Shown here in pieces: positions 1 to 64,000 of a stretch of 64,000 nucleotides of DNA. Source of the DNA: an uncultured Methanosarcinales archaeon. Lineage in GTDB: Archaea > Nanobdellota > Nanobdellia > Woesearchaeales > JACPIF01. Position numbers and translations under genes: made by a program. How positions within the stretch are numbered: position 1 is the stretch's first letter; each line of letters opens with the position of its first letter. Below the pieces are notes generated by a model. It did not search any database and was not told where the DNA came from. It worked only from the letters and a program-made list of their open reading frames with translations. The DNA lies in the NCBI GenBank assembly GCA_964602245.1, contig CAZRPY010000002.1:49833-113832 (forward strand), given 5' to 3'.

Positions 1-92
1 TTCTCGTATACACCAAAGGTAAGCATACATGTGTAGTATTTGGTTTCTTTAAATCAGTTCGTGAAAGTGAATCTATAGTAAGAGGCGGAAAT

Positions 93-341
93 TTGACTAA
101 TGCACAATGGGTATATTTAGAGGAAGCATGCTACTTAAGAGAGCCATTGACTATTAAAGGTTCAAAAATACCATATGTCTTTATACCTCCCAATACGCTA
201 CAGAGAAATCGAATAAGTATATGGGATAAGTCTCTTGAGGATATGATTGTGGGCCAAGAAAGCATTGTAGACCATTTGAGAAAGAAGGGAGAAGATTGGA
301 AACCTTATGCTGATTGGATTTCTAAAATGCAAATTGATTAA
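93..341 (+). CDS. hypothetical protein
   Basis: 82-aa ORF from six-frame track; no recognisable motif. Confidence 0.3.
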   Translation: MTNAQWVYLEEACYLREPLTIKGSKIPYVFIPPNTLQRNRISIWDKSLEDMIVGQESIVDHLRKKGEDWKPYADWISKMQID

Positions 342-703
342 ATTATGTCTTTATACAATTCTTGCCTCTCTACAGATAGATAAAGGGTTTGGACAACTTC
401 AAACTCTTTAGCGTCTTTTATTGCTTTTGCAATGTTTATAGCTATAAGACAGCATCTTGTAGCATATAAAGAATATCGTTCGTAAACATCAGTCCATTTA
501 TCTAGTTTCCCTGCCTGAGAATCATAATAATCCCTTGCAGAATAAATATGTTCTTTCAGAGCTAATAAGTCTTTTTCTGGATACAATAGTAGCCCATTAC
601 TGTAAAATTCTGCGTGTACTAAGTCTGTTAAAAAGGGAATATCTCTAACATCCTTTTGTAATAAATTACAAATATCTAGGGCCATATTATGAAAAATAGG
701 CAT
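338..703 (-). CDS. hypothetical protein
   Basis: 121-aa ORF, 4-nt overlap with upstream ORF; no recognisable motif. Confidence 0.35.
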   Translation of the reverse strand: MPIFHNMALDICNLLQKDVRDIPFLTDLVHAEFYSNGLLLYPEKDLLALKEHIYSARDYYDSQAGKLDKWTDVYERYSLYATRCCLIAINIAKAIKDAKEFEVVQTLYLSVERQELYKDII

Positions 704-722
704 ATATTATTTAAACATTATG

Positions 723-1217
723 TCATCTAAGAATAATGTATAATAGAACAAGGATAAGTCCAGCTTCTATTATAGAAATATAAAGCCAAATATTCTTTCT
801 TGGCACAATTTCTTGCTTAAGATTTTGGCCAGTTTTTATCTCTGGCTTTATGTCTGGTTTTGATTCTTCTGTTTTTATAGGTATTCTAACAGCTTCTGCT
901 GGTTTTGATACTTGCTCTTGAGAAACTGGGCTAGAAGCTATTGTTGAGGGTGTTGGAGCATGTTGAGCCTGCAAAGCCTTTATTTTCTCTTGTTCAGCTG
1001 GCTTGAGCCATGGAATAGCCTGAGTGAAGGATTCGTTAATCAGCTTAGTATCGTAACCATTTTCTATCAGTTTCTTCTTAATATCCTCTGGACTCTCACC
1101 CTGGCTTATCTTATCAGTTATATACCTAATCATGTTCCAGTCTACCATAATTAGTAGAAAACATAAGAGATTTAAAAAAGTTTTGAAAGAAATTCTTAAT
1201 AAGGGCATCCACTGCAA
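723..1217 (-). CDS. hypothetical membrane-anchored protein
   Basis: 164-aa ORF with hydrophobic N- and C-terminal segments; P/Q/E-rich linker. Confidence 0.35.
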   Translation of the reverse strand: MQWMPLLRISFKTFLNLLCFLLIMVDWNMIRYITDKISQGESPEDIKKKLIENGYDTKLINESFTQAIPWLKPAEQEKIKALQAQHAPTPSTIASSPVSQEQVSKPAEAVRIPIKTEESKPDIKPEIKTGQNLKQEIVPRKNIWLYISIIEAGLILVLLYIILR

Positions 1218-1418
1218 ACAATTTTAGGGCCAAATATACTCCACTCTCTTTGTAATGAAACTTCACTGGATGGTGTTTTAACAGTACGTTTTCCATTACC
1301 ACCAACAATTAAGCTTTTATATAATGGCCACATTAGTTATTCCGAAATAAGAGCATATATTTAAAGTTTTTGCCATTTAAAAGTTATATTTTTATAGGAT
1401 AGTAACTTCTACTATAAT

Positions 1419-1544
1419 ATGAAAACTTACAAATGCCCTGAATGTGGACTATCCTATGCAGGGAAAGAATGGGCTGGGAAATGCCAGAAATGGTGCTCTG
1501 AGCATAATTCATGCAATTTAGAGATTATTAAACACGCTTTATAA
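1419..1544 (+). CDS. small zinc-ribbon protein (41 aa), not in ORF track
   Basis: ATG..TAA ORF encoding MKTYKCPECG...CQKWCSEH with CPxCG and CxxWC cysteine pairs; below the 60-aa track cutoff. Confidence 0.35.
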   Translation: MKTYKCPECGLSYAGKEWAGKCQKWCSEHNSCNLEIIKHAL

Positions 1545-1598
1545 TACACTTTTCTTTTTCAGATAATTATAAATATATAATTTAGTTGTAGTATTGCT

Positions 1599-2060
1599 AT
1601 GGTAAGGATAATGCTTAACACTAATGTATTTTGTAGACCTTTCGACAGTTTAGAAGCAAGCAGGATAATAGAAGAGGCAAAGAGTTCTGAAATCATATTT
1701 TCTTTGGCTTGGCAAGGAAAGTTAGACATAATATCATCTGATGTTTTATATTCAGAAGTAGACTTGATTGATGACAAAACGAAGAATGAATCAGTATATT
1801 ACCTTATTAAAACTGTTGAAAAAGAAAGAATTTTAATGAATGAGGGAGTATTGAGTTTAGCCGACGCTTTAAATTCTATAATTAATGACTATAATGATTG
1901 CTTGCATATAGCTTTTGCAGCAATAGGTAAGTGCCATTGTTTAATTACTTGCGATTATGAGTTAATTAATAAAAGAAGGAAAATAGAAACATTTTTATTG
2001 TCAAAAGGCATTAACTTAAAAATCAAGACTCCAACAGAGTTTATTGGCAACTACAATTAA
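1599..2060 (+). CDS. PIN-domain-like protein
   Basis: N-terminal LNTNVF motif typical of PIN/VapC-like nucleases; 153 aa. Confidence 0.4.
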   Translation: MVRIMLNTNVFCRPFDSLEASRIIEEAKSSEIIFSLAWQGKLDIISSDVLYSEVDLIDDKTKNESVYYLIKTVEKERILMNEGVLSLADALNSIINDYNDCLHIAFAAIGKCHCLITCDYELINKRRKIETFLLSKGINLKIKTPTEFIGNYN

Positions 2061-2349
2061 AATGGCAAGTTTACAAACATCCCTTTTGGAAAAAGGAATT
2101 GCAGCGCTTTACAAAGAACTTGGTCCAAATCAGACTATAAAGTTTCTTCAAAGCTTAGGTATTAATAGAGGTGACTCTGTAAAGGAAATAGAAAGTATTA
2201 CTCAAAAATTCTCCAGAAAGGAAGCTTTAGAAAGGCTAAAAAAAGTTAAGAAGTAGTTTCTGATTTTTAGAAAGATAGTTAGAATCTAGACAAATTAACT
2301 ATACTAAATCCCTAACATTTATATATTATGCTTTTATGTTCTTGACATT

Positions 2350-3075
2350 ATGAAAGTGGCAGTTGTCGGTAGAACTAAAAAAGCTATATTAGGGCCATTA
2401 AAGAAGCATGGATTTACTATTGTAACAAGAAATCCAGAGCTAATTATTTCTTTTGGTGGTGATGGAACTTCTTTATATGCAGAGAGAGTTTATTCAGGGA
2501 TACCTAGGGTATTGATAAGGCATAGTAAAACTTGCAATAAATGCCAAACACATGATTATGAAAAGATTTTTCATTCATTATTAACTAAAAATTATAAAAT
2601 AATTCAAGAATTAAAAATAGAAGGGGTTGTTAACAATAAAGGAAGAAAGATAAAGGCTCTTAATGAGATAGATGTACATAATCAAGTTCCACATGCTGCC
2701 AGGCTGCAGTTAAAGATTAATGGTAAAATTGTTAAAGAGACTGTAATAGGTGATGGCATTTTAGTATCTACACCACATGGAAGTACTGGATATTTTAAGT
2801 CTATTACTAGAAAAGAGTTTAATAAAGGATTGGGCATAGCATTTAATAATTCTGTAACACATGACAAGCCTATAATAGTTGATGAAAATGCTAAAATTGA
2901 GATAAAGGTAATCAGAGGACCTGCACTTCTTGTAGCTGATAATGATCATAGAATGCTAGTGCTTAAAACAAATGATTCTGTAACAATAAGGAAGTCTAGT
3001 GAAACGGCAAAGATTATTAAGCTAAAAGAAAAAGGCATAAAAATAGAGAGAGGTAATTTTGTGAAGCTTGAATAA
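2350..3075 (+). CDS. nadK: NAD(+) kinase
   Basis: GGDGT motif (FGGDGTSL), NE/D..hN and DGILVSTPHGSTGY motifs diagnostic of the NAD kinase family. Confidence 0.85.
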   Translation: MKVAVVGRTKKAILGPLKKHGFTIVTRNPELIISFGGDGTSLYAERVYSGIPRVLIRHSKTCNKCQTHDYEKIFHSLLTKNYKIIQELKIEGVVNNKGRKIKALNEIDVHNQVPHAARLQLKINGKIVKETVIGDGILVSTPHGSTGYFKSITRKEFNKGLGIAFNNSVTHDKPIIVDENAKIEIKVIRGPALLVADNDHRMLVLKTNDSVTIRKSSETAKIIKLKEKGIKIERGNFVKLE

Positions 3076-3303
3076 AAATCATAAAATTTAAATAGAGGTT
3101 ATATTTCCTAATTATTATGATCTTAAAGAGTGGTTATCTTTGGCGTATTTAATGAATTCTTATTTTTGGTAGATAGCAAAATATTTAAAATTGCAAAAGG
3201 CTATTGGTGCTAGAGATTTTTCTATGAATTTTTTGAATAACTTTCGATTAGCGAAAGCTCTATTCTTGATATCAAATAAATTAAAGCAAGGAGGTAAATT
3301 CCA

Positions 3304-3573
3304 ATGAAACTTGAAGAATTCCCAGAAATCAAACACGGAAGTTTTGTAGAGATAGGTCGCAAATATCGTGGTATTGTTGTTCCTGTTGAAGAGCAAGAAC
3401 CTACACTTGAATTGTTTTATGTAGCAAAGATTGTTGCAGATCTTAAAATAGGTTCTGGTGCATCTCTAATAATTTATAGTAGTAGACGGGGAGAGATATT
3501 TTTAGGTCTTGACTTAATCGATATCGAAGATATCGTCTCTTACAAACTTTTAGACTATAAAAACTCTGGATGA
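3304..3573 (+). CDS. hypothetical protein
   Basis: 89-aa ORF with RBS-like GGAGGT upstream; overlaps next ORF by 4 nt (operon-like). Confidence 0.3.
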   Translation: MKLEEFPEIKHGSFVEIGRKYRGIVVPVEEQEPTLELFYVAKIVADLKIGSGASLIIYSSRRGEIFLGLDLIDIEDIVSYKLLDYKNSG

Positions 3574-3905
3574 TATTAAAGATGGAACCAATCAAGAACC
3601 AAAGAAAGCAAGAACTAGAAGCTATCCTAGGCTTTGAAATATGCCCTCACACAATAGAGGTAAAAAGGACTTTAGAAATAAATGTGTCAGCTCAAGTAAG
3701 GGAATTGTTAGGCGAATCTGATGAGGACATATCTATAGATGCTTACGCAAGAGTCACTGTAAATGCCTACAAATGCTTTAAAGGTGGCATAAGCGCTCTT
3801 GGAGGGGCACAGGATGGCAGAATACTAATTTTTGCTGCTCTCTCGCCATGCTCTATAGGCTATGCACAAAATTGTCCTTATTATAATCCTAGATTAAGGA
3901 AGTAA
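3570..3905 (+). CDS. hypothetical protein
   Basis: 111-aa ORF translationally coupled to previous. Confidence 0.3.
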   Translation: MILKMEPIKNQRKQELEAILGFEICPHTIEVKRTLEINVSAQVRELLGESDEDISIDAYARVTVNAYKCFKGGISALGGAQDGRILIFAALSPCSIGYAQNCPYYNPRLRK

Positions 3906-3964
3906 GAAACCTTTACAATAGTAATCTTATTATAGTTAGTAGTATAAGAACTATTTTTAAAAAG

Positions 3965-4210
3965 ATGGCACAAAAGAAAATAATAATGTATACAACACCA
4001 ACTTGTGTGTACTGCAATATGGCTAAACAGTTTTTTAGAGATAAGAACATAAAATGGGAGGAAATTGACTTGTCTAAGCAGACAGATAAAGTTGATGAGT
4101 TGCTGGAGAAAAGTGGGCAGCTTGGTGTTCCTGTGTTTGACATAGAAGGAGAGATTATTATAGGGTTTGATAAAAGGGCTATTAAGATGGTGCTTGGGAT
4201 TGTAGAATAA
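3965..4210 (+). CDS. glutaredoxin-like small redox protein (CxxC)
   Basis: 81 aa, YTTPTCVYCNMAKQFF active-site context, glutaredoxin/NrdH fold signature; paralog at 20292. Confidence 0.75.
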   Translation: MAQKKIIMYTTPTCVYCNMAKQFFRDKNIKWEEIDLSKQTDKVDELLEKSGQLGVPVFDIEGEIIIGFDKRAIKMVLGIVE

Positions 4211-4249
4211 TCTTTTATAGTAGAACTTCTTTTTGCTCTTTTGGTCAAG

Positions 4250-4632
4250 ATGGTAGAAATCGGAAAACCAGCACCGGATTTTGCATTGCCTGACCAGGAT
4301 GGTAGGGAACGAAAGCTGAGCGAGTTCAGAGGCAGGAATGTAATCCTTGCATTCTCTACCCTTTTGACTTCTCGCCGGTCTGCACTGCTGAGTTCAGCTG
4401 TTTCCAGGAGGATTTGATGAAACTGAACAATGCCAGTGCACAGGTACTGGGCATCAGCGTTGACAGCAAGTGGAGTCATAAAGAGTTTGCCCAGAAATTA
4501 GGATTGAACTTTCTGCTCCTCAGCGATTTCAACAGGGAAGTGTGCAAGCTGTATGAGACATTACGCAAAGAGGGCTTCAGTGAGCGTGCTTATTTTGTGA
4601 TTGATAAAGATGGAATACTGAGATTCAAGTAG
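4250..4632 (+). pseudogene. bcp: peroxiredoxin (Bcp-type), interrupted by a -1 frameshift near 4352-4360
   Basis: Frame A encodes MVEIGKPAPDFALPDQDGRERKLSEFRGRNVILAF, then a stop. Frame B continues FYPFDFSPVCTAEF...AYFVIDKDGILRFK, the peroxiredoxin active site. Region has GC content above its surroundings. Confidence 0.6.
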
Positions 4633-4702
4633 GTTATGGCAAATCCCGGAATGAAATTAGAGAATAAGGAATTGCTTGAAGTTCTTTCTCAGATATAACA
4701 CC

Positions 4703-5533
4703 ATGAAAAGACGCACAATAGCAGGAAGAGCAGTATTTCCTATCGATCTGGGAGCCATGGCTCTTGACGAATACAAGCCAGCAGCCTCAGACAAAGATTC
4801 TTTTGATTTATTACGGCATGCTGTAAAGCAAGGTGTTGAACTTATTGACACTGCTGATGTCTATGGTTTAGGAAGGAATGAAGAATTAATCGGTAAAGCA
4901 TTGACTGCGGAGCAGAAGCAATCTGTAATCATAGCAACAAAAGTAGGATGCACGCGTCCTGATGGCATTTCATGGGGAACTGACGGCAGGCCTGAGCACA
5001 TAAAGAAGGCGGTGCATGAAAGCCTGAAGCGTCTGGGAGTAAAGCAGATTGAACTTTACCAGCTCCATGCGCCTGACAGAAGTGTGCCGTTGAAGGATAG
5101 TGTAAGAGCACTTAAAGAACTTCAGAATCAAAAGATGGTGAAGCATATCGGACTGAGTAATGTTACAATTGGAGAGCTCAAAGAAGCGCAGCAAATAGTT
5201 TCTATTGTTTCTGTGCAGAACCGTTATAATCTTTCCTATCATTGGAATGATGACCAGGAACTTCTTCCTTATTTGACAGAACAAAAGATTGCTTATTTGC
5301 CGTATTTTCCTTTAGGTAGTGGAAGACTGCTACAGCATCTTCCCTTAGTAAAGCTTGCAGAGAAACTGAGAATAACAGAAAGCCAGCTTTGTCTCGCATG
5401 GATCTTAAACAAATGGTCGATAGCAATTCCGATTCCGGGTACCAAGAACCCTGCTCATCTTGATGAAAATATGAAGGTTGCTGATGTTGAGCTGCCAGAG
5501 AGCATCATCAAGGAATTAGATGGAATGTTCTGA
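4703..5533 (+). CDS. aldo/keto reductase family oxidoreductase
   Basis: LIDTADVYG, IATKVG and later AKR motifs; start chosen at MKRRTIAG; elevated GC relative to surroundings. Confidence 0.8.
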   Translation: MKRRTIAGRAVFPIDLGAMALDEYKPAASDKDSFDLLRHAVKQGVELIDTADVYGLGRNEELIGKALTAEQKQSVIIATKVGCTRPDGISWGTDGRPEHIKKAVHESLKRLGVKQIELYQLHAPDRSVPLKDSVRALKELQNQKMVKHIGLSNVTIGELKEAQQIVSIVSVQNRYNLSYHWNDDQELLPYLTEQKIAYLPYFPLGSGRLLQHLPLVKLAEKLRITESQLCLAWILNKWSIAIPIPGTKNPAHLDENMKVADVELPESIIKELDGMF

Positions 5534-5602
5534 CTTTCTGTTTTAGAAATAGTTGTAACATTTAAGACAACATTTATAAATAATTGAGGACTTTTAGAAT
5601 AT

Positions 5603-6556
5603 ATGACTTTATATGACGTAATAATAATAGGAGGCGGAGTAGTAGGGTATGGAACTGCTATGTATTGTGGCAGGCTTAATTTGAAGACTCTTGTTATCGA
5701 GGCTAAACCTGGAGGAACAATAATTCTTACAGATGTTGTTGAAAATTATCCTGGCTTTATTAGATTAACAGGGCAAGAGTTGGCTGATGAGCTTAGGAAG
5801 CATGCTCTTGATTATAAAAAATATGTTGAATTTAAAGAAGAAACTGTAACTAAAGTAGAGAGAGTTCAGGATAAGAATGGGCATTATCATTTTGTTGTAC
5901 ATACAGATGAAAACAATAAATTTGAATCTAAAACAATAATATTTGCAACTGGCTCTGAGTGGAGAAAGTTACATGTGCCTGGAGAAGATGAATATTCTAA
6001 TAGAGGAGTTCATTATTGTGCATTATGCGATGGTGCTATTTATAATGGCAAGATTATGGCAATTGTTGGAGGGAGTGATAGTGCAGCAAAGGATGCACTT
6101 GTATTAACGCAGTGGGCTAAAAAAGTGTATATGATTTACAGAGGAGAGAAGATAAGGCCAGAGCCTATTAATTACGAAAGGGTTATGGCTAATAAGAAGA
6201 TAGAGATTATCTATAAGACAAATGTTAAAGAGATTAAGGGAGATGGCAAAAGAGTTACGCATGTAATACTTGATAGAGCTTATAATGGAAGCACTCAGTT
6301 TAAGCTTGATGTAATATTCATTGCTATAGGGCATATCCCTAAATCAGAGCTTGCAAAAGAGCTTGGAGTTGCTTTGAATGCAAAAGGTGAAATAATAATT
6401 GATAAAGAATCAAGAACTAATATTCCTGGAGTGTATGCAGCTGGTGATGTTGCAGATACAGAATTCAAACAGGCTATAACTGGTGTAGGAGAGGGTGTAA
6501 AGGCCTGTTATCAAGCTTATGTGTATGTTAATAGCCATCAGATTGAGCCGACTTAA
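5603..6556 (+). CDS. trxB: thioredoxin-disulfide reductase
   Basis: FAD-binding GGGxxG (IIIGGGVVGYGTA), redox-active CALCDG (CxxC) motif, NADPH-binding GGSDSA, C-terminal GDV FAD motif. Confidence 0.9.
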   Translation: MTLYDVIIIGGGVVGYGTAMYCGRLNLKTLVIEAKPGGTIILTDVVENYPGFIRLTGQELADELRKHALDYKKYVEFKEETVTKVERVQDKNGHYHFVVHTDENNKFESKTIIFATGSEWRKLHVPGEDEYSNRGVHYCALCDGAIYNGKIMAIVGGSDSAAKDALVLTQWAKKVYMIYRGEKIRPEPINYERVMANKKIEIIYKTNVKEIKGDGKRVTHVILDRAYNGSTQFKLDVIFIAIGHIPKSELAKELGVALNAKGEIIIDKESRTNIPGVYAAGDVADTEFKQAITGVGEGVKACYQAYVYVNSHQIEPT

Positions 6557-6585
6557 TCCTCTTGAGTTGTAGTAAAATTTAAATA

Positions 6586-7329
6586 TTGACCTCGCCTTAT
6601 TTTGAGATGATGGCTGAATTAGAAACTAAAATTCCAGAAATATTAAGTGCAATTCCAAAAATAGTAATTGTAGGTTCCCCTATTGAATCCGAGGGATATA
6701 TCCCTCCATGCTATACAATACCAAAACCTACATTTGATGATGTGACATTTGATTTACCTGCTTTAGGACAATGGGTTGAGTATTTAATTCTTGAATATGC
6801 AGCTGCATTCTCTCCTGGATTGAGTAGTAGAGCTCTACTAAACCAATCAATTGAAGAAATTGGAGAAACCCTTGCTTCAGGCACTGTTCGACCTGGAAGA
6901 TTTACATATATACCACAAAAAGAAGGAGATTTAACCGGATTCTTTGTAGGAAAACTTCTCTTTAAAGAAAAAAGAGGACAGGAAACAGTTGCTATAACAA
7001 AAGATAGGCAAGCAATCAAGGTATCAAGAACTCTTACTATCCCAGACGGCCGATATACTGTGGAAGCAAAATGCCATGAACTTATGTTATCTAATGAATG
7101 GCAGAAGTATGTTGGATGGTCTCGCACACCGGATTATGTTCTTGAAAGCCATGTTTTTTTATATCCTAACGTGGAATTTGCAAAAAGGGCTTTAGAAAAT
7201 GCCAAGAGCTGGAAAGCTGCAGGAAGACTGCCTCCTGAACAAACTGGGTTTTTAACTGAAACCATTAGTGCTTACCATTTGGATGACTTAACTGAAAAAC
7301 TTGAAAAAGCTATTGCTAACCAAACGTAA
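6586..7329 (+). CDS. hypothetical protein (GC-richer than surroundings)
   Basis: 247-aa ORF; no recognisable motif; compositionally distinct. Confidence 0.4.
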   Translation: MTSPYFEMMAELETKIPEILSAIPKIVIVGSPIESEGYIPPCYTIPKPTFDDVTFDLPALGQWVEYLILEYAAAFSPGLSSRALLNQSIEEIGETLASGTVRPGRFTYIPQKEGDLTGFFVGKLLFKEKRGQETVAITKDRQAIKVSRTLTIPDGRYTVEAKCHELMLSNEWQKYVGWSRTPDYVLESHVFLYPNVEFAKRALENAKSWKAAGRLPPEQTGFLTETISAYHLDDLTEKLEKAIANQT

Positions 7330-7394
7330 ACGTATAAGCCATTAATCCAAGAGTCAATCATCGTAACTAGGATATAGTGCTCTAAAACAGAACA

Positions 7395-7421
7395 TTTATA
7401 TATTAGTTATACATGTATAAC
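7395..7421 (+). promoter_or_regulatory. TATA-like box followed by perfect palindrome GTTATACATGTATAAC (candidate antitoxin operator)
   Basis: tttatatattagttatacatgtataac lies immediately upstream of the AbrB-PIN pair. The 20-nt string tttatatattagttatacat recurs exactly at 13315-13334 upstream of the paralogous pair. Confidence 0.4.
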
Positions 7422-7425
7422 TATT

Positions 7426-7653
7426 ATGATGGAAGTAAAGACTAAAACAAAGAAATGGGGAAATTCAATAGGTGTAATTATACCAAAGGAGATAATTAAG
7501 CAAGAGAATATAAAGCCAAATCAGGAAGTTACAGTTACAATTAATGTTAGACCTATAACAACTGTGAGAGATATTTTTGGGAAGATGAAATTTAAGAAAT
7601 CTACAGATAAATTAATGAGAGAAATTGATAAAGAATTTAATGTAGGTTTTTAG
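7426..7653 (+). CDS. SpoVT/AbrB (MazE-like) antitoxin
   Basis: KWGNSIGVIIPKEI swapped-hairpin beta-barrel signature; 2-nt gap to downstream PIN gene. Confidence 0.7.
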   Translation: MMEVKTKTKKWGNSIGVIIPKEIIKQENIKPNQEVTVTINVRPITTVRDIFGKMKFKKSTDKLMREIDKEFNVGF

Positions 7654-7654
7654 C

Positions 7655-8014
7655 ATGTACTTCTTCGATACTTACGCCATTATAGAAATAGAGAAGGGCA
7701 ATGAATCCTATGAACAACTTAAGGATTTAAAGATTATAACTAGTGTTTTGAATGTAGGTGAAATGTATCAAATCATTCTTAAGAAGCATGGCAAGGAAGA
7801 AGCAGATAAATGGTATAAAAATTCAAATTTCGATATATTAGAAATTACTTCTCAGGTTATAATAGAAGCAATATATCTTAGGTTTATACATAGAAAAAAG
7901 AATATTTCGTTGGTGGATTCTGTTGGATATGTCTTATCATTAAAGCATAATCTAAAGTTTTTAACTGGTGACCGAGCATTTAAAGACATGGAAAACGTGG
8001 AATTAGTTAGGTAA
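7655..8014 (+). CDS. PIN-domain (VapC-like) toxin
   Basis: N-terminal FDTYA..E, central SLVDSVGY and C-terminal FLTGD acidic residues in PIN spacing; paired with AbrB gene. Confidence 0.6.
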   Translation: MYFFDTYAIIEIEKGNESYEQLKDLKIITSVLNVGEMYQIILKKHGKEEADKWYKNSNFDILEITSQVIIEAIYLRFIHRKKNISLVDSVGYVLSLKHNLKFLTGDRAFKDMENVELVR

Positions 8015-8019
8015 AATAT

Positions 8020-9129
8020 CTAACCAAAAGTAAACGTATAAGCCATTAATCCAGAAGAGTTTGTATTTATTTCTAGAATGTGCGTGCCAGATTCTTCTGT
8101 TGAAATGATATTATACAAATCAAAATCTGATATATTTACTCTTTTGTGCTCTTGTCCATCTAAATAAACTGTTATTTCTATTGGTTGTTTTGAGCCTGCT
8201 ACTAGATTAACTTTTTTGGCTAAATAAACGAGTAATATAGCCCCTTGATTGTTGACAAGCTCCAGGTTATCCTTATTATTAAGCCAATCTCCCACTAGGT
8301 AGAATTTATTAGACTGTAATTTTTGTGGTGTTGTATATTTAACAATCTTATTGGGCTGCCATCCTTCTGGATTGCCTATCTGATTTCTAGAGAAACTATA
8401 GCCAAAATAAATTTCTGGAGTGCCTATCTGACTAGGAGTTTCTGCTTCTGGCTTTGAAATATCTTTGGTAATTTGTTCACTTAACTTTAGCACTTGATTT
8501 CTTTCTTCAAGCAGTTCCTGAATTCTTCTTTCTGTTCCCTCGTAAGCTCCTTCGCCTATGTGATCATAAACTATAAAGCCGTCTATATCTATTAGATATT
8601 TCCTTGGCCAATATCTGTTCTTATAAGCATTCCATGTTTGATATTCATTATCCTGTGCAACTGGATATTTTATGCCAAATTTTTCAATGGCTCTTTTTAC
8701 ATTATTGTAATCTTTCTCAAAATCAAATTCAGGGGTATGAATGCCAATAATTACTAATCCTTTGTCTTTATATTTCTCATACCATGTATTAAGATAGGGA
8801 ATAGTTCTCTGGCAGTTTATACAGCTGTATGTCCAGAAGTCAATTAGTATAATATTCTTACCAATATTTTCAGCAATAGTTATATTGTCTATATTTAGGT
8901 ATCCATTAGGTTCTACTAATTCTTTTGCTCTTAGATATTTAGCAGATTTTTGTTTGACTCTCTCTGAGGAATCTTTTATAGCAAGTTCTGTATAGGTAGT
9001 TTGCACTCTGCTGTCTTTTTGCATATTTTGTATAAAGAAGATAGAAGCTATGATTAAAGCTAGAACTATAACTAAGGCTATATTTTTATATCTGCCAAAT
9101 TCGAATTTTTTATTGATTTTTTTAGCCAT
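8020..9129 (-). CDS. membrane-anchored thioredoxin-like thiol:disulfide oxidoreductase with C-terminal extension
   Basis: N-terminal TM helix, FWTYSCINCQ CxxC thioredoxin-fold motif; adjacent to ccdA. Confidence 0.7.
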   Translation of the reverse strand: MAKKINKKFEFGRYKNIALVIVLALIIASIFFIQNMQKDSRVQTTYTELAIKDSSERVKQKSAKYLRAKELVEPNGYLNIDNITIAENIGKNIILIDFWTYSCINCQRTIPYLNTWYEKYKDKGLVIIGIHTPEFDFEKDYNNVKRAIEKFGIKYPVAQDNEYQTWNAYKNRYWPRKYLIDIDGFIVYDHIGEGAYEGTERRIQELLEERNQVLKLSEQITKDISKPEAETPSQIGTPEIYFGYSFSRNQIGNPEGWQPNKIVKYTTPQKLQSNKFYLVGDWLNNKDNLELVNNQGAILLVYLAKKVNLVAGSKQPIEITVYLDGQEHKRVNISDFDLYNIISTEESGTHILEINTNSSGLMAYTFTFG

Positions 9130-9130
9130 T

Positions 9131-9838
9131 TTATTTCAGAAGAAAATAATTAACAAGGCTTAAGTTAGCAACCTGATTTAATGTCTGTGTGAAAACAAGT
9201 ATGCCAAGTATAATTAATAGTATTCCTATGATTATGTTAAAGTATTTGAGGAAAGGTCCGAGTTTCCTGATTAATTCTAAAGCCTGTGCTGAGAATAGGC
9301 CTACTAAAAGAAAAGGGATGCCCAAGCCAAGAGAGTATGACATCAATAGCAAGAAACTTATTCCAGGCTTTGAGACAGCTAGTGCAAATATTGAGCCTAA
9401 AACTGCTCCTACACAAGGTGTCCAGCCAACTGCAAATGCTGCTCCAAAGATAAAAGAGGTAACGTATGTTATGCTGAATTTCTTTTTAACTTTAAGCTTA
9501 TGCTCTCTTTCTAGGAAGTTTAACTTAATTAAGCCTACAAGATATAAGCCAAATAGTATTATAATAACACCTCCTATCCTTGATAGCCATAGTTGCAATG
9601 AATATGATATATTTTCTAGGACAGTGTTTAGTAAAACACCTAATAATGCAAAAATGATAGAGAAGCCTAGGACAAATGCAACACTATTGAAGAATATCCT
9701 CCATCTTGCTCCAGATGGTTGCTCAAGAGAAGTGCCTGATAAATAGGCTAGAAAGCCTGGGATTAAAGGCAAGACACAAGGGCTAAGAAAAGATACAATC
9801 CCTGCTAAAAAGGCTGCAATAACACTAATTTCTACCAT
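9131..9838 (-). CDS. ccdA: cytochrome c-type biogenesis / disulfide transfer membrane protein CcdA (DsbD family)
   Basis: Multi-TM protein with LSPCVLPLIPGFLAY and second conserved Cys (WTPC) typical of CcdA/DsbD. Confidence 0.8.
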   Translation of the reverse strand: MVEISVIAAFLAGIVSFLSPCVLPLIPGFLAYLSGTSLEQPSGARWRIFFNSVAFVLGFSIIFALLGVLLNTVLENISYSLQLWLSRIGGVIIILFGLYLVGLIKLNFLEREHKLKVKKKFSITYVTSFIFGAAFAVGWTPCVGAVLGSIFALAVSKPGISFLLLMSYSLGLGIPFLLVGLFSAQALELIRKLGPFLKYFNIIIGILLIILGILVFTQTLNQVANLSLVNYFLLK

Positions 9839-9937
9839 TTTGTTATAGTTCTATATTTTATTTTTTATATTCTTAATTTGCCCTTGCACTTACTTTTTAT
9901 TTTAAATTATTTGCATTTAGTATGCATTTTATCTTTT

Positions 9938-10050
9938 TTATTTGCACACGGTTGCGAAAACGCAACATACATGTCCGTTTCATTGCTGTTTTAATCGTGG
10001 ATTAGCGGACTAATCGCACAGCTTGCGTAGCAAGCGTCGTTATGCAAGTT
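9938..10050 (-). repeat. GC-rich TTGCAT..ATGCAAAT-bounded structured element, copy A (reverse orientation)
   Basis: Reverse complement matches the family consensus TTGCATAACGACGC-hairpin-CTGTGCGATTAGTCCGCTAATC...GTTGCGTTTTCGCAACCGTGTGCAAAT. Lies upstream of the minus-strand ccdA. Confidence 0.6.
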
Positions 10051-10114
10051 ATCTTTTTACGAATATTTATTAATTCAATGCGAATTGTTATTTTAATTAT
10101 CCTTTAATTTTATA

Positions 10115-10762
10115 CTATGCATACTTTGATATCTCACTTATATATCTTTCTTTATCCCAGCTATCAGGTGCTTTTAAAACTCTTTCACCATTCTTTATGA
10201 TAACCTTTGTGTGCTGGTAGGTTACTCCATATTGTTTTGCTAACTCTACTCCATCATCTGTTGTATCAGAGTCTTTGAAATTAACTCTAAAGCCAACTAC
10301 ATTAGGAAATTGTAGTTCATTAAATGCAGCAAAGGTAGATATTTGTTCTACTCTGCAGATTGGACACCAGTTCGCGTAAAAGTATAAGACAACTACTTTA
10401 TTCTCTGCCAATGCCTTTTCATAGTCTTCTTTATTATATTCAATGTATGGTGTTGTTGAGCCTGCAAGTATAGTGCCTTTTGCCATGAAAGTGCCTTCTT
10501 TAGCCATTGTATCGCCTTTTTTCTCCATAGCATCTTTCTCAGCCATAGTTTTATCTTCCATAGCTTTCTTTTCCATTGCATCCTCTTCTTTGATCATTGC
10601 GTCCTTTTGCATATCATTTTCTGCCATATTCTTGTCTTCCATAGCATCTTTTCCCATCATTTTCTTGTTTGCCTTATTTGTAGCGGTGCACCCAGCTATT
10701 AAAACAAATAAAGCAATTAAAGCTGCTAAATAAAGAGTTTTCATTTTGGCACCTATTTCCAT
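10115..10762 (-). CDS. thioredoxin-fold lipoprotein with internal AMEDK/AMEKK tandem repeats
   Basis: Signal peptide with lipobox (LIAGCTA), low-complexity (K/E)DAME(D/K)K repeats, C-terminal WCPICR CxxC thioredoxin motif. Confidence 0.65.
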   Translation of the reverse strand: MEIGAKMKTLYLAALIALFVLIAGCTATNKANKKMMGKDAMEDKNMAENDMQKDAMIKEEDAMEKKAMEDKTMAEKDAMEKKGDTMAKEGTFMAKGTILAGSTTPYIEYNKEDYEKALAENKVVVLYFYANWCPICRVEQISTFAAFNELQFPNVVGFRVNFKDSDTTDDGVELAKQYGVTYQHTKVIIKNGERVLKAPDSWDKERYISEISKYA

Positions 10763-11043
10763 GATATTATAGTTAAAATCAAAAATGCAATAGTCTGCAA
10801 TAAAGTCAATATAAAAACATGCAAACTGACCATGTCAACAAAGTAAGGGGTCATAGTTATGTAAAAATAAAAGGATGTTAGATTTTGTGCAAGGAATAAA
10901 AGATTGAAGAGCAGTAAACCAGATGTAAAGCTTGTTTTGAGCTTAAGCCAATTTCTTACATATATATAACCTAAAGCTAATAAGAATACTATATTTAAAG
11001 CTGTCAAAACAGTAGTTGCTTTCATTAAGAATTCCATTACCAT
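10753..11043 (-). CDS. small integral membrane protein
   Basis: 96 aa, three hydrophobic segments. Confidence 0.3.
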   Translation of the reverse strand: MVMEFLMKATTVLTALNIVFLLALGYIYVRNWLKLKTSFTSGLLLFNLLFLAQNLTSFYFYITMTPYFVDMVSLHVFILTLLQTIAFLILTIISWK

Positions 11044-11070
11044 ATTCGTTATCTAGATGCCCTATTTTAA

Positions 11071-11355
11071 TTACTTTTTCCCAAATTTCTTCCAAATCTC
11101 ATGGAATTCTTGCCATAATGCTTTAATATCCTCAGAAAGAAAGTAAACTGCTCCATATTTACCTTTGTTAATTGGAGATAAAAGATTATTATCTGCAAGT
11201 ATTCTTAGATGATGTTGTATTGTTTTATAATCCAATTTAAGTTTGTTTGCTAACTGATTTGCATTCATAGGCATCTTTTTTATAGCTATTATAATCCTTG
11301 TTCTGGTCTCTCCACCACGAGTGCCTAATAAAAGATACCAGATAAGGTTTTTCAT
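11071..11355 (-). CDS. winged-helix transcriptional regulator (ArsR/PadR-like)
   Basis: NANQLANKLKLDYKTIQHHLRILADNNLL HTH-like segment. Confidence 0.5.
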   Translation of the reverse strand: MKNLIWYLLLGTRGGETRTRIIIAIKKMPMNANQLANKLKLDYKTIQHHLRILADNNLLSPINKGKYGAVYFLSEDIKALWQEFHEIWKKFGKK

Positions 11356-11392
11356 AAGGTAAAAGGATAAAAGAAGTTATATAAGAAAGTTG

Positions 11393-11971
11393 CTAGCTTG
11401 GCGTTATATATAGCTCATCTGCATCGTATAATTTGCCTATTCTTTCTAGCATTTTTCCTCTTATTGAGTCAACTACAGGTTTTGGAACAGCTTCTACATC
11501 TGAATGTTTAGTAATTACTATAATTGGATGAGGTGCCCATCTTGGATGATTTTGGTCATATAGAGGATTCATAGCAATTGAAAATAAAGGTTGACTGTTA
11601 TAGCTTAAAAAAGGATTAATATCTGAGCTAGGAGAAAATGCTTTATTTAATTCTCCTTCTAGTTGCGATAAATGTTCTTTGGCTGCTTGTCCATGCTCAG
11701 TAAGAAATAAAGATAAGTAGAGCTTTTTGAATACTTCAATAGCTCTTGAATGTTCTTCTTGATGAGTGCCTTTATCAGATTCAAATACATAAGTAAGAGC
11801 CATTATAGTAGGATCTGCAATAAAATCCAGAACTGGATTTTTGTCTAGGGTTGTATCGTCTGGAACACATACATAACTCACTTGATTTGCATATTTCTTA
11901 GTAAATGGGCATACACTCCGTCCTGACTCAAAGAATTCTTTAACTCTTTGAAGTCTTTCATTATTTATCAT
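11393..11971 (-). CDS. hypothetical protein (start trimmed to internal Met)
   Basis: Track ORF extends to 12301 but its first 110 codons overlap fba antisense; MINNERLQ Met at 11971 gives a non-overlapping gene. Confidence 0.4.
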   Translation of the reverse strand: MINNERLQRVKEFFESGRSVCPFTKKYANQVSYVCVPDDTTLDKNPVLDFIADPTIMALTYVFESDKGTHQEEHSRAIEVFKKLYLSLFLTEHGQAAKEHLSQLEGELNKAFSPSSDINPFLSYNSQPLFSIAMNPLYDQNHPRWAPHPIIVITKHSDVEAVPKPVVDSIRGKMLERIGKLYDADELYITPS

Positions 11972-12050
11972 ATTCTTCAGAATAAAATAACCTTTTAAAA
12001 ACTTTATGACAACCAAAACCCTTATATACCTTAATTTAGAATAAAATCTT

Positions 12051-12965
12051 ATGCTAGTATCATCCAAAGAAGTTCTCACTAAAGCACAGAAAGGAAAGTA
12101 TGCAGTTGGTGCTTTTAATGTTAATGACTTGGAGATAATGGAGGCTATTGTTGCTGGAGCGATTAGGCTAAGAAGTCCTGTTATATTGCAGACTACTGAG
12201 GGAGCAATTGAATATGCTGGATTAAAGTATCTTGCTGGAATGATTAAAACTGCTGCACATGAGAATAAGATCCCTATTGTTTTGCATTTAGACCATGGCA
12301 AAGATATTAAGATTATTAAGCAATGTATTAAAGAGGGCTATACATCTGTTATGATAGATGCCTCACAATACGATTTTGATAAGAATATTAGCATTACTAA
12401 GAAAGTGGTTTCATTGTGCCATAGGAAAGGTATTTCTGTTGAGGCTGAGCTTGGAATTATAGGAGGCGCAGAGGATAAGGTTTCAAAGAGAAGAATAATA
12501 TTAACAGATACTAATTATGCTAAATTATTTGTTGACAAAACTGGAGTTGATTCGTTAGCAGTTGCAATTGGAACATCCCATGGTGCTTATAAGTTTAATG
12601 GTGGAGGAAAGTTAGATATTAAAAGGCTAAAAGAGATAAGAGCTAAGGTAAAGATACCTTTAGTACTACATGGAGCTTCTGGAGTTCCAAGAGATATTGT
12701 CAGAAAGGCTGTTAAGTATGGTGCTAAGCTAGAAGATGTTTCTGGTGTTCCAGATAGCCAGATTAAGCAAGCTATTAAAAATGGGATCTGCAAGATAAAT
12801 ACTGATACAGATTTAAGGCTTTCTTTTACTGCTGCAGAGAGAGAGTTTTTAGCTAAGCATCCAGGAGAGTTTGACCCAAGGAAGATTTTAAAACCTGCTA
12901 AAGAGCTAATACAGAAAACTGTGGAGAGAAGGATTAGGTTGTTTGGGAGTGGAGGGAAAGCGTAG
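12051..12965 (+). CDS. fba: class II fructose-bisphosphate aldolase
   Basis: LHLDHG, GTSHGAYKF and LVLHGASG motifs of class II (metal-dependent) FBA/tagatose-bisphosphate aldolase family. Confidence 0.85.
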   Translation: MLVSSKEVLTKAQKGKYAVGAFNVNDLEIMEAIVAGAIRLRSPVILQTTEGAIEYAGLKYLAGMIKTAAHENKIPIVLHLDHGKDIKIIKQCIKEGYTSVMIDASQYDFDKNISITKKVVSLCHRKGISVEAELGIIGGAEDKVSKRRIILTDTNYAKLFVDKTGVDSLAVAIGTSHGAYKFNGGGKLDIKRLKEIRAKVKIPLVLHGASGVPRDIVRKAVKYGAKLEDVSGVPDSQIKQAIKNGICKINTDTDLRLSFTAAEREFLAKHPGEFDPRKILKPAKELIQKTVERRIRLFGSGGKA

Positions 12966-13006
12966 GTTGCGAAATCTTTTTAAATTATAACTTAGTTTTC
13001 TCTGTT

Positions 13007-13291
13007 ATGGCTAAAAGTCAGGCATATGTCAAACCTTTACGATTTTTAGAGCATGAGATTGTGATTCACTATTGGTTACCATATAAAAATGCCAGAGGGA
13101 ATGGCACATATGGAACTTCATTTGTACCCTATGCAAAAATACTAGCACTGCCTGAGATTCCCTCAAAACTACTTTTAGAGCCTCATAGACAGTTTGAGAT
13201 TCATGTACCTGTTGTAGACAAGACTTTGGTATATATGCTTCAGAAATCTGAATGGTTCGATGATGAACTACATGGTCCTTTCTTGAAATGA
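13007..13291 (+). CDS. hypothetical protein
   Basis: 94-aa ORF; an overlapping antisense ORF of equal length exists, so orientation is uncertain. Confidence 0.25.
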   Translation: MAKSQAYVKPLRFLEHEIVIHYWLPYKNARGNGTYGTSFVPYAKILALPEIPSKLLLEPHRQFEIHVPVVDKTLVYMLQKSEWFDDELHGPFLK

Positions 13292-13381
13292 GTTTAGGCA
13301 TGTTAAGCATAAAGTTTATATATTAGTTATACATTGTAGATAATTAGTTATACATGGGTATAATTTATATAGGCAGTAGTC

Positions 13382-13600
13382 ATGATAACCACAAAAACAA
13401 GAAAATGGGGCAACTCTCTTGGTGTAAGGATACCAGTAGAGATAGTTAAAGAGATGAGATTAAAAGAGAATCAGGAGATTGTGATAGATATTAAGCCGAA
13501 GGAAAATCCTTTGAAGGAATTGTTTGGCTCAGTAAAGTTAAGTAAGCCTACTGAACAATTATTAAAGGAAATTCGAGGAAAAGAGAGTAAATACATTTAA
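13382..13600 (+). CDS. SpoVT/AbrB (MazE-like) antitoxin, paralog 2
   Basis: KWGNSLGVRIPVEI; conserved upstream tttatatattagttatacat motif with two agttatacat repeats. Confidence 0.7.
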   Translation: MITTKTRKWGNSLGVRIPVEIVKEMRLKENQEIVIDIKPKENPLKELFGSVKLSKPTEQLLKEIRGKESKYI

Positions 13601-13601
13601 C

Positions 13602-13961
13602 ATGTTCTGCTTAGATACCTATGCACTGGCTGAAATTGGAGATGGAAATCCCAAATTTATAGACTTTTTAAATAAGGAATTTATTATAACAGATTTGACT
13701 TTGGCAGAATACTATTCTGTTTTATATAGGGAAGGTAAAGAAGATAAAGCAATTTACTGGCACAGCATATTAGCATCTTTTTGCAAGCCAGTTAGCAGAG
13801 AAATTTTAATAAAAGCATTAAAATATAGAATAGACAACAAAAAAGAAGATTTGTCAATTTTTGATTGTGTCGGATATATTTATTCTCTAGAGAATAAATT
13901 ACAATTTGTTACTGGCGATAGGGCTTTCGAAGGTAGAAAAGGAGTTTTATTTATTAAATAA
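13602..13961 (+). CDS. PIN-domain (VapC-like) toxin, paralog 2
   Basis: LDTYALAEI, IFDCVGY, FVTGDRAF; same architecture as 7655..8014. Confidence 0.6.
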   Translation: MFCLDTYALAEIGDGNPKFIDFLNKEFIITDLTLAEYYSVLYREGKEDKAIYWHSILASFCKPVSREILIKALKYRIDNKKEDLSIFDCVGYIYSLENKLQFVTGDRAFEGRKGVLFIK

Positions 13962-14014
13962 TTAATCTTAGTAGACTTTTAAAACATTTTTACTAATTCC
14001 TGCACAGACTTATG

Positions 14015-14488
14015 TTAGCATTTACTTAATGGAGGTACTAAATAAGCTTGGCCTAAACCTAATTCATTGTGTGCAGATTCTATAGTCGATATAGGCGGCT
14101 TATGCCTACCAGTTTCATAACCTTTGTAAGTTTTAGATTTAATTTTAAGTTTTCTAGCAAATTCTTCCTGAGTTAAATTCTGAGATAATCTATGTTTTTT
14201 CCATACTTTACCAATATAATTATTGTCGTAATTTCCAAAAAGGAAACCTCTAATTCCTAAATCCTCTATTACAAGATCTGATTTTCTATAAATTACAATT
14301 GGTATATATTTAATACCATAACCAAGTCTTTCTAGTGTTCTAAGATTTGTGTTTCTATTTTTATTCCCACTGCGAATTAAATATAACTGTTGTCTATGCA
14401 TACCTATAAGATCAGCTAGCTCTCCCAAATTTTTGCCTGTATCATTAGGAAGCTCATTTACTCTATCAATAAGATTTTTTTTCTTCAT
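14015..14488 (-). CDS. tandem helix-turn-helix (XRE-like) DNA-binding protein
   Basis: Two HTH-like segments (GELADLIGMHRQQLYLIRSG and LTQEEFARKLKIKSKTYKGYETG). Confidence 0.45.
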   Translation of the reverse strand: MKKKNLIDRVNELPNDTGKNLGELADLIGMHRQQLYLIRSGNKNRNTNLRTLERLGYGIKYIPIVIYRKSDLVIEDLGIRGFLFGNYDNNYIGKVWKKHRLSQNLTQEEFARKLKIKSKTYKGYETGRHKPPISTIESAHNELGLGQAYLVPPLSKC

Positions 14489-14539
14489 ATTATAGTATAA
14501 TAGAAATGTAATTATAAATATTACTATAACATAAAAGTT

Positions 14540-14959
14540 TTATTTTGGTGTTTTCTTTAATACATGCTTATCATAAAGATTTTCAATTAGATCTTCAACT
14601 TGGATCTTTGCTCTCCTTGGTAATACCATTAGTTTCTGAGCAGGGCTTAAGACTATACCAACTCCATCAAATTTAAAATCAGGATTGTATTTTCTAACAA
14701 GCCTTTTAATCTCTTTTCTTTGCTTCTGATTTGGGTTAAGTAAATTAATATACATCAAAAATATACTTCTTGCTGGTTCCTTACCTTTTATTGCGTATCT
14801 TAATTCATTATAACCTTTTTCAAATGATCCGATATAGTTTATGTGAAGTGAGCTCACTGCTAATCCTGGATGGACTCTATGGATATATCTAGCCAAATCT
14901 AATTGATCTAAATCTGTTGAATCTCTTACTTGTCTTAAGTATGTTGCTAAATCTTCCAT
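14540..14959 (-). CDS. hypothetical protein
   Basis: 139-aa ORF upstream of, and co-oriented with, the HTH gene. Confidence 0.3.
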   Translation of the reverse strand: MEDLATYLRQVRDSTDLDQLDLARYIHRVHPGLAVSSLHINYIGSFEKGYNELRYAIKGKEPARSIFLMYINLLNPNQKQRKEIKRLVRKYNPDFKFDGVGIVLSPAQKLMVLPRRAKIQVEDLIENLYDKHVLKKTPK

Positions 14960-15021
14960 TTGTGAGAGTAACTTTACTAATCAATTATCAATTGGAGTAA
15001 TTTTATAACTCTTTTTAAATA

Positions 15022-16839
15022 TTATGCCTTTTTTAGGAATTCAACTAAACTTTTTACAGTTTTAAACTCCATACATCTCTGCTTATAACAGTCTTGTATA
15101 TTTGTAGACATTATTTGTATGCAATTCAATGGCAAAAGTTGCCAATCTATTAGCTCTGGAGTATGGATTTCATGTAAATTACCATTTTTAAGAAATGCTA
15201 CTAGATTAAAGAAGTCATAATTCAGTGGCTCTTTGTAATGGCTTGGGCTGTATTCTTTTTGTAAAATTAATTGTGCTCTAAATATAGAAAATTCTGATAA
15301 TGAAGTGCTGGATGGAATAGGGTGGTCAATTTTCTGTGCAGAGATTTCTATAAAATCATCAGCTTTGTTTTCAATCCAACCATCACCCTTTTGGAATTCT
15401 TTTATTTTCTTAAGTAATTGTTTAATTATACTCTTATATTCTCTTGTCTCCTCATAAACATATGTTGCAAATAATAGCATGCTAGCATAATCTTCCAGAA
15501 ATTCGTCTTTTTGCAATGAATCATTAATAGAGCTATGAGCTAATTTACCATTTATGTAATGTTTTGCAAGGAGGTTCTTAAATAAAATTATAGCCTTGTC
15601 TTTTGCTTTTTCATTGCCTATGCACCTATATGCCAATAACAATGCAATTCCTGCTAATGCATTCCAGCTAGTTATAATCTTTTTATCAGTAAAAGGCTGA
15701 TCTCTATTTTTCCTTATTTGCAATAGTTTATTTTCTATTTCTGGAAGAAAGGCAAATGTTCTTTTTATTAAGTGATTTTTACCTTCAAAATTACCTTTTT
15801 CATTTATCTCATAGAGTTCTGTGAATTGATTAAATTCCCCTTCAGTTAGAACTTTCTGTAACTCTTCCTCTGACCATAAATATGTTGCACCTTCTTCATG
15901 GTTTGTATCTGCGTTATGTGCACTGTAGAATAAGTTATTATGCTGATAAGTCTCCTCCAAGCAAGTAATAATTTTATTTGCTATAATTTTATACTCCTCT
16001 TTCTTTAACACTTTATATGCTACACTATAAACCAATAATAGCATAGCTTGGTCATACAGCATTTTCTCAAAATGGGGAATAGTCCATTGGTTATCTACAC
16101 AATAACGATAAAAACCACCTTGCAGATGATCTTGTAAGCCTCTAGTAGCCATTATGTCCAGAGTTTTTTCTATTATTTCCCTAACCTCTGAATCTTTAGT
16201 TTCCTCGTAATAACTTATTAGAAATAAGAGTGTATTATGAGGAGGAAATTTAGGAATACCAAAACCTCCATTGTCAAAGTCAGCTCCTGATTTTATTGCT
16301 TCAATCACTTGTTTTTCTTTAATATTTTCTGTTGTTATTGCATATGGTTTGTACATTTCTATCTTTTCTTTATGTTTTTCATAACCTTCTTTTATCATTT
16401 TTAATATATTAAGAAATGGTGGCAATCCATAGCTTGGAGCAACTGGAGCATAAGTTAAGGCGTAAAATGGCTTTCCATCAGGAGTTAGGAACACATTTAA
16501 TGGCCAGCCACCACTGCCCTGAGTTTCTATGATAAAAGACATCATATACTGGTCAATGTCTGGGCGTTGCTCTCTATCTACTTTTATAGAGACAAACTGT
16601 TCATTCAAGTAGTCTGCAATTTCTTTATCAGAAAAGGCTTCTGAAGCCATTACATGGCACCAATGACAGGTTGCATAGCCTATAGAAACAAAAATTAGCT
16701 TATTATTTTTCTTTGCATATTCTAAAACTTCTTTGTTCCATTCCTGCCAATGTATAGGATTATCTTTATGCTGTTGTAAGTATGGTGAGGATGCTTTGTC
16801 AAGGTTATTACGTTCAAAGTTAATCATAGCTTTTGGCAA
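15022..16839 (-). CDS. thioredoxin-domain protein of the DUF255 / YyaL / SPATA20 family
   Basis: N-terminal thioredoxin-like domain with CHWCH motif and DREQRPDID, long alpha/alpha-toroid-like C-terminal region; 605 aa. Confidence 0.85.
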   Translation of the reverse strand: MPKAMINFERNNLDKASSPYLQQHKDNPIHWQEWNKEVLEYAKKNNKLIFVSIGYATCHWCHVMASEAFSDKEIADYLNEQFVSIKVDREQRPDIDQYMMSFIIETQGSGGWPLNVFLTPDGKPFYALTYAPVAPSYGLPPFLNILKMIKEGYEKHKEKIEMYKPYAITTENIKEKQVIEAIKSGADFDNGGFGIPKFPPHNTLLFLISYYEETKDSEVREIIEKTLDIMATRGLQDHLQGGFYRYCVDNQWTIPHFEKMLYDQAMLLLVYSVAYKVLKKEEYKIIANKIITCLEETYQHNNLFYSAHNADTNHEEGATYLWSEEELQKVLTEGEFNQFTELYEINEKGNFEGKNHLIKRTFAFLPEIENKLLQIRKNRDQPFTDKKIITSWNALAGIALLLAYRCIGNEKAKDKAIILFKNLLAKHYINGKLAHSSINDSLQKDEFLEDYASMLLFATYVYEETREYKSIIKQLLKKIKEFQKGDGWIENKADDFIEISAQKIDHPIPSSTSLSEFSIFRAQLILQKEYSPSHYKEPLNYDFFNLVAFLKNGNLHEIHTPELIDWQLLPLNCIQIMSTNIQDCYKQRCMEFKTVKSLVEFLKKA

Positions 16840-16881
16840 ATCTTAGATACTTTTAAATATATCTTAAATTCTTGATTTATT

Positions 16882-17400
16882 ATGAAAGTCGTTGTAGGAG
16901 CAGATCATAACGGTTTTTTTCTGAAGAAAGATATAATTAAGTATTTAAAAAGTAAGAAAATCCAAGTTTCTGATATTGGGCCTTATGAGTTTGACAAGAA
17001 TGATGATTATCCAGTGTATGTAAAAAAGGTTGCAGAAGAGGTAACTAAAAATCCTAAAGATAATAGAGGTATTATAGTATGTGGCTCTGGTACAGGTGTT
17101 GCAATAGCTGCAAATAAGGTTAAAGGTATTATAGCTGCAGAAGTTAATACAGAAGATTCAGTTTATCTTGCAAGAAGCCATAACGATATTAGTGTTCTAT
17201 GCCTGAATGGGCTGGATTTTAAAGGATTTTATAAAAAACTCAGGAAGAAAAGTAGCAATACTCTGCTGATGGATTTAAAGCCAAAGAAGGTAAGCTTAGC
17301 AAAAGTCAAGAAATTAATTGATATATTTCTAAAGACTAAATTTGATGGTGGAAGGCATCTGAGAAGGATGGAGATGATTAGGGAGATGGAGGAAGGGTAA
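16882..17400 (+). CDS. rpiB: ribose-5-phosphate isomerase B
   Basis: GADHNGF, CGSGTGVAIAANK, RSHND, GGRH motifs of the RpiB/LacAB family. Confidence 0.85.
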   Translation: MKVVVGADHNGFFLKKDIIKYLKSKKIQVSDIGPYEFDKNDDYPVYVKKVAEEVTKNPKDNRGIIVCGSGTGVAIAANKVKGIIAAEVNTEDSVYLARSHNDISVLCLNGLDFKGFYKKLRKKSSNTLLMDLKPKKVSLAKVKKLIDIFLKTKFDGGRHLRRMEMIREMEEG

Positions 17401-17403
17401 CCT

Positions 17404-18045
17404 ATGCCAGAAATAATCCCTTCTATAATAGCATTCAGCAAAGAAGACTTTCTATCAAAACTTAAATTAGTTGAGCCTTATGTTAAAAAGGTGCATTTTG
17501 ATGTGATGGATAGCAAGTTTGTGGCTGCTAAAACTATAGATTTTAATGCCTTAAAAGGATTAAAGACTAGGGTGAAGATAGAAGCACACTTGATGGTTGA
17601 TAGTCCTTGGCTATATGTAAAGGATTATGCCATATACTGCGATACAGTTATTTTTCACTATGAAGCATGCAAGGATGAAAAAGAGGTAAAAGACACAATT
17701 ATAAGAGTTAGAGAGAAAAAGAAAGCAGTTGGAATTGCAATCAATCCAGAGACTAATGTTTTATCAATTAAAAAAATAATTCCACTAGTTGACCAGGTTT
17801 TAATAATGACTGTTATACCTGGAAGATATGGCGCAGCTTTAGTTCCTGAAGCTTTAAATAAGATTAAGCAAGTTAGGAAAATTAGCACTAAGGTTAGGAT
17901 AGAAACTGATGGAGCTATGAAAGTTGGAAGTGCAAGAATTGCTGCAAAAGAAGGGGCTGATTTAATTGTAGCTGGCTCTGCAATATTTGCAAGTGATGAT
18001 CCTAGGAAGGCTATTGAAGATTTAAGAAGAGATGTTAGGGTTTAA
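17404..18045 (+). CDS. rpe: ribulose-phosphate 3-epimerase
   Basis: HFDVMDSKFV, HLMV, GA.K...GADLIVAGSAIF motifs; immediately downstream of rpiB. Confidence 0.85.
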   Translation: MPEIIPSIIAFSKEDFLSKLKLVEPYVKKVHFDVMDSKFVAAKTIDFNALKGLKTRVKIEAHLMVDSPWLYVKDYAIYCDTVIFHYEACKDEKEVKDTIIRVREKKKAVGIAINPETNVLSIKKIIPLVDQVLIMTVIPGRYGAALVPEALNKIKQVRKISTKVRIETDGAMKVGSARIAAKEGADLIVAGSAIFASDDPRKAIEDLRRDVRV

Positions 18046-18075
18046 AGAAATCGAAGCATACTTGGATTTCTATTT

Positions 18076-18282
18076 TTAAGAAATTTTAGCTTCTTCTATA
18101 ACCTCTCTTTTTAGGATTTTACTTGCATTCAAAATTTCAACACCTACTAATTTGTTGTTATTGTCAAAGTCAAGAATAATATTCTCATTTAATTCTATTG
18201 TTTTCTTGACTTCGCCATCTTTTATAGGATACTCTAAATAAAGATAGGCTGCGTCTACGCTTTTATCATATTCGAATTTCAT
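18076..18282 (-). CDS. DUF2283-family small protein
   Basis: YD.S.DAAYLYL...NIILDFDNNNKLVGVEIL pattern typical of DUF2283. Confidence 0.55.
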   Translation of the reverse strand: MKFEYDKSVDAAYLYLEYPIKDGEVKKTIELNENIILDFDNNNKLVGVEILNASKILKREVIEEAKIS

Positions 18283-18365
18283 GGATTAGATTACTGTTAT
18301 TATCTTTATATATTTTTCTGTTTAGTTTCTTTGTAATTTCTTCACTATATTTATCTGTATACAAC

Positions 18366-18593
18366 TTAAGCTACCTCTTTCTCAAACTTTTCACGATATA
18401 GATGCTTACCTTTCACAATTTTGAGTATTTTCTTTTTGTACTCAGGCCTTAATTCAGGTGCAAGAAATCCTTATCCATGTTCCTTAGCAATTATGTTGAT
18501 TGCCTCACTCTTATCTTTTAAGCCATACTTAGCCTTTACGATATTAATAATCCTGTTAGCATCCTCATCGATTTTGACAATAGCCTGTACCAT
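18366..18593 (-). pseudogene. small RHH/antitoxin-like gene interrupted by an in-frame TAA (40 aa + 35 aa)
   Basis: Minus-strand reading MVQAIVKIDEDANRIINIVKAKYGLKDKSEAINIIAKEHG-TAA-GFLAPELRPEYKKKILKIVKGKHLYREKFEKEVA in one frame; downstream part has no Met. Confidence 0.3.
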
Positions 18594-19226
18594 AATATCA
18601 CCTTAATACTATATTAGTATGTGTTAATATGTAAAACTTTTGATTGAATCCGCCTATTTTTGGATTTGGCAAGAATTGTAACTACTGCTAAAAGGCAATA
18701 AAAACGAAAGATTTAAATATCTCTTGTGTTTAACATAAACTGTGAAAAGACGCGAATTGTCCGATGATGTTGTAGAGGCTTTAGAAGCTAATCCGAGTGA
18801 AACAGTAGAACTTTTAAAGAGATTTAATGTTGACGAATATTGGGAAAAACCATTTCATGTGCCTAATAATCCGCAAGATACAACAGCAATGATGAGATAT
18901 ATTGGCAGGTTAAAACAAGAAGGGTAGGATATCGGCAAAGGGGATTCTCAATTCGGATATAATATGCCTATTCCTGAAAAAGGAACAAGCACTCGCTATC
19001 TTCAAATTTTTAGAAGAAGATAATTTATGAAATACAATTCTTGCCCTTAATACTTTTATTTGATTGAACTTCGTTCTTAATTTAGGCTGACTCAAAAACT
19101 TTGCTTTCATCAACTCTTTGCACTTTAGTTTCGCTCAGGGGGTATAACGCGCAATCGCATACGTTAAACTTCAATTTTTAAAACCCAAACATTATCTTTA
19201 TATAAATTTATAAACTATATTCTGCT

Positions 19227-19814
19227 ATGTGGAGTTACATGAAGGAAAATGTAAGATATATTATATTAGCAGTTGCAATATTGATGATTATTGGAGTTAT
19301 ACTAATTATACAAAAGCCTTACAAAAAGACAGAAATTGTGCAGGGAGAAGCGCTTGGAGTTAAAAAAGCTCAAGAAACAGGCATTGAGATAGGCAGCTTA
19401 GCTCCAAATTTCATATTAAAGGATATAAATGGCAATTTAGTAAAATTATCAGATTTCAGAGACAAGAAAGCAGTGGTGATTAACTTTTGGGCATCATGGT
19501 GTCCTTTCTGCCTTGAAGAGATGCCTGATTTTGAAGAGGGATCACAGAAGTATAAGGACGAGGTTGTAATATTAGGCATTAACAGAGGAGAAAAACAGGA
19601 TGTTGCAATTAATTATGCAAAGAATCAGTTACCTGTTGAGATTACATATCCAGTATTGTTAGACAGTAATGAAGATGTATCAAATGTCTATATTTTAAGA
19701 GGTATGCCTGTAACATATTTTATTAATAAAAATGGAATAATAATTAACAGGTATTTTGGTAAAATTACTAAAGAGATAATGGAGCAGGAGATTGAGAAAT
19801 TAATTGAAAAATGA
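19227..19814 (+). CDS. TlpA/ResA-like membrane-anchored thiol:disulfide oxidoreductase
   Basis: N-terminal TM helix; VINFWASWCPFCLEEMP thioredoxin-fold CxxC motif. Confidence 0.8.
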   Translation: MWSYMKENVRYIILAVAILMIIGVILIIQKPYKKTEIVQGEALGVKKAQETGIEIGSLAPNFILKDINGNLVKLSDFRDKKAVVINFWASWCPFCLEEMPDFEEGSQKYKDEVVILGINRGEKQDVAINYAKNQLPVEITYPVLLDSNEDVSNVYILRGMPVTYFINKNGIIINRYFGKITKEIMEQEIEKLIEK

Positions 19815-20035
19815 TTAAAAACAAAATAATGCTAGTATTAATATCGATAATAATTAGCAGCTTAATTATAAGTGGATGTGCTGAAACACAAACCTTTAGC
19901 AAAGAAGATAAGATATATAATCCACCTGTAACTAGGGGTGATGAGAAGCAAAGCCCTAGTGCAATTATTAATGATAGCTTTATTGAGAACGAAGATGTAG
20001 GTTGCTCTGAGATTGACGAGCCAAAAAATTTTTAA
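19811..20035 (+). CDS. small lipoprotein
   Basis: Signal peptide ending in lipobox-like IISGCAE; 4-nt overlap with the tlpA-like gene. Confidence 0.4.
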   Translation: MIKNKIMLVLISIIISSLIISGCAETQTFSKEDKIYNPPVTRGDEKQSPSAIINDSFIENEDVGCSEIDEPKNF

Positions 20036-20291
20036 TTATAGATAAGCAAGGGCATGTGGAAAAGAGGTGTGCAAAACCACGTACCCTGCTCTCTTTTAAT
20101 ATGAATAACGTAGTCCATCTACCCAAAAAATAAACCCTTTTACAAAGCCTGTAAAACTTTACCATATATAAAGATTTTGCTTAAGCCATTCATAAGGCTT
20201 TTAAAGGATAACTGAAGAGTTAAACAAAAAGTATATATAGTTAAGAGGATATATAATTCTTAATTGCACTCTGATTTTTGGGGTTATAAAC

Positions 20292-20540
20292 ATGGCAAAA
20301 GTAAAACCAAAGGTAATTATCTATACTACTCCAACATGCCCCTATTGCAAGATGGCTAAGGAGTTTTTCAAGGTTAATAAAATAGAGTATGAGGATATTG
20401 ATGTTTCTACTAATAGGGAGGCTGCTGAGCATATGATAGAGAAATCAGGGCAGATGGGTGTGCCAGTTATAGAAGTGGGAGACCAGATGATAGTAGGGTT
20501 TGATAAGCCTGCTCTAAAGAAAGCTCTGGGGATTGCTTAG
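20292..20540 (+). CDS. glutaredoxin-like small redox protein (CxxC), paralog
   Basis: YTTPTCPYCKMAKEFF and GVPVIEVGDQMIVGFD; about 55% identical to 3965..4210 product. Confidence 0.75.
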   Translation: MAKVKPKVIIYTTPTCPYCKMAKEFFKVNKIEYEDIDVSTNREAAEHMIEKSGQMGVPVIEVGDQMIVGFDKPALKKALGIA

Positions 20541-20585
20541 TATAATTTTGGCAAGACTTCTTGTTAAATGCCCATAGGTTAAGCA

Positions 20586-20653
20586 AAGTTCAGGCGGCTC
20601 GCAAAACTGATGCCAAATCGAAGATTTGAAGAAATAATGAAAAGGCGGGTGTC
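20586..20653. repeat. left arm of nested inverted repeats bracketing gene 20654..21103
   Basis: aagttcaggcggctcgc (20586-20602) and aaaggcgggtgtc (20641-20653) are reverse complements of blocks at 21191-21207 and 21171-21183. Confidence 0.55.
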
Positions 20654-21103
20654 TTACTTTATGTCTAAAACTCTTACAGCTTTTTCAGGATCAACTCTAT
20701 ATGGTGATTGTTTTCCCTCGTAAAAATGATGTTGTCTTATTAAGTGTGCAATTGCTCCTGGAAATCTAAGTTCTTCATTAGTGGTTTGATTCCTCACAAA
20801 TAAATTCAAGGTGCTATTTGGCATCATGAAATCAACATCATTCCAAGGACAGGCTTGTCCACCTCTGTATGCCACTCCTCCTCCGAGATATTTTCCATCA
20901 ACAACTTTTCCATCTATTGTTGGGTAACCTATAGCACGAAGAAAGTATTCTATTCTATCGGCGATTTGCTCATGCGTTAAGCCTAATTTTCTAACGGTTT
21001 CATCATCTGCCCTAAGAACTTCATCTAATCTTTCAACATCTCCTAAAAAGCCACCCATGGATAATCTTCCTGGTTTCATTGATGCTTCTATAGTTTCATT
21101 CAT
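20654..21103 (-). CDS. hypothetical protein inside inverted-repeat cassette
   Basis: 149-aa ORF with no recognisable motif; tightly bracketed by GC-rich inverted repeats. Confidence 0.4.
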   Translation of the reverse strand: MNETIEASMKPGRLSMGGFLGDVERLDEVLRADDETVRKLGLTHEQIADRIEYFLRAIGYPTIDGKVVDGKYLGGGVAYRGGQACPWNDVDFMMPNSTLNLFVRNQTTNEELRFPGAIAHLIRQHHFYEGKQSPYRVDPEKAVRVLDIK

Positions 21104-21170
21104 ATTACCTTTAATATAAATTGGACTTTATAAATCTTTCGGTTATTTACTACTATTTAAAGACAACATA

Positions 21171-21207
21171 GATGCCCGCCTTTACTGCACGCTCGCCGCC
21201 TGAACTT
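21171..21207. repeat. right arm of nested inverted repeats
   Basis: gatgcccgccttt and gctcgccgcctgaactt; embedded in a GC-rich stretch 21165-21260 with cacgctcgc repeated. Confidence 0.55.
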
Positions 21208-21333
21208 TTTCGCTCTGCTCAAACCACGTTGCACGCTCGCTTCGCTCGGGTCGCTTAACAGGCATTCTAAAACAGCAAAATTTAAATATAAGTGTATTCA
21301 TTTGATTTAAAACGATACAGTTAAGGAGCTAAA

Positions 21334-21633
21334 ATGGCTGCAAGTGTCACTACACGCATACCAAAGGAGATGCTAGAGGAAATTGATAAATTTTCAGCTG
21401 AGAAGCATATGGATAGAGCTACAATGCTGCGCAACTTAATAGAGCAAGGACTATTGGATGAAAAAAAGAAGAAAGTATTATTGCAGTATAAAAACAGAAA
21501 AATCAGCTTGCAAAGAGCTGCTGAAATGCTAAATGCTGATCTTACAGAGATGGTTGATCTTATTGGAAAAGAGGAGCTGCATTTGGATTACAGTAAAGAG
21601 GAGTTAAGAGAAGATATAAAAGGATTAAGATGA
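21334..21633 (+). CDS. UPF0175-family putative antitoxin
   Basis: 99 aa; helix-rich, KISLQRAAEMLNADLTEMVDLI segment typical of UPF0175; 4-nt overlap with downstream DUF3368 gene. Confidence 0.5.
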   Translation: MAASVTTRIPKEMLEEIDKFSAEKHMDRATMLRNLIEQGLLDEKKKKVLLQYKNRKISLQRAAEMLNADLTEMVDLIGKEELHLDYSKEELREDIKGLR

Positions 21634-22130
21634 ATATTGTTAGCAATACATCTCCCTTAGTTTTTCTTACTAAAATTGGAAAGCTAAATTTCTTGAATGA
21701 GTATGATCTATTCATTCCTCAACAGGTTTATGATGAAATAATTCTTTGGAAGAATAAGGGCAAAGATGACTATTTAATATTAGAGAACTGGATTAAGAAA
21801 ACTAATGTTAGTGTAGAAAAGGTCTCTATTCTTAAAAATCTGCCACAAAGCTTAGGAGAGGGTGAAAAAGCTGCTATCTCATTAGCCATAGAGAAAAATG
21901 TGAAAATTATACTAATAGATGAGAGAAAGGCCAGAATAACAGCTAATTTATTGGGGCTACAACCTAGAGGGACTATTGCTATTATTCAAGAAAATTTATT
22001 AGAGAATAAAATAACAAGGAAAGAATGCAAAATCTTAATATTAGAATTAATTAAAAAAGGTTACAGAATAAAAGAGGAGTTAATTGCTGAGTTTTTGCAA
22101 GAGTTTGAGGGGAAAAGTGAGGAAACTTAA
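21630..22130 (+). CDS. DUF3368 PIN-like domain protein (putative toxin)
   Basis: TSPLVFLTKIGKLNFL N-terminus and ILIDERKARITANLLGL segment match DUF3368/PIN-like; canonical partner of UPF0175. Confidence 0.55.
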   Translation: MNIVSNTSPLVFLTKIGKLNFLNEYDLFIPQQVYDEIILWKNKGKDDYLILENWIKKTNVSVEKVSILKNLPQSLGEGEKAAISLAIEKNVKIILIDERKARITANLLGLQPRGTIAIIQENLLENKITRKECKILILELIKKGYRIKEELIAEFLQEFEGKSEET

Positions 22131-22444
22131 ATCTAAGTGATGAATAAAATCAATATTAAAACAAGAAAAGTGGTCTGAGGTGAGTGGTGTTTGTTATTGA
22201 ACTTTTCCTTTTTCTATTAACTATTTGTAAACAATCTCTTTATTTAACCTTCCATTTTTGATTTGTATTTTAGCTTCTACAAATTTTTCGCACTTTGGAC
22301 AGATATGATGTATTTCCATCCAGCCCTCATCTATTGTTTAAACCACTGTCAAAATTTAGTTCCCCTCCTATGTACGTAAAGTTTATATATAAGTTATATT
22401 TAATATATTATATCTAGAGGATATAACTAACTACGTTAAACAAA

Positions 22445-22663
22445 ATGGAAGTCAAAGTTAAAGCTAAGAAGATTGGAGGCTCTATAGGAGTAATAATTCC
22501 AAAAGAGATAGTGGAAAGTGAGAGAATTTCTGTAGATGATACTCTAAAAATAGATATTGAAAAAACTGACGATATCAGCTTTCTGTGGGGAAGAGGCAAG
22601 GACATTAAGAAGTCGACTGATCAGATAATGAGAGAGATAGATGAAGGAGAAATAGATGATTAA
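22445..22663 (+). CDS. SpoVT/AbrB (MazE-like) antitoxin, paralog 3
   Basis: KKIGGSIGVIIPKEIV; upstream tttatatataagttata motif related to the other two pairs. Confidence 0.65.
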   Translation: MEVKVKAKKIGGSIGVIIPKEIVESERISVDDTLKIDIEKTDDISFLWGRGKDIKKSTDQIMREIDEGEIDD

Positions 22664-23027
22664 AAGATTATTCTATGATACCTATGCTCTTATAGAAATA
22701 TATAAAGAGAATCCTAATTACGAGAAGTACAAGAAAGGCTTTAAAATTATACTTAATAAATTAAATCTGCTAGAGTTTTCTTATTTTTTATTTAGAGAAG
22801 GAAGAGGAAATGAAGCTAAGGAAATAATTAGTAGATTCTCAAAATTTAATATTGACTATGATAACGAAATATTACTTGAAACTGCAAAAATGAAATTTGA
22901 GCATAAAAAAGAATTTTTAAGTTATATTGACTGCATAGGATATCTTCTAGCCAAAAAGTATAATGTAAAGTTTCTTACAGGAGATGAAAAGTTTAGAGAT
23001 ATGGAGAATGTAGAGTTTGTGAAATAG
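22656..23027 (+). CDS. PIN-domain (VapC-like) toxin, paralog 3
   Basis: FYDTYALIEI, YIDCIGY, FLTGDEKF; 8-nt overlap with antitoxin gene. Confidence 0.6.
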   Translation: MIKRLFYDTYALIEIYKENPNYEKYKKGFKIILNKLNLLEFSYFLFREGRGNEAKEIISRFSKFNIDYDNEILLETAKMKFEHKKEFLSYIDCIGYLLAKKYNVKFLTGDEKFRDMENVEFVK

Positions 23028-23167
23028 CAATTAAGATTCTTAACTCAAGAATAATATCTCTTTTGACTAAGAATACCAATTCTAAAGAAATCTCTAACTA
23101 GCATGATTATAAGCTTCCTCTATTATTAGCATAAAATATATAAATAAAAGTCTATTTCTATAGTAAT

Positions 23168-23785
23168 ATGAGGATTTTAAATAGAAACTATCAGAAAACT
23201 ATGCTAGATATAGTAGATGGTGTTAAAGTTGAAGGGGATAAAGTTCATATTTATGGAAGGATTTTGAGATTTAATGTGTTTGGTGAAGAAAAAGCAAGTT
23301 TGTATCATTATCTGATTCATGATGCACAGACAGGTAACATAATTTCTGAACATTCTTGGAAGAAACTTGAACGTTTAGCTCCCATTGATTGGGTACTCTA
23401 CTCAATATTAGGCATTGTTAGTGCTGGAGCTGGCCTAATACCTATATTAAGAAGAGTAACGCCATCTGGTAGATTAAGAATAAAAAATTCAGAAATTTAT
23501 AATAGGAATGTTGCTGTTTATATGCACAATGATTTGGCTTATTGGAGAGAAAGAGCAGAAAAGATTCCTGTTTACCAAGGTTCTATAGATGAAGTAGCTG
23601 AAGAACTAGGAGTTCAGTTAAAGCGTGTTGATACTAACAACCCTATAAAGTACATTCGAGCAGAAGACCACTTCTTACTGCGGGTAAATGCATTTCTAAT
23701 GGGCGCAGATGCTGTTGTCCATTCTCAGCCAGGATCTTCAATTGGAACACCTGTTAAAATAATCAAACGCAAACGAGCTAAGTGA
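23168..23785 (+). CDS. hypothetical protein with one TM segment
   Basis: 205-aa ORF; hydrophobic stretch WVLYSILGIVSAGAGLIPIL. Confidence 0.3.
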   Translation: MRILNRNYQKTMLDIVDGVKVEGDKVHIYGRILRFNVFGEEKASLYHYLIHDAQTGNIISEHSWKKLERLAPIDWVLYSILGIVSAGAGLIPILRRVTPSGRLRIKNSEIYNRNVAVYMHNDLAYWRERAEKIPVYQGSIDEVAEELGVQLKRVDTNNPIKYIRAEDHFLLRVNAFLMGADAVVHSQPGSSIGTPVKIIKRKRAK

Positions 23786-23844
23786 TTGTTACTCACTTTT
23801 AAGTATCATAACATTTATAAGTAACTAATATATTCTTTTAGTAT

Positions 23845-24483
23845 ATGGATAATGCTCATTTATTGATAGAGCTAGCTAAGTATTCTAAAAATGGCTTTAT
23901 TGAAGCTAATACAACTTCTATATCAAAGCTGTTTGGGCTTTCTCAGCAATCTATTAGCAGGAAATTAATAGAATTGGAAAGGCAAAGACTAATTAAAAGG
24001 GTTGCTAGTAATAGAGGCACTAAAGTTATTATCGATAATGAAGGTAAAAGGCTTCTGGCAGAGAAATATGCTGCACTTAAGAGCTATTTTGAAAGCAGCA
24101 AGGCAGTAATAAAGGGTAAGGTTAAAACAGGCTTGGGTGAGGGCAGGTATTATATGTCTCAAGAAGGATATATTATGCAGTTTGTTGAGAAGCTTGGGTT
24201 TAAGCCTTATCCTGGCACATTAAACATTGATGTGGATGCAATGCAGGCATTGGCTTTCATTAACTCACTGACACAATTTAGGATTAATGGTTTTGATAGC
24301 AAGGAAAGGACATTTGGAGCGCTAACTGCATATAAAGTTAAGGTTAAAGATATAGAATGTGGTGTAGTTATCCCAGATAGAACAACTCATGATAGAAGCA
24401 CTTTAGAGGTTATATCGCCATATTATCTGAGAGATAAATTAGGACTTAAAGATGCAGATGAGATTACTATAATTGGAGAATAG
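23845..24483 (+). CDS. ribK: CTP-dependent riboflavin kinase with N-terminal winged-helix domain (archaeal type)
   Basis: C-terminal GKVKTGLGEGRYYMSQEGYIMQFVEKLGFKPYPGTLNIDVD matches archaeal (MJ0056-type) riboflavin kinase; N-terminal HTH. Confidence 0.8.
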   Translation: MDNAHLLIELAKYSKNGFIEANTTSISKLFGLSQQSISRKLIELERQRLIKRVASNRGTKVIIDNEGKRLLAEKYAALKSYFESSKAVIKGKVKTGLGEGRYYMSQEGYIMQFVEKLGFKPYPGTLNIDVDAMQALAFINSLTQFRINGFDSKERTFGALTAYKVKVKDIECGVVIPDRTTHDRSTLEVISPYYLRDKLGLKDADEITIIGE

Positions 24484-24502
24484 ATAAAATATAGGTAATA
24501 AA

Positions 24503-25000
24503 ATGGCTAAAATAGGTATTGCAGATACAACGTTTGCTAGAGTTGATATGGCAAAGTTTGCTATTGAGACTATTAAGAGTAATAGTAATCATGAAATTGA
24601 GAGATACACTGTGCCTGGATTTAAGGATCTGCCAGTTGCATGTAAAAGGCTTATTGAGGAATATAAGTGTGATATTGTTATAGCTCTAGGTTGGGCTGGA
24701 AGTGCAGTTATTGATGAGATTTGTGCACAAGAGGCTTCAAATGGCTTGATAAATGCACAGCTTATGACTAATAAGCATATTCTTAGTGTTTTTGTTTATG
24801 CAAGAGAAGCAAAGACTGATGATGAGCTTTACCAGATTGCTAAAGACAGGACTATAAAGCATACTTTAAATGCAATTGCTTTGCTAAAAGGAAAGACTGA
24901 ACTAACAAAATATGCAGGAATGGGTATAAGACAGGGTAGTGTTGAGGCTGGTCCTATTAAATTTAATAAGAAGGATAGTAAGTATAGAATTAAAAGATAA
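24503..25000 (+). CDS. ribC: riboflavin synthase, archaeal type
   Basis: MAKIGIADTTFARVDMA N-terminus characteristic of archaeal riboflavin synthase (lumazine-synthase-like fold). Confidence 0.8.
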   Translation: MAKIGIADTTFARVDMAKFAIETIKSNSNHEIERYTVPGFKDLPVACKRLIEEYKCDIVIALGWAGSAVIDEICAQEASNGLINAQLMTNKHILSVFVYAREAKTDDELYQIAKDRTIKHTLNAIALLKGKTELTKYAGMGIRQGSVEAGPIKFNKKDSKYRIKR

Positions 25001-25028
25001 TTATAAAATTTAGTGTTATAAAAAAATA

Positions 25029-25137
25029 ATTTGCATCACGAGCCTCGAATACGAGGCTATACATTAGTCCGCTAATCACCAATTTGACATTCATGATGCG
25101 GACAGATAAGTTGCGTGTTCGCAACCGTATGCAAATT
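25029..25137 (+). repeat. GC-rich TTGCAT..ATGCAAAT-bounded structured element, copy B
   Basis: aatttgcatcacgagcctcgaatacgaggctatacattagtccgctaatc...gcggacagataagttgcgtgttcgcaaccgtatgcaaatt; ends 40 nt before ribH ATG. Confidence 0.6.
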
Positions 25138-25176
25138 AAAAAGATAAGAATTAATAAATAAAAAGATTATAACAAA

Positions 25177-25587
25177 ATGCAAGAGAAAATAGGCATAGTT
25201 GTTTCACAGACTCATAAGCAAATTACTGAGAAAATGCTTGAATTAGCTGAAGATACTGCAAGGAAGTTGGATGTTAAAGTGCAGAAAGTTGTTAGAGTTC
25301 CTGGAAGCTTTGATATTCCTATTGCAGTTAAAATGCTTCTTGAGAAAGAAGATGTTGATGGGGTTGTAACATTAGGTGTGGTTATGCAAGGCGAGACAGA
25401 TCATGATGGTGTTATCGCTTACACTATGGCTGAAAAGATAAGTGAGCTTTCTTTGCTGTACAATAAACCAGTAGTTTTAGGTGTAAATGGCCCTAAGATA
25501 AGCCAAGAGCAGGCAATTGATAGGATTGGAAGAGCAAAACAAGTGACTGAGGCTTGTGTTGATTTGATAAGGACTTTGAAAGCATAA
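25177..25587 (+). CDS. ribH: 6,7-dimethyl-8-ribityllumazine synthase
   Basis: KIGIVVSQ...VRVPGSFDIPIAVK and GVVMQGETDHD motifs of lumazine synthase. Confidence 0.85.
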   Translation: MQEKIGIVVSQTHKQITEKMLELAEDTARKLDVKVQKVVRVPGSFDIPIAVKMLLEKEDVDGVVTLGVVMQGETDHDGVIAYTMAEKISELSLLYNKPVVLGVNGPKISQEQAIDRIGRAKQVTEACVDLIRTLKA

Positions 25588-25629
25588 AGTAGGAAACTTT
25601 TTAAATAAGTTCTTAACAAAACTGTAATA

Positions 25630-26454
25630 ATGGGGAAAGCTGACTTGCATATGCATTCTACTATTAGCGATTGTATTTTAACCCCACAAATGATCATAAC
25701 TCTACATAGAAAGAGAAATAGAGATTATATGGAGCATAATAAAGGTTTAAAATGGAGGGATGTTATTGCTATTACAGATCATGATGAAATAAAAGGTGCA
25801 CAAGAAGCTGCAGAGATTGTATATAAGAGTACAAAATGGAAAAGTATAGATCCTATTGTACTTGTAGGGGAAGAGGTAACAACATTGGAAGGCCATGTAT
25901 TGGCTATAAATATTAAAGAGCGTATTCCTCCTAGAATGAGTGCAGAAGAAACTATAGCAGCTATTCATGAGCAAAATGGCTTTGCTATTGCGGCACACCC
26001 ATATACTATTGCACATTACTTTTTAAAAAGGCAGAAGGGGCTACTTGGTGTAGGAAAGCTAATTTATGAGCTTCCTTTTGATGGTGTGGAAGTAATAAAT
26101 GCAAATATTACTGAAAAAATTCCAAATTTATGGCTGAAATATGTGTTAAATAATAATAATTTTGCTTTACTAGGAAATAGTGATGCACATTTTTCAACAG
26201 CATTTACTGCTAATAGCGATTTTGAAGGGGAAACTGCACAAGATTTATTTAAAGCTATTAGGAATAAGTCTACTACTCCACAAGGCCGTACTTACTCTTG
26301 GTTTGATATGGCTAGAGGTTATAAAGAGCACCAAGAAATTTTAAAAATTTGTGAAAGAGTAGAAGGAGTCACTTTACCAAATGCAGATATATGGCAGAGA
26401 GCTATGAATCCTGTTTTATTTAATTTATTGCAATATACATCAAAACTTTATTAA
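25630..26454 (+). CDS. PHP-domain metal-dependent phosphoesterase
   Basis: DLHMHS N-terminal motif and later histidine motifs (AAHP, DAH) of the PHP superfamily. Confidence 0.7.
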   Translation: MGKADLHMHSTISDCILTPQMIITLHRKRNRDYMEHNKGLKWRDVIAITDHDEIKGAQEAAEIVYKSTKWKSIDPIVLVGEEVTTLEGHVLAINIKERIPPRMSAEETIAAIHEQNGFAIAAHPYTIAHYFLKRQKGLLGVGKLIYELPFDGVEVINANITEKIPNLWLKYVLNNNNFALLGNSDAHFSTAFTANSDFEGETAQDLFKAIRNKSTTPQGRTYSWFDMARGYKEHQEILKICERVEGVTLPNADIWQRAMNPVLFNLLQYTSKLY

Positions 26455-26510
26455 TAATTTAAGCTAAACCTTTAAATATTAATATTACATATAGAAACTA
26501 ACTAATAATA

Positions 26511-27026
26511 ATGCTAACAGAAAGAGTAAATGACTTGGCAGAAAACTATTTAGCACCTGTTTCTTTAGGATTGGCTTCTCCATACGCTGCTCCAACAGCA
26601 AGGAGAGTAAGTAACCAATTATATGCCAGAGCTTTACATAAGGACAGGACAGAAGCTTGCACCCAAGTTAGTGTTTTAATTCCAGTTGCAACTGAAGGAA
26701 GATTAGAAGGGTTTATCAGGAGAATTAAAAAAGATTTCAGTTATCGTCAAGAGTCTACTTTCGAATTTTTTGAAGAAGCAAATGCTAGTAGAACTTGGTT
26801 ATTGTATAGAGCTAGCCAAACTTTGGGTTCTGCACTAACATTTGGATTAATTGGGTATGGGGTTGCTGAAATGCTACAACATCAGAATACAAAAGTATTA
26901 TTAGCAACTTTAGCTGCTATTGTTCTTGGAAATGCTGCTTCTTATGTTTATGAAAGAGTAAAAGGGACTCGTTTTACAATAGGATTGAGAAGAGAAATAC
27001 CTCTTAACCAGGAATCTTCATTATAG
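26511..27026 (+). CDS. hypothetical membrane protein
   Basis: 171-aa ORF with C-terminal hydrophobic segments. Confidence 0.3.
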   Translation: MLTERVNDLAENYLAPVSLGLASPYAAPTARRVSNQLYARALHKDRTEACTQVSVLIPVATEGRLEGFIRRIKKDFSYRQESTFEFFEEANASRTWLLYRASQTLGSALTFGLIGYGVAEMLQHQNTKVLLATLAAIVLGNAASYVYERVKGTRFTIGLRREIPLNQESSL

Positions 27027-27095
27027 ATTATGATTGCCTTTAATTAATAGAAAATGTAATAAAATTTTTAAATAGCGATTGAAAGACTTTTATTT

Positions 27096-27950
27096 ATGAT
27101 TATAACGAGAAGGGAATTTTTATCAATATCTGTTGTAGGAGGATTAGAGTTATCAAAAATAAGGAAATTTAATCCTTTCCAAGCAGTATTACATGCCAGT
27201 GACGCTTATGATCCTAAATTTGATTCCCCTTTTCAAGCAATCCTTAATGCAACTGTTAGGATAAAAAGGTATACATATTATAAAGATGGAAATCCGATTA
27301 TAAGAGTAGGAACTGGGTTTGTATATAAGAAAGATGGATATGCTTATAATATTTTAACAAATTATCATGTTATCCAAAATCTAGAGAGAGAAGGTATTGT
27401 TGAAGAAAGAGCTAATATAATTCTAAGGGATGACTCAATAGCATCTACTATAGTAAAGAAGGTTGATAGAGAAAAGGACTTTGCAGTAATTGGTTCAGCA
27501 CAATCTGAGTTAAGCGAAAAAGTTCTGCCTTCTGATTACCCATATTTACAATGGAATAATCCCACTTTAGAAGTCGGAGATAAACTTTTTATTGTAGGGT
27601 ATCAAGAGGGGATTACACTTGAAACTAGCATTGGCTATGTGACTTCTACAAAAAAAAAAGACATAGATAATGGATATAACCACTATGATGTTTGGTTTTT
27701 GTCTAACAGTAAAATAGGAAATAGTGGCGCATCTGTTCTAAAGGAAGTAAAGCATCAAAAATTTGGTACAGTTTATGAATATGTAGGTATGTTTCATGCA
27801 ACAGAAGAATGGCCAAAAAAGAAGATTAAGATTACTCCTATTGAAAATAGCTTAGCCCAAATATTAAAGATGGAAAAAAAGGTGGATGTAATATATAGGT
27901 CAAAGGCCATCCTTTTTTCAGAGTTTGCACATATGCTCAAAGCTGCTTAA
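27096..27950 (+). CDS. secreted trypsin-like (S1/DegP-type) serine protease
   Basis: Tat-like N-terminus (RREFLSISVVGG), TNYHVI His motif, GNSGASVL Ser motif. Confidence 0.7.
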   Translation: MIITRREFLSISVVGGLELSKIRKFNPFQAVLHASDAYDPKFDSPFQAILNATVRIKRYTYYKDGNPIIRVGTGFVYKKDGYAYNILTNYHVIQNLEREGIVEERANIILRDDSIASTIVKKVDREKDFAVIGSAQSELSEKVLPSDYPYLQWNNPTLEVGDKLFIVGYQEGITLETSIGYVTSTKKKDIDNGYNHYDVWFLSNSKIGNSGASVLKEVKHQKFGTVYEYVGMFHATEEWPKKKIKITPIENSLAQILKMEKKVDVIYRSKAILFSEFAHMLKAA

Positions 27951-27989
27951 TCAATAACATTTTTAAATAAACAAGGTTTACTTCTTCTT

Positions 27990-28643
27990 ATGAAAATAAC
28001 TTGGCTTAATCATGACTGTTTTAGGGTAAATACTATGGGGAAGGTAATTTATACTGACCCATTTGGCATAGATGAGCAGCAGGAAAAGGCTGATTTAGTG
28101 CTTATTTCTCATGGGCATTTTGACCATATGAGTAAAGATGATATAAAGAAAGTCATTAAACAAGAAACTAAGATAGTGACAAGTGAAGAGGGTGCTAAGG
28201 CTTTGAAATGCTTTTCCTTAAAACCTGGAGAAGCTAATGATTTTGATGGCATTAAAGTAGAGGGTGTTTATGCTTATAATATTAATAAGTTCAGAAGCTC
28301 TGGAGTACCTTTTCATCCAAAAAGTGAGGGGAGAGAGTATATTGGTTTTGTAATTACAGCTGAAGGAAAAAGAGTTTATCATGCAGGAGACACAGATGCA
28401 ATACCAGAGCTTAAGAATCTAAAGGCTGATGTTGCATTACTGCCTGTAAGCGGAATATATGTAATGACTGCTGAGGAGGCTTTAGAGGCTGTGAGGATGA
28501 TAAAACCTGAGGTAGCTATACCAATGCACTTTGGAGCTATAGTTGGCAGCCAAGCAGATGCATATGAATTTAAAAGGATGGTTGAAGAACAGACTAAGAC
28601 TAAAGTTGTAATTCTTGCTAAAGGAAAGAGTTATGAGTTTTAG
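27990..28643 (+). CDS. MBL-fold metallo-hydrolase
   Basis: LISHGHFDHM HxHxDH motif. Confidence 0.75.
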   Translation: MKITWLNHDCFRVNTMGKVIYTDPFGIDEQQEKADLVLISHGHFDHMSKDDIKKVIKQETKIVTSEEGAKALKCFSLKPGEANDFDGIKVEGVYAYNINKFRSSGVPFHPKSEGREYIGFVITAEGKRVYHAGDTDAIPELKNLKADVALLPVSGIYVMTAEEALEAVRMIKPEVAIPMHFGAIVGSQADAYEFKRMVEEQTKTKVVILAKGKSYEF

Positions 28644-28972
28644 TGTTTTAATTCTTTCTCTAAACTTGCTCTTTTAAATTGCTCATTAATTATTTTATCA
28701 AAAAGTTCTGCTATACTTTTAACATTAGGATTTTTCATGTTTAATTTGAATAATTTGGCATTTCCTATGTTTCTTGTGTGCACAACTAATTTTAATTTCT
28801 CAATCTCTGGCCATAATCTAAATAAGGTAACTCTGTTAATACCTGCTCCTTCAGCTATATCACCTATAGAATGGTCAAGTTCTCTTCCCTCTAACAAATA
28901 TTCTAAAACTCTGATTTTTGGTGTATCACCTAATAATTCTCTGAATATTGTTGGTTCATCTTGAAATTTCAT
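28640..28972 (-). CDS. winged-helix DNA-binding protein
   Basis: IGDIAEGAGINRVTLFRLWPEIE HTH-like segment; 110 aa. Confidence 0.45.
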   Translation of the reverse strand: MKFQDEPTIFRELLGDTPKIRVLEYLLEGRELDHSIGDIAEGAGINRVTLFRLWPEIEKLKLVVHTRNIGNAKLFKLNMKNPNVKSIAELFDKIINEQFKRASLEKELKH

Positions 28973-29067
28973 ATTAAGCTGATAAGATTAACTAATATAT
29001 AAATGTTTCTATTTTGTAATAATAGGATTGCATATTTGTAATATATCCGATAAGCTTTATATATCTA

Positions 29068-29358
29068 TTGCAGATTTCTAAGCCAATGACAAAATTTAGT
29101 AAAGAGGACCTAATAGCTATACAAAAGAAAATGATAAGGATGCTAAAGAACAAGAAGAAATTTGGTGGAGCACATACTGAGACTATCCATTTAAGGAATT
29201 GTGTGCCAAAACATTTAAGAGGGGAGAAAATTGTTGATGAAGCAATTAAAGATTTATTTAATACAGGAATTTTGATAAATAAACAATCAACTGGTGAAAA
29301 ACACTGTAGTTTAAACACTGCAAAGTTAAGAGAGATAGAAGAAATAGAAAAAAGTTAA
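29068..29358 (+). CDS. hypothetical protein
   Basis: 96-aa ORF. Confidence 0.3.
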   Translation: MQISKPMTKFSKEDLIAIQKKMIRMLKNKKKFGGAHTETIHLRNCVPKHLRGEKIVDEAIKDLFNTGILINKQSTGEKHCSLNTAKLREIEEIEKS

Positions 29359-29366
29359 ATTTTCAA

Positions 29367-29669
29367 ATGATACCACTAAAAGAACAACAGTTAGAGAAGC
29401 TTAGAAGATTGACTTTTCAGGAAATAAAGCTTGTATTTAGCTTTAAGGATAAAGAAAACTTGCAAGAGCCTGAATATATTAAAATATATGCGGATGATAT
29501 ACTAATAGCTGTTGCAAATGGTGATGGATTAAAGAAGAGTGAGAAAGCACTAAACCTTATACCTCTGGAAATAAAACCTAAAGTTGAATTGGATTTAAAG
29601 AAATTAGAGATGATTTACTCAGATGCTGTTTCGTTTGCTACTTATCATCCTGAAGAGCATGAGCATTGA
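29367..29669 (+). CDS. hypothetical protein
   Basis: 100-aa ORF following previous with 8-nt spacer. Confidence 0.3.
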   Translation: MIPLKEQQLEKLRRLTFQEIKLVFSFKDKENLQEPEYIKIYADDILIAVANGDGLKKSEKALNLIPLEIKPKVELDLKKLEMIYSDAVSFATYHPEEHEH

Positions 29670-29681
29670 CACACTATTGAC

Positions 29682-30131
29682 TTAATGCTCAATAAGATGT
29701 TGGCCCGTAATTTTATAAAAAATACTATCCCAACCAGAGTGAATTATTCTATTAGGATAATCTATTATCTGTGAAGTTTTATAAAAATTATAAGCTAAAG
29801 CCAAATTAGATAATCCTGCTAAATAACTCATTGTACCCCTAACATATGTTAGCACATGATGAAAGTTAAATATGTTCTTCTCAATTCCTAGTACACTATC
29901 AATAGTATAAGTAAGTCCTAAAAATAAGGCTGCTTGAGCAGTCCATCGTATAGTATCTCTCACTAAAGCTCTTTCAAGACCACCCTCTTTTATATCCTCT
30001 TTTAGTTGTATATTAGTTTCACGAACGTCTGGTTTTCTTAGAACTAGATAAGTACTTAGAATATCTACTAGATTACCTCCTGTTAGAAATACAAAATCAT
30101 AGCCTATATCATTTGCAATAGTAGATATCAT
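29682..30131 (-). CDS. hypothetical membrane protein
   Basis: 149 aa, multiple hydrophobic segments. Confidence 0.3.
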   Translation of the reverse strand: MISTIANDIGYDFVFLTGGNLVDILSTYLVLRKPDVRETNIQLKEDIKEGGLERALVRDTIRWTAQAALFLGLTYTIDSVLGIEKNIFNFHHVLTYVRGTMSYLAGLSNLALAYNFYKTSQIIDYPNRIIHSGWDSIFYKITGQHLIEH

Positions 30132-30173
30132 TCACATAAAAAATTTAGGGAAGTATAAAAAGATTATGACAAT

Positions 30174-32120
30174 CTACTTTCTCAACTTAATCTCATCCAA
30201 ACATTTCTTCAAAAACTCTTCAGTCTTCATAGTAAAAGTATCTCTAGGATCTTTTTCATCTCTCCATCTAATGGTTAGCATATTGTTGTCAACTTCTTTT
30301 TGACCGATAACTATAACATAATTAACCTTTTCAAGCTCTGCCTCTCTTACTTTATAACTGATAGATTCTGCTCTGTCATCTAATTCTATTCTTACATCTG
30401 CTTGCTCATACTGCTCTTTTATTTTTTGTGCAAACTCCATAAACCTATCTGCAACAGTTAATATTTTAACTTGCACTGGACTTAGCCATAAGGGGAGTTT
30501 TCCTGCATAATGCTCAACTAATATGCCAATAAACCTCTCAATACTCCCTAATAATGCTCTATGAATCATTACAACCCTGTGCTTCTTGCCATCTTGAGCA
30601 ACATAAGTTGCATCAAACCTATCTGGAAGCTGGAAATCTAGCTGTATTGTTGTCAATTGCCAGCTTCTGCCTAATGCATCTTTAATGTGCAAATCTATCT
30701 TTGGACCATAAAATGCACCTTGCCCTGGGCTTATATCATATTTTATTCCTTTACTTTCAAGTGCACTTTTAAGGGCTTCTTCTGCCTTGTTCCATTGTTC
30801 AAGCTTGCCCATGAATTTGTCAGGCCTTGTGCTTAGCTCAATCCTGTACTCAAAATCAAATGTTTCTTTATAGATAAAATTAGTAAAATCTAATACTCTG
30901 AATATTTCTTCTTCTAACTGTTCTGGTGCAACAAAGATATGTGCATCATCCTGAGACATTTTCCTTACTCTGGTTAAGCCTGCTAGGACTCCAGATAGCT
31001 CATTTCTGTGTAAAGAGGCGAAATCTGCAATTCTTAGAGGCAATTCCTTATAGCTCCTTGACTTTGATTTATAGATAAGAATATGAGAAGGACAATTCAT
31101 TGGCTTTAGTGCATAATCTTTACCTTCTACCTTTAAAGTAAACATATTCTCTCTAAAATGCTCCCAATGTCCTGAGGTTATCCATAAGGATTTATCGTAA
31201 AGCAAAGGTGTGATAACTTCTTGATAACCTCTTTTTTTATACTCATTTCTGATGAAATTAACAAGTTCATTATAGATAATTGTGCCTTTTGGATAAAAGA
31301 AAGGTGCTCCTGGAGATTCTTCAAAGAAATTAAACCAGTCAAGCTCTTTTCCAATCTTCCTGTGGTCTCTCTTCTCTGCCTCTTCAAGCATTTTTAGATA
31401 ATTATCTAACATTTCCTGGCTGGGGAATGAAATGCCATAGATTCTTTGCAATTGTTTATTCCTTATGTTTCCGCGCCAGTAAGCTCCAGCTATTTTTGTC
31501 AGCTTGAAAGCCTTGATTAATCCTGTAGAAGGTATATGAGGACCTTTGCATAAGTCAATAAAATTGCCTTGCTGATATGCAGAAATCTCGCCTTCTTTCA
31601 TCTCGTCTATTAGCTCTAGCTTATATTCATTTGTGCCAAACAGTTTCATAGCCTCCTTTTTAGTAAGCTCTAGACGCTCTACTTTGTAATCCTTTAGGAC
31701 TATTTCTCGCATCTTTCTTTCAATATTTTCCAAATCTTCAGGTGTAAAAGGCTTATCAATGTCTATATCGTAATAGAAACCCTCTTCAACCGCAGGTCCA
31801 ATAGTTAGTTTTGCGTCTGGAAATAGTTCCAGGACTGCCTGTGCCAGAAGATGAGATGTGCTGTGCCTGAAGACACTTTCTCCTTCCTTATCTTTAAATG
31901 TCAGGATTCTTAGCTTGCCACCTCTTTTAAGAGGAACAAATAAGTCTATAAGCTTATCATCTAGTTTAGCCACAAGTGCTTTATCTTTGAATTGTTTTAA
32001 ATCTGTGTCTATGATGTATTCTACTGAAATTCCAGCTGGGTATTCTTTTGTAGAGCTGTCTGGGAATTGTATTTTTATCTTATCACTACTTGTATCCTTT
32101 GCTTTTGGTTTCTTTGCCAT
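30174..32120 (-). CDS. thrS: threonyl-tRNA synthetase (bacterial-type with TGS and N2 domains)
   Basis: FRHSTSHLLAQAV...GPAVEEGFYYDID (N2 domain), DHRKIGKELDWF, class II aaRS motifs, C-terminal anticodon-binding domain. Confidence 0.9.
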   Translation of the reverse strand: MAKKPKAKDTSSDKIKIQFPDSSTKEYPAGISVEYIIDTDLKQFKDKALVAKLDDKLIDLFVPLKRGGKLRILTFKDKEGESVFRHSTSHLLAQAVLELFPDAKLTIGPAVEEGFYYDIDIDKPFTPEDLENIERKMREIVLKDYKVERLELTKKEAMKLFGTNEYKLELIDEMKEGEISAYQQGNFIDLCKGPHIPSTGLIKAFKLTKIAGAYWRGNIRNKQLQRIYGISFPSQEMLDNYLKMLEEAEKRDHRKIGKELDWFNFFEESPGAPFFYPKGTIIYNELVNFIRNEYKKRGYQEVITPLLYDKSLWITSGHWEHFRENMFTLKVEGKDYALKPMNCPSHILIYKSKSRSYKELPLRIADFASLHRNELSGVLAGLTRVRKMSQDDAHIFVAPEQLEEEIFRVLDFTNFIYKETFDFEYRIELSTRPDKFMGKLEQWNKAEEALKSALESKGIKYDISPGQGAFYGPKIDLHIKDALGRSWQLTTIQLDFQLPDRFDATYVAQDGKKHRVVMIHRALLGSIERFIGILVEHYAGKLPLWLSPVQVKILTVADRFMEFAQKIKEQYEQADVRIELDDRAESISYKVREAELEKVNYVIVIGQKEVDNNMLTIRWRDEKDPRDTFTMKTEEFLKKCLDEIKLRK

Positions 32121-32180
32121 ATTGAGAGCTTATTTTATAGTTTTCTTATATAATTTGTGGTTTATTGCTTTTCATTAATA

Positions 32181-32468
32181 TCATTCACTGCCTATTAAAT
32201 ATAATTCTTTTATTTCATCATCAAATAAGTATCCTGAACTATATGTATGAACTACTAAATCTCTTTCCACCCTATTTGAATCGGTTCTTTGCACTAACTT
32301 CTCTAACTGGCCACAATGCACTTGATTATCTTTATCCTTAACTATTACTATTTGAGGTTTACCAAAACCTAGTATTCTTTCTATATGAATTTCAAACATT
32401 CGTAAAAGTTCTAAATGGTCTAGATAAACCTTGACTAACTTGAGTTCTGACATTTTAAATACCTCCAT
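32181..32468 (-). CDS. hypothetical protein
   Basis: 95-aa ORF. Confidence 0.3.
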   Translation of the reverse strand: MEVFKMSELKLVKVYLDHLELLRMFEIHIERILGFGKPQIVIVKDKDNQVHCGQLEKLVQRTDSNRVERDLVVHTYSSGYLFDDEIKELYLIGSE

Positions 32469-32918
32469 TAATCTTACATTTAATTTGCAAAGATTTCAAA
32501 AGAATCAAATTTCTTAACAAGACTTTAGAACCAAAACATCCTATAGGTTTACAAGACCCAGAACGAGTTGATGTCTAAAACCTTTTGGGCATTAAGAAAC
32601 AATGGAACAGCTTTTAGGCTGTTACTGTAGTTGTAGAAGTAGTCATATTGAAAATTCCATATACTGCAAAAACTTTATTTTTATTATTCATCCAATATAG
32701 AAAAGATAACTTATATTTAAAATTTGCTATGGGCATGGTTAAAATAGATTTATCTGTCATATAGCAATTTTAACTTTAATTTCATATTTAAGCTCTTATA
32801 GAATTAGTTAATAAAGCTTTTCTTATGAAATGGCTATTATGCTCCAGAACGAAACGAAGTGGAGTGAGAATGCAATGGGGGGTTCGAGCCGAAGGCGAGA
32901 AAGTCCGCCGTAACCCAC

Positions 32919-33623
32919 CTATAATTCAATTTCAGATTGATTTTCATCAAGAATTTTATAAGTTATATCTCCACCACAAAATTTTTGAACTAAATCTTTC
33001 AATTCTTTTGTAGCGTCTTCAATTTCTTGTTTTGTTACAGGAAGAAGTCCCTCTATAACAAGAAAACAATTCTTTGTTTCTTCTGTAAACTTTGTCCTGT
33101 CAGCCTCACGCCAATTCCATCTTCTGCAAATTGCAGAAATATTATCCTTGTAAATAACTTCTCCTGCGTGAGGCGGTCTTGGTTCTTTATCTCCAAGGAG
33201 CAAAACCGCTGGTTCGTTTGGTTCTGCAAAGGTTAAAACAACATCTCCCTGTATTTTATCTACATCTTCGCCACCAACAGGAACCATGTGTTTAAGGGAG
33301 ATGAAATTGTAAATATCAACCAATTTATTGATATGTCTCAAATTTACTCCTTGTAGAACCAATCTATAAAGATTTTCAACAGAGGATTTGTTTTCTTTCG
33401 GTTTTGCTCCGAAAGCAGAATAGGTTTTTCTCCAAACATCTATTTTTGGAGTTTGGGACAAAGTTTCAGTATTATATTTTGCTCTGATATTGTTTTCTTG
33501 TTCTCTGATTTCTTTTTGGACTTCTTCCTGTGTTCCGGAATTGTCCAGATTTTTACAAATTACAACTCCGATTGTTGAACCGGGAAACTTCTCAAAAATT
33601 TTGTGGTCAATTTTAAATTTCAT
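32919..33623 (-). CDS. B3/4 domain protein (PheT-editing-domain-like, tRNA-binding)
   Basis: DVWRKTYSAFGAKPKE...NLYRLVLQG...VDIYNFISLKHMVPVGGEDVDKI pattern typical of B3/4 domain proteins. Confidence 0.6.
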   Translation of the reverse strand: MKFKIDHKIFEKFPGSTIGVVICKNLDNSGTQEEVQKEIREQENNIRAKYNTETLSQTPKIDVWRKTYSAFGAKPKENKSSVENLYRLVLQGVNLRHINKLVDIYNFISLKHMVPVGGEDVDKIQGDVVLTFAEPNEPAVLLLGDKEPRPPHAGEVIYKDNISAICRRWNWREADRTKFTEETKNCFLVIEGLLPVTKQEIEDATKELKDLVQKFCGGDITYKILDENQSEIEL

Positions 33624-33767
33624 GATGTTATATTATTGAGTAAGATTATAAACATTTTGCTCTTGGCGGGCGGAGGCGGATTGCATATAACCCTTGTTAT
33701 ACATACTGAACCATTGATGGTTTGCGGAGTTTTTTCTTCCAGAAAACTTATGAGTTCTGAGCTTTAC

Positions 33768-34121
33768 TTATTTTCTTCTGTAACCTAATTTTTTATTATA
33801 GGTTTTGTGGTCTATTACATCAAGAATAAAAGCAATAATTTCTATTTCAGTTTCTCCGTCTGTCAGCGTATAGAGCATGCGCCAAAATTGCGGAAGTTCA
33901 ACCCTAAAAAGATTTGTAACTCCATATTTTGATTTGTATTCATCTGGAATCAGTTTTTTTGCTATTGGATTTCCATAATGCATGTTCAATTTAATAAGCT
34001 CAATTTTCTTATTAACAGCATTAAGAATCATGCTTTCAGTCTTTGAATGCGGAGATTGCTCATTAAGATATTTGTAAACTTCTTCTGCCTCTTGGGAAAA
34101 AATTACTCTTACTTTTTTCAT
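33768..34121 (-). CDS. RelE/ParE-family toxin-like protein
   Basis: LFRVELPQFWRMLYTL...IEIIAFILDVIDHKTY resembles RelE/ParE/YoeB core; 4-nt overlap with upstream gene. Confidence 0.55.
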   Translation of the reverse strand: MKKVRVIFSQEAEEVYKYLNEQSPHSKTESMILNAVNKKIELIKLNMHYGNPIAKKLIPDEYKSKYGVTNLFRVELPQFWRMLYTLTDGETEIEIIAFILDVIDHKTYNKKLGYRRK

Positions 34122-34396
34122 AATTCGAGACCTTTTCTTATTGCTCGTCTCAAATTCGGATTTGTATTATGAATCCATGTAATTCCTTTGAGGCTTACTG
34201 CAATTTTATTACTTCTTTCCAAATATTCAAGAATTACCTTGAGAACATTATGGTTAACCTGTTTAGGCAATCTTCGCTTAAGATCGGCAACAGTTATTAT
34301 GCTTCCCTCCATAGTTTTTAGGACATCTTCTACCATTAACACAGTGTTCAAAGTAGGTGAATGCTCTGGCTTTTGTTCTTGTATTATTTGTGACAT
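34118..34396 (-). CDS. putative cognate antitoxin / small DNA-binding protein
   Basis: 92-aa ORF translationally coupled upstream of RelE-like gene. Confidence 0.4.
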   Translation of the reverse strand: MSQIIQEQKPEHSPTLNTVLMVEDVLKTMEGSIITVADLKRRLPKQVNHNVLKVILEYLERSNKIAVSLKGITWIHNTNPNLRRAIRKGLEL

Positions 34397-34588
34397 TTTA
34401 ATAACTAATAATTATTAGTTAATAACTAATAGATACTAACTTATATATAAATGTTTCTATAGAAAATAAGTAAAGCACATATAATCTATAGAAATTATGC
34501 GTAAGAACTAAGGCTAAGTTTTAGGTTTAAAGTTTTAAAGAAAGGTTGGCTTAATAATCACAACAGATGCTAATGTGAAAATAAAAAA

Positions 34589-35083
34589 TTATTTTTCCAT
34601 TAATTCTCTTAAAGTACGCAATTTACCTTGACCAGGAATAGATATCCTAACTTGAACTCGATGGGCTGGTGTTTTACCAGAACTTTCTACTAAATTTAAA
34701 TACGCTTGAAGAGGATAATTATTGACTTCTACATCACCACCATATCTTCTTACGACTCGTTGGACTGCTTGTACTACTTTAACCCATCTTTGATAACATG
34801 CTTTATCATATGCTTTGGACCTTTCAGGATCGGCTAGTAATGCCTGAAATTCTGCTTGATTACTTGGGCGCGGACTTCCCTTTGGAGCGAAACGGTAAAA
34901 ATAAATTTCAGCAGTATCCCCTCCAAATCCATTTCTGCCTAGAATGGCTTCAGCATAATCTCCTGAGCCTGCTTTTTTCAAGTCTAGAACTTCTCTAGCC
35001 GCTGCATATATAGTATTTTCTAGACCTATTATCATAGATGCAGTTCCCTGTTTTATTTGAGCTAATTCTCTATCCATATTCAA
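34589..35083 (-). CDS. hypothetical protein (GC-richer than surroundings)
   Basis: 164-aa ORF, no recognisable motif; compositionally distinct. Confidence 0.35.
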   Translation of the reverse strand: MNMDRELAQIKQGTASMIIGLENTIYAAAREVLDLKKAGSGDYAEAILGRNGFGGDTAEIYFYRFAPKGSPRPSNQAEFQALLADPERSKAYDKACYQRWVKVVQAVQRVVRRYGGDVEVNNYPLQAYLNLVESSGKTPAHRVQVRISIPGQGKLRTLRELMEK

Positions 35084-35369
35084 ATCTAGAATATAATAGA
35101 GTATTTAAATCTTTGTATTTTTACTACTTGTAAAGCATAACATTATAACTTAAACGCCAAACCCTTCTTACTTTAAACCCTTCAGTTTCTCGAAGATAAC
35201 TTTCAGCAAAAATTCCAACAACTTGGCAAGATGGGGGTTGTCCCTTGTTGAATGCAATATGATAGAAACCTTTATATACCTAAATATTAAAAGTAATAGA
35301 ATTAATAATAGAAGTATTAATAATAGAACTAATAGAATTAGTAATATAGAAATATAATGACATAAAATA

Positions 35370-35579
35370 ATGGCAGAAAAGGAAGTGCCTAAGTTTGTAG
35401 GGAAGGCTAAGCTTACAAAGCAGGGCCAAGTTACTTTGCCTCTTGAAGGCAGGAAAGAGTTAGATATAGCTCCTGAATCTGAGGTTTATTGGTATAGGTT
35501 AAATAATTGCCTAGTTGTTGTTAAAGATATTATAAATCCAAAGGAGTTGGTTAATTATCTGTTTAAAAAGAAGAAATAG
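35370..35579 (+). CDS. SpoVT/AbrB-type DNA-binding protein
   Basis: KLTKQGQVTLPLEGRKELDI swapped-hairpin signature; preceded by aatagaaNtaat tandem repeats. Confidence 0.55.
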   Translation: MAEKEVPKFVGKAKLTKQGQVTLPLEGRKELDIAPESEVYWYRLNNCLVVVKDIINPKELVNYLFKKKK

Positions 35580-35637
35580 GATATGATTAATAATAAAATA
35601 AGAATTAACGTTAAGCAAGTTAAAAATACTGATAAAA

Positions 35638-35750
35638 TAATTAGCATCAACGACGCCATCTACGATGGCTGTGCGAGTAGTCCACCTATCAGGGCTGTAA
35701 CAACTCATGTTGCGGACAGATATAGCAAGGTGCGAAGAAAGTGCAAAGTA
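35638..35750 (+). repeat. degenerate copy C of the TTGCAT..GCAAAT element
   Basis: ttagcatcaacgacgccatctacgatggctgtgcgagtagtccacc...gttgcggacagatatagcaaggtgcgaagaaagtgcaaag; overlaps a probably spurious 61-aa ORF. Confidence 0.5.
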
Positions 35751-35804
35751 AGAAAAATTAAAAAGTAAGATAAAAGGTGCAAATTAAGTCAATAAAAAGA
35801 AAAT

Positions 35805-35867
35805 AAACAAAAGTGAGAGTAATAAAAAAGATAAATAAAACCAAAGATATAATTTGAACTAAATAAT
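35805..35867 (+). repeat. 63-nt direct repeat (copy 1) upstream of VWA gene
   Basis: aacaaaagtgagagtaataaaaaagataaataaaaccaaagatataatttgaactaaataata; 62/63 identical to 41809..41871. Confidence 0.7.
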
Positions 35868-35901
35868 AACTAAAAAATAATCATGCTATAAAAGAGGTAA
35901 A

Positions 35902-37686
35902 ATGGCTTTATTATATGGGATATTGAATAATCTTGGATTGTATGCCTTTTTAGCATTAGTTCCTTTTATAATTATCTACCTAAGAAAGCCAAGGCCTGTT
36001 GAAAAGGTGTTTCCTTCTCTGCTCTTTTTAATGGAAGAGCTTAAAAGTCAAAGAAATTATTTTTTACTAGAGAAACTTATCAGGAATTTACTGTTTTTTA
36101 TGCAACTCATCACTATACTACTCTTATCTTTGGTATCTGCTGAACCTTATCTTGTATTGCCAAGAGAAGACACAAATGCAAATACAGTCTTAGTAATAGA
36201 TGGCTCTGCAAGTATGAAAACTAAAGTTCCTGGAACAACCTCCACTAGATTTGACTTGGCTCTTGATGAGGCAAAAAATCATTTAGAAGGAAGAATTACA
36301 ATAATATTAGCTGCTAATATTCCATCAATTGAGCTTGATAAAGGCAATAAAGGAGAGGCTCTAAATGTATTAAAGGCTCTTAAAGCTAAGGATACACCTT
36401 CTAACATTGAAGGAGGCATGAGCCTTGCACAGGCAGTGCTTGGCAATGAAAAGGCTAACATATATGTCATAAGTGATTTTATAACCACAGATGAAGAAGA
36501 TCAGCCTTTGCAGACTAAGAGGATATTAAGTGCTAATGGCAATAGCATCAGATTTATACAATTAGGTGGAAAGGCAAAGAACATAGGTATAATAGATTTG
36601 CAGATAAATAAATTGACTGCTAAGGTTTCTGTAAAGAACTACAATAAAGAAAAGGAAGATGTAATTGTATCTCTTGTGCAGAGCAAAAAGGCTGTTGCTC
36701 AGAAGCAAATAAGCATACTGCCAAATTCAATTGAAATAGCTGAATTCCAGATAGTGCCAGGCATAAGCACTATAGAGTTATCTGGCAAAGATGATTTTGA
36801 GCTTGACAATAGGGTATATATCAGCTCTCCTGAAAGATTAAAGGTTAAGGTCCTACTGATTACAAATGCAAAGAACAGCCCAATAGAGAGCGCACTAGCT
36901 GCTTCTGACGAGATTGAGCTTGAGGTTAGAGAGCCGCCAATAGTTAACCCTGACAGGGTTGATCATGATGTTATTGTAGTAAGCAATATAGATAAATCAC
37001 TTTATGTGCCAGCAGATTTCATTACAATTGCGAGTTATGTGGCAAAGGGGCATTCTATTGTTATTGCTGCCCAGGAGAACTTAAAAGATTTAAAACTAGG
37101 CAATTTGTTGCCAGTACAGCTTGAGGAACTTAAAGGCTCTTCTAGTATACAGCTTAAGATAGTTAATTCTTATACAAAGGATGTTGAGCTAGGAAGAGTA
37201 AATAAGTATTGGAAAGCCTCTGCAAGCAATACAACATTAGCAATTGCTGTGGCACAGGATAGTAGTCCTCTTGTTTTATATTCAATTAAAGAAAAGGGGA
37301 AGGTACTTTATTATGGAATTATAGACTCACAGAGTGATTTTCCCACATCTGTATCATACCCAATATTCTGGAATAACTTGATTAAAGATCTTGTTGAAAG
37401 AGAGGATATAAATGACTACAATAAGAAGACTATTGATAATGAGTATGTGAAATATGGTGAAATTGGAGTTTATGACATTCTAAATAAGAAAGTTGCTTTA
37501 AACCTTATTAATGACGCTGAATCAAACATTGCTAACGAGGAGAAATTAAAGGAGATAGAGGATAAGCTTGTGGTTGAGAAAGGCAGTAAAGAGGGGAATG
37601 TGACTATTACTAATTACTTGCTGATGGCTGCCTTACTAATAATGTTCCTTGAAATATTTTATATCAAAAAGAGAGGAGACATATGA
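35902..37686 (+). CDS. BatA-like membrane protein with von Willebrand factor A domain
   Basis: N-terminal two TM helices (aerotolerance-regulator N-terminal style), VLVIDGSASM MIDAS motif, C-terminal TM helix. Confidence 0.7.
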   Translation: MALLYGILNNLGLYAFLALVPFIIIYLRKPRPVEKVFPSLLFLMEELKSQRNYFLLEKLIRNLLFFMQLITILLLSLVSAEPYLVLPREDTNANTVLVIDGSASMKTKVPGTTSTRFDLALDEAKNHLEGRITIILAANIPSIELDKGNKGEALNVLKALKAKDTPSNIEGGMSLAQAVLGNEKANIYVISDFITTDEEDQPLQTKRILSANGNSIRFIQLGGKAKNIGIIDLQINKLTAKVSVKNYNKEKEDVIVSLVQSKKAVAQKQISILPNSIEIAEFQIVPGISTIELSGKDDFELDNRVYISSPERLKVKVLLITNAKNSPIESALAASDEIELEVREPPIVNPDRVDHDVIVVSNIDKSLYVPADFITIASYVAKGHSIVIAAQENLKDLKLGNLLPVQLEELKGSSSIQLKIVNSYTKDVELGRVNKYWKASASNTTLAIAVAQDSSPLVLYSIKEKGKVLYYGIIDSQSDFPTSVSYPIFWNNLIKDLVEREDINDYNKKTIDNEYVKYGEIGVYDILNKKVALNLINDAESNIANEEKLKEIEDKLVVEKGSKEGNVTITNYLLMAALLIMFLEIFYIKKRGDI

Positions 37687-40088
37687 CAACATATTATTTC
37701 CAGTATCCAATAGTATTTATTATTTATTTAGGCATAGTAGCATTATTTCTATTATTAGTTGCACACGATTTTGTAAAATTCAAGACAAAAGAAGAGCAAA
37801 AATCTTATAGGCAATCAAAGAAGAAATTAAAGGTTTACATAACTGTATCAAGAATTATGATATTCTTGCTGGTTGCTGGAGCAATTGCAAGCCCTTACAC
37901 ATTTAACAGGATAACTATTCCTGGAAATCCATCACTTACTATACTTGAGGATAAATCACATTCATTTGATATCTTTGAGCAAGGAGTTGGGGAAAAACTG
38001 CAGCTAGAGCTTGAAAAGAAATTTCCAGTTACAAGAAGAACTCTTGTTGAAGGCAATAGCTCAGACATAGGCAATGCAATACTTAACAATATGCAAGGGA
38101 ATGATAACCTTCTTTTGATCACTGATGGAAATAGTAATGAAGGCAAGGATTTGAGTGATATGATGTATTTTGCAGTTTCTATAAACACAACTATAAGTGT
38201 TCTGGACTTGCAGCCTGTAAAAAATGATCTTGTAGTATCAGTCTCTGGGCCAAATGAAGCTATTGTAGGAACTGAAAGTACATTTTATATTGATGTAAAG
38301 TATGCTGGACAGTCATTAGCTTATAATCTGATTGTAAAGCTTGATGGAGCTTTAGAGATTGAAACTTTTGGAAGGGGAGAATATAGCCATACTATCAAGA
38401 AGAGGTTGTCTGAAGGCTATCATAGGATTGAGGCAGAAATAAAGGCTGATGATTATTTTAAGCAGAATAATGAGTTCTATAAAACTATAAGGGTTATGCC
38501 AAAGCCGAAATTATTATTGGTTTCAAGTGAGGAGTCAAAGTTTGAGTCTGCTATTAATAATATATATGATGTGAACAAGGTAAGCTCACTGCCAGGGGAT
38601 TTATTTCAGTATCATGCAGTAATCATTGACAATGTAGCTGCGGATGAGTTAAATGTGCATACTGACAGGTTTATAGATTATGTTAGCGAGGGAAATGGGC
38701 TTCTGTTGCTTGGTGGCGAGTCTTCTTTTGACAAAGGTGGCTATAAGAATTCTGTAATAGAAACTTTACTGCCTGTGCAGGTTGGTAAGCCAGAAACACA
38801 AAAAGCAACAAGTAATGTCAATATAGTACTAGTAGTGGATATATCTGGCAGTACAACATTTAATGTCAGCTCAGGTAGTAGCCTGACTAGAGGTGATGTG
38901 CAAAAACAGTTTGCTGTTGAGGTGCTTAAAAGCCTTAGAATTGATGATAATGTTGCAGTAGTTGCATTTGGAGCTCCAGGAGGTAAGCCTTATCTTGTTT
39001 CTAGGCTAAGTCCTTTGAGAGATAAGCCTGAGCTTCCTTTCAAGATTAGAAGCCTTCAAGGGGGAGGTAACTCTTATATGGATGTTGGCTTATGGGGAGC
39101 AGATCAAGTATTGAGTAATGTTTCTGGGGTTAGGCATATAATTTTTATATCTGATGGAGAAGGCTCAGGAGGCAGGACGCATGACGAGAATGCTTTTAAG
39201 TTAGCTGAGTCAATGGCAAAGAAAGGGGTATTTATACATACAATAGCAGTTGGCAAAAGCCCGATTGGACTGCCTTTCTTAAGGAAAATTGCACTTATTG
39301 GAAATGGACAGCCAATGACACCAGACACTTTCCAGACATTAGTTCTTGTATTTAACAGACCTGAAAAACCACCAAGTGGAATAAGTCAATTAATAATGAG
39401 TGATAAGGAGCATTTCATTACCAAGCCAATTAATATAGATGCAAGGGTAACTGGCTTTAATGAGGTTTATCCAAAGCCAACAGCAAGGATGCTTGTTTCT
39501 ACAGAGCATGGCTATCCTATATTGACAGTTTGGAGGTATGGATTAGGCAGGGTTACTGTAATTTCAACAGATAATGGAGCTAAATGGGCTAGTGAACTGG
39601 AGTCAACAGATAATTATCCACTTATAACTAGGGCTGTTAACTGGGCAATAGGAGATCCTAATAGGAATAAGGATTTTGATGTTAAAGTAAAAGATGTTAA
39701 TCTTGGAAAACAGGCAGAGGTTATAGTAGTTTCAAAGAAGCCTTTCTCATCTGATAAGCTGTCTTTCTATAAGATAGGAGAGAATGTGTACAAGGCAACT
39801 TTTACTCCTAGCTCGACAGGCTTCCAGGAGTTCTTTGGGGCTGTTATGGCTGTGAATTATAATAAGGAATACAGCAAGATGGGCATGAATAAAGAGCTGT
39901 CTTTCCTTTCCACTATTACAGGAGGCAGAGTGTTTAAGCAGACTGACACTAATAAGATTGCTGAGTTTGTCAAAGAGGCTTCAAGAAGGGAGAAAAATGA
40001 AGTGCAATACTTCAGATGGCCTTTACTGGTAGCTGCTTTATTCCTGCTATTGGTTGAAATAGGAGTGAGGAGAGTGTTTGAGAAATGA
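37683..40088 (+). CDS. large membrane-anchored VWA-domain protein (BatB/BatD-like)
   Basis: N-terminal TM, central IVLVVDISGSTTF MIDAS motif, C-terminal TM helix (PLLVAALFLLLV); 4-nt overlap with upstream gene. Confidence 0.7.
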   Translation: MTTYYFQYPIVFIIYLGIVALFLLLVAHDFVKFKTKEEQKSYRQSKKKLKVYITVSRIMIFLLVAGAIASPYTFNRITIPGNPSLTILEDKSHSFDIFEQGVGEKLQLELEKKFPVTRRTLVEGNSSDIGNAILNNMQGNDNLLLITDGNSNEGKDLSDMMYFAVSINTTISVLDLQPVKNDLVVSVSGPNEAIVGTESTFYIDVKYAGQSLAYNLIVKLDGALEIETFGRGEYSHTIKKRLSEGYHRIEAEIKADDYFKQNNEFYKTIRVMPKPKLLLVSSEESKFESAINNIYDVNKVSSLPGDLFQYHAVIIDNVAADELNVHTDRFIDYVSEGNGLLLLGGESSFDKGGYKNSVIETLLPVQVGKPETQKATSNVNIVLVVDISGSTTFNVSSGSSLTRGDVQKQFAVEVLKSLRIDDNVAVVAFGAPGGKPYLVSRLSPLRDKPELPFKIRSLQGGGNSYMDVGLWGADQVLSNVSGVRHIIFISDGEGSGGRTHDENAFKLAESMAKKGVFIHTIAVGKSPIGLPFLRKIALIGNGQPMTPDTFQTLVLVFNRPEKPPSGISQLIMSDKEHFITKPINIDARVTGFNEVYPKPTARMLVSTEHGYPILTVWRYGLGRVTVISTDNGAKWASELESTDNYPLITRAVNWAIGDPNRNKDFDVKVKDVNLGKQAEVIVVSKKPFSSDKLSFYKIGENVYKATFTPSSTGFQEFFGAVMAVNYNKEYSKMGMNKELSFLSTITGGRVFKQTDTNKIAEFVKEASRREKNEVQYFRWPLLVAALFLLLVEIGVRRVFEK

Positions 40089-40147
40089 GCAGAAGAAAGA
40101 TAGAAATCTATATAAGTATAAACCCCTATAAAAGAGGTAGATAGAAA

Positions 40148-40666
40148 ATGGCATTCATGAAAAAGAACGTGAATTTTGGACTGATGCTTATAATAATAGC
40201 CATTTTGGTAGGCTTTACAGGCTTTAGCATATATTACCAGAATAATTATCTAAAATTGTCCAAGGATTACAAAGGAAAGGTGGGAGAATTAAATCAGATT
40301 AGCAATACGCTGCAGACTGAAAGAACTAAGCTTAATCAGACAAGCCTGCAATTGGAAATAAAAGAAGAAAGAGAGCAAGATATTAGCTCAAAATATAATA
40401 CGCTTAGGAGTCTGAAAGAGCAGCTTGAGGTTGAAAAATCTAATCTCAAAGCAGATGTTGCACAGAAAAATCAGAAAATACTTGAGCTGAGTGCAGAGAT
40501 TGATAAGATTAATGTTGAATTAGTAAATATACGTAATCAGTTAGATGTTGCAAGAAGTGATATTCGAGACTTAGAAGCATCTGTCAACAGCTGGAGAAAT
40601 AAGGCAAATTGCTGGCAAACAAAAGCTGGTAAGGCAGATGCAGAAGAGGCAAGTGTTAGCTGCTAA
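40148..40666 (+). CDS. membrane-anchored coiled-coil protein
   Basis: N-terminal TM helix followed by heptad-rich Q/E/K/L sequence. Confidence 0.45.
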   Translation: MAFMKKNVNFGLMLIIIAILVGFTGFSIYYQNNYLKLSKDYKGKVGELNQISNTLQTERTKLNQTSLQLEIKEEREQDISSKYNTLRSLKEQLEVEKSNLKADVAQKNQKILELSAEIDKINVELVNIRNQLDVARSDIRDLEASVNSWRNKANCWQTKAGKADAEEASVSC

Positions 40667-40707
40667 ATAGAAAGGTGATAGAATAGAAAAAGTATAAAAA
40701 TCAAAAT

Positions 40708-40870
40708 AATTTGCATTAACGACGCCTCCACAAAAAATCCCTTGGATTTTTGTGTCCCAAAAATGCTTTGCATTTTTTAGGATTTCAGAGGCTGTGCGAG
40801 TAGTCCGCTTTCGGTGATGGAACTTTTCATGTTGCGGACAGATATAGCAATTGTGAAGAAAGGTGCAAAT
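40708..40870 (+). repeat. copy D of TTGCAT..GCAAAT element with expanded hairpin insert
   Basis: aataatttgcattaacgacgcc + insert with ccacaaaaaatcc/ggatttttgtg hairpin + gctgtgcgagtagtccgctttcggtgatggaacttttcatgttgcggacagatatagcaattgtgaagaaaggtgcaaat. Confidence 0.6.
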
Positions 40871-40928
40871 AAAATAAATAATAAGGAAAATAAAGGTTGA
40901 GAAATTAAGAAAGGATTAAGAAAATACT

Positions 40929-41735
40929 ATGAAATATTTTATTAGAGTTATACAGGAAATAAGAAGTGTGTTGAATGCTCTTGTCATATTTGAGACTGTG
41001 CTGAATACTTTGCTGATATTCCTGCTGTTTTTCGCGCTATTTACCTTGTTAGGGATAAATGTGCTTTATGCTATCGTACCTAGTATACTTTATCTGATAA
41101 TTGTAATTCACCGTAAGCTAAAAGTTAATAAACTGCTTGTTGTAGAGCATAAGTATCCATTGCTTAAGGAAAAGCTTAGGACTGCAGCAGACAACCTAGG
41201 CATAGAGAATCCTGTTGTTAATGAGCTTCATGATGAGATTGTTTCAGAGCTGAAGAACGTTGAAGCAACATCTTTTGTCAACATGTTTTATGTTTCATAT
41301 AAAATATTGCTGGCTCTTTTATTAGGATCTGGCATTGTAGTAGCTGCTCAATACCAAGTTTCATTAGACTACCAGAAGCTCATATTTGAAAATCCTTTAG
41401 TGAACTATATTAAAACTACTCAAGAGGCTAACAGGGCAGTTCAAGGCGGATTTAAGATTGAGGGGTTTGGCAGAGAAGAGGAGCTATTTGGAGATATTAC
41501 TCCTATAATAAAGAAAGGTGACAGCACATTGGAAGTTATTATTGATGCATCTGAATATCCACTTGATCTTAAAGATATTAAGGAAAGAGAAGAGGATATT
41601 GATACTTTTCCCAGTGAGATATGCTACCAGACACAGGCAGGATGCGAGGCAGCAGAATCCTTTAATGAAAACATACCAAAAGAGAATACTGATCTGATTA
41701 AGAAATATTTTAAGAATCTTGCGCAGAGTAAATGA
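40929..41735 (+). CDS. hypothetical membrane protein
   Basis: 268 aa; three N-terminal TM helices then soluble domain. Confidence 0.4.
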   Translation: MKYFIRVIQEIRSVLNALVIFETVLNTLLIFLLFFALFTLLGINVLYAIVPSILYLIIVIHRKLKVNKLLVVEHKYPLLKEKLRTAADNLGIENPVVNELHDEIVSELKNVEATSFVNMFYVSYKILLALLLGSGIVVAAQYQVSLDYQKLIFENPLVNYIKTTQEANRAVQGGFKIEGFGREEELFGDITPIIKKGDSTLEVIIDASEYPLDLKDIKEREEDIDTFPSEICYQTQAGCEAAESFNENIPKENTDLIKKYFKNLAQSK

Positions 41736-41808
41736 CAAATATAGAAGAAAGAATGATGAGAGAATAATTGGCATTTAATTCAGAATATCCATAAAACAAT
41801 AATATATA

Positions 41809-41871
41809 AACAAAAATGAGAGTAATAAAAAAGATAAATAAAACCAAAGATATAATTTGAACTAAATAATA
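41809..41871 (+). repeat. 63-nt direct repeat (copy 2) upstream of MoxR gene
   Basis: aacaaaaatgagagtaataaaaaagataaataaaaccaaagatataatttgaactaaataata followed by GGAGGTG RBS. Confidence 0.7.
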
Positions 41872-41884
41872 GGAGGTGTAGTTT

Positions 41885-42820
41885 ATGAAAAATTATAAGC
41901 CGACTTTTGATGCGATAATGAAGGACGTGAGTAAGGTTGTTGTAGGACAGAATGATGTTATTGAGCAGCTGCTTATTGCTATATTATGCAATGGGAATGC
42001 ACTGCTTGAGGGCTATCCTGGACTTGCAAAGACTTTGTCTGTTAAAACAATAGCTGAATTGCTAGACTTGAAGTTCAGCAGGATACAGAACACACCTGAT
42101 TTAATGCCTTCTGATATTATTGGAACTTATATTCTTGAAGAATCTGGAGGCAAAAGGCAGTTTAAGTTCCAGCAGGGGCCAGTATTTGCCAATATAGTGC
42201 TTGCAGACGAAATTAACAGGGCAACACCTAAGACACAGTCTGCATTATTGGAGGCGATGCAAGAAAAGCAAGTTACAGTTGGGAATCAGACTTTTAAGCT
42301 GGATCTGCCATTTTTTGTGTTAGCAACACAGAATCCTATAGAGCAGGAAGGGACATATCCATTGCCAGAGGCACAGGCTGACAGGTTTTTGCTAAAGATT
42401 AAAGTTGTCTATCCTAGTGTGGAAGAAGAAAAAGAAATTGTTGAGAAATATGCTGTTGAGCAGAAAGAGGTCAGGCTTAAGCCTGTGTTGGGCAAGAATC
42501 ATGTATTGTCAATGCAAGAGATTACTAGAGAAGTGCCAATTGCTAATGATATCAAGCAAAGGGCTTTAAAGATTGTAACAAGCACAAGGGCTAATAAAGA
42601 GCTAATACAGTATGGAGCTTCTCCAAGAGCTTCTATAGGAATAATTTTAGCTGCAAAGGCTAGAGCTTTAATTAAAGGCAGGAATCATGTCAGTATGGAA
42701 GACATAGAAGCAATGGCGTATCCTGTATTAAGGCATAGAATAATATTAACTTTTGAAGCTGAAAGAAAAGGGATAACAGCTGATGATGCAATAAAAGAGA
42801 TATTGACTAAAGCAAAGTAG
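41885..42820 (+). CDS. MoxR-family AAA+ ATPase
   Basis: VVVGQNDVIEQLLIAILCNGNALLEGYPGLAKT Walker A context, DEINRA Walker B, MoxR-specific C-terminal region. Confidence 0.9.
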   Translation: MKNYKPTFDAIMKDVSKVVVGQNDVIEQLLIAILCNGNALLEGYPGLAKTLSVKTIAELLDLKFSRIQNTPDLMPSDIIGTYILEESGGKRQFKFQQGPVFANIVLADEINRATPKTQSALLEAMQEKQVTVGNQTFKLDLPFFVLATQNPIEQEGTYPLPEAQADRFLLKIKVVYPSVEEEKEIVEKYAVEQKEVRLKPVLGKNHVLSMQEITREVPIANDIKQRALKIVTSTRANKELIQYGASPRASIGIILAAKARALIKGRNHVSMEDIEAMAYPVLRHRIILTFEAERKGITADDAIKEILTKAK

Positions 42821-42844
42821 AGTGAAGATTTTATCAATTATTAC

Positions 42845-43101
42845 TTGCATTAACGACGCTCATTTCGAAAATCAAAGATTTTCGAGACTAGGAAATTCTC
42901 AATTTCCTATGCTACGTGAGCTGTGCGAGTAGTCCGCTTTCGATGATGGAACTTTTCATGTTGCGGACAGGTTGAAGAACTATGTTCCGAGACCTTAGGA
43001 AGCAGGGCTTCCTACAGGTTTGACAAAGTGTGAAGATACCCAAGAAAATCTTTGATTTTCTGGGCACAAAAAATCTAAAAGATTTTTTAGTGAGTGCAAA
43101 T
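42845..43101 (+). repeat. copy E of TTGCAT..GCAAAT element, strongly expanded (about 257 nt) with several extra hairpins
   Basis: cttgcattaacgacgc...gctgtgcgagtagtccgctttcgatgatggaacttttcatgttgcggacag...gtgcaaatt; inserts contain tcgaaaatc/gattttcga, aggaaatt/aatttcct, aggaagc/gcttcct, gaaaatc/gattttc stem-loops. Confidence 0.6.
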
Positions 43102-43145
43102 TAGCTAAATAAAAAGATGAAAAATAATATATAAAATTTTACAAG

Positions 43146-44000
43146 ATGGCTATTGAAACTGAATTTCTGGACCAATTGAATAAATTTAGCTTAGTAGTGA
43201 GGAAAAGGGTAACTTCTACACTTTCAGGGGCTAAGAAGTCTATTCGCATGGGAAGAGGATTGGCTTTTGCAGACCATAGGATTTATGCACCAGGTGATGA
43301 TATAAGGACAATTGACTGGAAGGTTTATGCCAAGACAGATGATCTTTATGTAAAACAATTTGAGGAAGAAAAGAATCTTACTGTGCATGTTATAATAGAT
43401 GCCTCGCATAGCATGAATTTTGGTGACAAGGTAAAGAAGTTCGAATATGCATCAATGCTTGGATTAGGTTTTGCATACCTTGCCTTAAAGGAAAATGAGA
43501 AGTTCCAGTATGCCATATTCTCTGATAAGATTGAGATTTTCCAGCCAAGAAGAGGCATGTCGCAATTAGTAGGAATGCTTCACGAGCTTAATAACACAAA
43601 GACTAAAGGGTTTTCTAACCTAAAAGAGGCTGTTTTTCAGTATAAGAAAGTGATAGGCAGTAAGGCATTAATAGTAATAATATCTGATTTCTTGTTTAAG
43701 ATTGAAGATATTATTGAAACATTGTTTTATCTTGGCAATCATGAGATTAAAGTAGTGCAAGTGCTTGATCCTGTTGAAAAAGAGCTTAAGATGGAAGGAG
43801 ACTATACTTTGAAAGATAGCGAAACTAATGACAGCTTAAGGACTTTTGTAAGCCAAAGGCTAAGATTAGATTATATGAAAAGACTTGATGAGCACTGCTC
43901 AAGAATCCATGAAGTCTGCAATAAGCTGGACATTGAGTATTATCTTGTAACTACTGACACTCCTATTTTTGATGCGTTCTATGGGATGCTGGAGAAGTGA
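43146..44000 (+). CDS. DUF58-family protein (VWA-like, MoxR partner)
   Basis: DIRTIDWKVYAKTDDLYVKQFEEE...VIIDASHSM pattern diagnostic of DUF58. Confidence 0.8.
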   Translation: MAIETEFLDQLNKFSLVVRKRVTSTLSGAKKSIRMGRGLAFADHRIYAPGDDIRTIDWKVYAKTDDLYVKQFEEEKNLTVHVIIDASHSMNFGDKVKKFEYASMLGLGFAYLALKENEKFQYAIFSDKIEIFQPRRGMSQLVGMLHELNNTKTKGFSNLKEAVFQYKKVIGSKALIVIISDFLFKIEDIIETLFYLGNHEIKVVQVLDPVEKELKMEGDYTLKDSETNDSLRTFVSQRLRLDYMKRLDEHCSRIHEVCNKLDIEYYLVTTDTPIFDAFYGMLEK

Positions 44001-44054
44001 GTGTAATATCTATTTGTAAATAAATTTATATACTACTACATAAGAACAAAATTT

Positions 44055-44669
44055 ATGAGTTATTTAGAAAGAAATCAACAGACACTTGCAGAAATAGGCC
44101 AAAATTTAAGACTTAGGAGAGGAAGTGTTATTGGAAGAAGTCCAAATACAACATTTACTTCTATTGGAAACTACAAATCAACTATTTTAGAGAAGGATTT
44201 ATACATAGGATTGAAAGAAAATCGTCATAAAGAAGGTGACTTTTTACGAGGATGGGTAGCAAGAGAATTAGTTTTAATAAATATGATTGAACAAAGATTT
44301 CCTCAATTATTACCAGAATTTCCAGTTTTTCATGGTATTCTTGAACATCCTACTGGAGAGACCTTAGGAGTATTAACCGAAGATTTTTCGTATGGTGGAA
44401 GATACCCTGTAAAAGGCTTTCCTCGCTCTTTGTTTGTAGATATTCCTGATAAAGACGTTCCGAAAGAACTCGAAGAAATAGCAGGAAAAGAAATAGATAA
44501 TTACGACTTAGCTACTATGTGTTTTTTAGTAAATGGGCAAAGAAGAATAGGAGATTTTGGTGAAATGTACTCAGGTATGATTACAACAGAATTAAGTGAG
44601 AGATACCCAATTGATGATTTAATGGCTACAATAGTAAAATATACATTACGTATTGACTATCCCTTATAA
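44055..44669 (+). CDS. hypothetical protein
   Basis: 204-aa ORF. Confidence 0.35.
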   Translation: MSYLERNQQTLAEIGQNLRLRRGSVIGRSPNTTFTSIGNYKSTILEKDLYIGLKENRHKEGDFLRGWVARELVLINMIEQRFPQLLPEFPVFHGILEHPTGETLGVLTEDFSYGGRYPVKGFPRSLFVDIPDKDVPKELEEIAGKEIDNYDLATMCFLVNGQRRIGDFGEMYSGMITTELSERYPIDDLMATIVKYTLRIDYPL

Positions 44670-44691
44670 TAACTAAATAATATTTTTACTC

Positions 44692-45576
44692 TTACTTCTT
44701 TTTATCAAAGAACTTATACCCAATAATCTTGTAGGCCAGCTTTGCTACTAGGAAATCTGGAGCATGGAAGCCTTCTCTGGGGGCTAGTTCTACTATATCA
44801 AAGCCTATAACATCTCTTTTCTGGCAGACTTTTCTTAATAATTTAAGTATTTGATACCATTTCATGCCACCTGGCTCAGGTGTTCCTGTTGTGGGCATTA
44901 TACTTGGATCTAGGCAATCAATATCTATTGAGATGTAAACATTCTTTGTGAGCTTTGAAATTGCTTCATCCATCCAGTTGTCATTAGTTGTCATAATGTC
45001 TTTTGCAAAGTAAATGTTCTTTATCATTTTAGTTTTCTTTATCAATTCAGCTTCTTCATCACTCATGCTTCTGACACCAACCTCAACAAAATTCTGGCAA
45101 ACATCCAAGACTCTTTTTAATGAGCAGGCATGATTATACTTGTTATCATCGTAAATATCCCTTAAATCTCCATGCGCATCTAGGTAAAGTACACTTAAAT
45201 CAGGATATTTTTCATTACAAGCCTTAACAGCACCCCATGTAATAGAATGCTCACCGCCAAATATAACTGGAAATTTATTGCTAGAAAGAACTTTTTTTGT
45301 ATCTTGGTATAGATTTTCAGCAGTTTTTTTAGAATCTTTATCAACTTTTGTAGGAGCTAATGTTGCTATTCCTATAACTGAAAAGTTTTTGTCAAGCTCT
45401 TCATCATATAGTTCCAAATTCCTAGAAGCTTCAATTATTGCCTGAGGGGCCTTAGAGGTTCCTTTGCCATAAGTTACAGTACCCTCGTATGGAACTTGAA
45501 GCACTGCAACCTTAGACTTTTGATAGTTAGAAAATTCTTCTTCTAAGCCTAAATAAGTGTTTGGGTAGACTATCAT
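44692..45576 (-). CDS. speB: agmatinase (ureohydrolase/arginase family)
   Basis: GGEHSITWG, DAHGDL, SIDIDCLDPS Mn-binding motifs. Confidence 0.8.
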   Translation of the reverse strand: MIVYPNTYLGLEEEFSNYQKSKVAVLQVPYEGTVTYGKGTSKAPQAIIEASRNLELYDEELDKNFSVIGIATLAPTKVDKDSKKTAENLYQDTKKVLSSNKFPVIFGGEHSITWGAVKACNEKYPDLSVLYLDAHGDLRDIYDDNKYNHACSLKRVLDVCQNFVEVGVRSMSDEEAELIKKTKMIKNIYFAKDIMTTNDNWMDEAISKLTKNVYISIDIDCLDPSIMPTTGTPEPGGMKWYQILKLLRKVCQKRDVIGFDIVELAPREGFHAPDFLVAKLAYKIIGYKFFDKKK

Positions 45577-45637
45577 AACAATACCTATATCTCTGATTAA
45601 CTTGCATTTTTAGAAAATAGAAGTTGTATTTAAGCTT

Positions 45638-46087
45638 TTATTCCTTAATCTGCAAAGTTTTGGGAAGCCTTAACTGCCTGACTATCTTATGAGTAATTCT
45701 TTCTCTCTCGCTTCTTGGGAAATCCAGGCCTCGCCTCATCATTTGCTTAACAGCCTTTTTTGCACCAAACGCACTAATAAGATATTTAGCTGCCTTTTCA
45801 GTGTCAAAATCTCTGCAAGAGAAAACATCAATGAAAACATAATCTTTCTGAGGAAATGTATGAATACTAATATGGCTCTCAGCAATCATTATAAAACCAG
45901 ATAGGCCCCAGTCTTCAGGAATTCTTCCTTCTGTGTATTTAACAACATAAGGTGGCATAATCTTTGTCATGCCTATTATATCTGGCAAATTATTAAGAAT
46001 GTCCCACACATGTTCTACGCTTGTTAGCCTTCCCTTAATGCAATTTTTAAGGTCTAATGTCAAATGCGGCCCAAATGGTTCGTTCAT
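45638..46087 (-). CDS. speH: S-adenosylmethionine decarboxylase proenzyme (class 1B, pyruvoyl-dependent)
   Basis: HLTLDL and IAESHISIHTFPQ (ES cleavage site) motifs. Confidence 0.8.
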   Translation of the reverse strand: MNEPFGPHLTLDLKNCIKGRLTSVEHVWDILNNLPDIIGMTKIMPPYVVKYTEGRIPEDWGLSGFIMIAESHISIHTFPQKDYVFIDVFSCRDFDTEKAAKYLISAFGAKKAVKQMMRRGLDFPRSERERITHKIVRQLRLPKTLQIKE

Positions 46088-46595
46088 TTTGATTTTTCCT
46101 TTTAAATTAATTTTTATTTAAGTATTTAAATCTTTTTATTTTTTCAGAACTTTTTTTATTTTTAATATTAAATTGATTAGAAATTCTTTTATTGCTTCCC
46201 TTTTGCACTTGTTTTGATAATAATTTTATATTGAGTGAAAATAAATTTTTTGTATTATCTACCATCTTTTTGAGATTATTGTTATGATTGAGTATTAAAT
46301 TTATGTGATAACTAGTATTTAAATGTTTTTATTTCGGGATTTATTCTGAAATTAGAAATACTTTGTATTTCTTTATTTTTTAAAATTTTTTCCCTTAATA
46401 GTTAAAATTAATTGACGAGAAATTTTTCTTTTCAATTTTCATAAATTTGTTGAATTTTTCCTATTTTTTCTTTTTTAAGTTAGTTGTAAAATTATTTTTA
46501 GGATAAAGAATCGAGATGACTCTTATTATCACTTTATAATAATAAGTAATAAAAGACAAAATATTTAAATAAATCCAGGTTGTCAGCACAAAGAG

Positions 46596-47216
46596 ATGGA
46601 TATATTGAGTCAATTCATTAGGAAATGGCGCTATGATGGCAGTGAACCTAAGGAAATAGTGGTTGAGCTCGCTAATAATCTTCAAAAACCATCTTTAGTT
46701 CTTGATATTGGATGTGGAAGAGGCAGGCACCTATCTTACTTAAGGGAGCATGGATGTTTATTAGTTGCTACTGATATTTCTAGTGATGCGATTAATTACT
46801 GCAAATATAAATCAAGGAAGGATAAAAAGAAAATTTACTTTGTGTGGAATAACATGGCTAATTTATGCTTTAAAGATAAGATTTTTGATGCTGTAATTGC
46901 CACAAATTCTTTGCATCACAGTAATATAATTGGTATTAAAAAAACAATTAATGAGATTTACAGAGTATTAAAACCCTATTCTTGGTTTGCTGCAAGTGTG
47001 GCATCAACATCAATTGCCTTTAGGAATGGCATTGAGATAGAAAAAAATACTTTCATCAGAGAATCTCAAGGCAAAGCAGTAATGCAACATTTTTTTACAG
47101 AGAAAGAGATTAAGGAGTTATTTAGAAGATTCAAGATTATAAAGTTATATGAAACTAGGGAAAGCAAGGAAGAATCAGCTGGGCATTGGCATATACTGGC
47201 TCAGAAAAGGATTTAG
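46596..47216 (+). CDS. class I SAM-dependent methyltransferase
   Basis: VLDIGCGRGRH motif I and downstream motifs. Confidence 0.7.
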   Translation: MDILSQFIRKWRYDGSEPKEIVVELANNLQKPSLVLDIGCGRGRHLSYLREHGCLLVATDISSDAINYCKYKSRKDKKKIYFVWNNMANLCFKDKIFDAVIATNSLHHSNIIGIKKTINEIYRVLKPYSWFAASVASTSIAFRNGIEIEKNTFIRESQGKAVMQHFFTEKEIKELFRRFKIIKLYETRESKEESAGHWHILAQKRI

Positions 47217-47254
47217 GCAACATTTTTATATTCTTATAGAAAAATTATAGTTAT

Positions 47255-47602
47255 ATGGTTGAATATAAGCAGGTAATTCTTGTAAGAGAGGATTTAAAGC
47301 TACCTAAGGGGAAATTGGCTGCACAAGCGAGCCATGCAAGTGTCTCTGCACTATTAAAAAGCCATAAAGACACTATTTCTAAATGGAAAGCTCAGGGAAT
47401 GAAAAAAGTTGTTTTGAAAGTGAAAGATGAGAAAGAGCTTATGAAATATAAGCAAATGGCTGAGGATAAAGGATTGGTTACTGCGCTTGTTACAGATGCA
47501 GGAAGAACAGTTTTAGAACCAGGAACTATTACTTGCCTAGGAATTGGTCCTGAGGATGAAGAGATTATAGATAAAGTTAGTGGGAATTTGAAGATGGTTT
47601 AG
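47255..47602 (+). CDS. pth2: peptidyl-tRNA hydrolase, archaeal type
   Basis: MVEYKQVILVREDLKLPKGKLAAQASHASV matches the PTH2 family throughout. Confidence 0.85.
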   Translation: MVEYKQVILVREDLKLPKGKLAAQASHASVSALLKSHKDTISKWKAQGMKKVVLKVKDEKELMKYKQMAEDKGLVTALVTDAGRTVLEPGTITCLGIGPEDEEIIDKVSGNLKMV

Positions 47603-47642
47603 GATTAGTTTTAAATATACTTAACTTTTCCTTTCTTTTATT

Positions 47643-47755
47643 GGGCTCATAGCTCAGCCTGGTAGAGCACTTGACTCTTACTGAACCAAGTTCAGGCCTT
47701 TTGAACTGGTTCAAAAGTAATCAAGGGGTCCTGGGTTCGAATCCCAGTGAGCCCG
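47643..47755 (+). tRNA. tRNA-Lys(CUU) with 39-nt intron at canonical 37/38 position
   Basis: Manually folded cloverleaf. Acceptor GGGCTCA/TGAGCCC, D-arm GCTC-AGCCTGGTA-GAGC, anticodon stem CTTGA/TCAAG, loop C-T-CTT-A. Intron spans 47681-47719 and contains two hairpins. Variable loop GGGTC, T-arm CTGGG-TTCGAAT-CCCAG, discriminator G. CCA is not encoded. Confidence 0.7.
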
Positions 47756-48458
47756 TTTTATATTCTTGAAGTTTTAGGATGTTTTTAGGATTAGAAAATC
47801 CAATTAATTGGGTATATTGCTCTATTTTTTCGTGTCCGCTTAAGTATAAATAGTTAGTAATGTACGGACGTTTAGTAATAGAGTGTATCATTGCACAATC
47901 TGTCTTAATACTAACCTTTAATCCAAGCAAATTAAAAGCCTTTTGACAATCTTGAATAAGTTTCTTACTGGCAAAGTTAAGTTTAACGACTGGGTAATTG
48001 CGCATCTTGATTTGGAAAGAACCGTCAGAATCAATTAATCCTCTTAAACACGCTCGAATAAATTTCGTATCACTCCAAATAACGATTGGCAGTCCGATAT
48101 TATCTTTTCTGCCTCTTGGCAATCCAATAATAGTAGTATAGAATTCAAATAAACCTTTTGAGTCTCTTATCAAAGCACATGTATTTTTCTTTTTAATTAG
48201 AAAGGAGAAATTAAGATTATAAAGTTCCTTTTTTAAGTTTTTTACGTAAATTTCATAATAAGTTCTATCAGAAGTAGCATTACCATAGCATTGTATCTCA
48301 TTGGATGTTGACGTTTTCCTTATAGTTTGATGTAGGCAACCATCACCAACCATAATTCCAATATCTTCAGCGAGAGCTTCATTCATCTCTGAAGGAAGTG
48401 TGAGACCTCTCAATAAGTCTTTTCTACTGAAATTTAATCTTGATAAATCGAATTTCAT
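47721..48458 (-). CDS. free-standing double-motif LAGLIDADG homing endonuclease
   Basis: Two LAGLIDADG motifs (IGIMVGDGCLH and LRGLIDSDGSF) in 245 aa; 3' end overlaps the tRNA-Lys 3' exon antisense by about 35 nt. Confidence 0.75.
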   Translation of the reverse strand: MKFDLSRLNFSRKDLLRGLTLPSEMNEALAEDIGIMVGDGCLHQTIRKTSTSNEIQCYGNATSDRTYYEIYVKNLKKELYNLNFSFLIKKKNTCALIRDSKGLFEFYTTIIGLPRGRKDNIGLPIVIWSDTKFIRACLRGLIDSDGSFQIKMRNYPVVKLNFASKKLIQDCQKAFNLLGLKVSIKTDCAMIHSITKRPYITNYLYLSGHEKIEQYTQLIGFSNPKNILKLQEYKTGSLGFEPRTP

Positions 48459-48762
48459 TAAATCACCGAAATTTATTCATTTGAAACTATGTAAATGATT
48501 TTGCTTATATAGCTCACGTCGGGAGATGTCCAGTGACCAGTGCACAAAGCTCTGTAAAATGCAAGAATTTAGTCTTATTAGGGCTTATAAACCAGAGGAC
48601 ATCCACTGGACCCAAAATCATAATTTTATAGTTGAAATCCCGTATATGGTGATTTATGAAAGAGTTTCAACTAAATTGAGACAACCTAGCGAAAGTCCCT
48701 ATGGGCCTGCTTTCTATTAGATTTATATTGGTATTAACTAGTGTGATAATTATAATAAAAAT

Positions 48763-48872
48763 AACTTGCATCACGAGGCTCTCTAAGAGCCTATACAAAG
48801 GTCCGCTAATCACAATAGTAATGTGCTCTAGCGGACAGACTGGCATGTTGCATAGTGCAACCGTTTGCAATG
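48763..48872 (+). repeat. copy F of TTGCAT..element
   Basis: aacttgcatcacgaggctctctaagagcctatacaaaggtccgctaatcac...gcggacagactggcatgttgcatagtgcaaccgtttgcaatg; hairpin GTTGCA/TGCAAC covaries with GTTGCG/CGCAAC of copies A/B/G; lies upstream of lysK. Confidence 0.6.
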
Positions 48873-48946
48873 AATAGTAATATTAATACTGTTCCTGTAT
48901 TCTAAAAGAATAACTTTTATATATAGTCATAAACCCTATAAAATGT

Positions 48947-50611
48947 ATGGAGAATCCTGAAGAATCCGAATCTTTGCACTGGGCTGATCAGATAGCAAAA
49001 GAAGTGAGAGATAGGGTGGAAAGAGAACTTGTACTTGCAGGTATTGTTAAAGAAAAAGGATATATTGTATATGATGAGAAAACTCCATCTGGAAAGATTC
49101 ATATTGGCTCTGGAAGAGGCTGGGTTATACATGATACTATTGCTAGGGCGTTAAGAGACTTAGGTTTGAAAGGAAGATTTATTCTCAGCTCTGATGACAT
49201 TGACCCTTTTGACAAAATGAATGCAGACCTGCCAAAGGGATATGAGAAGTATCTAGGATTGCCTTTTAGAAACATTCCAAGCCCGGTAAAAGGGTATAAA
49301 AGTTTTGCCGAATATTATTTTAACACATGTGTTGAGAAATTTGAAGAGTTTGGGATTAATGCTGAGATTGAAAGTACAGGAGAGAGGTATATTAAAGGTG
49401 ATTTTAATAGGACAATAAAAATTGCATTGGATAATGCTGATAAAATTAATGATATTTATCTTAGATATTATGGAAAATCTCCTGAGAAATTGCCTTTTAA
49501 CCCTATCTGTAAGAAATGCGGTAAGATTGGAACAACTCAGGCTTATGAATGGGATTCTGAGAGAGAGATTGTTAGATACAAATGCTCTGAAACTCTTGTA
49601 AAATGGGCAAAAGGTTGCGGCTATGATGGAGAAACCTCGCCTTATAATGGAAATGGAAAATTGCCATGGAAGGTTGAGTGGGCTGCTAAATGGCCTACTG
49701 TAGGAGTAGTTTGCGAGCTTGCAGGGAAAGATCATTTTACAGTTGGAGGGTCTAGGACTATTGCAGTAGCTATATCCAATGAAATATTTGATTTTTCACC
49801 ACCATACCCTTCGACTAGGACTGGGATAGGAGATGGCTATGAGTTTTTTACCATTAGTGGAAGAAAAATGTCAACAAGTAAGGGAGAAGGTATTGGATTT
49901 GTTGATGCAACTGATTTTGCTCCTGGACATATCTTAAGATATTTACTTGTTGCAACGAGGCCAAGAGCTGTTATTGATTTTGACCCTGTAAACAGAAATG
50001 ATTTAATCCTGCTATATGAAAGATATGATAAAACAGAGAGGATTTATTTTGGCGCTGAAAAAGAAGAAAATCCTCATGATGCTCAGAAACATAGGAGAGT
50101 TTATGAGTTAAGTCATATAGGAAAAATTCCGAGCAAAATGCTCCCACAGATTTCCTTTACGCATGCAGCATTAGTGTTACAAGCTTCTAATTTAGATGAG
50201 CAGAAGGCTATAAATTTATTGCAGGAGCATAATAAAATACCAAAAAAGCTTGATAAAGAGGATTTGAATTATTTGCATGATAGATTTATATTTGCAAGAA
50301 AATGGTTGGAAAGCTTTGCACCTGAGCAGTATAAGTTTCAATTACAGGATAAAGTGCATATTAAGCTTACTGAGAATGAAAAAGAGATGTTTAAAGAGCT
50401 TAATAAGATTTTACAGCATGGAAGTTTTACAGAAGAAGAATTGCACAGTGAATTTTACAATTTATGTCAAGAATTTGATTATGACTCAAAAGAGTTCTTC
50501 AAAAAGGCTTATTTGATACTGATAAATAAGGAGAAAGGGCCTAAACTGGCTAGTTTTATACTTGCAATAGGAAAGGAAAGGGTGGTTAGGCTACTTAATA
50601 AAATTGATTAA
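48947..50611 (+). CDS. lysK: class I lysyl-tRNA synthetase
   Basis: HWADQIAKEV N-terminus, HIGS (HIGH-like) and KMSTSKG (KMSKS) motifs, C-terminal GPKLASFILAIGKERVVRLL; matches archaeal LysRS-I. Confidence 0.85.
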   Translation: MENPEESESLHWADQIAKEVRDRVERELVLAGIVKEKGYIVYDEKTPSGKIHIGSGRGWVIHDTIARALRDLGLKGRFILSSDDIDPFDKMNADLPKGYEKYLGLPFRNIPSPVKGYKSFAEYYFNTCVEKFEEFGINAEIESTGERYIKGDFNRTIKIALDNADKINDIYLRYYGKSPEKLPFNPICKKCGKIGTTQAYEWDSEREIVRYKCSETLVKWAKGCGYDGETSPYNGNGKLPWKVEWAAKWPTVGVVCELAGKDHFTVGGSRTIAVAISNEIFDFSPPYPSTRTGIGDGYEFFTISGRKMSTSKGEGIGFVDATDFAPGHILRYLLVATRPRAVIDFDPVNRNDLILLYERYDKTERIYFGAEKEENPHDAQKHRRVYELSHIGKIPSKMLPQISFTHAALVLQASNLDEQKAINLLQEHNKIPKKLDKEDLNYLHDRFIFARKWLESFAPEQYKFQLQDKVHIKLTENEKEMFKELNKILQHGSFTEEELHSEFYNLCQEFDYDSKEFFKKAYLILINKEKGPKLASFILAIGKERVVRLLNKID

Positions 50612-50693
50612 TATTTTCTAGATTTTGTCACTGAGATGGTATGATTGAAGAAGAGAAAAATATATAAGAAAGATATTTTTAAGGCTGAATTAG

Positions 50694-52271
50694 ATGGATG
50701 AAGTAACTGGACAACAATATAGTGAGATAATAAAAGAAAATCTAACTAATGTAGTACATTCTACCTTTATTCCAGAGTTTGGCTTTCCTTTTAATGGGAA
50801 GGTTAGAGATATCTATGATAGAGGAAATGATTTATTGATGGTAACTAGTGATAGAATTTCTGCATTTGACATTGTTCATTCTAGAAGAATCCCTTTTAAA
50901 GGTGCTGTTCTTAATGGACTTTCTTTATTTGGTTTTAAATTGAGTGAGGATATTATAGCTAATGCATTGATTTCGGCACCAGATCCTTATGTTCAAATAC
51001 AGGAAAGATTAGATAATTTAGGATTTGAATTTGTTGTGAGAGGATATATATGGGGTTCAATTGCTGAAGCTTACGAATCTAATGTAAGAGAAATATATGG
51101 CATTAAATTACCTGAAGGGCTATTAAGGTATCAAAAATTAGATGAACCACTATTTACGCCTACTACTAAAGCTCCAAGACCATATCATGATGAACCAGTC
51201 ACTTTAGAGCAGATGGTTAATGGATTTCAAGCTAAATATGGGTGGGTTGATGGATTAGCTGATAAATATGGCCATGATAAAGCAACAGAAATAGTACAGT
51301 ATGTAAAAGATGTATCTATAAGATTATATAGAAGAGCCCATGAGCATGCATTGTCAAGAGGGTTGATTTTTGTAGATACAAAATACGAATTTGGTATAGA
51401 TAAAGATGGTAAAATAAAGTTAATTGATGAAGCTAATACTCCTGATTCTTCCAGATTAGTGGATTTGACTGAGCACAGAGAAAAATGGTCTATTATTGCT
51501 AGTTTCATGCAGGAATTTTCTAGCAAATTCAGTAATGTTTCTAAATTATTACAAGAGCAACCTTTTTTAAAAATAACTGAGCTTTCTAAGGAATATGTAA
51601 GAGATAGATTAAGGGAACTTGGATATAAGAAGGGAGATACTATACTTCCTATGTTGAGTGATGATGATGTCACAGAAACAAGCTTAAGATACATAGAGAC
51701 TTATGAACGATTTACTGGCCAGAAATTTGATTTTGTAAGAAGTGAACTAGCTACTGGAGCAAGACTGATGAATAATCTTGTAAAAGCAGGTATTGCCAAA
51801 GGATATTGTGCTATTATTGGAGCTGGTTCTGATAGTGATAAAGAACATATTGGAAAGATTGTTAAATCTCTTGAAGAATACGGGATACCCTATCAAGTGA
51901 GAATTAAATCTGCGCATAAGCAAAAGGATGTTATTCCAATAGTAGAGTTCTATAACGAGAGTCTTGAACCATTAGTATGGATTGCTGTTGCAAGTCGTAC
52001 TGATGCTTTATCAGGCACAGTGTCATATCATTCAGTGCATCCTGTAATAAGCTGTTCTCCAGATGGGATAAATATGAGCTGTCTTAATAATCCGCCAGGA
52101 AGCCCGAACGCTACTATCGTTGATCCAAAAAATATTGGGAAATATGTTGCACAAACTTTCAGTTGGATAGATCCTAAGTTAAAAAAAAAGATTATAGAAT
52201 TAAATGAACAAAAGAATAAATCTTTAGAGGAAGCAGATAAAAAAGCGATTGCAGGAGAACTATTGAACTGA
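50694..52271 (+). CDS. fused SAICAR synthetase (PurC, N-terminal) and N5-CAIR mutase/AIR carboxylase (PurE, C-terminal)
   Basis: N-terminal GKVRDIYDRGNDLLMVTSDRISAFD (PurC). C-terminal CAIIGAGSDSD...IKSAHK...IAVASRTDALSG (PurE) in one 525-aa ORF. Confidence 0.8.
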   Translation: MDEVTGQQYSEIIKENLTNVVHSTFIPEFGFPFNGKVRDIYDRGNDLLMVTSDRISAFDIVHSRRIPFKGAVLNGLSLFGFKLSEDIIANALISAPDPYVQIQERLDNLGFEFVVRGYIWGSIAEAYESNVREIYGIKLPEGLLRYQKLDEPLFTPTTKAPRPYHDEPVTLEQMVNGFQAKYGWVDGLADKYGHDKATEIVQYVKDVSIRLYRRAHEHALSRGLIFVDTKYEFGIDKDGKIKLIDEANTPDSSRLVDLTEHREKWSIIASFMQEFSSKFSNVSKLLQEQPFLKITELSKEYVRDRLRELGYKKGDTILPMLSDDDVTETSLRYIETYERFTGQKFDFVRSELATGARLMNNLVKAGIAKGYCAIIGAGSDSDKEHIGKIVKSLEEYGIPYQVRIKSAHKQKDVIPIVEFYNESLEPLVWIAVASRTDALSGTVSYHSVHPVISCSPDGINMSCLNNPPGSPNATIVDPKNIGKYVAQTFSWIDPKLKKKIIELNEQKNKSLEEADKKAIAGELLN

Positions 52272-52738
52272 TTAGGTCAAATATAATCAAAAATGCCATA
52301 ATCTCAGTTTCCGATAAAAGAAATCTAGCTCTTCATCACCTAGAGAGGCTATTATAGCAGCAATTAAGAGTAAAAATATTAGACTTGGATTGGGTATAGA
52401 ATAGGGTAAAGAAAATAAATAAAGACTACTAACTTTAATTTTTGCTTGTATTAGTTTGTATTATATACTTTACTATAGTTAACTTTTTAAACTTAGTAAT
52501 AATACAATCATAATCTGAGCCTATTGGAAATCCAATATTAATGGAGGTGGGGATATTTTTTATATATTTTATATAAAAGCGATAAATTTAAAAAGAGATT
52601 TGACTTATTGATGCTTATAGAGTGTAATAATATTGATTTAAGTAGATTGTAGTAGAGTAAAACTTCAAATAAGCTTTACTAAATAATGAGGAAAAGAGGT
52701 TGATATAGAAGTGATTAATAATATAAAAGGAATTTACC

Positions 52739-53581
52739 ATGGCAAGATCTAAGGGAGATGATTTGGGTAATAAATTTGCGAGATATTTAGTAGAAGCGAG
52801 TGGTTTTGGTGCTATAGTACGGCAAATAGCCAAAGAGGTAAGAGACCCTGTTGAAGATACAGGTAAACATAATATTCGTAATTCTGAAGAAGAAAGATTT
52901 GCTGAATTCTTGAGTGATGCAGCATTGCCAAGGAATGCTCATAGTTATACAGCACCTATGAGTCAAGATAAATCTGACATTGTAAGGGATAGAGATGAGC
53001 CAATACTATTAAATCCGCAAATTGATCACTTGACTAACATCATTCTAGGTACGAGAGAACGTAAAGATGGTATTACTGAATATGTTGAGAACTTAGATAG
53101 ATTTTGGGCAGCACAATATGCAGCCACTATACAAGCTTTTACATTGTTAACAGATTATCATAGACATAATAACAGACCTAATTATATTCCAGGTTATGAG
53201 GAGTATCTTGCTGGAAGATTTCTTATGTATAGGAGGTTAGTTGATGCTATAAAAATAGTTATGCCTGATTTAAAGGGAAGAAAAGCTATAGAGGTTGGCG
53301 GAGGAAGTGGCATAAGTCTTGCTATGTTAGCGCAAAATGGTGCTGAAGTAACTAATCTTGATATTTCAGAAATTGCATTAAAGTATTTTGAGTGTCTTGC
53401 TGGGCATTATAATGTTAAAAATAAAATCAATACAGAAAGAGCAGATTTCTTTAAAGGTGACCCTGAACTAAGTAATAGATTTGACTTGACTTATAATGTT
53501 GGTGTATTTGAACATTTAACAAGAGATGAACAATCTCATCTATTAGAAGAAATGGTGAGAATCACTGCTCCTAGTGGTTGA
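52739..53581 (+). CDS. SAM-dependent methyltransferase with long N-terminal domain; ends at TGA that is in frame with next ORF
   Basis: EVGGGSGISLAMLAQNGAEVTNLD motif I, ...RITAPSG then TGA at 53579-53581. Confidence 0.55.
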   Translation: MARSKGDDLGNKFARYLVEASGFGAIVRQIAKEVRDPVEDTGKHNIRNSEEERFAEFLSDAALPRNAHSYTAPMSQDKSDIVRDRDEPILLNPQIDHLTNIILGTRERKDGITEYVENLDRFWAAQYAATIQAFTLLTDYHRHNNRPNYIPGYEEYLAGRFLMYRRLVDAIKIVMPDLKGRKAIEVGGGSGISLAMLAQNGAEVTNLDISEIALKYFECLAGHYNVKNKINTERADFFKGDPELSNRFDLTYNVGVFEHLTRDEQSHLLEEMVRITAPSG

Positions 53582-53584
53582 GTT

Positions 53585-53986
53585 ATGGGATCAGTTCCAA
53601 ATCCTAAGAGTCCTTATTATAAACTGATTCAAGAAAGAGAAGAAAAAGTTCCAAAAGATAAAAGACTCCCAATGCCTTTTGTGGAATATGTCGATCCTGT
53701 CATATTATTAAAAGGCGCTGGATTAGAGCCAGCAAAAGACGGAAAATATGCACAGGGTTACACTCAGATTGCACCGCCTACTAGAATTAAACCAGGTTTA
53801 ATAAGTCTAGAAGATTCTGGATTTTTTAGAGACTACTTGTCTTTTGATCCTGGAAAAACAACAATGAAAACATTGTTAGGAGTTTGGTATCTTTTAGAAG
53901 ATAATGCCCAAAAAAATGCCCAGAGTATGTATATATTAGAAAAATATGGCATGTTTACTCATGCATTTGGTAGAAAACCTGGATAA
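53585..53986 (+). CDS. probable C-terminal continuation of the preceding methyltransferase
   Basis: Same frame as 52739..53581, separated by a single TGA + GTT; would read ITAPSG-x-VMGSVPN, resembling the LKPGG-type post-II motif. Confidence 0.45.
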   Translation: MGSVPNPKSPYYKLIQEREEKVPKDKRLPMPFVEYVDPVILLKGAGLEPAKDGKYAQGYTQIAPPTRIKPGLISLEDSGFFRDYLSFDPGKTTMKTLLGVWYLLEDNAQKNAQSMYILEKYGMFTHAFGRKPG

Positions 53987-54075
53987 GATTAAGAGATAGC
54001 ACTCTAATAGTATAATCTACTTTCTAGTAATTAAAGTGAAAAGATTTATAAAATCATTTCTCTTCCTAAATTAAT

Positions 54076-54645
54076 ATGCTAGAACTCTATTTAATAAGGC
54101 ATCCAAAAACTGTTTATAATGAAGAAAGAAAAATACAAGGACAGTTAGATGTAGAATTAATACCAGGATGGGAGGAAAGTGTAGATTCTCTTACAGAGAA
54201 ATTAGCTCTGCAGGGGGAATTTAGTGCCTTTTTAACTTCTGACTTAATGCGAGCAAATAAAGTCGCATATAGAGTTGTTGAGCGTTTAATAAGGAAACAT
54301 GGTAAGCCATTAGTTCTACGCTCTACTCCAGATCTAAGAGAAAGGCATTGGGGTGTATTACAAGGAAAAAGTTATGACGAAGTTGATACACAAGGCAAAG
54401 ATATCCATCATTATCTATTGGAACTAGACCAGGTTGAAGGAGGAGAAAGCTTTGCTGCTATTGAGGCAAGGGTGAAAAGAGTTGATGCTTATCTTAGAGG
54501 TATTCAAGGAGATAGAGTTTGTATTATTGGACACCAATTTACAAATACTTATTTATCTAATTTTGAATTAGAGGGGAATATACTTGCTAGACCTTATGAA
54601 GATTGGCCTCATCTACTAATAAAACAGATATCATTTCCTATATAA
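54076..54645 (+). CDS. histidine phosphatase family protein (phosphoglycerate-mutase-like)
   Basis: LYLIRHPKT (RHG-type catalytic motif) N-terminus and internal His motif (IGHQF). Confidence 0.7.
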   Translation: MLELYLIRHPKTVYNEERKIQGQLDVELIPGWEESVDSLTEKLALQGEFSAFLTSDLMRANKVAYRVVERLIRKHGKPLVLRSTPDLRERHWGVLQGKSYDEVDTQGKDIHHYLLELDQVEGGESFAAIEARVKRVDAYLRGIQGDRVCIIGHQFTNTYLSNFELEGNILARPYEDWPHLLIKQISFPI

Positions 54646-54662
54646 ATGACATTGTTGAAAGA

Positions 54663-55604
54663 TTAGTACTCCAAAGCCATTCTTGTTACTTTCAAGGTAT
54701 AAAGAATTTCAACTATTCGTTTCATGTTCATTAAAAGCATAATTTCATCTTTACTTAATTTTTTAGATACGAGTTTTATATTCTTTAAAATTTGATATCT
54801 GTCCCAGCTTATTTTTTCTATCATTTTAAAATCGAATTTATAAAAAAGAGCATGATAATCTTCAAGCGAGGTATTAATTTGATTTAATATACTTTCGCAG
54901 GCTTTTGAAATTATAATATTAGAGCTAATTATATCTCTAGCGCTTTCCTTTAGTGTGTCATTTATATTATCTAATGACTCAATTGTGTGATACAGTAAAG
55001 CAGTTTTTTTGTAATCTGGGTAAATACCTTTATTCAGCAATCTCAGTGCATTTGCCATGAATTTAGTAATAGTATTATGTTTTTCTTCTAAACTTTCTAC
55101 TAGATACTTATCTCTTTTTACAGCTCCTCGTATCAAATCACTACTTGCATCTGTAATAAGTAGGAATATTCTTCGTAATATTAAATCAAAATCCTTTATA
55201 GAACTTTCTGAGAGCACTTTAAGTATACAAAAATTTTCCTTCTGCTGGATTATTTCAATACCAGTAAGTCTATTAACCTCTGTATGTATATCAGATAGAA
55301 CTTTGACTTTTTTACCTAACCTATGATGATCTGCAAGAGGGTTATTAAAGTTTAGTTTGATATCATTGTAACCTCTTATATATAATACTCTAATTAAAAA
55401 CATAAAAGAGTCTCTGTCTAGACCGCTTATATCAACCTCTATACTCCCAGGATCTTGGGTTTTTTCAGTTTCAATTAATAGTCTATTACCCTGCTCTTCA
55501 ACCTCAACCTCATCCCCTTTTTTAAGATTATATTTTAATGTCCACTTTCTTGGAAGTGAGACTAACTGAGTAGAATCTGCTATCTGTATAACTTTACGTT
55601 TCAT
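54663..55604 (-). CDS. AbrB/SpoVT N-terminal domain fused to helical (PhoU-like?) domain protein
   Basis: KVIQIADSTQLVSLPRKWTLKYNLKKGDEVEV swapped-hairpin N-terminus followed by about 230 aa of predicted helical sequence. Confidence 0.4.
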   Translation of the reverse strand: MKRKVIQIADSTQLVSLPRKWTLKYNLKKGDEVEVEEQGNRLLIETEKTQDPGSIEVDISGLDRDSFMFLIRVLYIRGYNDIKLNFNNPLADHHRLGKKVKVLSDIHTEVNRLTGIEIIQQKENFCILKVLSESSIKDFDLILRRIFLLITDASSDLIRGAVKRDKYLVESLEEKHNTITKFMANALRLLNKGIYPDYKKTALLYHTIESLDNINDTLKESARDIISSNIIISKACESILNQINTSLEDYHALFYKFDFKMIEKISWDRYQILKNIKLVSKKLSKDEIMLLMNMKRIVEILYTLKVTRMALEY

Positions 55605-55961
55605 TATAACCCCCTTTTATATAGCCTTTAAAGAGACCTTATAATAGCTTTTTAGACTGTTAAGCAACTTTATAATTATATAAAAATGAGTTTATATTTA
55701 AACTTTTCTATATTCTAGTATAGAACTTTATAAAAACACTATAATTATAAGAATATTATAGGACTCTATATACTCGGATTTGAAGATTTTAAGCTATTTA
55801 AAGGCTAAATAATAATCTTATTCTGTATATAAAGGATTAAATTTCTTAATATTAGTTTAATCTTTAAATAAAATATAAATTATAAGCGCAGATTATATAA
55901 GTCACTATTCCTTCTATTGCTTTTGTTCTCATAAAGAGGGTGCCAATACTTAAAGGAGGGG

Positions 55962-56153
55962 GTGAATATGGAACTAGAAGTTGTAGATGATGAGTTCGAA
56001 GAATCTGAAGAAGATGACCTGAACATCTACAATAAAAAGATAAGAGAAGAGGCACTCGAAGATGATGAGATAGCTGATTGGGAAGAAGGGATAATGGTAG
56101 GCTATGATTTGGAAGATGCATTGATGGAAGGTTATGAAGATGCTGTGTTATAA
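55962..56153 (+). CDS. small, extremely acidic protein (63 aa, about 45% D/E)
   Basis: Strong RBS aaaggagggggtgaatATG; sequence MNMELEVVDDEFEESEEDDLNIYN...EGYEDAVL. Confidence 0.45.
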   Translation: MNMELEVVDDEFEESEEDDLNIYNKKIREEALEDDEIADWEEGIMVGYDLEDALMEGYEDAVL

Positions 56154-56452
56154 GGGCTTAGAGCTAAAGATTCCCCTTTATTTCTATAAAGGCTTTATAA
56201 TAGTCTTATAAGGCTTATAAAGGCATTCTACAAAGCGAAAAGTATATATACTTTAGAGACTATTTTATTCTCGGTGGAGATCCTCTTTTTGGGAGATTTT
56301 TCATCAAAATTTTACTAAAGATTTAATGCTAAAAAATTAAAGATTTAGTCAAAACTATAGTAAGAAGATTTTGATAAAATAAATTTAATATTAAGAGTAA
56401 TAATTTGCATTTGATTTATAGGATAATAGTTATAATAAAAGATGTAACAACA

Positions 56453-56566
56453 ATTTGCATTAACGACGCCAACTTCGTTGGCTGTGCCAGTGGTCGGCTA
56501 ATCAATGAATATAACTTAGAAGAAGCCGACAGATAAGTTGCGTGTTCGCAACCGTTATGCAAATTA
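56453..56566 (+). repeat. copy G of TTGCAT..ATGCAAAT element
   Basis: caatttgcattaacgacgccaacttcgttggctgtgccagtggtcggctaatc...gccgacagataagttgcgtgttcgcaaccgttatgcaaatt; ends 43 nt before gyrB ATG; a solo aatttgcat lies at 56402. Confidence 0.6.
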
Positions 56567-56578
56567 ATTGAGTAATAA

Positions 56579-58540
<1,962 letters not shown>

Positions 58541-58597
58541 GTAAAGTCAGAAACCTTTATATACACCTATCTTTTCCTTAATAATTTCTAATAAGTT

Positions 58598-59305
58598 ATG
58601 AAAATGGTAAAACAGAAAACAGTTGGAGCTGTGGTAAGGAAGAAGAGATGGTATCCCATAATGGCTCCAAGGCTATTTAATCATCCAATTGGAGAGACTC
58701 CAGCATATGATAACAAATCTTTAGTTGGAAGAGCTATGAATATTAATCTAATGGGCCTCACTAATGATCCAAAGAAACAGAATGTTAACATAAGATTCTT
58801 AATAACATCTGCAAGCGATAGCTCAGCAAATGCTGAGCCAATAGGGTATTATATGATACCTTCCACTTTGAAGAGGCTCATGAGAAGACGCTCTGACAGG
58901 ATTGATGATTCTGTGCTTTGTGAAACAGCTGATAACATAAAGATAAGGGTAAAGACTTTTGCATTGGCAAGAAGCTTAGTAAAGGCTTCAGTCAGAACTC
59001 ATATAAGAAAGGTTGCGAGAGATTCTATAGTGAAATACGCAAAAAAGAATATTCTAATTGATTTGCTGAGTGACATTGTTTCCTATAAAATGCAGAATGA
59101 GCTGAAAGATAGTCTTAAAAAGATATATCCATTAAGAACTTTAGAGGTAAAGGCTTTAGAGATTGCAAAAGACCCGAATGATGAGAGAACAATTGTGGAG
59201 ATTGTGCAGAATATGGAAAAGACAGAAGAGCCTGAAGCTGAAATAGCAGAAGAACAAAAAGAATCAAAAAAGAAAGAAGCAAAAAAAGAAGAGGAAAGTA
59301 CTTAA
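58598..59305 (+). CDS. rps3ae: 30S ribosomal protein S3Ae (eS1)
   Basis: KKKRWYPIMAPRLFNHPIGETPAYD N-terminal signature of S3Ae; lysine/glutamate-rich C-terminal tail. Confidence 0.8.
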   Translation: MKMVKQKTVGAVVRKKRWYPIMAPRLFNHPIGETPAYDNKSLVGRAMNINLMGLTNDPKKQNVNIRFLITSASDSSANAEPIGYYMIPSTLKRLMRRRSDRIDDSVLCETADNIKIRVKTFALARSLVKASVRTHIRKVARDSIVKYAKKNILIDLLSDIVSYKMQNELKDSLKKIYPLRTLEVKALEIAKDPNDERTIVEIVQNMEKTEEPEAEIAEEQKESKKKEAKKEEEST

Positions 59306-59308
59306 AAT

Positions 59309-59551
59309 TTAAGATATTTTAATATATTTAGAAGGATTGTTTAGCGCTTGAATATGAATTCTATTATCACTGAATCTATCAGTTAACTCTGTTCTTCTTG
59401 ATACATTTTTAGCTATAGAAAGTATTGTGGCATAAAAAACAGATTTTCCTGCATCCATGTATTTACCTGTGGCTGTACTATAACCAGCACAAAAAATAGC
59501 TACATATATGATTGGAGGTATAATATAGTTTTCAATAAATTTTGGGTTCAT
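59309..59551 (-). CDS. hypothetical small membrane protein
   Basis: 80-aa ORF with one hydrophobic segment. Confidence 0.25.
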   Translation of the reverse strand: MNPKFIENYIIPPIIYVAIFCAGYSTATGKYMDAGKSVFYATILSIAKNVSRRTELTDRFSDNRIHIQALNNPSKYIKIS

Positions 59552-59654
59552 TAACTTAATAAACCTTCTTAAGATTTATAAAGTTTTCTAAAAGATTAAC
59601 TTCCAAGTTCAAAGAAGTAAAACTTATAAGATAAGTACTATTTCTTTCTCATAT

Positions 59655-59775
59655 AGCCCCGTAGTCTAGTGGTCAAGGATAGGGCCCTCTGGCATACTTG
59701 GTATGTAGAAAGGCTCTGACGGCAGTTCGAACACAGTCTAGAAAGAATAAGCTGGCGAAAGTCTGCCCGGGGCTA
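59655..59775 (+). tRNA. tRNA with two introns, tentatively Gln(CUG); 18-nt intron after position 37 and 30-nt intron between T-loop position 60 and T-stem
   Basis: Manual fold. Acceptor AGCCCCG/CGGGGCT, D-arm GTCT-AGTGGTCAA-GGAT with two G-U pairs, anticodon stem GGGCC/GGCTC. Loop CTCTGG[intron 59693-59710]A, variable loop TGAC. T-arm GGCAG-TTCGAAC-[intron 59733-59762]-CTGCC, discriminator A. Spliced length is 73 nt and an oligo-T tract follows. Confidence 0.55.
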
Positions 59776-60084
59776 TTTTTAAGACGCCTGTGGCTACTAA
59801 GCATTTAGATTTTAATTGGGGTACCTATAGTATGTGATAGAATATTAATTAAGAATTTATTTTCTATTTTATTATATATTTGCAAATATAATTTTTAAAA
59901 TAGTTTAAATTGAATCGTATATTTCATTTTGCAACATATGTTTTATTCTAATGTATAACTAATTATTTATTGCTGTATCTGGCGATACTACTAGAACTAT
60001 TCTTGCATGCGATTAGTCTGCGACGCCTATTAAACAAAACATTTATAAAGAATATTAGCCTACTAGGAAGAATAAAAATACTAT

Positions 60085-60882
60085 TTGGGGGTGGTATTAA
60101 TGCCTGCTACTGTAACTGTTGATAAAAATGTTGTTCAGGAAAAGGTTAAGGATATGTATACAAAGGTTGCTCTTAGCCCAGGAAAGTTAGAGAATATACA
60201 TTTTGAGATGGGAAGGATTTTGGCTGAGAAACTTGGCTATCCAGAACATGATTTAGATAAAATTCCTAAAGAGGCTGTTGATTCCTTTGCTGGTGTTGGC
60301 TATCATCTTGGCTTTGCTAACTTAAAGGAAGGAGATGCAGTCCTAGATTTAGGCAGTGGATCTGGCACAGACTTGTTTATAGCAGCTTTAAAGGTTGGAA
60401 AAAGTGGCAAAGCAATTGGCTTGGACATGACAGATGCACAATTGGAAAAGGCTAGAAAGCTAATGCTGAAATATGGCTATAAAAATGTTGAATTAAAGGA
60501 AGCTTATATTGAAGATATGCCATTTGATGATGAATCTTTTGACGTAGTTATAAGCAATGGTGTTATTAATCTGTCCACAGAGAAAGAGAAAGTGTTCAAA
60601 GAAATTTGTAGAATTCTAAAGAAAAATGGGAGGATGGCTATTTCTGATATAATTAGCGAGAGACAGCTCAGTGATAGAGTTGTTGGAGATCCAACATTAT
60701 GGGCAGAATGCATTGGAGGAGCAATGCAGCAGGATGAATATAGAACTTCAATTGAGGATAGTGGACTCGTATTGAAAGAAGTAAGAGATAACCCACAGTA
60801 TAAATTCCTTAATCCAGACACCCAGAAAGGTGCAGATAAGTACGGAGTAAAGAGTGTATCTATTCTAGCTGTGAAACCTTAG
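60085..60882 (+). CDS. SAM-dependent methyltransferase, ArsM-like
   Basis: VLDLGSGSGTD motif I, ISDIIS and C-terminal cysteine-containing WAECIGGAM segment reminiscent of arsenite methyltransferases. Confidence 0.6.
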   Translation: MGVVLMPATVTVDKNVVQEKVKDMYTKVALSPGKLENIHFEMGRILAEKLGYPEHDLDKIPKEAVDSFAGVGYHLGFANLKEGDAVLDLGSGSGTDLFIAALKVGKSGKAIGLDMTDAQLEKARKLMLKYGYKNVELKEAYIEDMPFDDESFDVVISNGVINLSTEKEKVFKEICRILKKNGRMAISDIISERQLSDRVVGDPTLWAECIGGAMQQDEYRTSIEDSGLVLKEVRDNPQYKFLNPDTQKGADKYGVKSVSILAVKP

Positions 60883-61925
60883 AGATGGACTTTTGCTTTA
60901 GGATAGTTGTCTAAAAATCCTGTGTATAAAGTTCCTTGATATCTAACGTTAAGTAACTGGGCTCGAGGATGTACCTCAATGAATGCGTTAGATAGTTCAA
61001 CAGAGGTATCATAATCTTTCTTAATTCCATCAGATCTTGTTAAATTTAAATTTCCTGTTATTCTAGCAAATTCTGCAAATAAATGTAAATGATGAGAGAT
61101 AGGATTACCATCTGGATCTAAAAATACTGATTTCTTTTTAATACGCATCTTCATTTGTCCAATTCCAGTAATATGTGCTTTTCTTAAATCATAGTATGGT
61201 TGATCATCTATCATAATCTTTTGTCCTCTAAATAGCGATAAAAGTCTTTTATCAAAGTGTACATTTGTATCTATTTTTCCCTCTAAATTTGTTTCATAGT
61301 CTCTAGGAAATTCAAAATATTTTTGTCTAGAATATTTGAAATCCATTTCTAAAGGACTATCAAATTTGGTTAAAAATACGAAATCTTCTGATTTATAATA
61401 ATACCATAAGTCATGAGCGTGTTTTATTAATTTTCTTAATTTTTTATCTTCATTATACCATTTGGATATGAGAATATTATCCCCATCTTCATCTTGTAAT
61501 GTGATACGAATAGTGCCTACATTTGGTCTCTCCCAATTATGATATATTTTAACAAGTCCTTCCCAACTTTTGTAATTGTACCAGGGCCAAGCAAGTCCTT
61601 TAACATTTAATTTGATATTTTTTCTAAAATAATCCCTAAGCCTTTCGCTTGTGAGCACATAGAACTTGCCATTTTGCATGTAATCTTGTGATTGTATTCC
61701 TGGAAGTGAACTTAGTTTACCCTTCTTTAAATTAAGATAAATATTTTTCCCATCAACTTTTATTTGAGACCACTTTTGAGTTTCAAGCTCTACTGTAAAG
61801 TCTCCTTCTAATATCAATTCAAGAGGGGAAATAATACTAAAACCTTGTGGGATAACTAATTTAGGTTTATTTAAAGTTAAAATTTCAACTAGGCCTGAAC
61901 CATTTACAGAAACATTTGGTATCAT
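60879..61925 (-). CDS. hypothetical protein
   Basis: 348-aa ORF, no recognisable motif; 4-nt overlap with the methyltransferase gene end; downstream of 61937..62482 in the same orientation. Confidence 0.35.
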   Translation of the reverse strand: MIPNVSVNGSGLVEILTLNKPKLVIPQGFSIISPLELILEGDFTVELETQKWSQIKVDGKNIYLNLKKGKLSSLPGIQSQDYMQNGKFYVLTSERLRDYFRKNIKLNVKGLAWPWYNYKSWEGLVKIYHNWERPNVGTIRITLQDEDGDNILISKWYNEDKKLRKLIKHAHDLWYYYKSEDFVFLTKFDSPLEMDFKYSRQKYFEFPRDYETNLEGKIDTNVHFDKRLLSLFRGQKIMIDDQPYYDLRKAHITGIGQMKMRIKKKSVFLDPDGNPISHHLHLFAEFARITGNLNLTRSDGIKKDYDTSVELSNAFIEVHPRAQLLNVRYQGTLYTGFLDNYPKAKVHL

Positions 61926-61936
61926 TATGGTGATCT

Positions 61937-62482
61937 CTATTTGGGTGGGGTATTTAAAACATATGGCATATCAAAACTAAAACGCATTCCACTGCCATTG
62001 TTCAATCTAATCTCCACATTATCTATATCTAAATATACTTCTTTTTTATCACCACTTCTTACAACGACAAGTTTAGGAGATATAAGAGATAATAAATATT
62101 CCCTATTAAGAACACCTAACTCAGAAATAGCCCTTCCTCCAGTTAGATTCATTTCAAGCAAATCTTCAAGTGGTGTAACTTGAATAGCTCTAACAGGAAT
62201 TGATTTAGGATTATGGGGTGCAGCTGGGTCAATTTCGTATTCTACAATAGCACGTCCTTTTAAATCCAGCCACATTGGCAAATCGTGAGCAATATACAAG
62301 CTAGTAGGCTGTTTTACAAGATTGTCAACTTGTACATCTGTTGGTTTATCAAAATAAACCGATAGAGCCTGAGGAAGATCTATTCTTTGATGAGGTCCAA
62401 TTATAGAACTTAATACTTCTGGAGAGGCTCTTTTTTGGGGTATCAAAAATCTATTTTCTGGTTCAGCAGTTATTAAGACCAT
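61937..62482 (-). CDS. hypothetical protein
   Basis: 181-aa ORF, first gene of a two-gene minus-strand unit. Confidence 0.35.
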   Translation of the reverse strand: MVLITAEPENRFLIPQKRASPEVLSSIIGPHQRIDLPQALSVYFDKPTDVQVDNLVKQPTSLYIAHDLPMWLDLKGRAIVEYEIDPAAPHNPKSIPVRAIQVTPLEDLLEMNLTGGRAISELGVLNREYLLSLISPKLVVVRSGDKKEVYLDIDNVEIRLNNGSGMRFSFDMPYVLNTPPK

Positions 62483-62505
62483 ATTAGTCTACATTATTAG
62501 TTGAG

Positions 62506-63858
62506 CTATATAAATTTTTCTTTTTTCAGTTTTGATTTTTTATTAGTTGTTTTAGTGCCTTTGCCAGGATTAAACACAAAATAAGCCACAAGTCCTGCTA
62601 GAGCAAGCACAATACCATAAACAAATAGCCTGAACTCAAAGAAATAAAGCATTACTAAATTAGTTGTTATGCCAAGAAATGCAAGTACAGGGAATTTGCC
62701 AATGTTAAATGGAGCTTTAAATAGTCTTTTTGCCTTAGGTGCTCTATACCTCAAGAAGATTACAGAAAGATTAACAAACAGATAAACTGTAAATATTCCT
62801 AAATCTACTAGTGTTGCTACTTTCTTAATATTGCCTATCAGTAAGCCTAAGATTGCAAATACACCAATAGTTGCTACTGATATAAAAGGGGTTCCTCTCT
62901 TGCCTATTGTTGAGAAAAATGCAGGCAATAATTTATTGGAAGATAGGCCATACAATAAGCGTGATGATACAATTAACAATATTAGCACAGTATTAGAGGT
63001 TGCAAATAATGCTATTAAAGATAAGATAAATGAACTTTTAGGAACTACTTTTTCTGCAACCTCTGCTAATGGAGCTTTTGAGCTTGCAAGAGCTTCTGAG
63101 CCTAGGATACCTATTGCTGATATTGAAACTAGAATATAGATAAAAGCTGACACTGCTAATGAAAATAATAATGCCTTTGGTATAACTTTTCTTGGGTTTT
63201 TAGTCTCTTCTGAGATATTAACTAAATTTTCAAAGCCTATGAATGCAAAGAATATTACTGTAGTGGCTGTAAGAATTCCTGTAAAGCCAGTAGGAGTTTC
63301 CAGAAAATTAATTGATTGCAAGATATTATTTCTTGTTATATAATATATGCCTAATACTATTATTGCTATTAATCCAGATGTTTCTATTATAGTGGAGATG
63401 TCATTGTATTTTGCAGATTCTTTAATGCCTATATAGTTTATTATTGAAAGAGCAGATATAAGTATAAAGGCTATTACTAGAATATCTCCTCCAAACATGA
63501 AATGCCAGTAGCCTGCAAAACCTAATGCAACAGTTGTTGCAGATACAATACCTGTAAAGAGCATTATCCATTGCACAATGAAAGCTAATAATTTTTTCCT
63601 AAAAGCATGTTCTGTGTAAACATATTCAGCTGCCTCTTTTGGATACATTGAAGAAAGCTCTGCATAACTAAAGCCTGTAAATGCTGCAATTATTGCTCCT
63701 ATAAGAAATGAAATCCAGAGTGCATTGCCTGCAATACCTGCTCCAACACCAATTAATGCATAAATGCCTGCGCCTAGAATTATGCCTATGCCATATAAAG
63801 TAGCTTCAAATAAACCTACACCTCTTTTTAGCCTGTATTTCACTAATTTACCCTTCAC
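62506..63858 (-). CDS. APC-family amino acid permease
   Basis: 450 aa with about 12 hydrophobic helices; GxG-rich helix 1 (GLFEATLYGIGIILGAGIYALIG) typical of APC transporters. Confidence 0.8.
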   Translation of the reverse strand: MKGKLVKYRLKRGVGLFEATLYGIGIILGAGIYALIGVGAGIAGNALWISFLIGAIIAAFTGFSYAELSSMYPKEAAEYVYTEHAFRKKLLAFIVQWIMLFTGIVSATTVALGFAGYWHFMFGGDILVIAFILISALSIINYIGIKESAKYNDISTIIETSGLIAIIVLGIYYITRNNILQSINFLETPTGFTGILTATTVIFFAFIGFENLVNISEETKNPRKVIPKALLFSLAVSAFIYILVSISAIGILGSEALASSKAPLAEVAEKVVPKSSFILSLIALFATSNTVLILLIVSSRLLYGLSSNKLLPAFFSTIGKRGTPFISVATIGVFAILGLLIGNIKKVATLVDLGIFTVYLFVNLSVIFLRYRAPKAKRLFKAPFNIGKFPVLAFLGITTNLVMLYFFEFRLFVYGIVLALAGLVAYFVFNPGKGTKTTNKKSKLKKEKFI

Positions 63859-64000
63859 AAGTTAAGAATTATTAAGATGGGATTATAAAAAGGTTGCTAT
63901 ATTCTTTATGCAAACTTTGTAGCATCTAATTTTAGAACTGTAGCAACTAAAATGTCACTCACCATTTTTAGTGAGTCTTCATTCAGGTATTCACTTTTGT

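What the first reader, a model, noticed from the sequence alone, without database searches (positions are those of the whole stretch)
47643..48458. Free-standing LAGLIDADG homing endonuclease gene overlapping antisense the 3' exon of an intron-containing tRNA-Lys
tRNA-Lys(CUU) at 47643-47755 carries a 39-nt canonical-position intron. On the opposite strand a 245-aa ORF with two clear LAGLIDADG motifs (VGDGCLH and LIDSDGSF) ends inside the tRNA T-arm/acceptor region, overlapping it by about 35 nt. Archaeal LAGLIDADG enzymes are normally embedded in rRNA introns or inteins, so a stand-alone copy abutting a tRNA gene is unusual. It may be a remnant of a mobile intron, or an endonuclease that has invaded a tRNA-adjacent site. 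Just upstream of its start, 48520-48615 contains a pseudo-symmetric motif pair (GATGTCCAGTG...GGACATCCACTGGAC) that could be a recognition or homing site or an ncRNA
Basis: seen in the sequence. Interest (0 to 1): 0.6.

Follow-up and report, generated by a model that had tools for sequence, protein, structure and literature searches.

The report
Homing endonuclease gene abutting tRNA-Lys
A real, intact LAGLIDADG endonuclease gene reads backwards into the end of an intron-containing tRNA-Lys gene. It is not a one-off: it belongs to a large, apparently undescribed family in tiny archaea (DPANN) and bacteria (CPR) whose members always sit against a tRNA gene, which points to a selfish DNA element that lives at tRNA gene ends.

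Summary
tRNA-Lys(CUU) lies at 47643-47755 with a 39-nt intron at 37/38. A 245-aa two-motif LAGLIDADG ORF (47721-48458, minus strand) overlaps its last 35 nt. The AF2 model (pLDDT 95.6) matches I-DmoI, I-Tsp061I and PI-PfuI, and both catalytic Asp are conserved.

The ORF is free-standing, with its own TATA box and Shine-Dalgarno site. It is not in an intein or an intron.

The arrangement is family-wide:
- All 29 informative relatives in species-representative genomes abut a tRNA gene (28 with program or pattern support), against 1 of 37 distant viral LAGLIDADG genes.
- Protein clades track tRNA identity: Lys-CUU, Ile, Thr, and Ser in CPR bacteria.
- The family has at least 882 clusters at 50% identity.
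- It is under purifying selection (dN/dS 0.085), yet it is absent next to tRNA-Lys in most close relatives, and pseudogenes occur.

The closest relative (LysRS 87% identical) carries a different family member (30% identity) on the other side of a different tRNA-Lys allele, with the promoter module inverted and reciprocal tRNA relics.

Best reading: a mobile free-standing homing endonuclease gene specialised on tRNA gene ends, comparable to phage T4 SegB. Cleavage, target site and self-immunity are untested. The "pseudo-symmetric motif" belongs to the gene's conserved promoter module.

The parts
47643..47755 (+). tRNA-Lys(CUU) gene. Exon 1 is 47643-47680, exon 2 is 47720-47755. The acceptor stem is GGGCUCA/UGAGCCC and the discriminator is G. 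No CCA is encoded.
   Evidence: Rfam RF00005 59.1 bits. ARAGORN -i calls Lys(ctt) with intron i(38,39). Cloverleaf read by eye.
47681..47719 (+). 39-nt intron at the canonical 37/38 position, with a relaxed bulge-helix-bulge at its junctions
   Evidence: Insertion reported by Rfam and ARAGORN. RNAfold of the anticodon arm plus manual register.
47721..48458 (-). Free-standing LAGLIDADG endonuclease gene, 245 aa. Motif 1 is GIMVGDG (D39). Motif 2 is LRGLIDSDG (D145).
   Evidence: ORF list. Pfam LAGLIDADG_3 and Hom_end. Family profile against PDB sequences. AF2 pLDDT 95.6. Foldseek top hits PI-PfuI, TliVMA intein, I-Tsp061I and I-DmoI. D39 is invariant and D145 >=90% conserved. dN/dS 0.085.
47721..47755 (.). 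35-nt convergent overlap. The last ~11 codons (TGSLGFEPRTP) are the antisense of the tRNA T-arm and acceptor. This is a read-through tail, not part of the fold.
   Evidence: Sequence. The last 10 residues have pLDDT 53. The same kind of tail (GFEP, GIRT, RDSNP, GPxGI) recurs in relatives.
48459..48545 (-).
   Evidence: Alignment of upstream regions from 8 loci (A3). The motif occurs only upstream of family ORFs among 122 loci, apart from one unexplained occurrence (L063). Promoter function is inferred, not tested.
48546..48613 (.). Roughly 70-75-nt insertion shared with L164/L043 and L015. It carries the inverted second copy GGACATCCACTGGAC (48597-48611).
   Evidence: A3 and A5.
48614..48686 (.). 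Distal block of the module: AAAATCATAATTTTATAGTTGAA plus an inverted pseudo-start (GGTGATTTATGAAAGAG..., 7 codons then a stop). It forms an imperfect inverted repeat with the real Shine-Dalgarno/ATG end.
   Evidence: A3 and A5. Read by eye.
48684..48711 (+). Relic of the 3' end of a second tRNA-Lys gene (CCTAGCGAAAGTCCCTATGGGCCTG), in the same orientation as the live tRNA.
   Evidence: It aligns with the 3' end of the complete tRNA-Lys of the closest relative L164, and homology continues downstream to LysRS (A4, 78% over 335 columns). It is the only other match in the 64 kb to a relaxed T-loop/acceptor pattern; chance expectation is 0.26 per 64 kb, but the pattern was designed post hoc.

Best explanation
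The ORF is an active, free-standing LAGLIDADG homing endonuclease gene. It belongs to a large family whose genomic niche is the end of a tRNA gene.

Proposed mechanism:
1. The enzyme recognises DNA of a particular tRNA gene, here tRNA-Lys(CUU), at or near the end it abuts.
2. It breaks alleles that lack the cassette.
3. Repair copies in the cassette (about 235 nt of promoter module plus the ORF), usually together with the adjoining tRNA allele.

The convergent overlap arises because the conserved coding sequence ends exactly at the tRNA 3' terminus. Translation then runs on through antisense tRNA until a chance stop codon.

Shown: the fold and catalytic residues; free-standing status; family-wide tRNA adjacency; clade-to-tRNA specificity; purifying selection; patchy presence; and turnover between close relatives.

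Inferred: DNA cleavage, the target site, the homing route and how the host copy escapes cutting.
For: 1. Enzyme. Pfam LAGLIDADG_3 and Hom_end. The family profile hits the TliVMA intein endonuclease domain (2.5e-11), PI-PfuI (2e-8) and I-DmoI (1.6e-5). The AF2 model has pLDDT 95.6 and Foldseek probability 1.00 to PI-PfuI, I-Tsp061I and I-DmoI. G38-D39-G40 are invariant and D145 >=90% conserved. dN/dS is 0.085 at dS 0.45.

2. tRNA adjacency.
- Of 33 loci in species-representative genomes, 29 are informative.
- All 29 have a tRNA gene within about 110 nt of the ORF end (28 with program or pattern support, 1 by eye).
- At least 45 of 198 cluster representatives carry explicit antisense T-arm peptides in their tails.
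- Control: only 1 of 37 distant LAGLIDADG relatives on viral contigs has an adjacent tRNA.

3. Specificity. Clades in a neighbour-joining tree coincide with Lys-CUU, Ile-UAU/GAU, Thr-UGU and CPR tRNA-Ser.

4. Patchy distribution.
- In a PTH2-anchored metagenome sample, 14 tRNA-Lys(CUU) loci with enough flank lack the gene.
- The nearest PTH2 relatives of loci with the gene mostly lack it, for example L013 against L113 (92% PTH2 identity) and L010 against L100 (93%).
- An in-frame stop or a frame disruption occurs in L014, L033 and L040.

5. Turnover.
- L164 has LysRS 87% and PTH2 88% identical to the window.
- It carries a family member only 30% identical, on the other side of a different tRNA-Lys allele.
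- Its promoter module is inverted, and each locus keeps a relic of the other's tRNA.
- The arrangement is seen on three independent contigs.

6. Neighbours in the window are housekeeping genes, with no integrase.

7. Precedent. T4 SegB is a free-standing homing endonuclease in a tRNA cluster that recognises the T-psi-C motif (PMC2330249).
Against: - There is no biochemical evidence of cleavage.
- No empty allele was found within the same species: the two other contigs with an identical PTH2 both carry the gene, as do all seven contigs with PTH2 identical to that of the P0035 locus L007.
- The last 27 nt of the tRNA and the T-rich flank can be identical in loci with and without the gene (L011 = L077 = L113). 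So a target confined to the tRNA 3' end would not explain self-immunity.
- tRNA introns are not clearly linked to presence of the gene (11 of 12 with it against 10 of 14 without), and L013 has an intron-less tRNA next to the gene.
- Within the Lys clade, endonuclease divergence roughly follows host divergence, which vertical descent with frequent loss could also produce.
- No close relatives occur on viral contigs, so no vector is known.
Confidence: 0.6

Rival explanations
1. Cleave-and-rescue unit. The mobile unit is the endonuclease gene plus its own cleavage-resistant tRNA allele. The enzyme destroys the resident, essential single-copy tRNA gene, and only genomes that keep the cassette-linked allele survive. 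The physical overlap prevents recombination from separating the nuclease from its rescue copy.
For: - The window and L164 share 87-88% identical housekeeping flanks. Yet they carry different tRNA-Lys alleles (acceptor GGGCUCA against GGGCCCA; 1 against 3 introns), each fused to a different endonuclease, with a truncated relic of the other allele.
- Relic break points lie at the tRNA end that the surviving endonuclease type abuts: nt 13/14 for the 5'-abutting HEG2, and the T-loop for the 3'-abutting HEG1.
- L116 keeps a displaced tRNA 3' fragment of a foreign allele type.
- Tight linkage is universal in the family.
Against: - Reciprocal loss after a neutral duplication explains the relics equally well.
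- No resistance-conferring difference between linked and unlinked tRNA alleles was found.
- Introns do not track the gene.
- No cleavage data exist.
Confidence: 0.15
2. Domesticated LAGLIDADG protein (WhiA-like). It is a vertically inherited DNA-binding factor acting at the tRNA-Lys / LysRS locus, lost repeatedly in reduced genomes.
For: - Strong purifying selection.
- Long-term synteny PTH2 - tRNA-Lys - ORF - class I LysRS down to 39% protein identity.
- A highly conserved promoter element suggests regulation.
- Foldseek also hits WhiA.
- The gene appears fixed in the populations sampled.
Against: - The catalytic Asp pair is retained, whereas WhiA has lost it (from knowledge of the family).
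- The same family sits at unrelated tRNA genes and in two domains of life.
- It is absent from most close relatives.
- Pseudogenes occur.
- It has been replaced by a 30%-identical paralogue in a relative with 87% identical LysRS.
Confidence: 0.12
3. Edge gene of an integrated element. The ORF is cargo of small islands that integrate at tRNA 3' ends by an integrase supplied in trans. Adjacency to the tRNA reflects the att site rather than the endonuclease's own specificity.
For: - tRNA 3'-end-like fragments lie on the far side of the cassette in the window, L013 and L018.
- DNA 3' of tRNA-Lys is variable, holding a homoserine dehydrogenase-like gene, a hydrolase, a serpin or nothing.
- tRNA genes are classic integration sites for mobile elements (Yoshihisa review, PMC4090602).
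Against: - No integrase is present in the window or in the loci read.
- The conserved unit is only about 1 kb.
- Some members abut the tRNA 5' end (L164, L026/L027, CPR loci), which att-site logic does not predict.
- Direct repeats are not statistically supported in most loci.
Confidence: 0.08
4. Remnant of a mobile tRNA intron. The ORF was once intron-encoded and was left outside the tRNA after rearrangement.
For: - A LAGLIDADG-bearing bulge-helix-bulge intron does exist in tRNA-Lys(CUU) of related archaea (L023, L160, L161).
- The tRNA next to the ORF has an intron.
Against: - The intron-encoded proteins are not detectably related beyond the shared fold (BLASTP E 1.1).
- They are sense-oriented and carry an N-terminal helix-turn-helix.
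- All members of this family that were examined are free-standing, with their own promoter module.
- The window's intron is only 39 nt and shows no similarity to the ORF flanks.
Confidence: 0.04

Closest known systems
I-DmoI / I-Tsp061I (archaeal rRNA-intron LAGLIDADG endonucleases) and the endonuclease domains of PI-PfuI and the Thermococcus litoralis VMA intein
   Same: Monomeric two-domain LAGLIDADG fold with the catalytic acidic residue at the end of each motif. These are the best sequence-profile and structural matches. The N-terminal K-x-P-x-x-L-x-x-x-LAE-x-x-G lead-in is shared with the intein endonuclease domains (alignment).
   Different: The gene is not inside an intron or an intein. 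It has its own promoter-like region and Shine-Dalgarno site, and it sits in intergenic DNA against a tRNA gene rather than in rRNA or a protein-coding host gene. Sequence identity is 15-20%.
Phage T4 SegB (free-standing GIY-YIG homing endonuclease in the T4 tRNA gene cluster)
   Same: A free-standing endonuclease gene embedded among or next to tRNA genes. SegB's 27-bp site contains the conserved T-psi-C stem-loop motif. Homing carries neighbouring tRNA genes along and erases the recipient's markers (PMC2330249). This is the closest functional analogue.
   Different: The nuclease fold is different (GIY-YIG, not LAGLIDADG). The host is a phage, not a cellular genome of DPANN archaea or CPR bacteria. 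SegB does not overlap a tRNA, and there is no clade-by-clade specialisation on single isoacceptors. Activity is proven for SegB and not for this family.
WhiA (bacterial transcription factor derived from a LAGLIDADG endonuclease)
   Same: A free-standing, vertically inherited LAGLIDADG-fold protein. It is a structural hit (8dy9).
   Different: WhiA lacks the catalytic residues and has an added C-terminal helix-turn-helix (from knowledge of the family). This family keeps both catalytic Asp and is patchily distributed.
Archaeal bulge-helix-bulge introns carrying LAGLIDADG genes (rRNA introns of Crenarchaeota)
   Same: The same enzyme superfamily, and the same host splicing system operates on the neighbouring tRNA intron.
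   Different: The ORF is not in the intron. The intron-borne version seen here in tRNA-Lys(CUU) (L023, L160, L161) belongs to another LAGLIDADG lineage.
tRNA-targeting integrative elements (for example SSV-type integration, where the element's ORF overlaps tRNA sequence)
   Same: An ORF overlaps a tRNA gene end, and displaced partial tRNA copies lie on the far side of the inserted DNA.
   Different: There is no tyrosine recombinase. The unit is about 1 kb. Both the 5' and the 3' tRNA ends are used.

Membership tests
LAGLIDADG homing endonucleases (monomeric, double-motif) | Two LAGLIDADG motifs, each ending in a conserved acidic catalytic residue | tested here: met
   GIMVGDG (D39 invariant) and LRGLIDSDG (D145 >=90% conserved) across 31 aligned members. 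Pfam LAGLIDADG_3 and Hom_end score above the curated cut-offs.
LAGLIDADG homing endonucleases (monomeric, double-motif) | Two alpha-beta-beta-alpha-beta-beta-alpha domains forming a DNA-binding saddle | tested here: met
   AF2 pLDDT 95.6 and pTM 0.92, with the expected order of secondary-structure elements. Foldseek probability 1.00 to PI-PfuI, I-Tsp061I and I-DmoI, with target-normalised TM-score up to 0.78.
LAGLIDADG homing endonucleases (monomeric, double-motif) | Site-specific double-strand cleavage of a long (18-22 bp) target | not testable with these tools
   Needs purified protein and substrates. No target could be deduced from comparing loci with and without the gene.
Homing (mobile) endonuclease genes | Presence/absence polymorphism at a defined site among close relatives, with degenerate copies | tested here: met
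   14 tRNA-Lys(CUU) loci lack the gene. The nearest relatives of loci with the gene mostly lack it. Interrupted copies occur in L014, L033 and L040. A different paralogue occupies the locus in L164.
Homing (mobile) endonuclease genes | Occupied and empty alleles within one species, with gene conversion into the empty allele | tested here: inconclusive
   All same-species contigs found carry the gene, but sampling is thin (2-7 contigs).
Intron-encoded endonuclease | ORF located within an intron of the host RNA gene, on the same strand | tested here: not met
   The ORF is on the opposite strand and outside the tRNA apart from a 35-nt tail. The tRNA intron is 39 nt and has no ORF.
Intein-associated endonuclease | Endonuclease domain flanked by Hint splicing blocks within a host protein | tested here: not met
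   The 245-aa ORF starts at an ATG behind a Shine-Dalgarno site. Pfam shows only endonuclease domains. Homologs are 240-280 aa with the same N-terminus.
Archaeal bulge-helix-bulge tRNA intron (for 47681-47719) | Two 3-nt bulges separated by a 4-bp helix at the splice junctions, at canonical position 37/38 | tested here: met
   Position 37/38 from Rfam and ARAGORN. The motif is relaxed: the central helix CUCU/AAAG has one C-A mismatch (plus manual register). Splicing itself was not tested.
Free-standing endonuclease targeting an adjacent conserved gene (SegB-like) | Gene lies in intergenic DNA next to the gene that holds its recognition site | tested here: inconclusive
   Adjacency is met in all 29 informative loci. 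That the tRNA holds the recognition site is inferred only.

The most novel reading that the evidence does not exclude
The family forms natural 'cleave-and-rescue' units. Each endonuclease is fused by overlap to its own cleavage-resistant allele of an essential single-copy tRNA gene, and it destroys the resident allele on arrival. That would make tRNA genes both the target and the cargo of a selfish drive in DPANN archaea and CPR bacteria. Such pressure could also help explain why tRNA genes in these lineages are so rich in introns at odd positions and so often rearranged.
Probability: 0.15. Interest if true: 0.85.

Novelty: new variant of a known kind. Interest (0 to 1): 0.6.

Why it matters
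If correct, this is a large and overlooked class of meganuclease-type enzymes, with hundreds of diverged clusters, each apparently tuned to one tRNA gene.

- It would extend free-standing homing endonucleases, so far best studied in phages and organelles, to the chromosomes of the smallest archaea and bacteria.
- It would give a concrete agent for the turnover, relics and allele replacement seen at tRNA loci there.
- It would supply candidate long-site nucleases with predictable targets.
- It bears on the old idea that tRNA introns protect tRNA genes from mobile DNA (Randau and Soll, as cited in PMC4090602).
- Practically, it shows that ORF tails reading GFEP, GIRT, RDSNP or GPxGI flag antisense tRNA genes that standard tRNA finders miss in intron-rich genomes.

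Tried and rejected
- ncRNA in 48459-48946. An Rfam E-value search of 47500-49000 gave only the tRNA. My first guess of an RNase P-like GCGAAAGTCC was replaced by the tRNA-relic reading.
- Direct repeats of the adjoining tRNA 3' end upstream of every cassette. Local alignment against shuffles was not significant in most loci. Only the window, L013, L018 and L029 show fragments.
- Introns as immunity. No significant difference in intron content between tRNA-Lys genes with and without the endonuclease gene.
- Immunity through tRNA 3'-end polymorphism. The 27-mers are identical in loci with and without the gene.
- Simple insertion boundaries from pairs of related loci (L013/L113, L010/L100). The DNA 3' of tRNA-Lys is unrelated in each pair, so no clean empty site could be defined.
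- Viral vectors. Only distant relatives (21-31% identity) occur on viral contigs, and they are not next to tRNA genes.
- Same-species empty allele. Not found.
- My early reading of some protein tails as antisense tRNA-Lys(UUU) was wrong. L013 shows CUU.
- Other copies in the window. None.
- Literature. No paper describing this family, or ORF-bearing archaeal tRNA introns, was found in the library searched. Tocchini-Valentini 2011 could not be read.
Full report
**1.

Rfam places a tRNA at 47643-47755 (+) with 59.1 bits and a 41-nt insertion in the anticodon loop. The default run finds nothing in the whole 64 kb.

Read by eye, exon 1 is 47643-47680, the intron 47681-47719 and exon 2 47720-47755. 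The junctions can form a relaxed bulge-helix-bulge: helix CUCU/AAAG with one mismatch, and two 3-nt bulges (plus manual register).

On the minus strand, a 245-aa ATG-initiated ORF runs 48458 to 47721. Its stop codon lies in the 3' strand of the anticodon stem, so 35 nt of exon 2 are shared.

**2. The protein is a bona fide double-motif LAGLIDADG enzyme**

- Pfam LAGLIDADG_3 (E 2.4e-9) and Hom_end (E 1.8e-5) both exceed their curated cut-offs.
- A profile of 31 family members hits the endonuclease domain of the Thermococcus litoralis VMA intein (2.5e-11), PI-PfuI (2e-8), I-DmoI (1.6e-5) and I-Tsp061I (8e-5).
- The AlphaFold2 model has pLDDT 95.6 and pTM 0.92. Foldseek returns the same enzymes with probability 1.00.
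- G38-D39-G40 are invariant, and D143 and D145 are at least 90% conserved. So both catalytic acidic residues are kept.
- Only the last ten residues, which are encoded by antisense tRNA, are poorly predicted (pLDDT 53).

**3. It is free-standing**

Homologs are 240-280 aa with the same N-terminus, and none lies in an intein or an intron.

Upstream of the ATG lie a GGTGAT Shine-Dalgarno site, a TATA-like box and a conserved element, CACTGGnCACTGGACAT. These align across loci whose proteins are only 55% identical (A3). Among 122 fetched loci, the element occurs only 45-90 nt upstream of family ORFs, with one unexplained exception.

The inverted copy sits in a ~75-nt insertion present in a few loci only. 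No Rfam family matches the region.

Neighbouring genes are housekeeping: arginase family, AdoMet decarboxylase, a methyltransferase, PTH2, class I LysRS and purC/purE. There is no integrase.

**4. The overlap is a family trait, not an accident**

The C-terminal tails of many homologs read like translated antisense T-arm and acceptor: GFEP, GIRT, RDSNP, RDLNP, GPxGI.

Thirty-three relatives were found in species-representative genomes of Woesearchaeota, Nanoarchaeota and Aenigmatarchaeota, plus several CPR bacteria. Of these, 29 have enough sequence to judge, and every one has a tRNA gene within about 110 nt of the ORF end. Twenty-eight have support from Rfam, ARAGORN or a T-arm/acceptor pattern, and one (L022) is supported by eye only.

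In archaea the arrangement is nearly always convergent. The conserved coding sequence ends at the tRNA 3' terminus, and translation then reads on to a chance stop. The overlap ranges from none (L001) to 54 nt (L013). In CPR bacteria, and in a few archaea (L026, L027, L164), the ORF is upstream and co-oriented, and it reads into the tRNA 5' end.

Two further results bear on this:
- Control: 37 distant LAGLIDADG relatives on viral contigs include only one with an adjacent tRNA.
- Family size: an exhaustive profile search finds 882 clusters at 50% identity with E<=1e-30 and 3877 with E<=1e-10. At least 45 of 198 retrieved representatives show an explicit antisense T-arm peptide in the last 45 residues, against 15 such strings in 42,891 body residues.

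**5. Protein clades follow tRNA identity**

All members at least 39% identical to the query abut tRNA-Lys(CUU). More distant clades abut tRNA-Ile(UAU/GAU), tRNA-Thr(UGU) or tRNA-Arg(UCU), and the CPR clade abuts tRNA-Ser. This rests on a neighbour-joining tree (which covers Lys, Ile, Thr and Ser) and on anticodons annotated by hand.

The linked tRNA-Lys genes carry 0-3 introns at varied positions: D-arm, 30/31, 37/38, 38/39, variable region and T-loop.

**6. The gene is constrained yet patchy**

dN/dS between L010 and L012 is 0.085 at dS 0.45.

A PTH2-anchored scan of metagenomes shows that PTH2 followed by tRNA-Lys(CUU) is a common arrangement. Even so, 14 such loci with at least 900 nt of downstream sequence lack the endonuclease gene. 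The nearest PTH2 relatives of loci with the gene mostly lack it.

The DNA 3' of tRNA-Lys is a variable spot:
- nothing before a convergent ACT-domain gene (L049);
- a homoserine dehydrogenase-like gene (L113);
- the endonuclease gene plus a hydrolase gene (L013);
- a displaced tRNA 3' fragment of a foreign allele type (L116).

Interrupted copies occur in L014, L033 and L040.

**7. The closest relative shows turnover**

L164 has the same arrangement on three independent contigs. Its PTH2 is 88% and its LysRS 87% identical to the window's. Its order is: PTH2; the first 13 nt of a window-type tRNA-Lys; the ~235-nt promoter module in inverted orientation (82% identity, A5); a different family member only 30% identical; and a complete, co-oriented tRNA-Lys(CUU) of another allele type with three introns, into which that ORF reads. 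After that comes DNA homologous to window 48690-48946, then LysRS (A4).

Consequently, the window's CGAAAGTCCCTATGGGCCTG (48690-48710) is a relic of the 3' end of that second tRNA-Lys. The two loci can be written as:

- Window: PTH2 | tRNA-A | <-HEG1 | <-module | relic-B | LysRS
- L164: PTH2 | relic-A | module-> | HEG2-> | tRNA-B | LysRS

Here HEG1 and HEG2 are the two homing endonuclease genes. Each endonuclease keeps its own tRNA allele, and the other allele is truncated at the end that the surviving endonuclease type abuts. The module ends are imperfect inverted repeats made of the Shine-Dalgarno site, the ATG and the first codons.

Three readings remain open:
- a two-unit ancestor followed by reciprocal loss;
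- an invertible promoter module;
- replacement driven by the nuclease.

**8. Interpretation**

The best-supported reading (confidence 0.6) is a selfish, free-standing LAGLIDADG homing endonuclease gene family specialised on tRNA gene ends. The closest functional analogue is phage T4 SegB, a free-standing GIY-YIG enzyme in a tRNA cluster. SegB's recognition site contains the T-psi-C motif, and its homing carries neighbouring tRNA genes along (PMC2330249).

Cleavage, the target site and the route of spread are all inferred. Self-immunity is unexplained, because the last 27 nt of the tRNA and the T-rich flank can be identical with and without the gene, and introns do not track the gene.

Rival readings:
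- a cleave-and-rescue unit in which the linked tRNA is the rescue copy (0.15);
- a domesticated DNA-binding protein (0.12);
- cargo at the edge of integrated elements (0.08);
- a remnant of a mobile intron (0.04).

**9. Novelty**

Searches of the held literature found no description of tRNA-abutting LAGLIDADG genes in DPANN or CPR organisms. A detailed review of tRNA introns mentions neither homing endonucleases nor LAGLIDADG (PMC4090602).

The enzyme class and the idea of free-standing endonucleases near tRNA genes are both known. What appears new is the family itself, its obligate overlap geometry, its specialisation on single isoacceptors, and its presence in cellular genomes of two domains. 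I therefore rate it a new variant of a known kind.

**10. Side finding**

In three contigs of related archaea (L023:390-1301, L160, L161), tRNA-Lys(CUU) carries an ~840-nt intron at 37/38. In L023 the intron has a canonical bulge-helix-bulge and a 14-bp terminal helix.

The intron encodes, in sense, a helix-turn-helix plus LAGLIDADG_3 protein. The protein is intact at 258 aa in L160 and split in L023 and L161. It is unrelated to the present family beyond the fold. I know of no described archaeal tRNA intron that carries a homing endonuclease gene.

Noticed in passing
L023:390-1301 (-); L160:~988-1865 (+); L161:2-924 (+): tRNA-Lys(CUU) genes with ~840-nt introns at position 37/38. L023 has a canonical bulge-helix-bulge and a 14-bp terminal helix. 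The introns encode, in sense orientation, a helix-turn-helix plus LAGLIDADG_3 protein (258 aa and intact in L160; split into two ORFs in L023 and L161). Only 3 such proteins were found among 5.8 billion. They are unrelated to the free-standing family (BLASTP E 1.1). This may be the first homing-endonuclease-bearing archaeal tRNA introns.
   Followed up: partly
L164:1235-2302, compared with window 47643-48711: In the closest relative, the 235-nt promoter module is inverted. A 30%-identical paralogue reads into the 5' end of a different tRNA-Lys allele, and each locus keeps a relic of the other's tRNA. The module is bounded by imperfect inverted repeats made of the Shine-Dalgarno site, the ATG and the first codons. 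Whether this reflects an invertible switch, reciprocal loss or nuclease-driven replacement is unresolved.
   Followed up: partly
window 47255-50611; L007, L021, L051, L116, L164: Recurrent synteny of three lysine/tRNA-related genes: peptidyl-tRNA hydrolase PTH2, then tRNA-Lys(CUU), then (variable DNA), then class I lysyl-tRNA synthetase. It is conserved down to 31% LysRS identity.
   Followed up: partly
window 48775-48792, 48800-48836, 48847-48861: Three hairpins between the tRNA relic and the LysRS start: GAGGCTCTCTAAGAGCCT, GGTCCGC...GCGGAC and GTTGCATAGTGCAAC. The first and third are identical in L164 although the surrounding DNA differs (A4). They could be terminators or a LysRS leader element.
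   Followed up: no
L116:4013-4215: About 100 nt after the complete tRNA-Lys lies a second T-arm/acceptor fragment of a different allele type (GGTTCGACATCCCGTTGGGCCCA). It is followed by a repeat of the same downstream hairpin pattern. It looks like a footprint of an earlier insertion or replacement at the tRNA 3' end.
   Followed up: no
L063:838-854 (-): The promoter element CACTGGnCACTGGACAT occurs here although no family ORF was detected in the locus by tblastn.
   Followed up: no
window 1-64000; loci L001-L122: Only one tRNA gene is detectable in the 64 kb, and default ARAGORN misses it. In relatives, Rfam at gathering threshold misses tRNA-Lys genes with two or more introns (L001, L007, L018, L021). 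tRNA-Lys(CUU) carries 0-3 introns at the D-arm, 30/31, 37/38, 38/39, the variable region and the T-loop 59/60.
   Followed up: partly
L014:2994-3719; L033:3001-3709; L040:3001-3340: Family copies interrupted by an in-frame stop (L014) or by frame disruption or truncation (L033, L040), while homology continues. These are probably decaying copies, although sequencing error is not excluded.
   Followed up: partly
L030:2666-2778; L038:~2735: In some loci, a second real tRNA gene in the same antisense orientation lies 270-330 nt upstream of the endonuclease ORF. The gene is therefore sandwiched between two tRNA genes.
   Followed up: no

Follow-up and report, generated by a model that had tools for sequence, protein, structure and literature searches.

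The window analysed here, a stretch of 64,000 nucleotides, contains on its forward strand one unbroken ATG-to-stop reading frame of 525 codons, free of internal stops in the ORF listing. Its product (the query) comprises two halves: an amino-terminal SAICAR synthetase (PurC) and a carboxyl-terminal domain of the AIR carboxylase type (PurE). The first-pass annotation had reported precisely this arrangement in a prokaryote, and the strings that it quoted are all present: GKVRDIYDRGNDLLMVTSDRISAFD occupies residues 35-59; GAGSDSD, residues 376-382; SAHK, residues 406-409; and VASRTDALSG, residues 432-441. The Pfam search that it proposed matched both domains above their gathering scores: SAICAR_synt (PF01259) covers residues 34-260 with 163.2 bits (cut-off 20; E 1e-47), and AIRC (PF00731) covers residues 375-508 with 62.8 bits (E 3.5e-17). 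NCBIfam purC and purE models also match, the purC models with up to 262 bits. Both sets of matches fall short of the equivalog cut-offs for full-length proteins, as is expected because the protein is a fusion.

The AF2 monomer model has high confidence (pLDDT 94.2, pTM 0.89). It places a linker helix (residues 354-364) between the PurC fold and the PurE half, whose first strand spans 372-377, in the region where the PurC-half HMM ends and the PurE-half HMM begins. A long carboxyl-terminal helix (494-519) closes the PurE half. Upstream, about 30 nt from the ATG, lies the TATA-like sequence ATATATAA, possibly an archaeal promoter belonging to this gene, which would leave a very short leader.

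Table 1. Features of the fusion gene (positions refer to the window).
Feature	Position	Strand	Basis
purC-purE fusion gene, complete, 525 aa plus stop	50694..52271	+	ORF listing, full-length homologues, AF2 model
PurC half (SAICAR synthetase, long form), residues 1 to ~350	50694..51743	+	Pfam, PDB matches, Foldseek
Short helical linker, residues ~351-370	51744..51803	+	AF2 secondary structure, half-HMM borders
PurE half, class II-type, "TD" subtype, residues ~371-520	51804..52253	+	Pfam, PDB matches, Foldseek, NJ tree
Phosphate/ribose-binding loop G378-S-D-S-D382	51825..51839	+	Alignment to 2h31, residue roles from PMC9376930
40s loop S406-A-H408-K409, catalytic His then class II Lys	51909..51920	+	Invariant SAHKQ in family
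70s loop A433-S-R-T-D-A-L-S-G441	51990..52016	+	Column profiles, motif table
ATATATAA, TATA-box-like element	50660..50667	+	Read from sequence

The first-pass annotation had itself raised the prospect of an artefact, in which adjacent purC and purE genes were wrongly joined through a missed stop codon or frameshift. Bacterial pairs in which purE follows purC after just a stop codon and a handful of bases do occur (loci L014-L017, L025, L065, and L084), and a frameshift divides one member of the fused family, L010. Against this, a separate ENA assembly encodes the identical 525-residue protein on a 3.4-kb contig (L001), after the same LysRS gene. Moreover, the best 120 database homologues all combine the two domains in single proteins about 490-535 residues long, one of them from a closed 919-kb genome, and the linker belongs to a confident AF2 model. 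Finally, purifying selection acts along the gene: dN/dS is 0.165 over the whole length in comparison with relative P0002 (70% identical), and the PurC and PurE halves are each constrained. The identical independent protein, the two-domain homologues, and this dN/dS value exclude the artefact, whose residual chance we regard as vanishingly small.

These homologues define a family. Among the matches listed, 119 are 45-70% identical to the query over 92-100% of its length. Members are PurC-PurE proteins of approximately 490-535 residues that display four signatures: SAHKQ, TDALSG, PVISC, and NPPGS. The query has the family signatures along with the lineage-specific changes K405, S434, R435, S455, and P471; it retains 117 of 124 family-conserved positions, and lies inside the fused-family clade at 100% bootstrap in the trees of both halves. 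(All trees were built by neighbour joining, NJ, from 148-491 columns.)

The PurC half contains the motifs GKVR (35-38), DTKYEFG (228-234), and DSSR (251-254). Residues G35, K36, and R38; D228, T229, K230, and E232; and D251, S252, S253, and R254 are invariant in a 67-sequence family alignment that includes the query. At the level of motifs only, these would correspond to G16-K19, K191/E193, and D212-R215 of PAICS, the animal fusion enzyme (PMC9376930). The best PDB matches are monofunctional enzymes of the same fold and length class, with 28-33% identity: Mycobacterium abscessus PurC (3R9R/6YVQ; 133 bits) and Saccharomyces cerevisiae Ade1 (1A48/2CNQ; 122 bits). Foldseek superposes the AF2 model on both (TM 0.79-0.83 on the target, rmsd 3.2-5.5 A), spanning about 350 columns with Ade1. 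In the query, unlike these proteins, the carboxyl terminus runs through the helical linker into PurE. By sequence, the amino-terminal half is a SAICAR synthetase of the long microbial/fungal form, with that activity predicted.

The PurE half raises the question of class, which the first-pass annotation had left to be settled by phylogeny. Residues G378-S-D-S-D382 align with G273-S274-T275-S276-D277 of human PAICS (2h31). The active-site residue roles described for the PAICS AIRc domain (PMC9376930) map to S379, S381, D382, S406, H408, and K409, all conserved; among the best 120 members of the fused family, S379 and S381 never vary and D382 is kept in 98%. In all 120, the 40s loop reads SAHKQ, whereas class I loci read SAHR. 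An Arg-to-Lys switch after the catalytic His is a difference between class I and class II (PMC10484210). In the 70s loop, class I enzymes read AGxAAHLPG and canonical class II enzymes read AGRSN(A/G)L(S/G)(G/P). The family consensus is AGGTDALSG and the query has ASRTDALSG. Neither element of the class I signature, the SAHR 40s loop or the AGxAAHLPG 70s loop, is present in the query PurE half. Agreement with canonical class II is confined to the Arg (in the query only) and the ALSG tail, with Thr-Asp in place of Ser-Asn; S434 and R435 are found only in the query among the 120 sequences.

Phylogeny and profile scores point the same way as the 40s loop. In an NJ tree of 41 PurE domains, a class II clade containing Treponema denticola PurE, PAICS, and the fused family has 100% bootstrap support, and the fused family forms its own subclade within it, likewise at 100%. 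A family profile scores class II PurEs at 102-127 bits (the PAICS totals include a small second stretch) and class I at 30-70 bits. The best PDB matches of the carboxyl-terminal half are the class II PurE of T. denticola and PAICS. The former (3RG8) is the best single-domain match (60.7 bits, 32% identity, TM 0.87, 2.0 A). Like the query, it has SAHK and a 70s loop ending in xxALSG, but it is a standalone protein and its full loop reads AGRSNALSG. (In Treponemataceae, purC lies directly 5' of the T. denticola-type purE, as at L025 and L084.) The PurE half is thus of class II type, as SAHK and the tree indicate, but it is not canonical class II: TDALSG replaces SNxLxG. By sequence it is a distinct "TD" subtype, and its preference between CO2 and N5-CAIR is a prediction.

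Two other readings of this half deserve consideration. In the first, it would be a class I N5-CAIR mutase (EC 5.4.99.18), or a user of non-enzymatically formed N5-CAIR, that needs a PurK from another locus. In favour of this, the Pfam AIRC match is a weak one at 62.8 bits, the 70s loop departs from the canonical class II sequence, and a fusion of PurC with class I PurE is known from locus L040. Yet the query has SAHK rather than SAHR, lacks AAHLPG, groups with class II at full bootstrap support, and scores higher with class II structures; moreover, no purK is seen in any of the purine operons around family members (the P0003, P0096, and P0099 neighbourhoods). We consider the class I reading quite improbable. 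In the second, the PurE-like half would be a non-PurE paralogue, LarB-like for example, or purely an oligomerising scaffold for PurC. The Pfam AIRC model does take in paralogues, and PGAP calls the relatives only "AIR carboxylase family protein". This reading is highly improbable, given that the substrate-binding and catalytic residues of PurE are all conserved, that the half branches within the bona fide class II PurEs, and that the fusion stands in for purE in purine operons that contain no other purE.

Animal PAICS (2H31, 6YB8, 4JA0) invites comparison, since it combines the two activities predicted for the query, in the same amino-to-carboxyl order. PAICS also is the only solved structure in which one chain covers both halves, and 6YB8 is the top Foldseek match. 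Both PurE halves are of class II type, with the SAHK pair and the same phosphate- and ribose-binding Ser and Asp residues. The differences are substantial, however. The query is about 100 residues longer than PAICS, and its 70s loop reads TDALSG rather than SNGLGP. Its PurC half belongs to the long Ade1/mycobacterial subfamily; searched alone, it matches the amino-terminal half of Bombyx PAICS at only 21 bits, and human PAICS is not listed at E<=10. It therefore does not qualify as an orthologue of PAICS-type PurC. Each domain of the predicted monomer, taken singly, matches well, but superposition of the whole chain gives an rmsd of 22.6-22.8 A (TM 0.40/0.50), so that the AF2 monomer model does not show a PAICS-like arrangement of domains within the protomer. 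In the PurE tree, sisterhood of the query family and PAICS has weak bootstrap support, 63.5%. The "PAICS-like architecture" of the first-pass annotation thus holds for domain order, and not for PurC subfamily or whole-chain geometry: the query is PAICS-like in layout only and is not a member of the PAICS family. The fusion probably arose independently of the animal one, because the amino-terminal half barely resembles that of PAICS and the predicted inter-domain geometry differs.

Together, these results suggest a function. The gene product is probably a bifunctional enzyme of the de novo purine pathway, pairing a class II-type PurE with a long-form PurC, in a Woesearchaeota-like DPANN archaeon. 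The PurE half would carboxylate AIR directly with CO2 to form CAIR, through class II AIR carboxylase chemistry (EC 4.1.1.21) that requires neither PurK nor ATP. His408 is the predicted general base; binding of the phosphate would fall to Lys409, Ser379, and Ser381, and that of the ribose to Asp382. The PurC half would then convert CAIR, aspartate, and ATP to SAICAR. Fusing two consecutive steps would set their stoichiometry at 1:1 and, by analogy with PAICS, probably favours hand-over of the labile CAIR from one half to the other. PAICS itself is built as a PurE octamer core bearing PurC domains. For the query, we infer both the CO2-dependent class II activity and the oligomeric state, as well as the presence of the remaining purine pathway in the genome. 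The gene predicts that small anaerobic archaea can proceed from AIR to SAICAR without PurK and with a saving of ATP, which bears on the capacity of supposedly dependent archaea to make their own nucleotides.

Any further genes of the pathway would lie outside the region at hand. The first-pass annotation had seen no purK nearby, and a Pfam scan of all ORFs of at least 70 residues in the 64-kb window bears this out: neither PurK or another ATP-grasp family member nor any other pur gene was detected. Look-ups of exact proteins in the flanks, about 4 kb on each side (~72 kb in total), likewise revealed no pur gene or PurK/ATP-grasp protein. Nine purine-pathway proteins, PyrG, and three other operon-neighbour products gave no tblastn match in the window and flanks. 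The relatives have richer surroundings. In P0096, from a complete 919-kb Woesearchaeota genome, the order is purB-purL-purQ-PurCE-purM, and in P0099 it is PurCE-purM-like-guaA-purN-pyrG-guaB-purF-purL. In P0003, which is syntenic with the query and 63% identical, the fusion gene is followed by genes for IMPDH and PurA. This IMPDH-PurA pair was deleted beside the fusion gene in the query lineage; P0002 retains a 43-residue IMPDH relic, and no comparable relic is detectable in the window.

These losses raise the question of decay. In a host-dependent DPANN archaeon the purine pathway might be eroding and the fusion gene might be a remnant of it, kept either to process scavenged intermediates in an incomplete route or for a moonlighting or structural function, rather than for full de novo synthesis. 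Erosion would fit the absence of other pur genes from ~72 kb, the loss of the adjacent IMPDH and PurA genes with the relic in P0002, and the long branch of the query clade, whose members show 7-10 changes at otherwise conserved positions (the median elsewhere is 1). Archaeal pur genes are, however, often dispersed. In addition, both halves have been under strong purifying selection since the split from P0002, and the catalytic residues are all kept. Many DPANN archaea lack complete nucleotide synthesis (PMC8421398, PMC7414124), whereas in some subgroups of Woesearchaeota the purine pathway is nearly complete (PMC8421398). On balance we regard erosion as distinctly unlikely, and favour the bifunctional biosynthetic enzyme.

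Two minor observations concern the window as a whole, which is archaeal and Woesearchaeota-like. Contamination by eukaryotic DNA was considered and rejected in view of archaeal markers, operon-like gene packing, and synteny with Woesearchaeota contigs. With respect to tRNA genes, ARAGORN found none in the window and Rfam found one, with an intron.

How unusual is such a fusion? The first-pass annotation had remarked that bacteria and archaea normally encode the two activities in separate genes. The prokaryotic fusion is real, but it is not isolated: the fused family is large and common in Woesearchaeota/Nanoarchaeia (in metagenome-assembled genomes, MAGs) and in protists, and databases already list it with unspecific labels, "AIR carboxylase family protein" among them. 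These automatic names mask the bifunctionality, and purC may consequently look absent in pathway reconstructions. The protist fusions (from Diplonema papillatum, Vitrella brassicaformis, Rhynchopus, and MMETSP/EukProt data) are 45-49% identical to the query over 94-97% of its length and share the same motifs; they form their own clade (100% bootstrap), separate both from the DPANN clades and from that of the query, which has a long branch. Our literature search for a described prokaryotic PurC-PurE fusion returned one study that bore on the question: Brown et al. (2011), who noted "fused PurCE" as common in eukaryotes and found a PurC-PurE fusion in 0 of 65 archaeal genomes. The same literature yielded no biochemically characterised member of the TD-type fused family.

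The fusion is ancient within its family, because the PurC-half and PurE-half trees are congruent. The concatenated tree was rooted on an unfused Gemmatimonadota pair, L012. The half-trees, which contain real outgroups, place L012 inside the family, so this rooting should be taken cautiously. A more speculative reading, which we consider unlikely, is that the TD-type PurE (SAHKQ plus AGGTDALSG) represents a functionally distinct third kind, differing for instance in the handling of CO2 and bicarbonate or in substrate hand-over, and that an ancient fusion with long-form PurC was exchanged between protists of several lineages and DPANN archaea (or the bacterial donors of these archaea). If so, the PAICS-like solution to the AIR-to-SAICAR conversion was invented independently at least two times and spread across domains by gene transfer. 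The presence of the family in archaea and protists alike is a clear-cut example of a fused metabolic gene moving between domains. The family also provides a natural comparison for studies of substrate channelling and of the class I/II determinants, with Thr-Asp versus Ser-Asn in the 70s loop.

Other bacteria contain further fusions, each a single ORF encoding PurC followed by PurE: L011 (Chlamydiales), L013 (Wirthbacteria), and L040 (an otherwise unnamed bacterium). The L011 and L013 70s loops are canonical class II (AGRSNALSG), unlike that of the query; L040 has a class I PurE (SAHR/AGGAAHLPG), again unlike the query. In the half-trees L013 and L040 fall outside the query family, whose nearest outgroup among the PurC halves is that of L011 (71%). 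These three appear to be separate fusion events. The textbook view of the PurC-PurE fusion as an animal feature, exemplified by PAICS, therefore is too narrow: prokaryotes have at least three kinds, one of them common in DPANN archaea and shared with protists. Two Gracilibacteria-type loci, L015 and L017, in which a single stop codon separates in-frame purC and purE, were considered as fusions under genetic code 25 and rejected; the intervening stop is TAA, and a new Met follows it.

The fusion gene is a single ATG-to-stop frame of 525 codons, uninterrupted, as the first-pass annotation had read it. Pfam places SAICAR_synt (PF01259, 163 bits) at residues 34-260 and AIRC (PF00731, 62.8 bits) at residues 375-508; NCBIfam models likewise match purC and then purE. 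The start codon is supported because homologue alignments begin at residue 1, and those of two close homologues, P0002 (70% identical) and P0003 (63%), cover 100% of the query. To judge from its sequence, an ATATATAA element some 30 nt upstream of the start codon may serve the gene as an archaeal promoter of its own.

The alternative raised at first pass, an assembly artefact joining two adjacent genes, is ruled out by several lines of evidence. The identical 525-aa protein is encoded in a second, independent assembly (ENA ERZ27284378; 3.4-kb contig L001), again downstream of the class I LysRS gene. In a collection of 5.8 billion proteins, both Pfam domains occur in a single protein of about 490-535 aa in 120 of the 120 best matches, one of them in a closed 919-kb Woesearchaeota chromosome. 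Single fusion ORFs were also verified at genome-collection loci L004-L009 (half-specific HMMs, local check). Comparison with the P0002 gene gives dN/dS 0.165 at dS 1.19; taken separately, the PurC half gives 0.18 and the PurE half, with saturated dS, less than 0.12. Finally, the AF2 model built from the family alignment is confident (pLDDT 94.2, pTM 0.89, no segment below 50). The fusion is therefore real but not rare: it belongs to a large family whose members public databases already list by generic names.

The layout equals that of animal PAICS, as first proposed, and PAICS is the sole solved structure spanning both halves. Nevertheless, whole-chain superposition of PAICS on the query model is poor (rmsd 22.8 A, TM 0.40/0.50), whereas each modelled domain alone fits its monofunctional counterpart well. 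The two PurC halves belong to different subfamilies. The query PurC half matches Mycobacterium abscessus PurC (133 bits) and yeast Ade1 (122 bits), as against 20-50 bits for short-form PurCs; the PAICS N-half scores 21 bits in Bombyx and goes undetected in human at E<=10. Across some 350 columns the PurC-half model fits both Ade1 and the mycobacterial enzyme (TM about 0.8), and the motifs for nucleotide and substrate, GKVR, DTKYEFG, and DSSR, are invariant in the family. The simplest reading is a fusion independent of PAICS that converged on the same domain order; possibly, instead, the animal N-half has diverged extremely. The query would work like PAICS without being a member of its family.

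Whether the PurE domain is class I (PurK-dependent) or class II had been left as a question. The domain is class II-type. Treponema denticola class II PurE (TdPurE) and PAICS are its best matches, with class I enzymes behind, and the modelled half superposes on TdPurE at 2.0 A (TM 0.87). A neighbor-joining tree of 41 PurE domains unites bacterial class II enzymes, PAICS, and the fused family at 100% bootstrap; the fused family forms its own subclade (100%), with sisterhood to PAICS at only 63.5%. Lys after the catalytic His is a recognized class II feature, with Arg in class I (PMC10484210). Human PAICS AIRc-site residues (PMC9376930) correspond as follows: S274, S276, and D277 to query S379, S381, and D382; S301, H303, and K304 to S406, H408, and K409; and G330-R331-S332-N333 to S434-R435-T436-D437.

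Nearly invariant in 120 family members are AGSDSD..H, CSAHKQP, AGGTDALSG, PVISCPP, and NPPGSSN. The 70s loop reads AGRSN(A/G)L in proven class II enzymes, AGxAAHLPG in class I, and AGGTDALSG in the fused family, whose PurE is, by these signatures, a distinct (TD-type) class II subtype. This difference, rather than decay, explains the weak AIRC score. The query itself departs at 7 of 124 family-conserved positions (median 1 in other members), with specific changes at K405, S434, R435, S455, and P471; the catalytic residues are all kept. An exhaustive search of the PurE half against 1.84 billion representatives found the TD motif in 23 standalone PurEs, 8 PurC fusions, and 11 proteins 250-400 aa long, some of them matched in two stretches. 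The motif thus occurs in unfused PurEs too, so the TD type is a wide-ranging subfamily of class II rather than a by-product of fusion. Separately, four archaeal PurE-like ORFs of 255-272 aa (see table) group near Methanocaldococcus jannaschii PurE.

In purine operons, family members take the place of separate purC and purE. The closed Woesearchaeota genome CP070803.1 reads purB, HAD, PfkB, purL, purQ, PurCE, purM; around homologue P0099 the order is PurCE, purM-like, guaA, purN, pyrG, guaB, purF, purL. Neither stretch contains purK or a second purE. Triple fusions also exist: PurC-PurN-PurE and PurC-PurE-PurQ. (The larger proteins, P0041, P0053, P0110, and P0121, comprise a 711-aa PurC-PurN-PurE, PurC-PurE-PurQ-like GATase_5 proteins of about 800 aa, and a 1068-aa double PurC-PurE in which SAHK and AGGTDALSG each occur twice.) This context and the conserved active sites jointly support a predicted bifunctional enzyme, both AIR carboxylase and SAICAR synthetase. 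If TdPurE and PAICS are a guide, the PurE half would use CO2 directly, and oligomeric state and channelling would presumably resemble theirs. The fusion points to no unexpected mechanism.

Neighbor-joining trees with simple distances, built for the concatenated protein and for each half on its own, recover the same groups: a long-branched query clade (query, P0002, P0003); P0099 plus the unfused purC and purE of a Gemmatimonadota MAG (L012); a protist clade (100%, 99%, and 87.5% in the concatenated, PurC-half, and PurE-half trees); and the main Woesearchaeota/Nanoarchaeia clade (100%). This congruence indicates that fusion preceded the family's radiation. The protist proteins (P0012, P0024, P0052, P0087, P0097, P0111, and others), from Diplonema, Rhynchopus, Vitrella, and MMETSP/MERC data, are 45-49% identical to archaeal members and nest among prokaryotic sequences. 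In the PurC tree, other Woesearchaeota and Nanoarchaeota have standalone PurCs that branch away from the family, whose nearest outgroups are a Chlamydiales fusion and Bacteroidota/Rhodothermota PurCs. These placements suggest that DPANN archaea gained the fused gene horizontally, and that they share it with protists through inter-domain transfer.

The L012 genes lie 4 kb apart, both inside the fused family, reflecting either secondary fission or transfer of separated halves. Core-family genes on L005 (CAYQZV010000002.1), L009 (DAOVQR010000012.1), L010 (JBDLIU010000045.1, its copy frameshift-split), and P0016 cluster with Woesearchaeota/Nanoarchaeia under labels such as "uncultured bacterium", "bacterium", "Bacteroidota", or "Patescibacteria", suggesting mis-binning, mislabelling, or further transfers. 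Three bacterial fusions (L011, L013, L040) appear to be independent. A plausible pre-fusion state, purC followed directly by a separate class II purE, was seen in the genome-collection scan in many bacteria, among them Treponemataceae, Rectinemataceae, Peregrinibacteria, Anaerolineae, Gracilibacteria, and others.

Coordinates of the fusion gene, other window features, and related loci
Sequence	Feature	Position	Strand	Remarks
Window	AbrB/MazE-type antitoxin, PIN-domain toxin	7426-8014		VapBC-like
Window	AbrB/MazE-type antitoxin, PIN-domain toxin	13382-13961		VapBC-like
Window	AbrB/MazE-type antitoxin, PIN-domain toxin	22445-23027		VapBC-like
Window	BatA/VWA/DUF7408, VWA, DUF7502, MoxR AAA+, DUF58	35902-44000		Bat-like aerotolerance/MoxR system
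Window	tRNA, 113 nt	47643-47755	+	Rfam, 59 bits
Window	LAGLIDADG homing-endonuclease-like ORF	47721-48458	-
Window	PurC-PurE fusion ORF	50694-52271	+
Window	SAM-methyltransferase ORF	52739-53581	+	ends at TGA
Window	same-frame continuation	53585-53986	+	133 codons
L085	IMPDH relic	1892-2020		P0002 contig
L086	IMPDH relic	6442-6570		P0002 contig
L011	single-ORF PurC-PurE	4588-5925		Chlamydiales; canonical class II loop
L013	single-ORF PurC-PurE	1162-2742		Wirthbacteria; canonical class II loop
L040	single-ORF PurC-PurE	9986-11572		bacterium; class I PurE, SAHR/AGGAAHLPG
L012	unfused purC	5532-6644		Gemmatimonadota MAG
L012	unfused purE	10699-11358		SAHKQP/AGGTDALSG
L019	archaeal PurE-like ORF	5333-6151		hybrid: SAHK, class I-like AGLAAHLPG
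L030	archaeal PurE-like ORF	5078-5863		hybrid, as L019
L041	archaeal PurE-like ORF	6033-6830		SAHRTP/AGLSAALPG; abuts purC
L060	archaeal PurE-like ORF	9977-10744		hybrid, as L019

A survey of 65 archaeal genomes found no PurC-PurE fusion, described fused PurCE as common in eukaryotes, and noted Archaeoglobi in which PurE is class II-like and PurK is absent (Brown et al. 2011, PMC3261824). According to a comparative Woesearchaeota study, purine pathways are nearly complete in subgroups D and J, and purE was gained; the fusion goes unmentioned (PMC8421398). The literature searched yielded no description of this fusion in prokaryotes or of TD-type PurE. What gives the finding its value is an apparently independent origin, a class II subtype of its own, a distribution across DPANN archaea and protists, and the consequences for annotation.

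The window has a G+C content of about 33% throughout, from which the fusion gene does not deviate, and genes for ribosomal protein S3Ae, CTP-dependent riboflavin kinase, Pth2, and class I LysRS mark it as archaeal. The order DUF7502, MoxR, DUF58, arginase, methyltransferase, Pth2, LysRS, PurCE is shared with Candidatus Woesearchaeota contig GCA_016188215.1 (L002), home of P0003; the P0002 contigs are also syntenic (LysRS, PurCE, ..., AbrB-like, GyrB, S3Ae). As noted at first pass, no purK lies nearby: Pfam searches of all ORFs 70 aa or longer in the 64 kb found neither PurK nor any further purine gene, about 4 kb beyond either window end added none, and tblastn with relatives' operon proteins detected no purine-operon remnants. 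At the P0003 locus, IMPDH and adenylosuccinate synthetase genes follow the fusion gene. Directly after PurCE, the P0002 contigs retain a small ORF of 43 residues, the remains of an IMPDH N-terminus with 77% identity to the intact L002 protein; no such relic is detectable in the window. The guaB-purA pair was therefore lost in the query/P0002 lineage, and PurCE was retained intact and under selection despite this loss.

Where P0003 has IMPDH and PurA, the window has a SAM-methyltransferase ORF interrupted by a single TGA, which could reflect a pseudogene, sequencing error, or read-through. The tRNA, missed by ARAGORN, evidently carries an intron of about 40 nt, and its 3' end overlaps the opposite-strand LAGLIDADG ORF by 35 nt. 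The three VapBC-like pairs lie within 16 kb, and the MoxR/DUF58 end of the Bat-like cluster (DUF7502, MoxR AAA+, DUF58) keeps its synteny in L002.

Follow-up and report, generated by a model that had tools for sequence, protein, structure and literature searches.

A tRNA-Gln(CUG) gene with two predicted bulge-helix-bulge introns, at positions 37/38 and 59/60, in a Woesearchaeota-type DPANN archaeon

The canonical archaeal tRNA intron is carried in a bulge-helix-bulge (BHB) structure, the hBHBh' motif (Marck & Grosjean 2003, as cited in PMC4090602), and in the established archaeal pathway EndA cleavage within the bulges is followed by RtcB-type ligation, end trimming and CCA addition (PMC4090602). 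Introns at non-canonical positions, including the listed position 59/60 (PMC4090602), are found with up to three introns per gene in the Thermoproteales and some other archaea (PMC4090602, PMC4033280, PMC8450103). The multi-intron tRNA genes of Thermoproteales, for example Pyrobaculum and Thermofilum, go back to Sugahara et al. 2007/2008, cited here through the accounts given in PMC4033280, PMC4090602 and PMC8450103. For DPANN lineages including Woesearchaeota, Kaneta 2018 (PMC5829648) associates an L3 insertion in EndA with increased tRNA disruption and takes incomplete DPANN tRNA sets to point to undetected disrupted genes; the survey included one Woesearchaeota and one Pacearchaeota genome. 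Non-canonical tRNA introns have also been reported in ARMAN-2/Micrarchaeota and other DPANN (Fujishima 2011, Hirata 2012, Kaneta 2018; PMC3488258 and PMC5829648).

Here, we analysed a 121-nt locus within a 64-kb stretch of DNA (the window, meaning that whole stretch). This locus is very probably a working gene for tRNA-Gln(CUG), from a Woesearchaeota-type DPANN archaeon, with two protein-spliced BHB introns. The way in which such a gene would work is already known, since position 59/60, multiple introns per gene and tRNA disruption in DPANN have all been described. Among the papers covered by a literature search, none described the tRNA-Gln gene or the seven-site ortholog series.

Structure and detection of the tRNA-Gln locus

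As the preliminary description had proposed, the locus folds into a cloverleaf once two segments are removed. The spliced 73-nt product was called tRNA-Gln(CTG) by ARAGORN and formed a regular cloverleaf with a 7-bp acceptor stem, D-arm, 7-nt anticodon loop, 5-bp T-stem and discriminator base (Table 1). Exon 1 contributes the acceptor 5' strand, the D-arm, the anticodon stem 5' strand and loop bases C32 U33 C34 U35 G36 G37; exon 2 contributes A38, the anticodon stem 3' strand, a 4-nt variable loop, the T-stem 5' strand and T-loop bases U54-A59; and exon 3 contributes U60, the T-stem and acceptor 3' strands and the discriminator A73. Reading the mature sequence, we found U8, A14, G18G19, U33 and UUCGA all present, with no encoded CCA. 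At 62% G+C, the exons stand out from the window (33%) and from introns 1 and 2 (33% and 43%, respectively). Upstream, an A-rich and TATA-like element (AAAAC[A/T]TATAAAA) is found at an equal distance in many orthologous tRNA-Gln genes, and the window copy would presumably work as a promoter. The T-run that follows A73, likewise present in most orthologs, is the likely site of transcription stop. The S3Ae gene ends 350 nt before the tRNA-Gln start.

Table 1 Coordinates of the tRNA-Gln gene, its parts and neighbours, and other features of the window
Feature	Coordinates	Strand	Description	Basis
tRNA-Gln(CUG), whole gene	59655-59775	+	121 nt; AGCCCCGTAGTCTAGTGGTCAAGGATAGGGCCCTCTGG-CATACTTGGTATGTAGAA-AGGCTCTGACGGCAGTTCGAA-CACAGTCTAGAAAGAATAAGCTGGCGAAAG-TCTGCCCGGGGCTA	
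Exon 1	59655..59692	+	tRNA positions 1-37	ARAGORN cloverleaf of spliced product
Intron 1	59693..59710	+	18 nt, canonical 37/38; CAUACUUGGUAUGUAGAA	BHB register and intron-less orthologs
Exon 2	59711..59731	+	tRNA positions 38-59	
Intron 2	59732..59761	+	30 nt, non-canonical 59/60; CACAGUCUAGAAAGAAUAAGCUGGCGAAAG	Minimum-free-energy fold, BHB register, orthologs
Exon 3	59762..59775	+	tRNA positions 60-73	
Putative BRE/TATA-like promoter	59617..59631	+	GTAAAACTTATAAGA; about -38 to -24 from mature 5' end	Read from sequence
Oligo-T run	59776..59780	+	TTTTT, directly after A73	Read from sequence
Ribosomal protein S3Ae gene	58598..59305	+	Upstream neighbour, synteny anchor; one 235-aa ORF	Pfam PF01015
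tRNA-Lys(CUU)	47643-47755	+	39-nt canonical intron at 47681-47719	Rfam, 59.1 bits
LAGLIDADG/homing-endonuclease ORF	47721-48458	-	245 aa, free-standing	PF14528, PF05204
GGCTGTGCGAGTAGTCC element, four copies	35640-35785, 40763-40908, 42892-43037, 56453-56598	+		
GGCTGTGCGAGTAGTCC element, one copy	9905-10050	-		
G+C-rich intergenic island	21167-21267		GCACGCTCGC, twice	
G+C-rich intergenic island	32861-32920		GGGGGGTTCGAGCC	
G+C-rich intergenic island	33650-33696			

The gene had been expected to escape default scanners, and it did. Default ARAGORN called no tRNA in the 64-kb window, ARAGORN with introns called tRNA-Lys alone, and Rfam on the whole window found tRNA-Lys alone, both at the gathering threshold and at E<=1. 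Around the tRNA-Gln locus, an Rfam search at E<=10 gave chance matches only, with nothing tRNA-like and no intron match, as expected because the T-loop intron interrupts the unspliced gene. The Rfam tRNA model (RF00005, gathering threshold 29 bits, applied to unspliced genes only) gave 53.2 bits for an intron-less ortholog and 46.9 and 49.4 bits for two orthologs with a canonical intron alone, whose mature sequences are 1-3 bases from that of the window tRNA-Gln; the model failed on orthologs with non-canonical introns.

As a chance control, all BHB-like segments of the window, on either strand, were excised (4/4 pairs in the central helix, at least 4 bp in one flanking helix, 11-110 nt in length), and ARAGORN was applied to each product, both allowing and not allowing for a canonical intron. 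The 12,303 excisions gave a tRNA at two loci only, the Rfam-validated tRNA-Lys(CUU) and the tRNA-Gln locus. No further hidden tRNA was found in the window among genes that need a single BHB excision, whether or not they also carry a canonical intron, a design that genes with two non-canonical introns would escape. The 5' end of the homing-endonuclease ORF overlaps the 3' end of the tRNA-Lys gene on the opposite strand.

Host assignment and the ortholog series

Proteins encoded in the window include an archaeal class I LysRS, ThrRS, GyrB and S3Ae. Named homologues of this S3Ae belong to Nanoarchaeota/Woesearchaeota, and an exact-sequence look-up of it gave no match. An alignment scan with S3Ae, taking one genome per species, gave 80 loci, nearly all titled Woesearchaeota, Nanoarchaeota or Nanoarchaeia, the best representative being 66% identical, so that the host organism is absent from this collection. 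On these sequence relationships the host is a Woesearchaeota/Nanoarchaeota-type DPANN archaeon and not of the Thermoproteales type. Multi-intron tRNA genes do occur in Thermoproteales, as the preliminary description noted; the host itself is DPANN, a group for which increased tRNA disruption had already been reported (PMC5829648). Many MAGs titled 'uncultured Methanosarcinales archaeon' (L009, L011, L014-L016 and others) carry Woesearchaeota-type S3Ae/tRNA-Gln loci, and the titles of this one MAG series look like placeholder taxonomy.

An independent ENA metagenome contig (L001) contains the identical 121-nt gene, which is present in ENA sample ERZ27284378. On this near-identical contig S3Ae is present as two pieces of 145 and 71 aa (L001:324-1031) in place of the single ORF of the window, which is probably a frameshift or an assembly difference. 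The gene order S3Ae followed by tRNA-Gln(CUG) is kept in dozens of Woesearchaeota/Nanoarchaeota (DPANN) genomes. Orthologs were obtained by spliced alignment of the 73-nt sequence to the S3Ae-synteny loci, refined with a BHB score, and the 20 synteny-derived orthologs with a good alignment were tabulated. The tRNA-Gln orthologs carry 0-3 introns at seven insertion sites: 10/11, 20a/20b, 20b/21, 21/22, 29/30, 37/38 and 59/60. The 37/38 intron was the most frequent (16/20), followed by D-loop introns at 20a/20b, 20b/21 or 21/22 (9/20), the 59/60 intron (6/20) and the 10/11 intron (5/20), with a single occurrence of the 29/30 intron (1/20; L002-L005/L009 type, BHB 4/3/3) and a single ortholog free of introns (1/20). 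A seventh ortholog with a 59/60 intron lies outside these counts, its gene being truncated by the contig end and its score falling below the alignment cut-off. Three introns were found in seven orthologs, including L040, whose contig ends within the third.

Conservation of the exons contrasted with the heterogeneity of the introns. When spliced, L016, L019, L025, L027, L029 and L059 all yield a single 73-nt sequence, which departs from the window product at position 16 only (C versus U in the window, the sole difference within exon 1), and the remaining orthologs show compensatory stem changes, such as GUCU/GGAU versus GUGU/GCAU. Excision thus restores the homologue sequence, the spliced product being one base from the mature consensus of orthologs with other introns. 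The exons remain constant while intron sequences and lengths (13-94 nt) vary freely, a pattern at the sequence level that demonstrates purifying selection on the exons only.

Several further features were observed at the ortholog loci. In L022 (L022:3250-3415), the last 17 nt of tRNA-Gln (GAATCTGCCCGGGGCTA) occur again 49 nt downstream, with a T-run after each copy; this has the appearance of a remnant left by recombination or integration at the 3' half of the tRNA. A leader motif, GCCCCGCT, which resembles the 5' acceptor strand, is located ~10-25 nt upstream of tRNA-Gln in all orthologs with a 10/11 intron (L010, L013, L016, L025, L051, L096). Thr-UGU, Val-GAC and Ser-GGA tRNAs (L054:4417-4528, L054:4530-4651 and L042:4449-4595, respectively) became detectable only after one non-canonical BHB excision, so non-canonical introns in these Woesearchaeota are not limited to tRNA-Gln.

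The window itself contains a structured element of ~100-130 nt with the core GGCTGTGCGAGTAGTCC, present in five copies versus 0.01 expected by chance. Each copy precedes an ORF on its own strand by 100-230 nt and has two helices with compensatory changes, and the copy upstream of gyrB is kept in a relative (L006:715-958) with more compensatory changes. The element has no Rfam match, and candidate identities for it are an unknown type of 5' leader, a small RNA and a mobile element. The three intergenic G+C-rich islands, which stand out in this 33% G+C genome, were considered as hidden tRNAs and rejected, there being no cloverleaf and no Rfam match at any of them.

Intron boundaries and competing readings

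We scanned for BHB structures in which a central helix of 4 bp has a 3-nt bulge at each end, the two bulges lying on opposite strands, with H1 as the outer and H2 as the inner helix and with cut sites after the second base of each bulge. This gave two results that fit a cloverleaf, introns 1 and 2, so that the check proposed in the preliminary description found BHB-type structures at both junction pairs. In intron 1, the outer helix is the 7-bp anticodon stem, the bulges are GG/C and AA/A (slash at the cut), the inner helix is a 4-bp hairpin, AUAC:GUAU, and the central helix CUCU:GUAG has 3/4 pairs (C32-G, U33-A and U35.G, with a C34xU mismatch). This register, together with an (A/U)AGAA 3' end, recurs in most orthologs with a 37/38 intron, and the C34 mismatch is common to all orthologs and the tRNA-Lys(CUU) intron of the window, which likewise has a 3/4 central helix. 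The equal mismatch in tRNA-Lys marks this as the usual look of canonical introns in the host.

In intron 2, the central helix UUCG(54-57):CGAA has 4/4 pairs, the outer helix is the 5-bp T-stem, and the bulges are AG/U on the 3' side and AA/C on the 5' side. The unconstrained minimum-free-energy fold of the T-arm gives the same succession of T-stem, bulge AGU, UUCG:CGAA, bulge AA(C) and intron hairpin. The inner hairpin is 4 bp long with one A.G mismatch before it, such that the strict H2 is 0, and a C78-G101 pair is possible; the 5' bulge departs from the strict form, in which 3 nt would lead straight into a helix. On these structural models both introns count as relaxed or near-strict BHB motifs. 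A metagenome scan with the pattern GGCAGTTCGAA-N(12-42)-GAAAR-TCTGCCCGGGGCTA gave 25 additional loci, and pooling the metagenome and synteny sets yields 25 distinct 59/60 introns, 17-91 nt in length. Unconstrained folding of the T-arm plus intron gave the same core in 24 of these 25 (T-stem, 3-nt bulge A(G/A)U, UUCG:(C/U)GAA). The pattern fixes GAAAR at the intron 3' end, so part of the central-helix conservation in the metagenome set is built in by the search; the synteny set (window, L010, L016, L025, L027, L032, L045), which is free of this bias, has the same core. In 15 of these introns, a 5' bulge of 2-4 nt leads into a hairpin of at least 3 bp, compared with 8.9% of shuffled interiors; the hairpins that serve as H2 in the relatives are 3-8 bp long and unrelated in sequence. 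The window architecture of 37/38 plus 59/60 was found in four distinct genes, and the 59/60 intron also occurs in tRNA-Gln(UUG) genes (L094, L098, L101, L103, L108, L113), i.e. in both glutamine isoacceptors.

For both introns, the boundaries themselves could be read in another way. The T-arm intron had been described as a 30-nt segment at 60/61 (59733-59762), leaving a mature T-loop UUCGAAC, and ARAGORN calls a 73-nt tRNA-Gln(CTG) from this excision product just as it does from the corrected 59/60 product. The length and the T-loop location are retained. The BHB register, however, cuts at A59/C and G/U60, a boundary shift of +1 loses the BHB motif, and UCUGCC follows 25/25 collected T-arm introns. 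Orthologs that lack a T-arm intron all read GGCAGTTCGAATCTGCC, which fixes U60 and thereby the intron at 59/60, and the mature T-loop is UUCGAAU rather than UUCGAAC. Placement at 60/61, very unlikely on this evidence, was rejected on the BHB register and the orthologs. For intron 1, ARAGORN -i picks a placement with anticodon CUA ('tRNA-Pyl(cta)'), and the unconstrained minimum-free-energy fold (-41.0 kcal/mol, where the structure that contains both BHB motifs comes to -28.8 kcal/mol) pairs UCUG with UAGA in a register shifted by one base from the canonical one, which would give C38. Against these alternatives, the canonical register yields exact 3-nt bulges with no unpaired bases opposite and is common to the orthologs and the window tRNA-Lys. 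Orthologs without an anticodon-loop intron read CCCTCTGGAGGCTC, fixing anticodon CUG, G37 and A38, and intron-less orthologs with an equal anticodon stem read CCCUCUGGAGGCUC, again CUG, G37 and A38. The intron-less orthologs rule out both the 'Pyl' call and the shifted register, and we consider it extremely improbable that intron 1 lies elsewhere; the 18-nt segment directly 3' of position 37 had been placed exactly from the start.

The silence of the standard detectors at the tRNA-Gln locus would also be consistent with a decaying or non-functional pseudogene in which the two insertions are never removed. The orthologs speak against this, since the exons are strictly conserved over many genomes while the inserts vary freely and always fall within BHB motifs, and since the syntenic place, the promoter-like element and the T-run are all kept. 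With just one of the 20 synteny-derived orthologs intron-less, interrupted copies represent the normal state of this gene, and there is very little chance that the locus is a pseudogene.

Two other kinds of interrupted tRNA gene were considered. Split and permuted tRNA genes, known from Nanoarchaeum equitans, Caldivirga and Cyanidioschyzon, have the logic of BHB-dependent processing in common with the tRNA-Gln gene; a split or permuted arrangement is ruled out by three collinear exons on one strand within 121 nt. Group I introns in tRNA genes have a self-splicing ribozyme core of >200 nt in the anticodon loop, and were ruled out by the intron sizes of 18 and 30 nt and the lack of an Rfam intron match.

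As a functional gene with two BHB introns, the locus would be transcribed from the BRE/TATA-like element ~30 bp upstream into a 121-nt precursor ending at the oligo-T run. The archaeal tRNA splicing endonuclease EndA would then recognise two independent BHB motifs and cut after the second nucleotide of each 3-nt bulge. Cleavage in the anticodon arm (anticodon stem, AA/A, CUCU:GUAG, GG/C, AUAC:GUAU) would release 18 nt at 37/38, and cleavage in the T-arm (T-stem, AG/U, UUCG:CGAA, AA/C, intron hairpin) would release 30 nt at 59/60. By analogy with the established archaeal pathway (PMC4090602), an RtcB-type ligase would join the three exons, and RNase P and RNase Z would trim the ends before CCA addition. 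The predicted end product is a 73-nt tRNA with anticodon CUG, G37, A38 and T-loop UUCGAAU. Pfam found no EndA among the window ORFs of at least 150 aa, and tblastn found no EndA match in the window or any of the collected loci with an M. jannaschii EndA query; no gene for EndA or RtcB ligase was identified in these regions. The enzyme type of the host is consequently taken from the literature.

Implications and comparison with known systems

The finding leaves the known working of such introns unchanged, and its use is in annotation and in BHB models for DPANN. Default tRNA finders miss the tRNA-Gln gene, and in intron mode ARAGORN gives it the wrong label of a CUA 'Pyl' suppressor, hence genomes of this lineage would appear to lack tRNA-Gln(CUG) or to possess a suppressor tRNA. 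Should other tRNAs follow this pattern, some of the DPANN 'missing tRNA' problem would be an annotation artefact. The ortholog series supplies relaxed DPANN BHB motifs with exact splice junctions that comparison has verified. The BHB models of tRNAscan-SE 2 were built from Crenarchaeota/Euryarchaeota and Thaumarchaeota (PMC8450103), so these DPANN junctions could train intron models; they could also be used for studying substrate recognition by L3-loop EndA.

Tentatively, the Woesearchaeota-type tRNA-Gln genes may be a hotspot at which BHB introns turn over on a scale like that of the Thermoproteales 'intron explosion', a reading that we place just short of an even chance. Bearing on it are the seven sites and up to three introns of one orthologous gene, and the presence of 59/60 introns in CUG and UUG isoacceptors. 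If true, this lineage would offer a second, independent system for how BHB introns spread.

In comparison with the hBHBh' canonical intron, intron 1 is alike in its 37/38 position, the anticodon stem as outer helix, bases 32-35 in the central helix, two 3-nt bulges and an inner hairpin, but differs in the conserved C34 mismatch that leaves the central helix with 3/4 pairs. The introns of ARMAN-2/Micrarchaeota resemble those described here in coming from the same superphylum, in having relaxed BHB motifs at non-canonical positions and in the incomplete tRNA sets obtained with standard tools; a point of difference is that ARMAN-2 uses an EndA of the epsilon2 type (PMC3488258, PMC5829648). With the Thermoproteales genes, the tRNA-Gln gene and its orthologs share short BHB introns at canonical and non-canonical (59/60) positions, up to three per gene, invisibility to default scanners, and rapid gain and loss between relatives. 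However, the host falls outside the Thermoproteales type, being a Woesearchaeota-type DPANN archaeon of low G+C content (33%), and these lineages have, according to PMC5829648, an alpha4-type EndA with an L3 loop rather than an (alpha-beta)2 enzyme with a Crenarchaeal loop.
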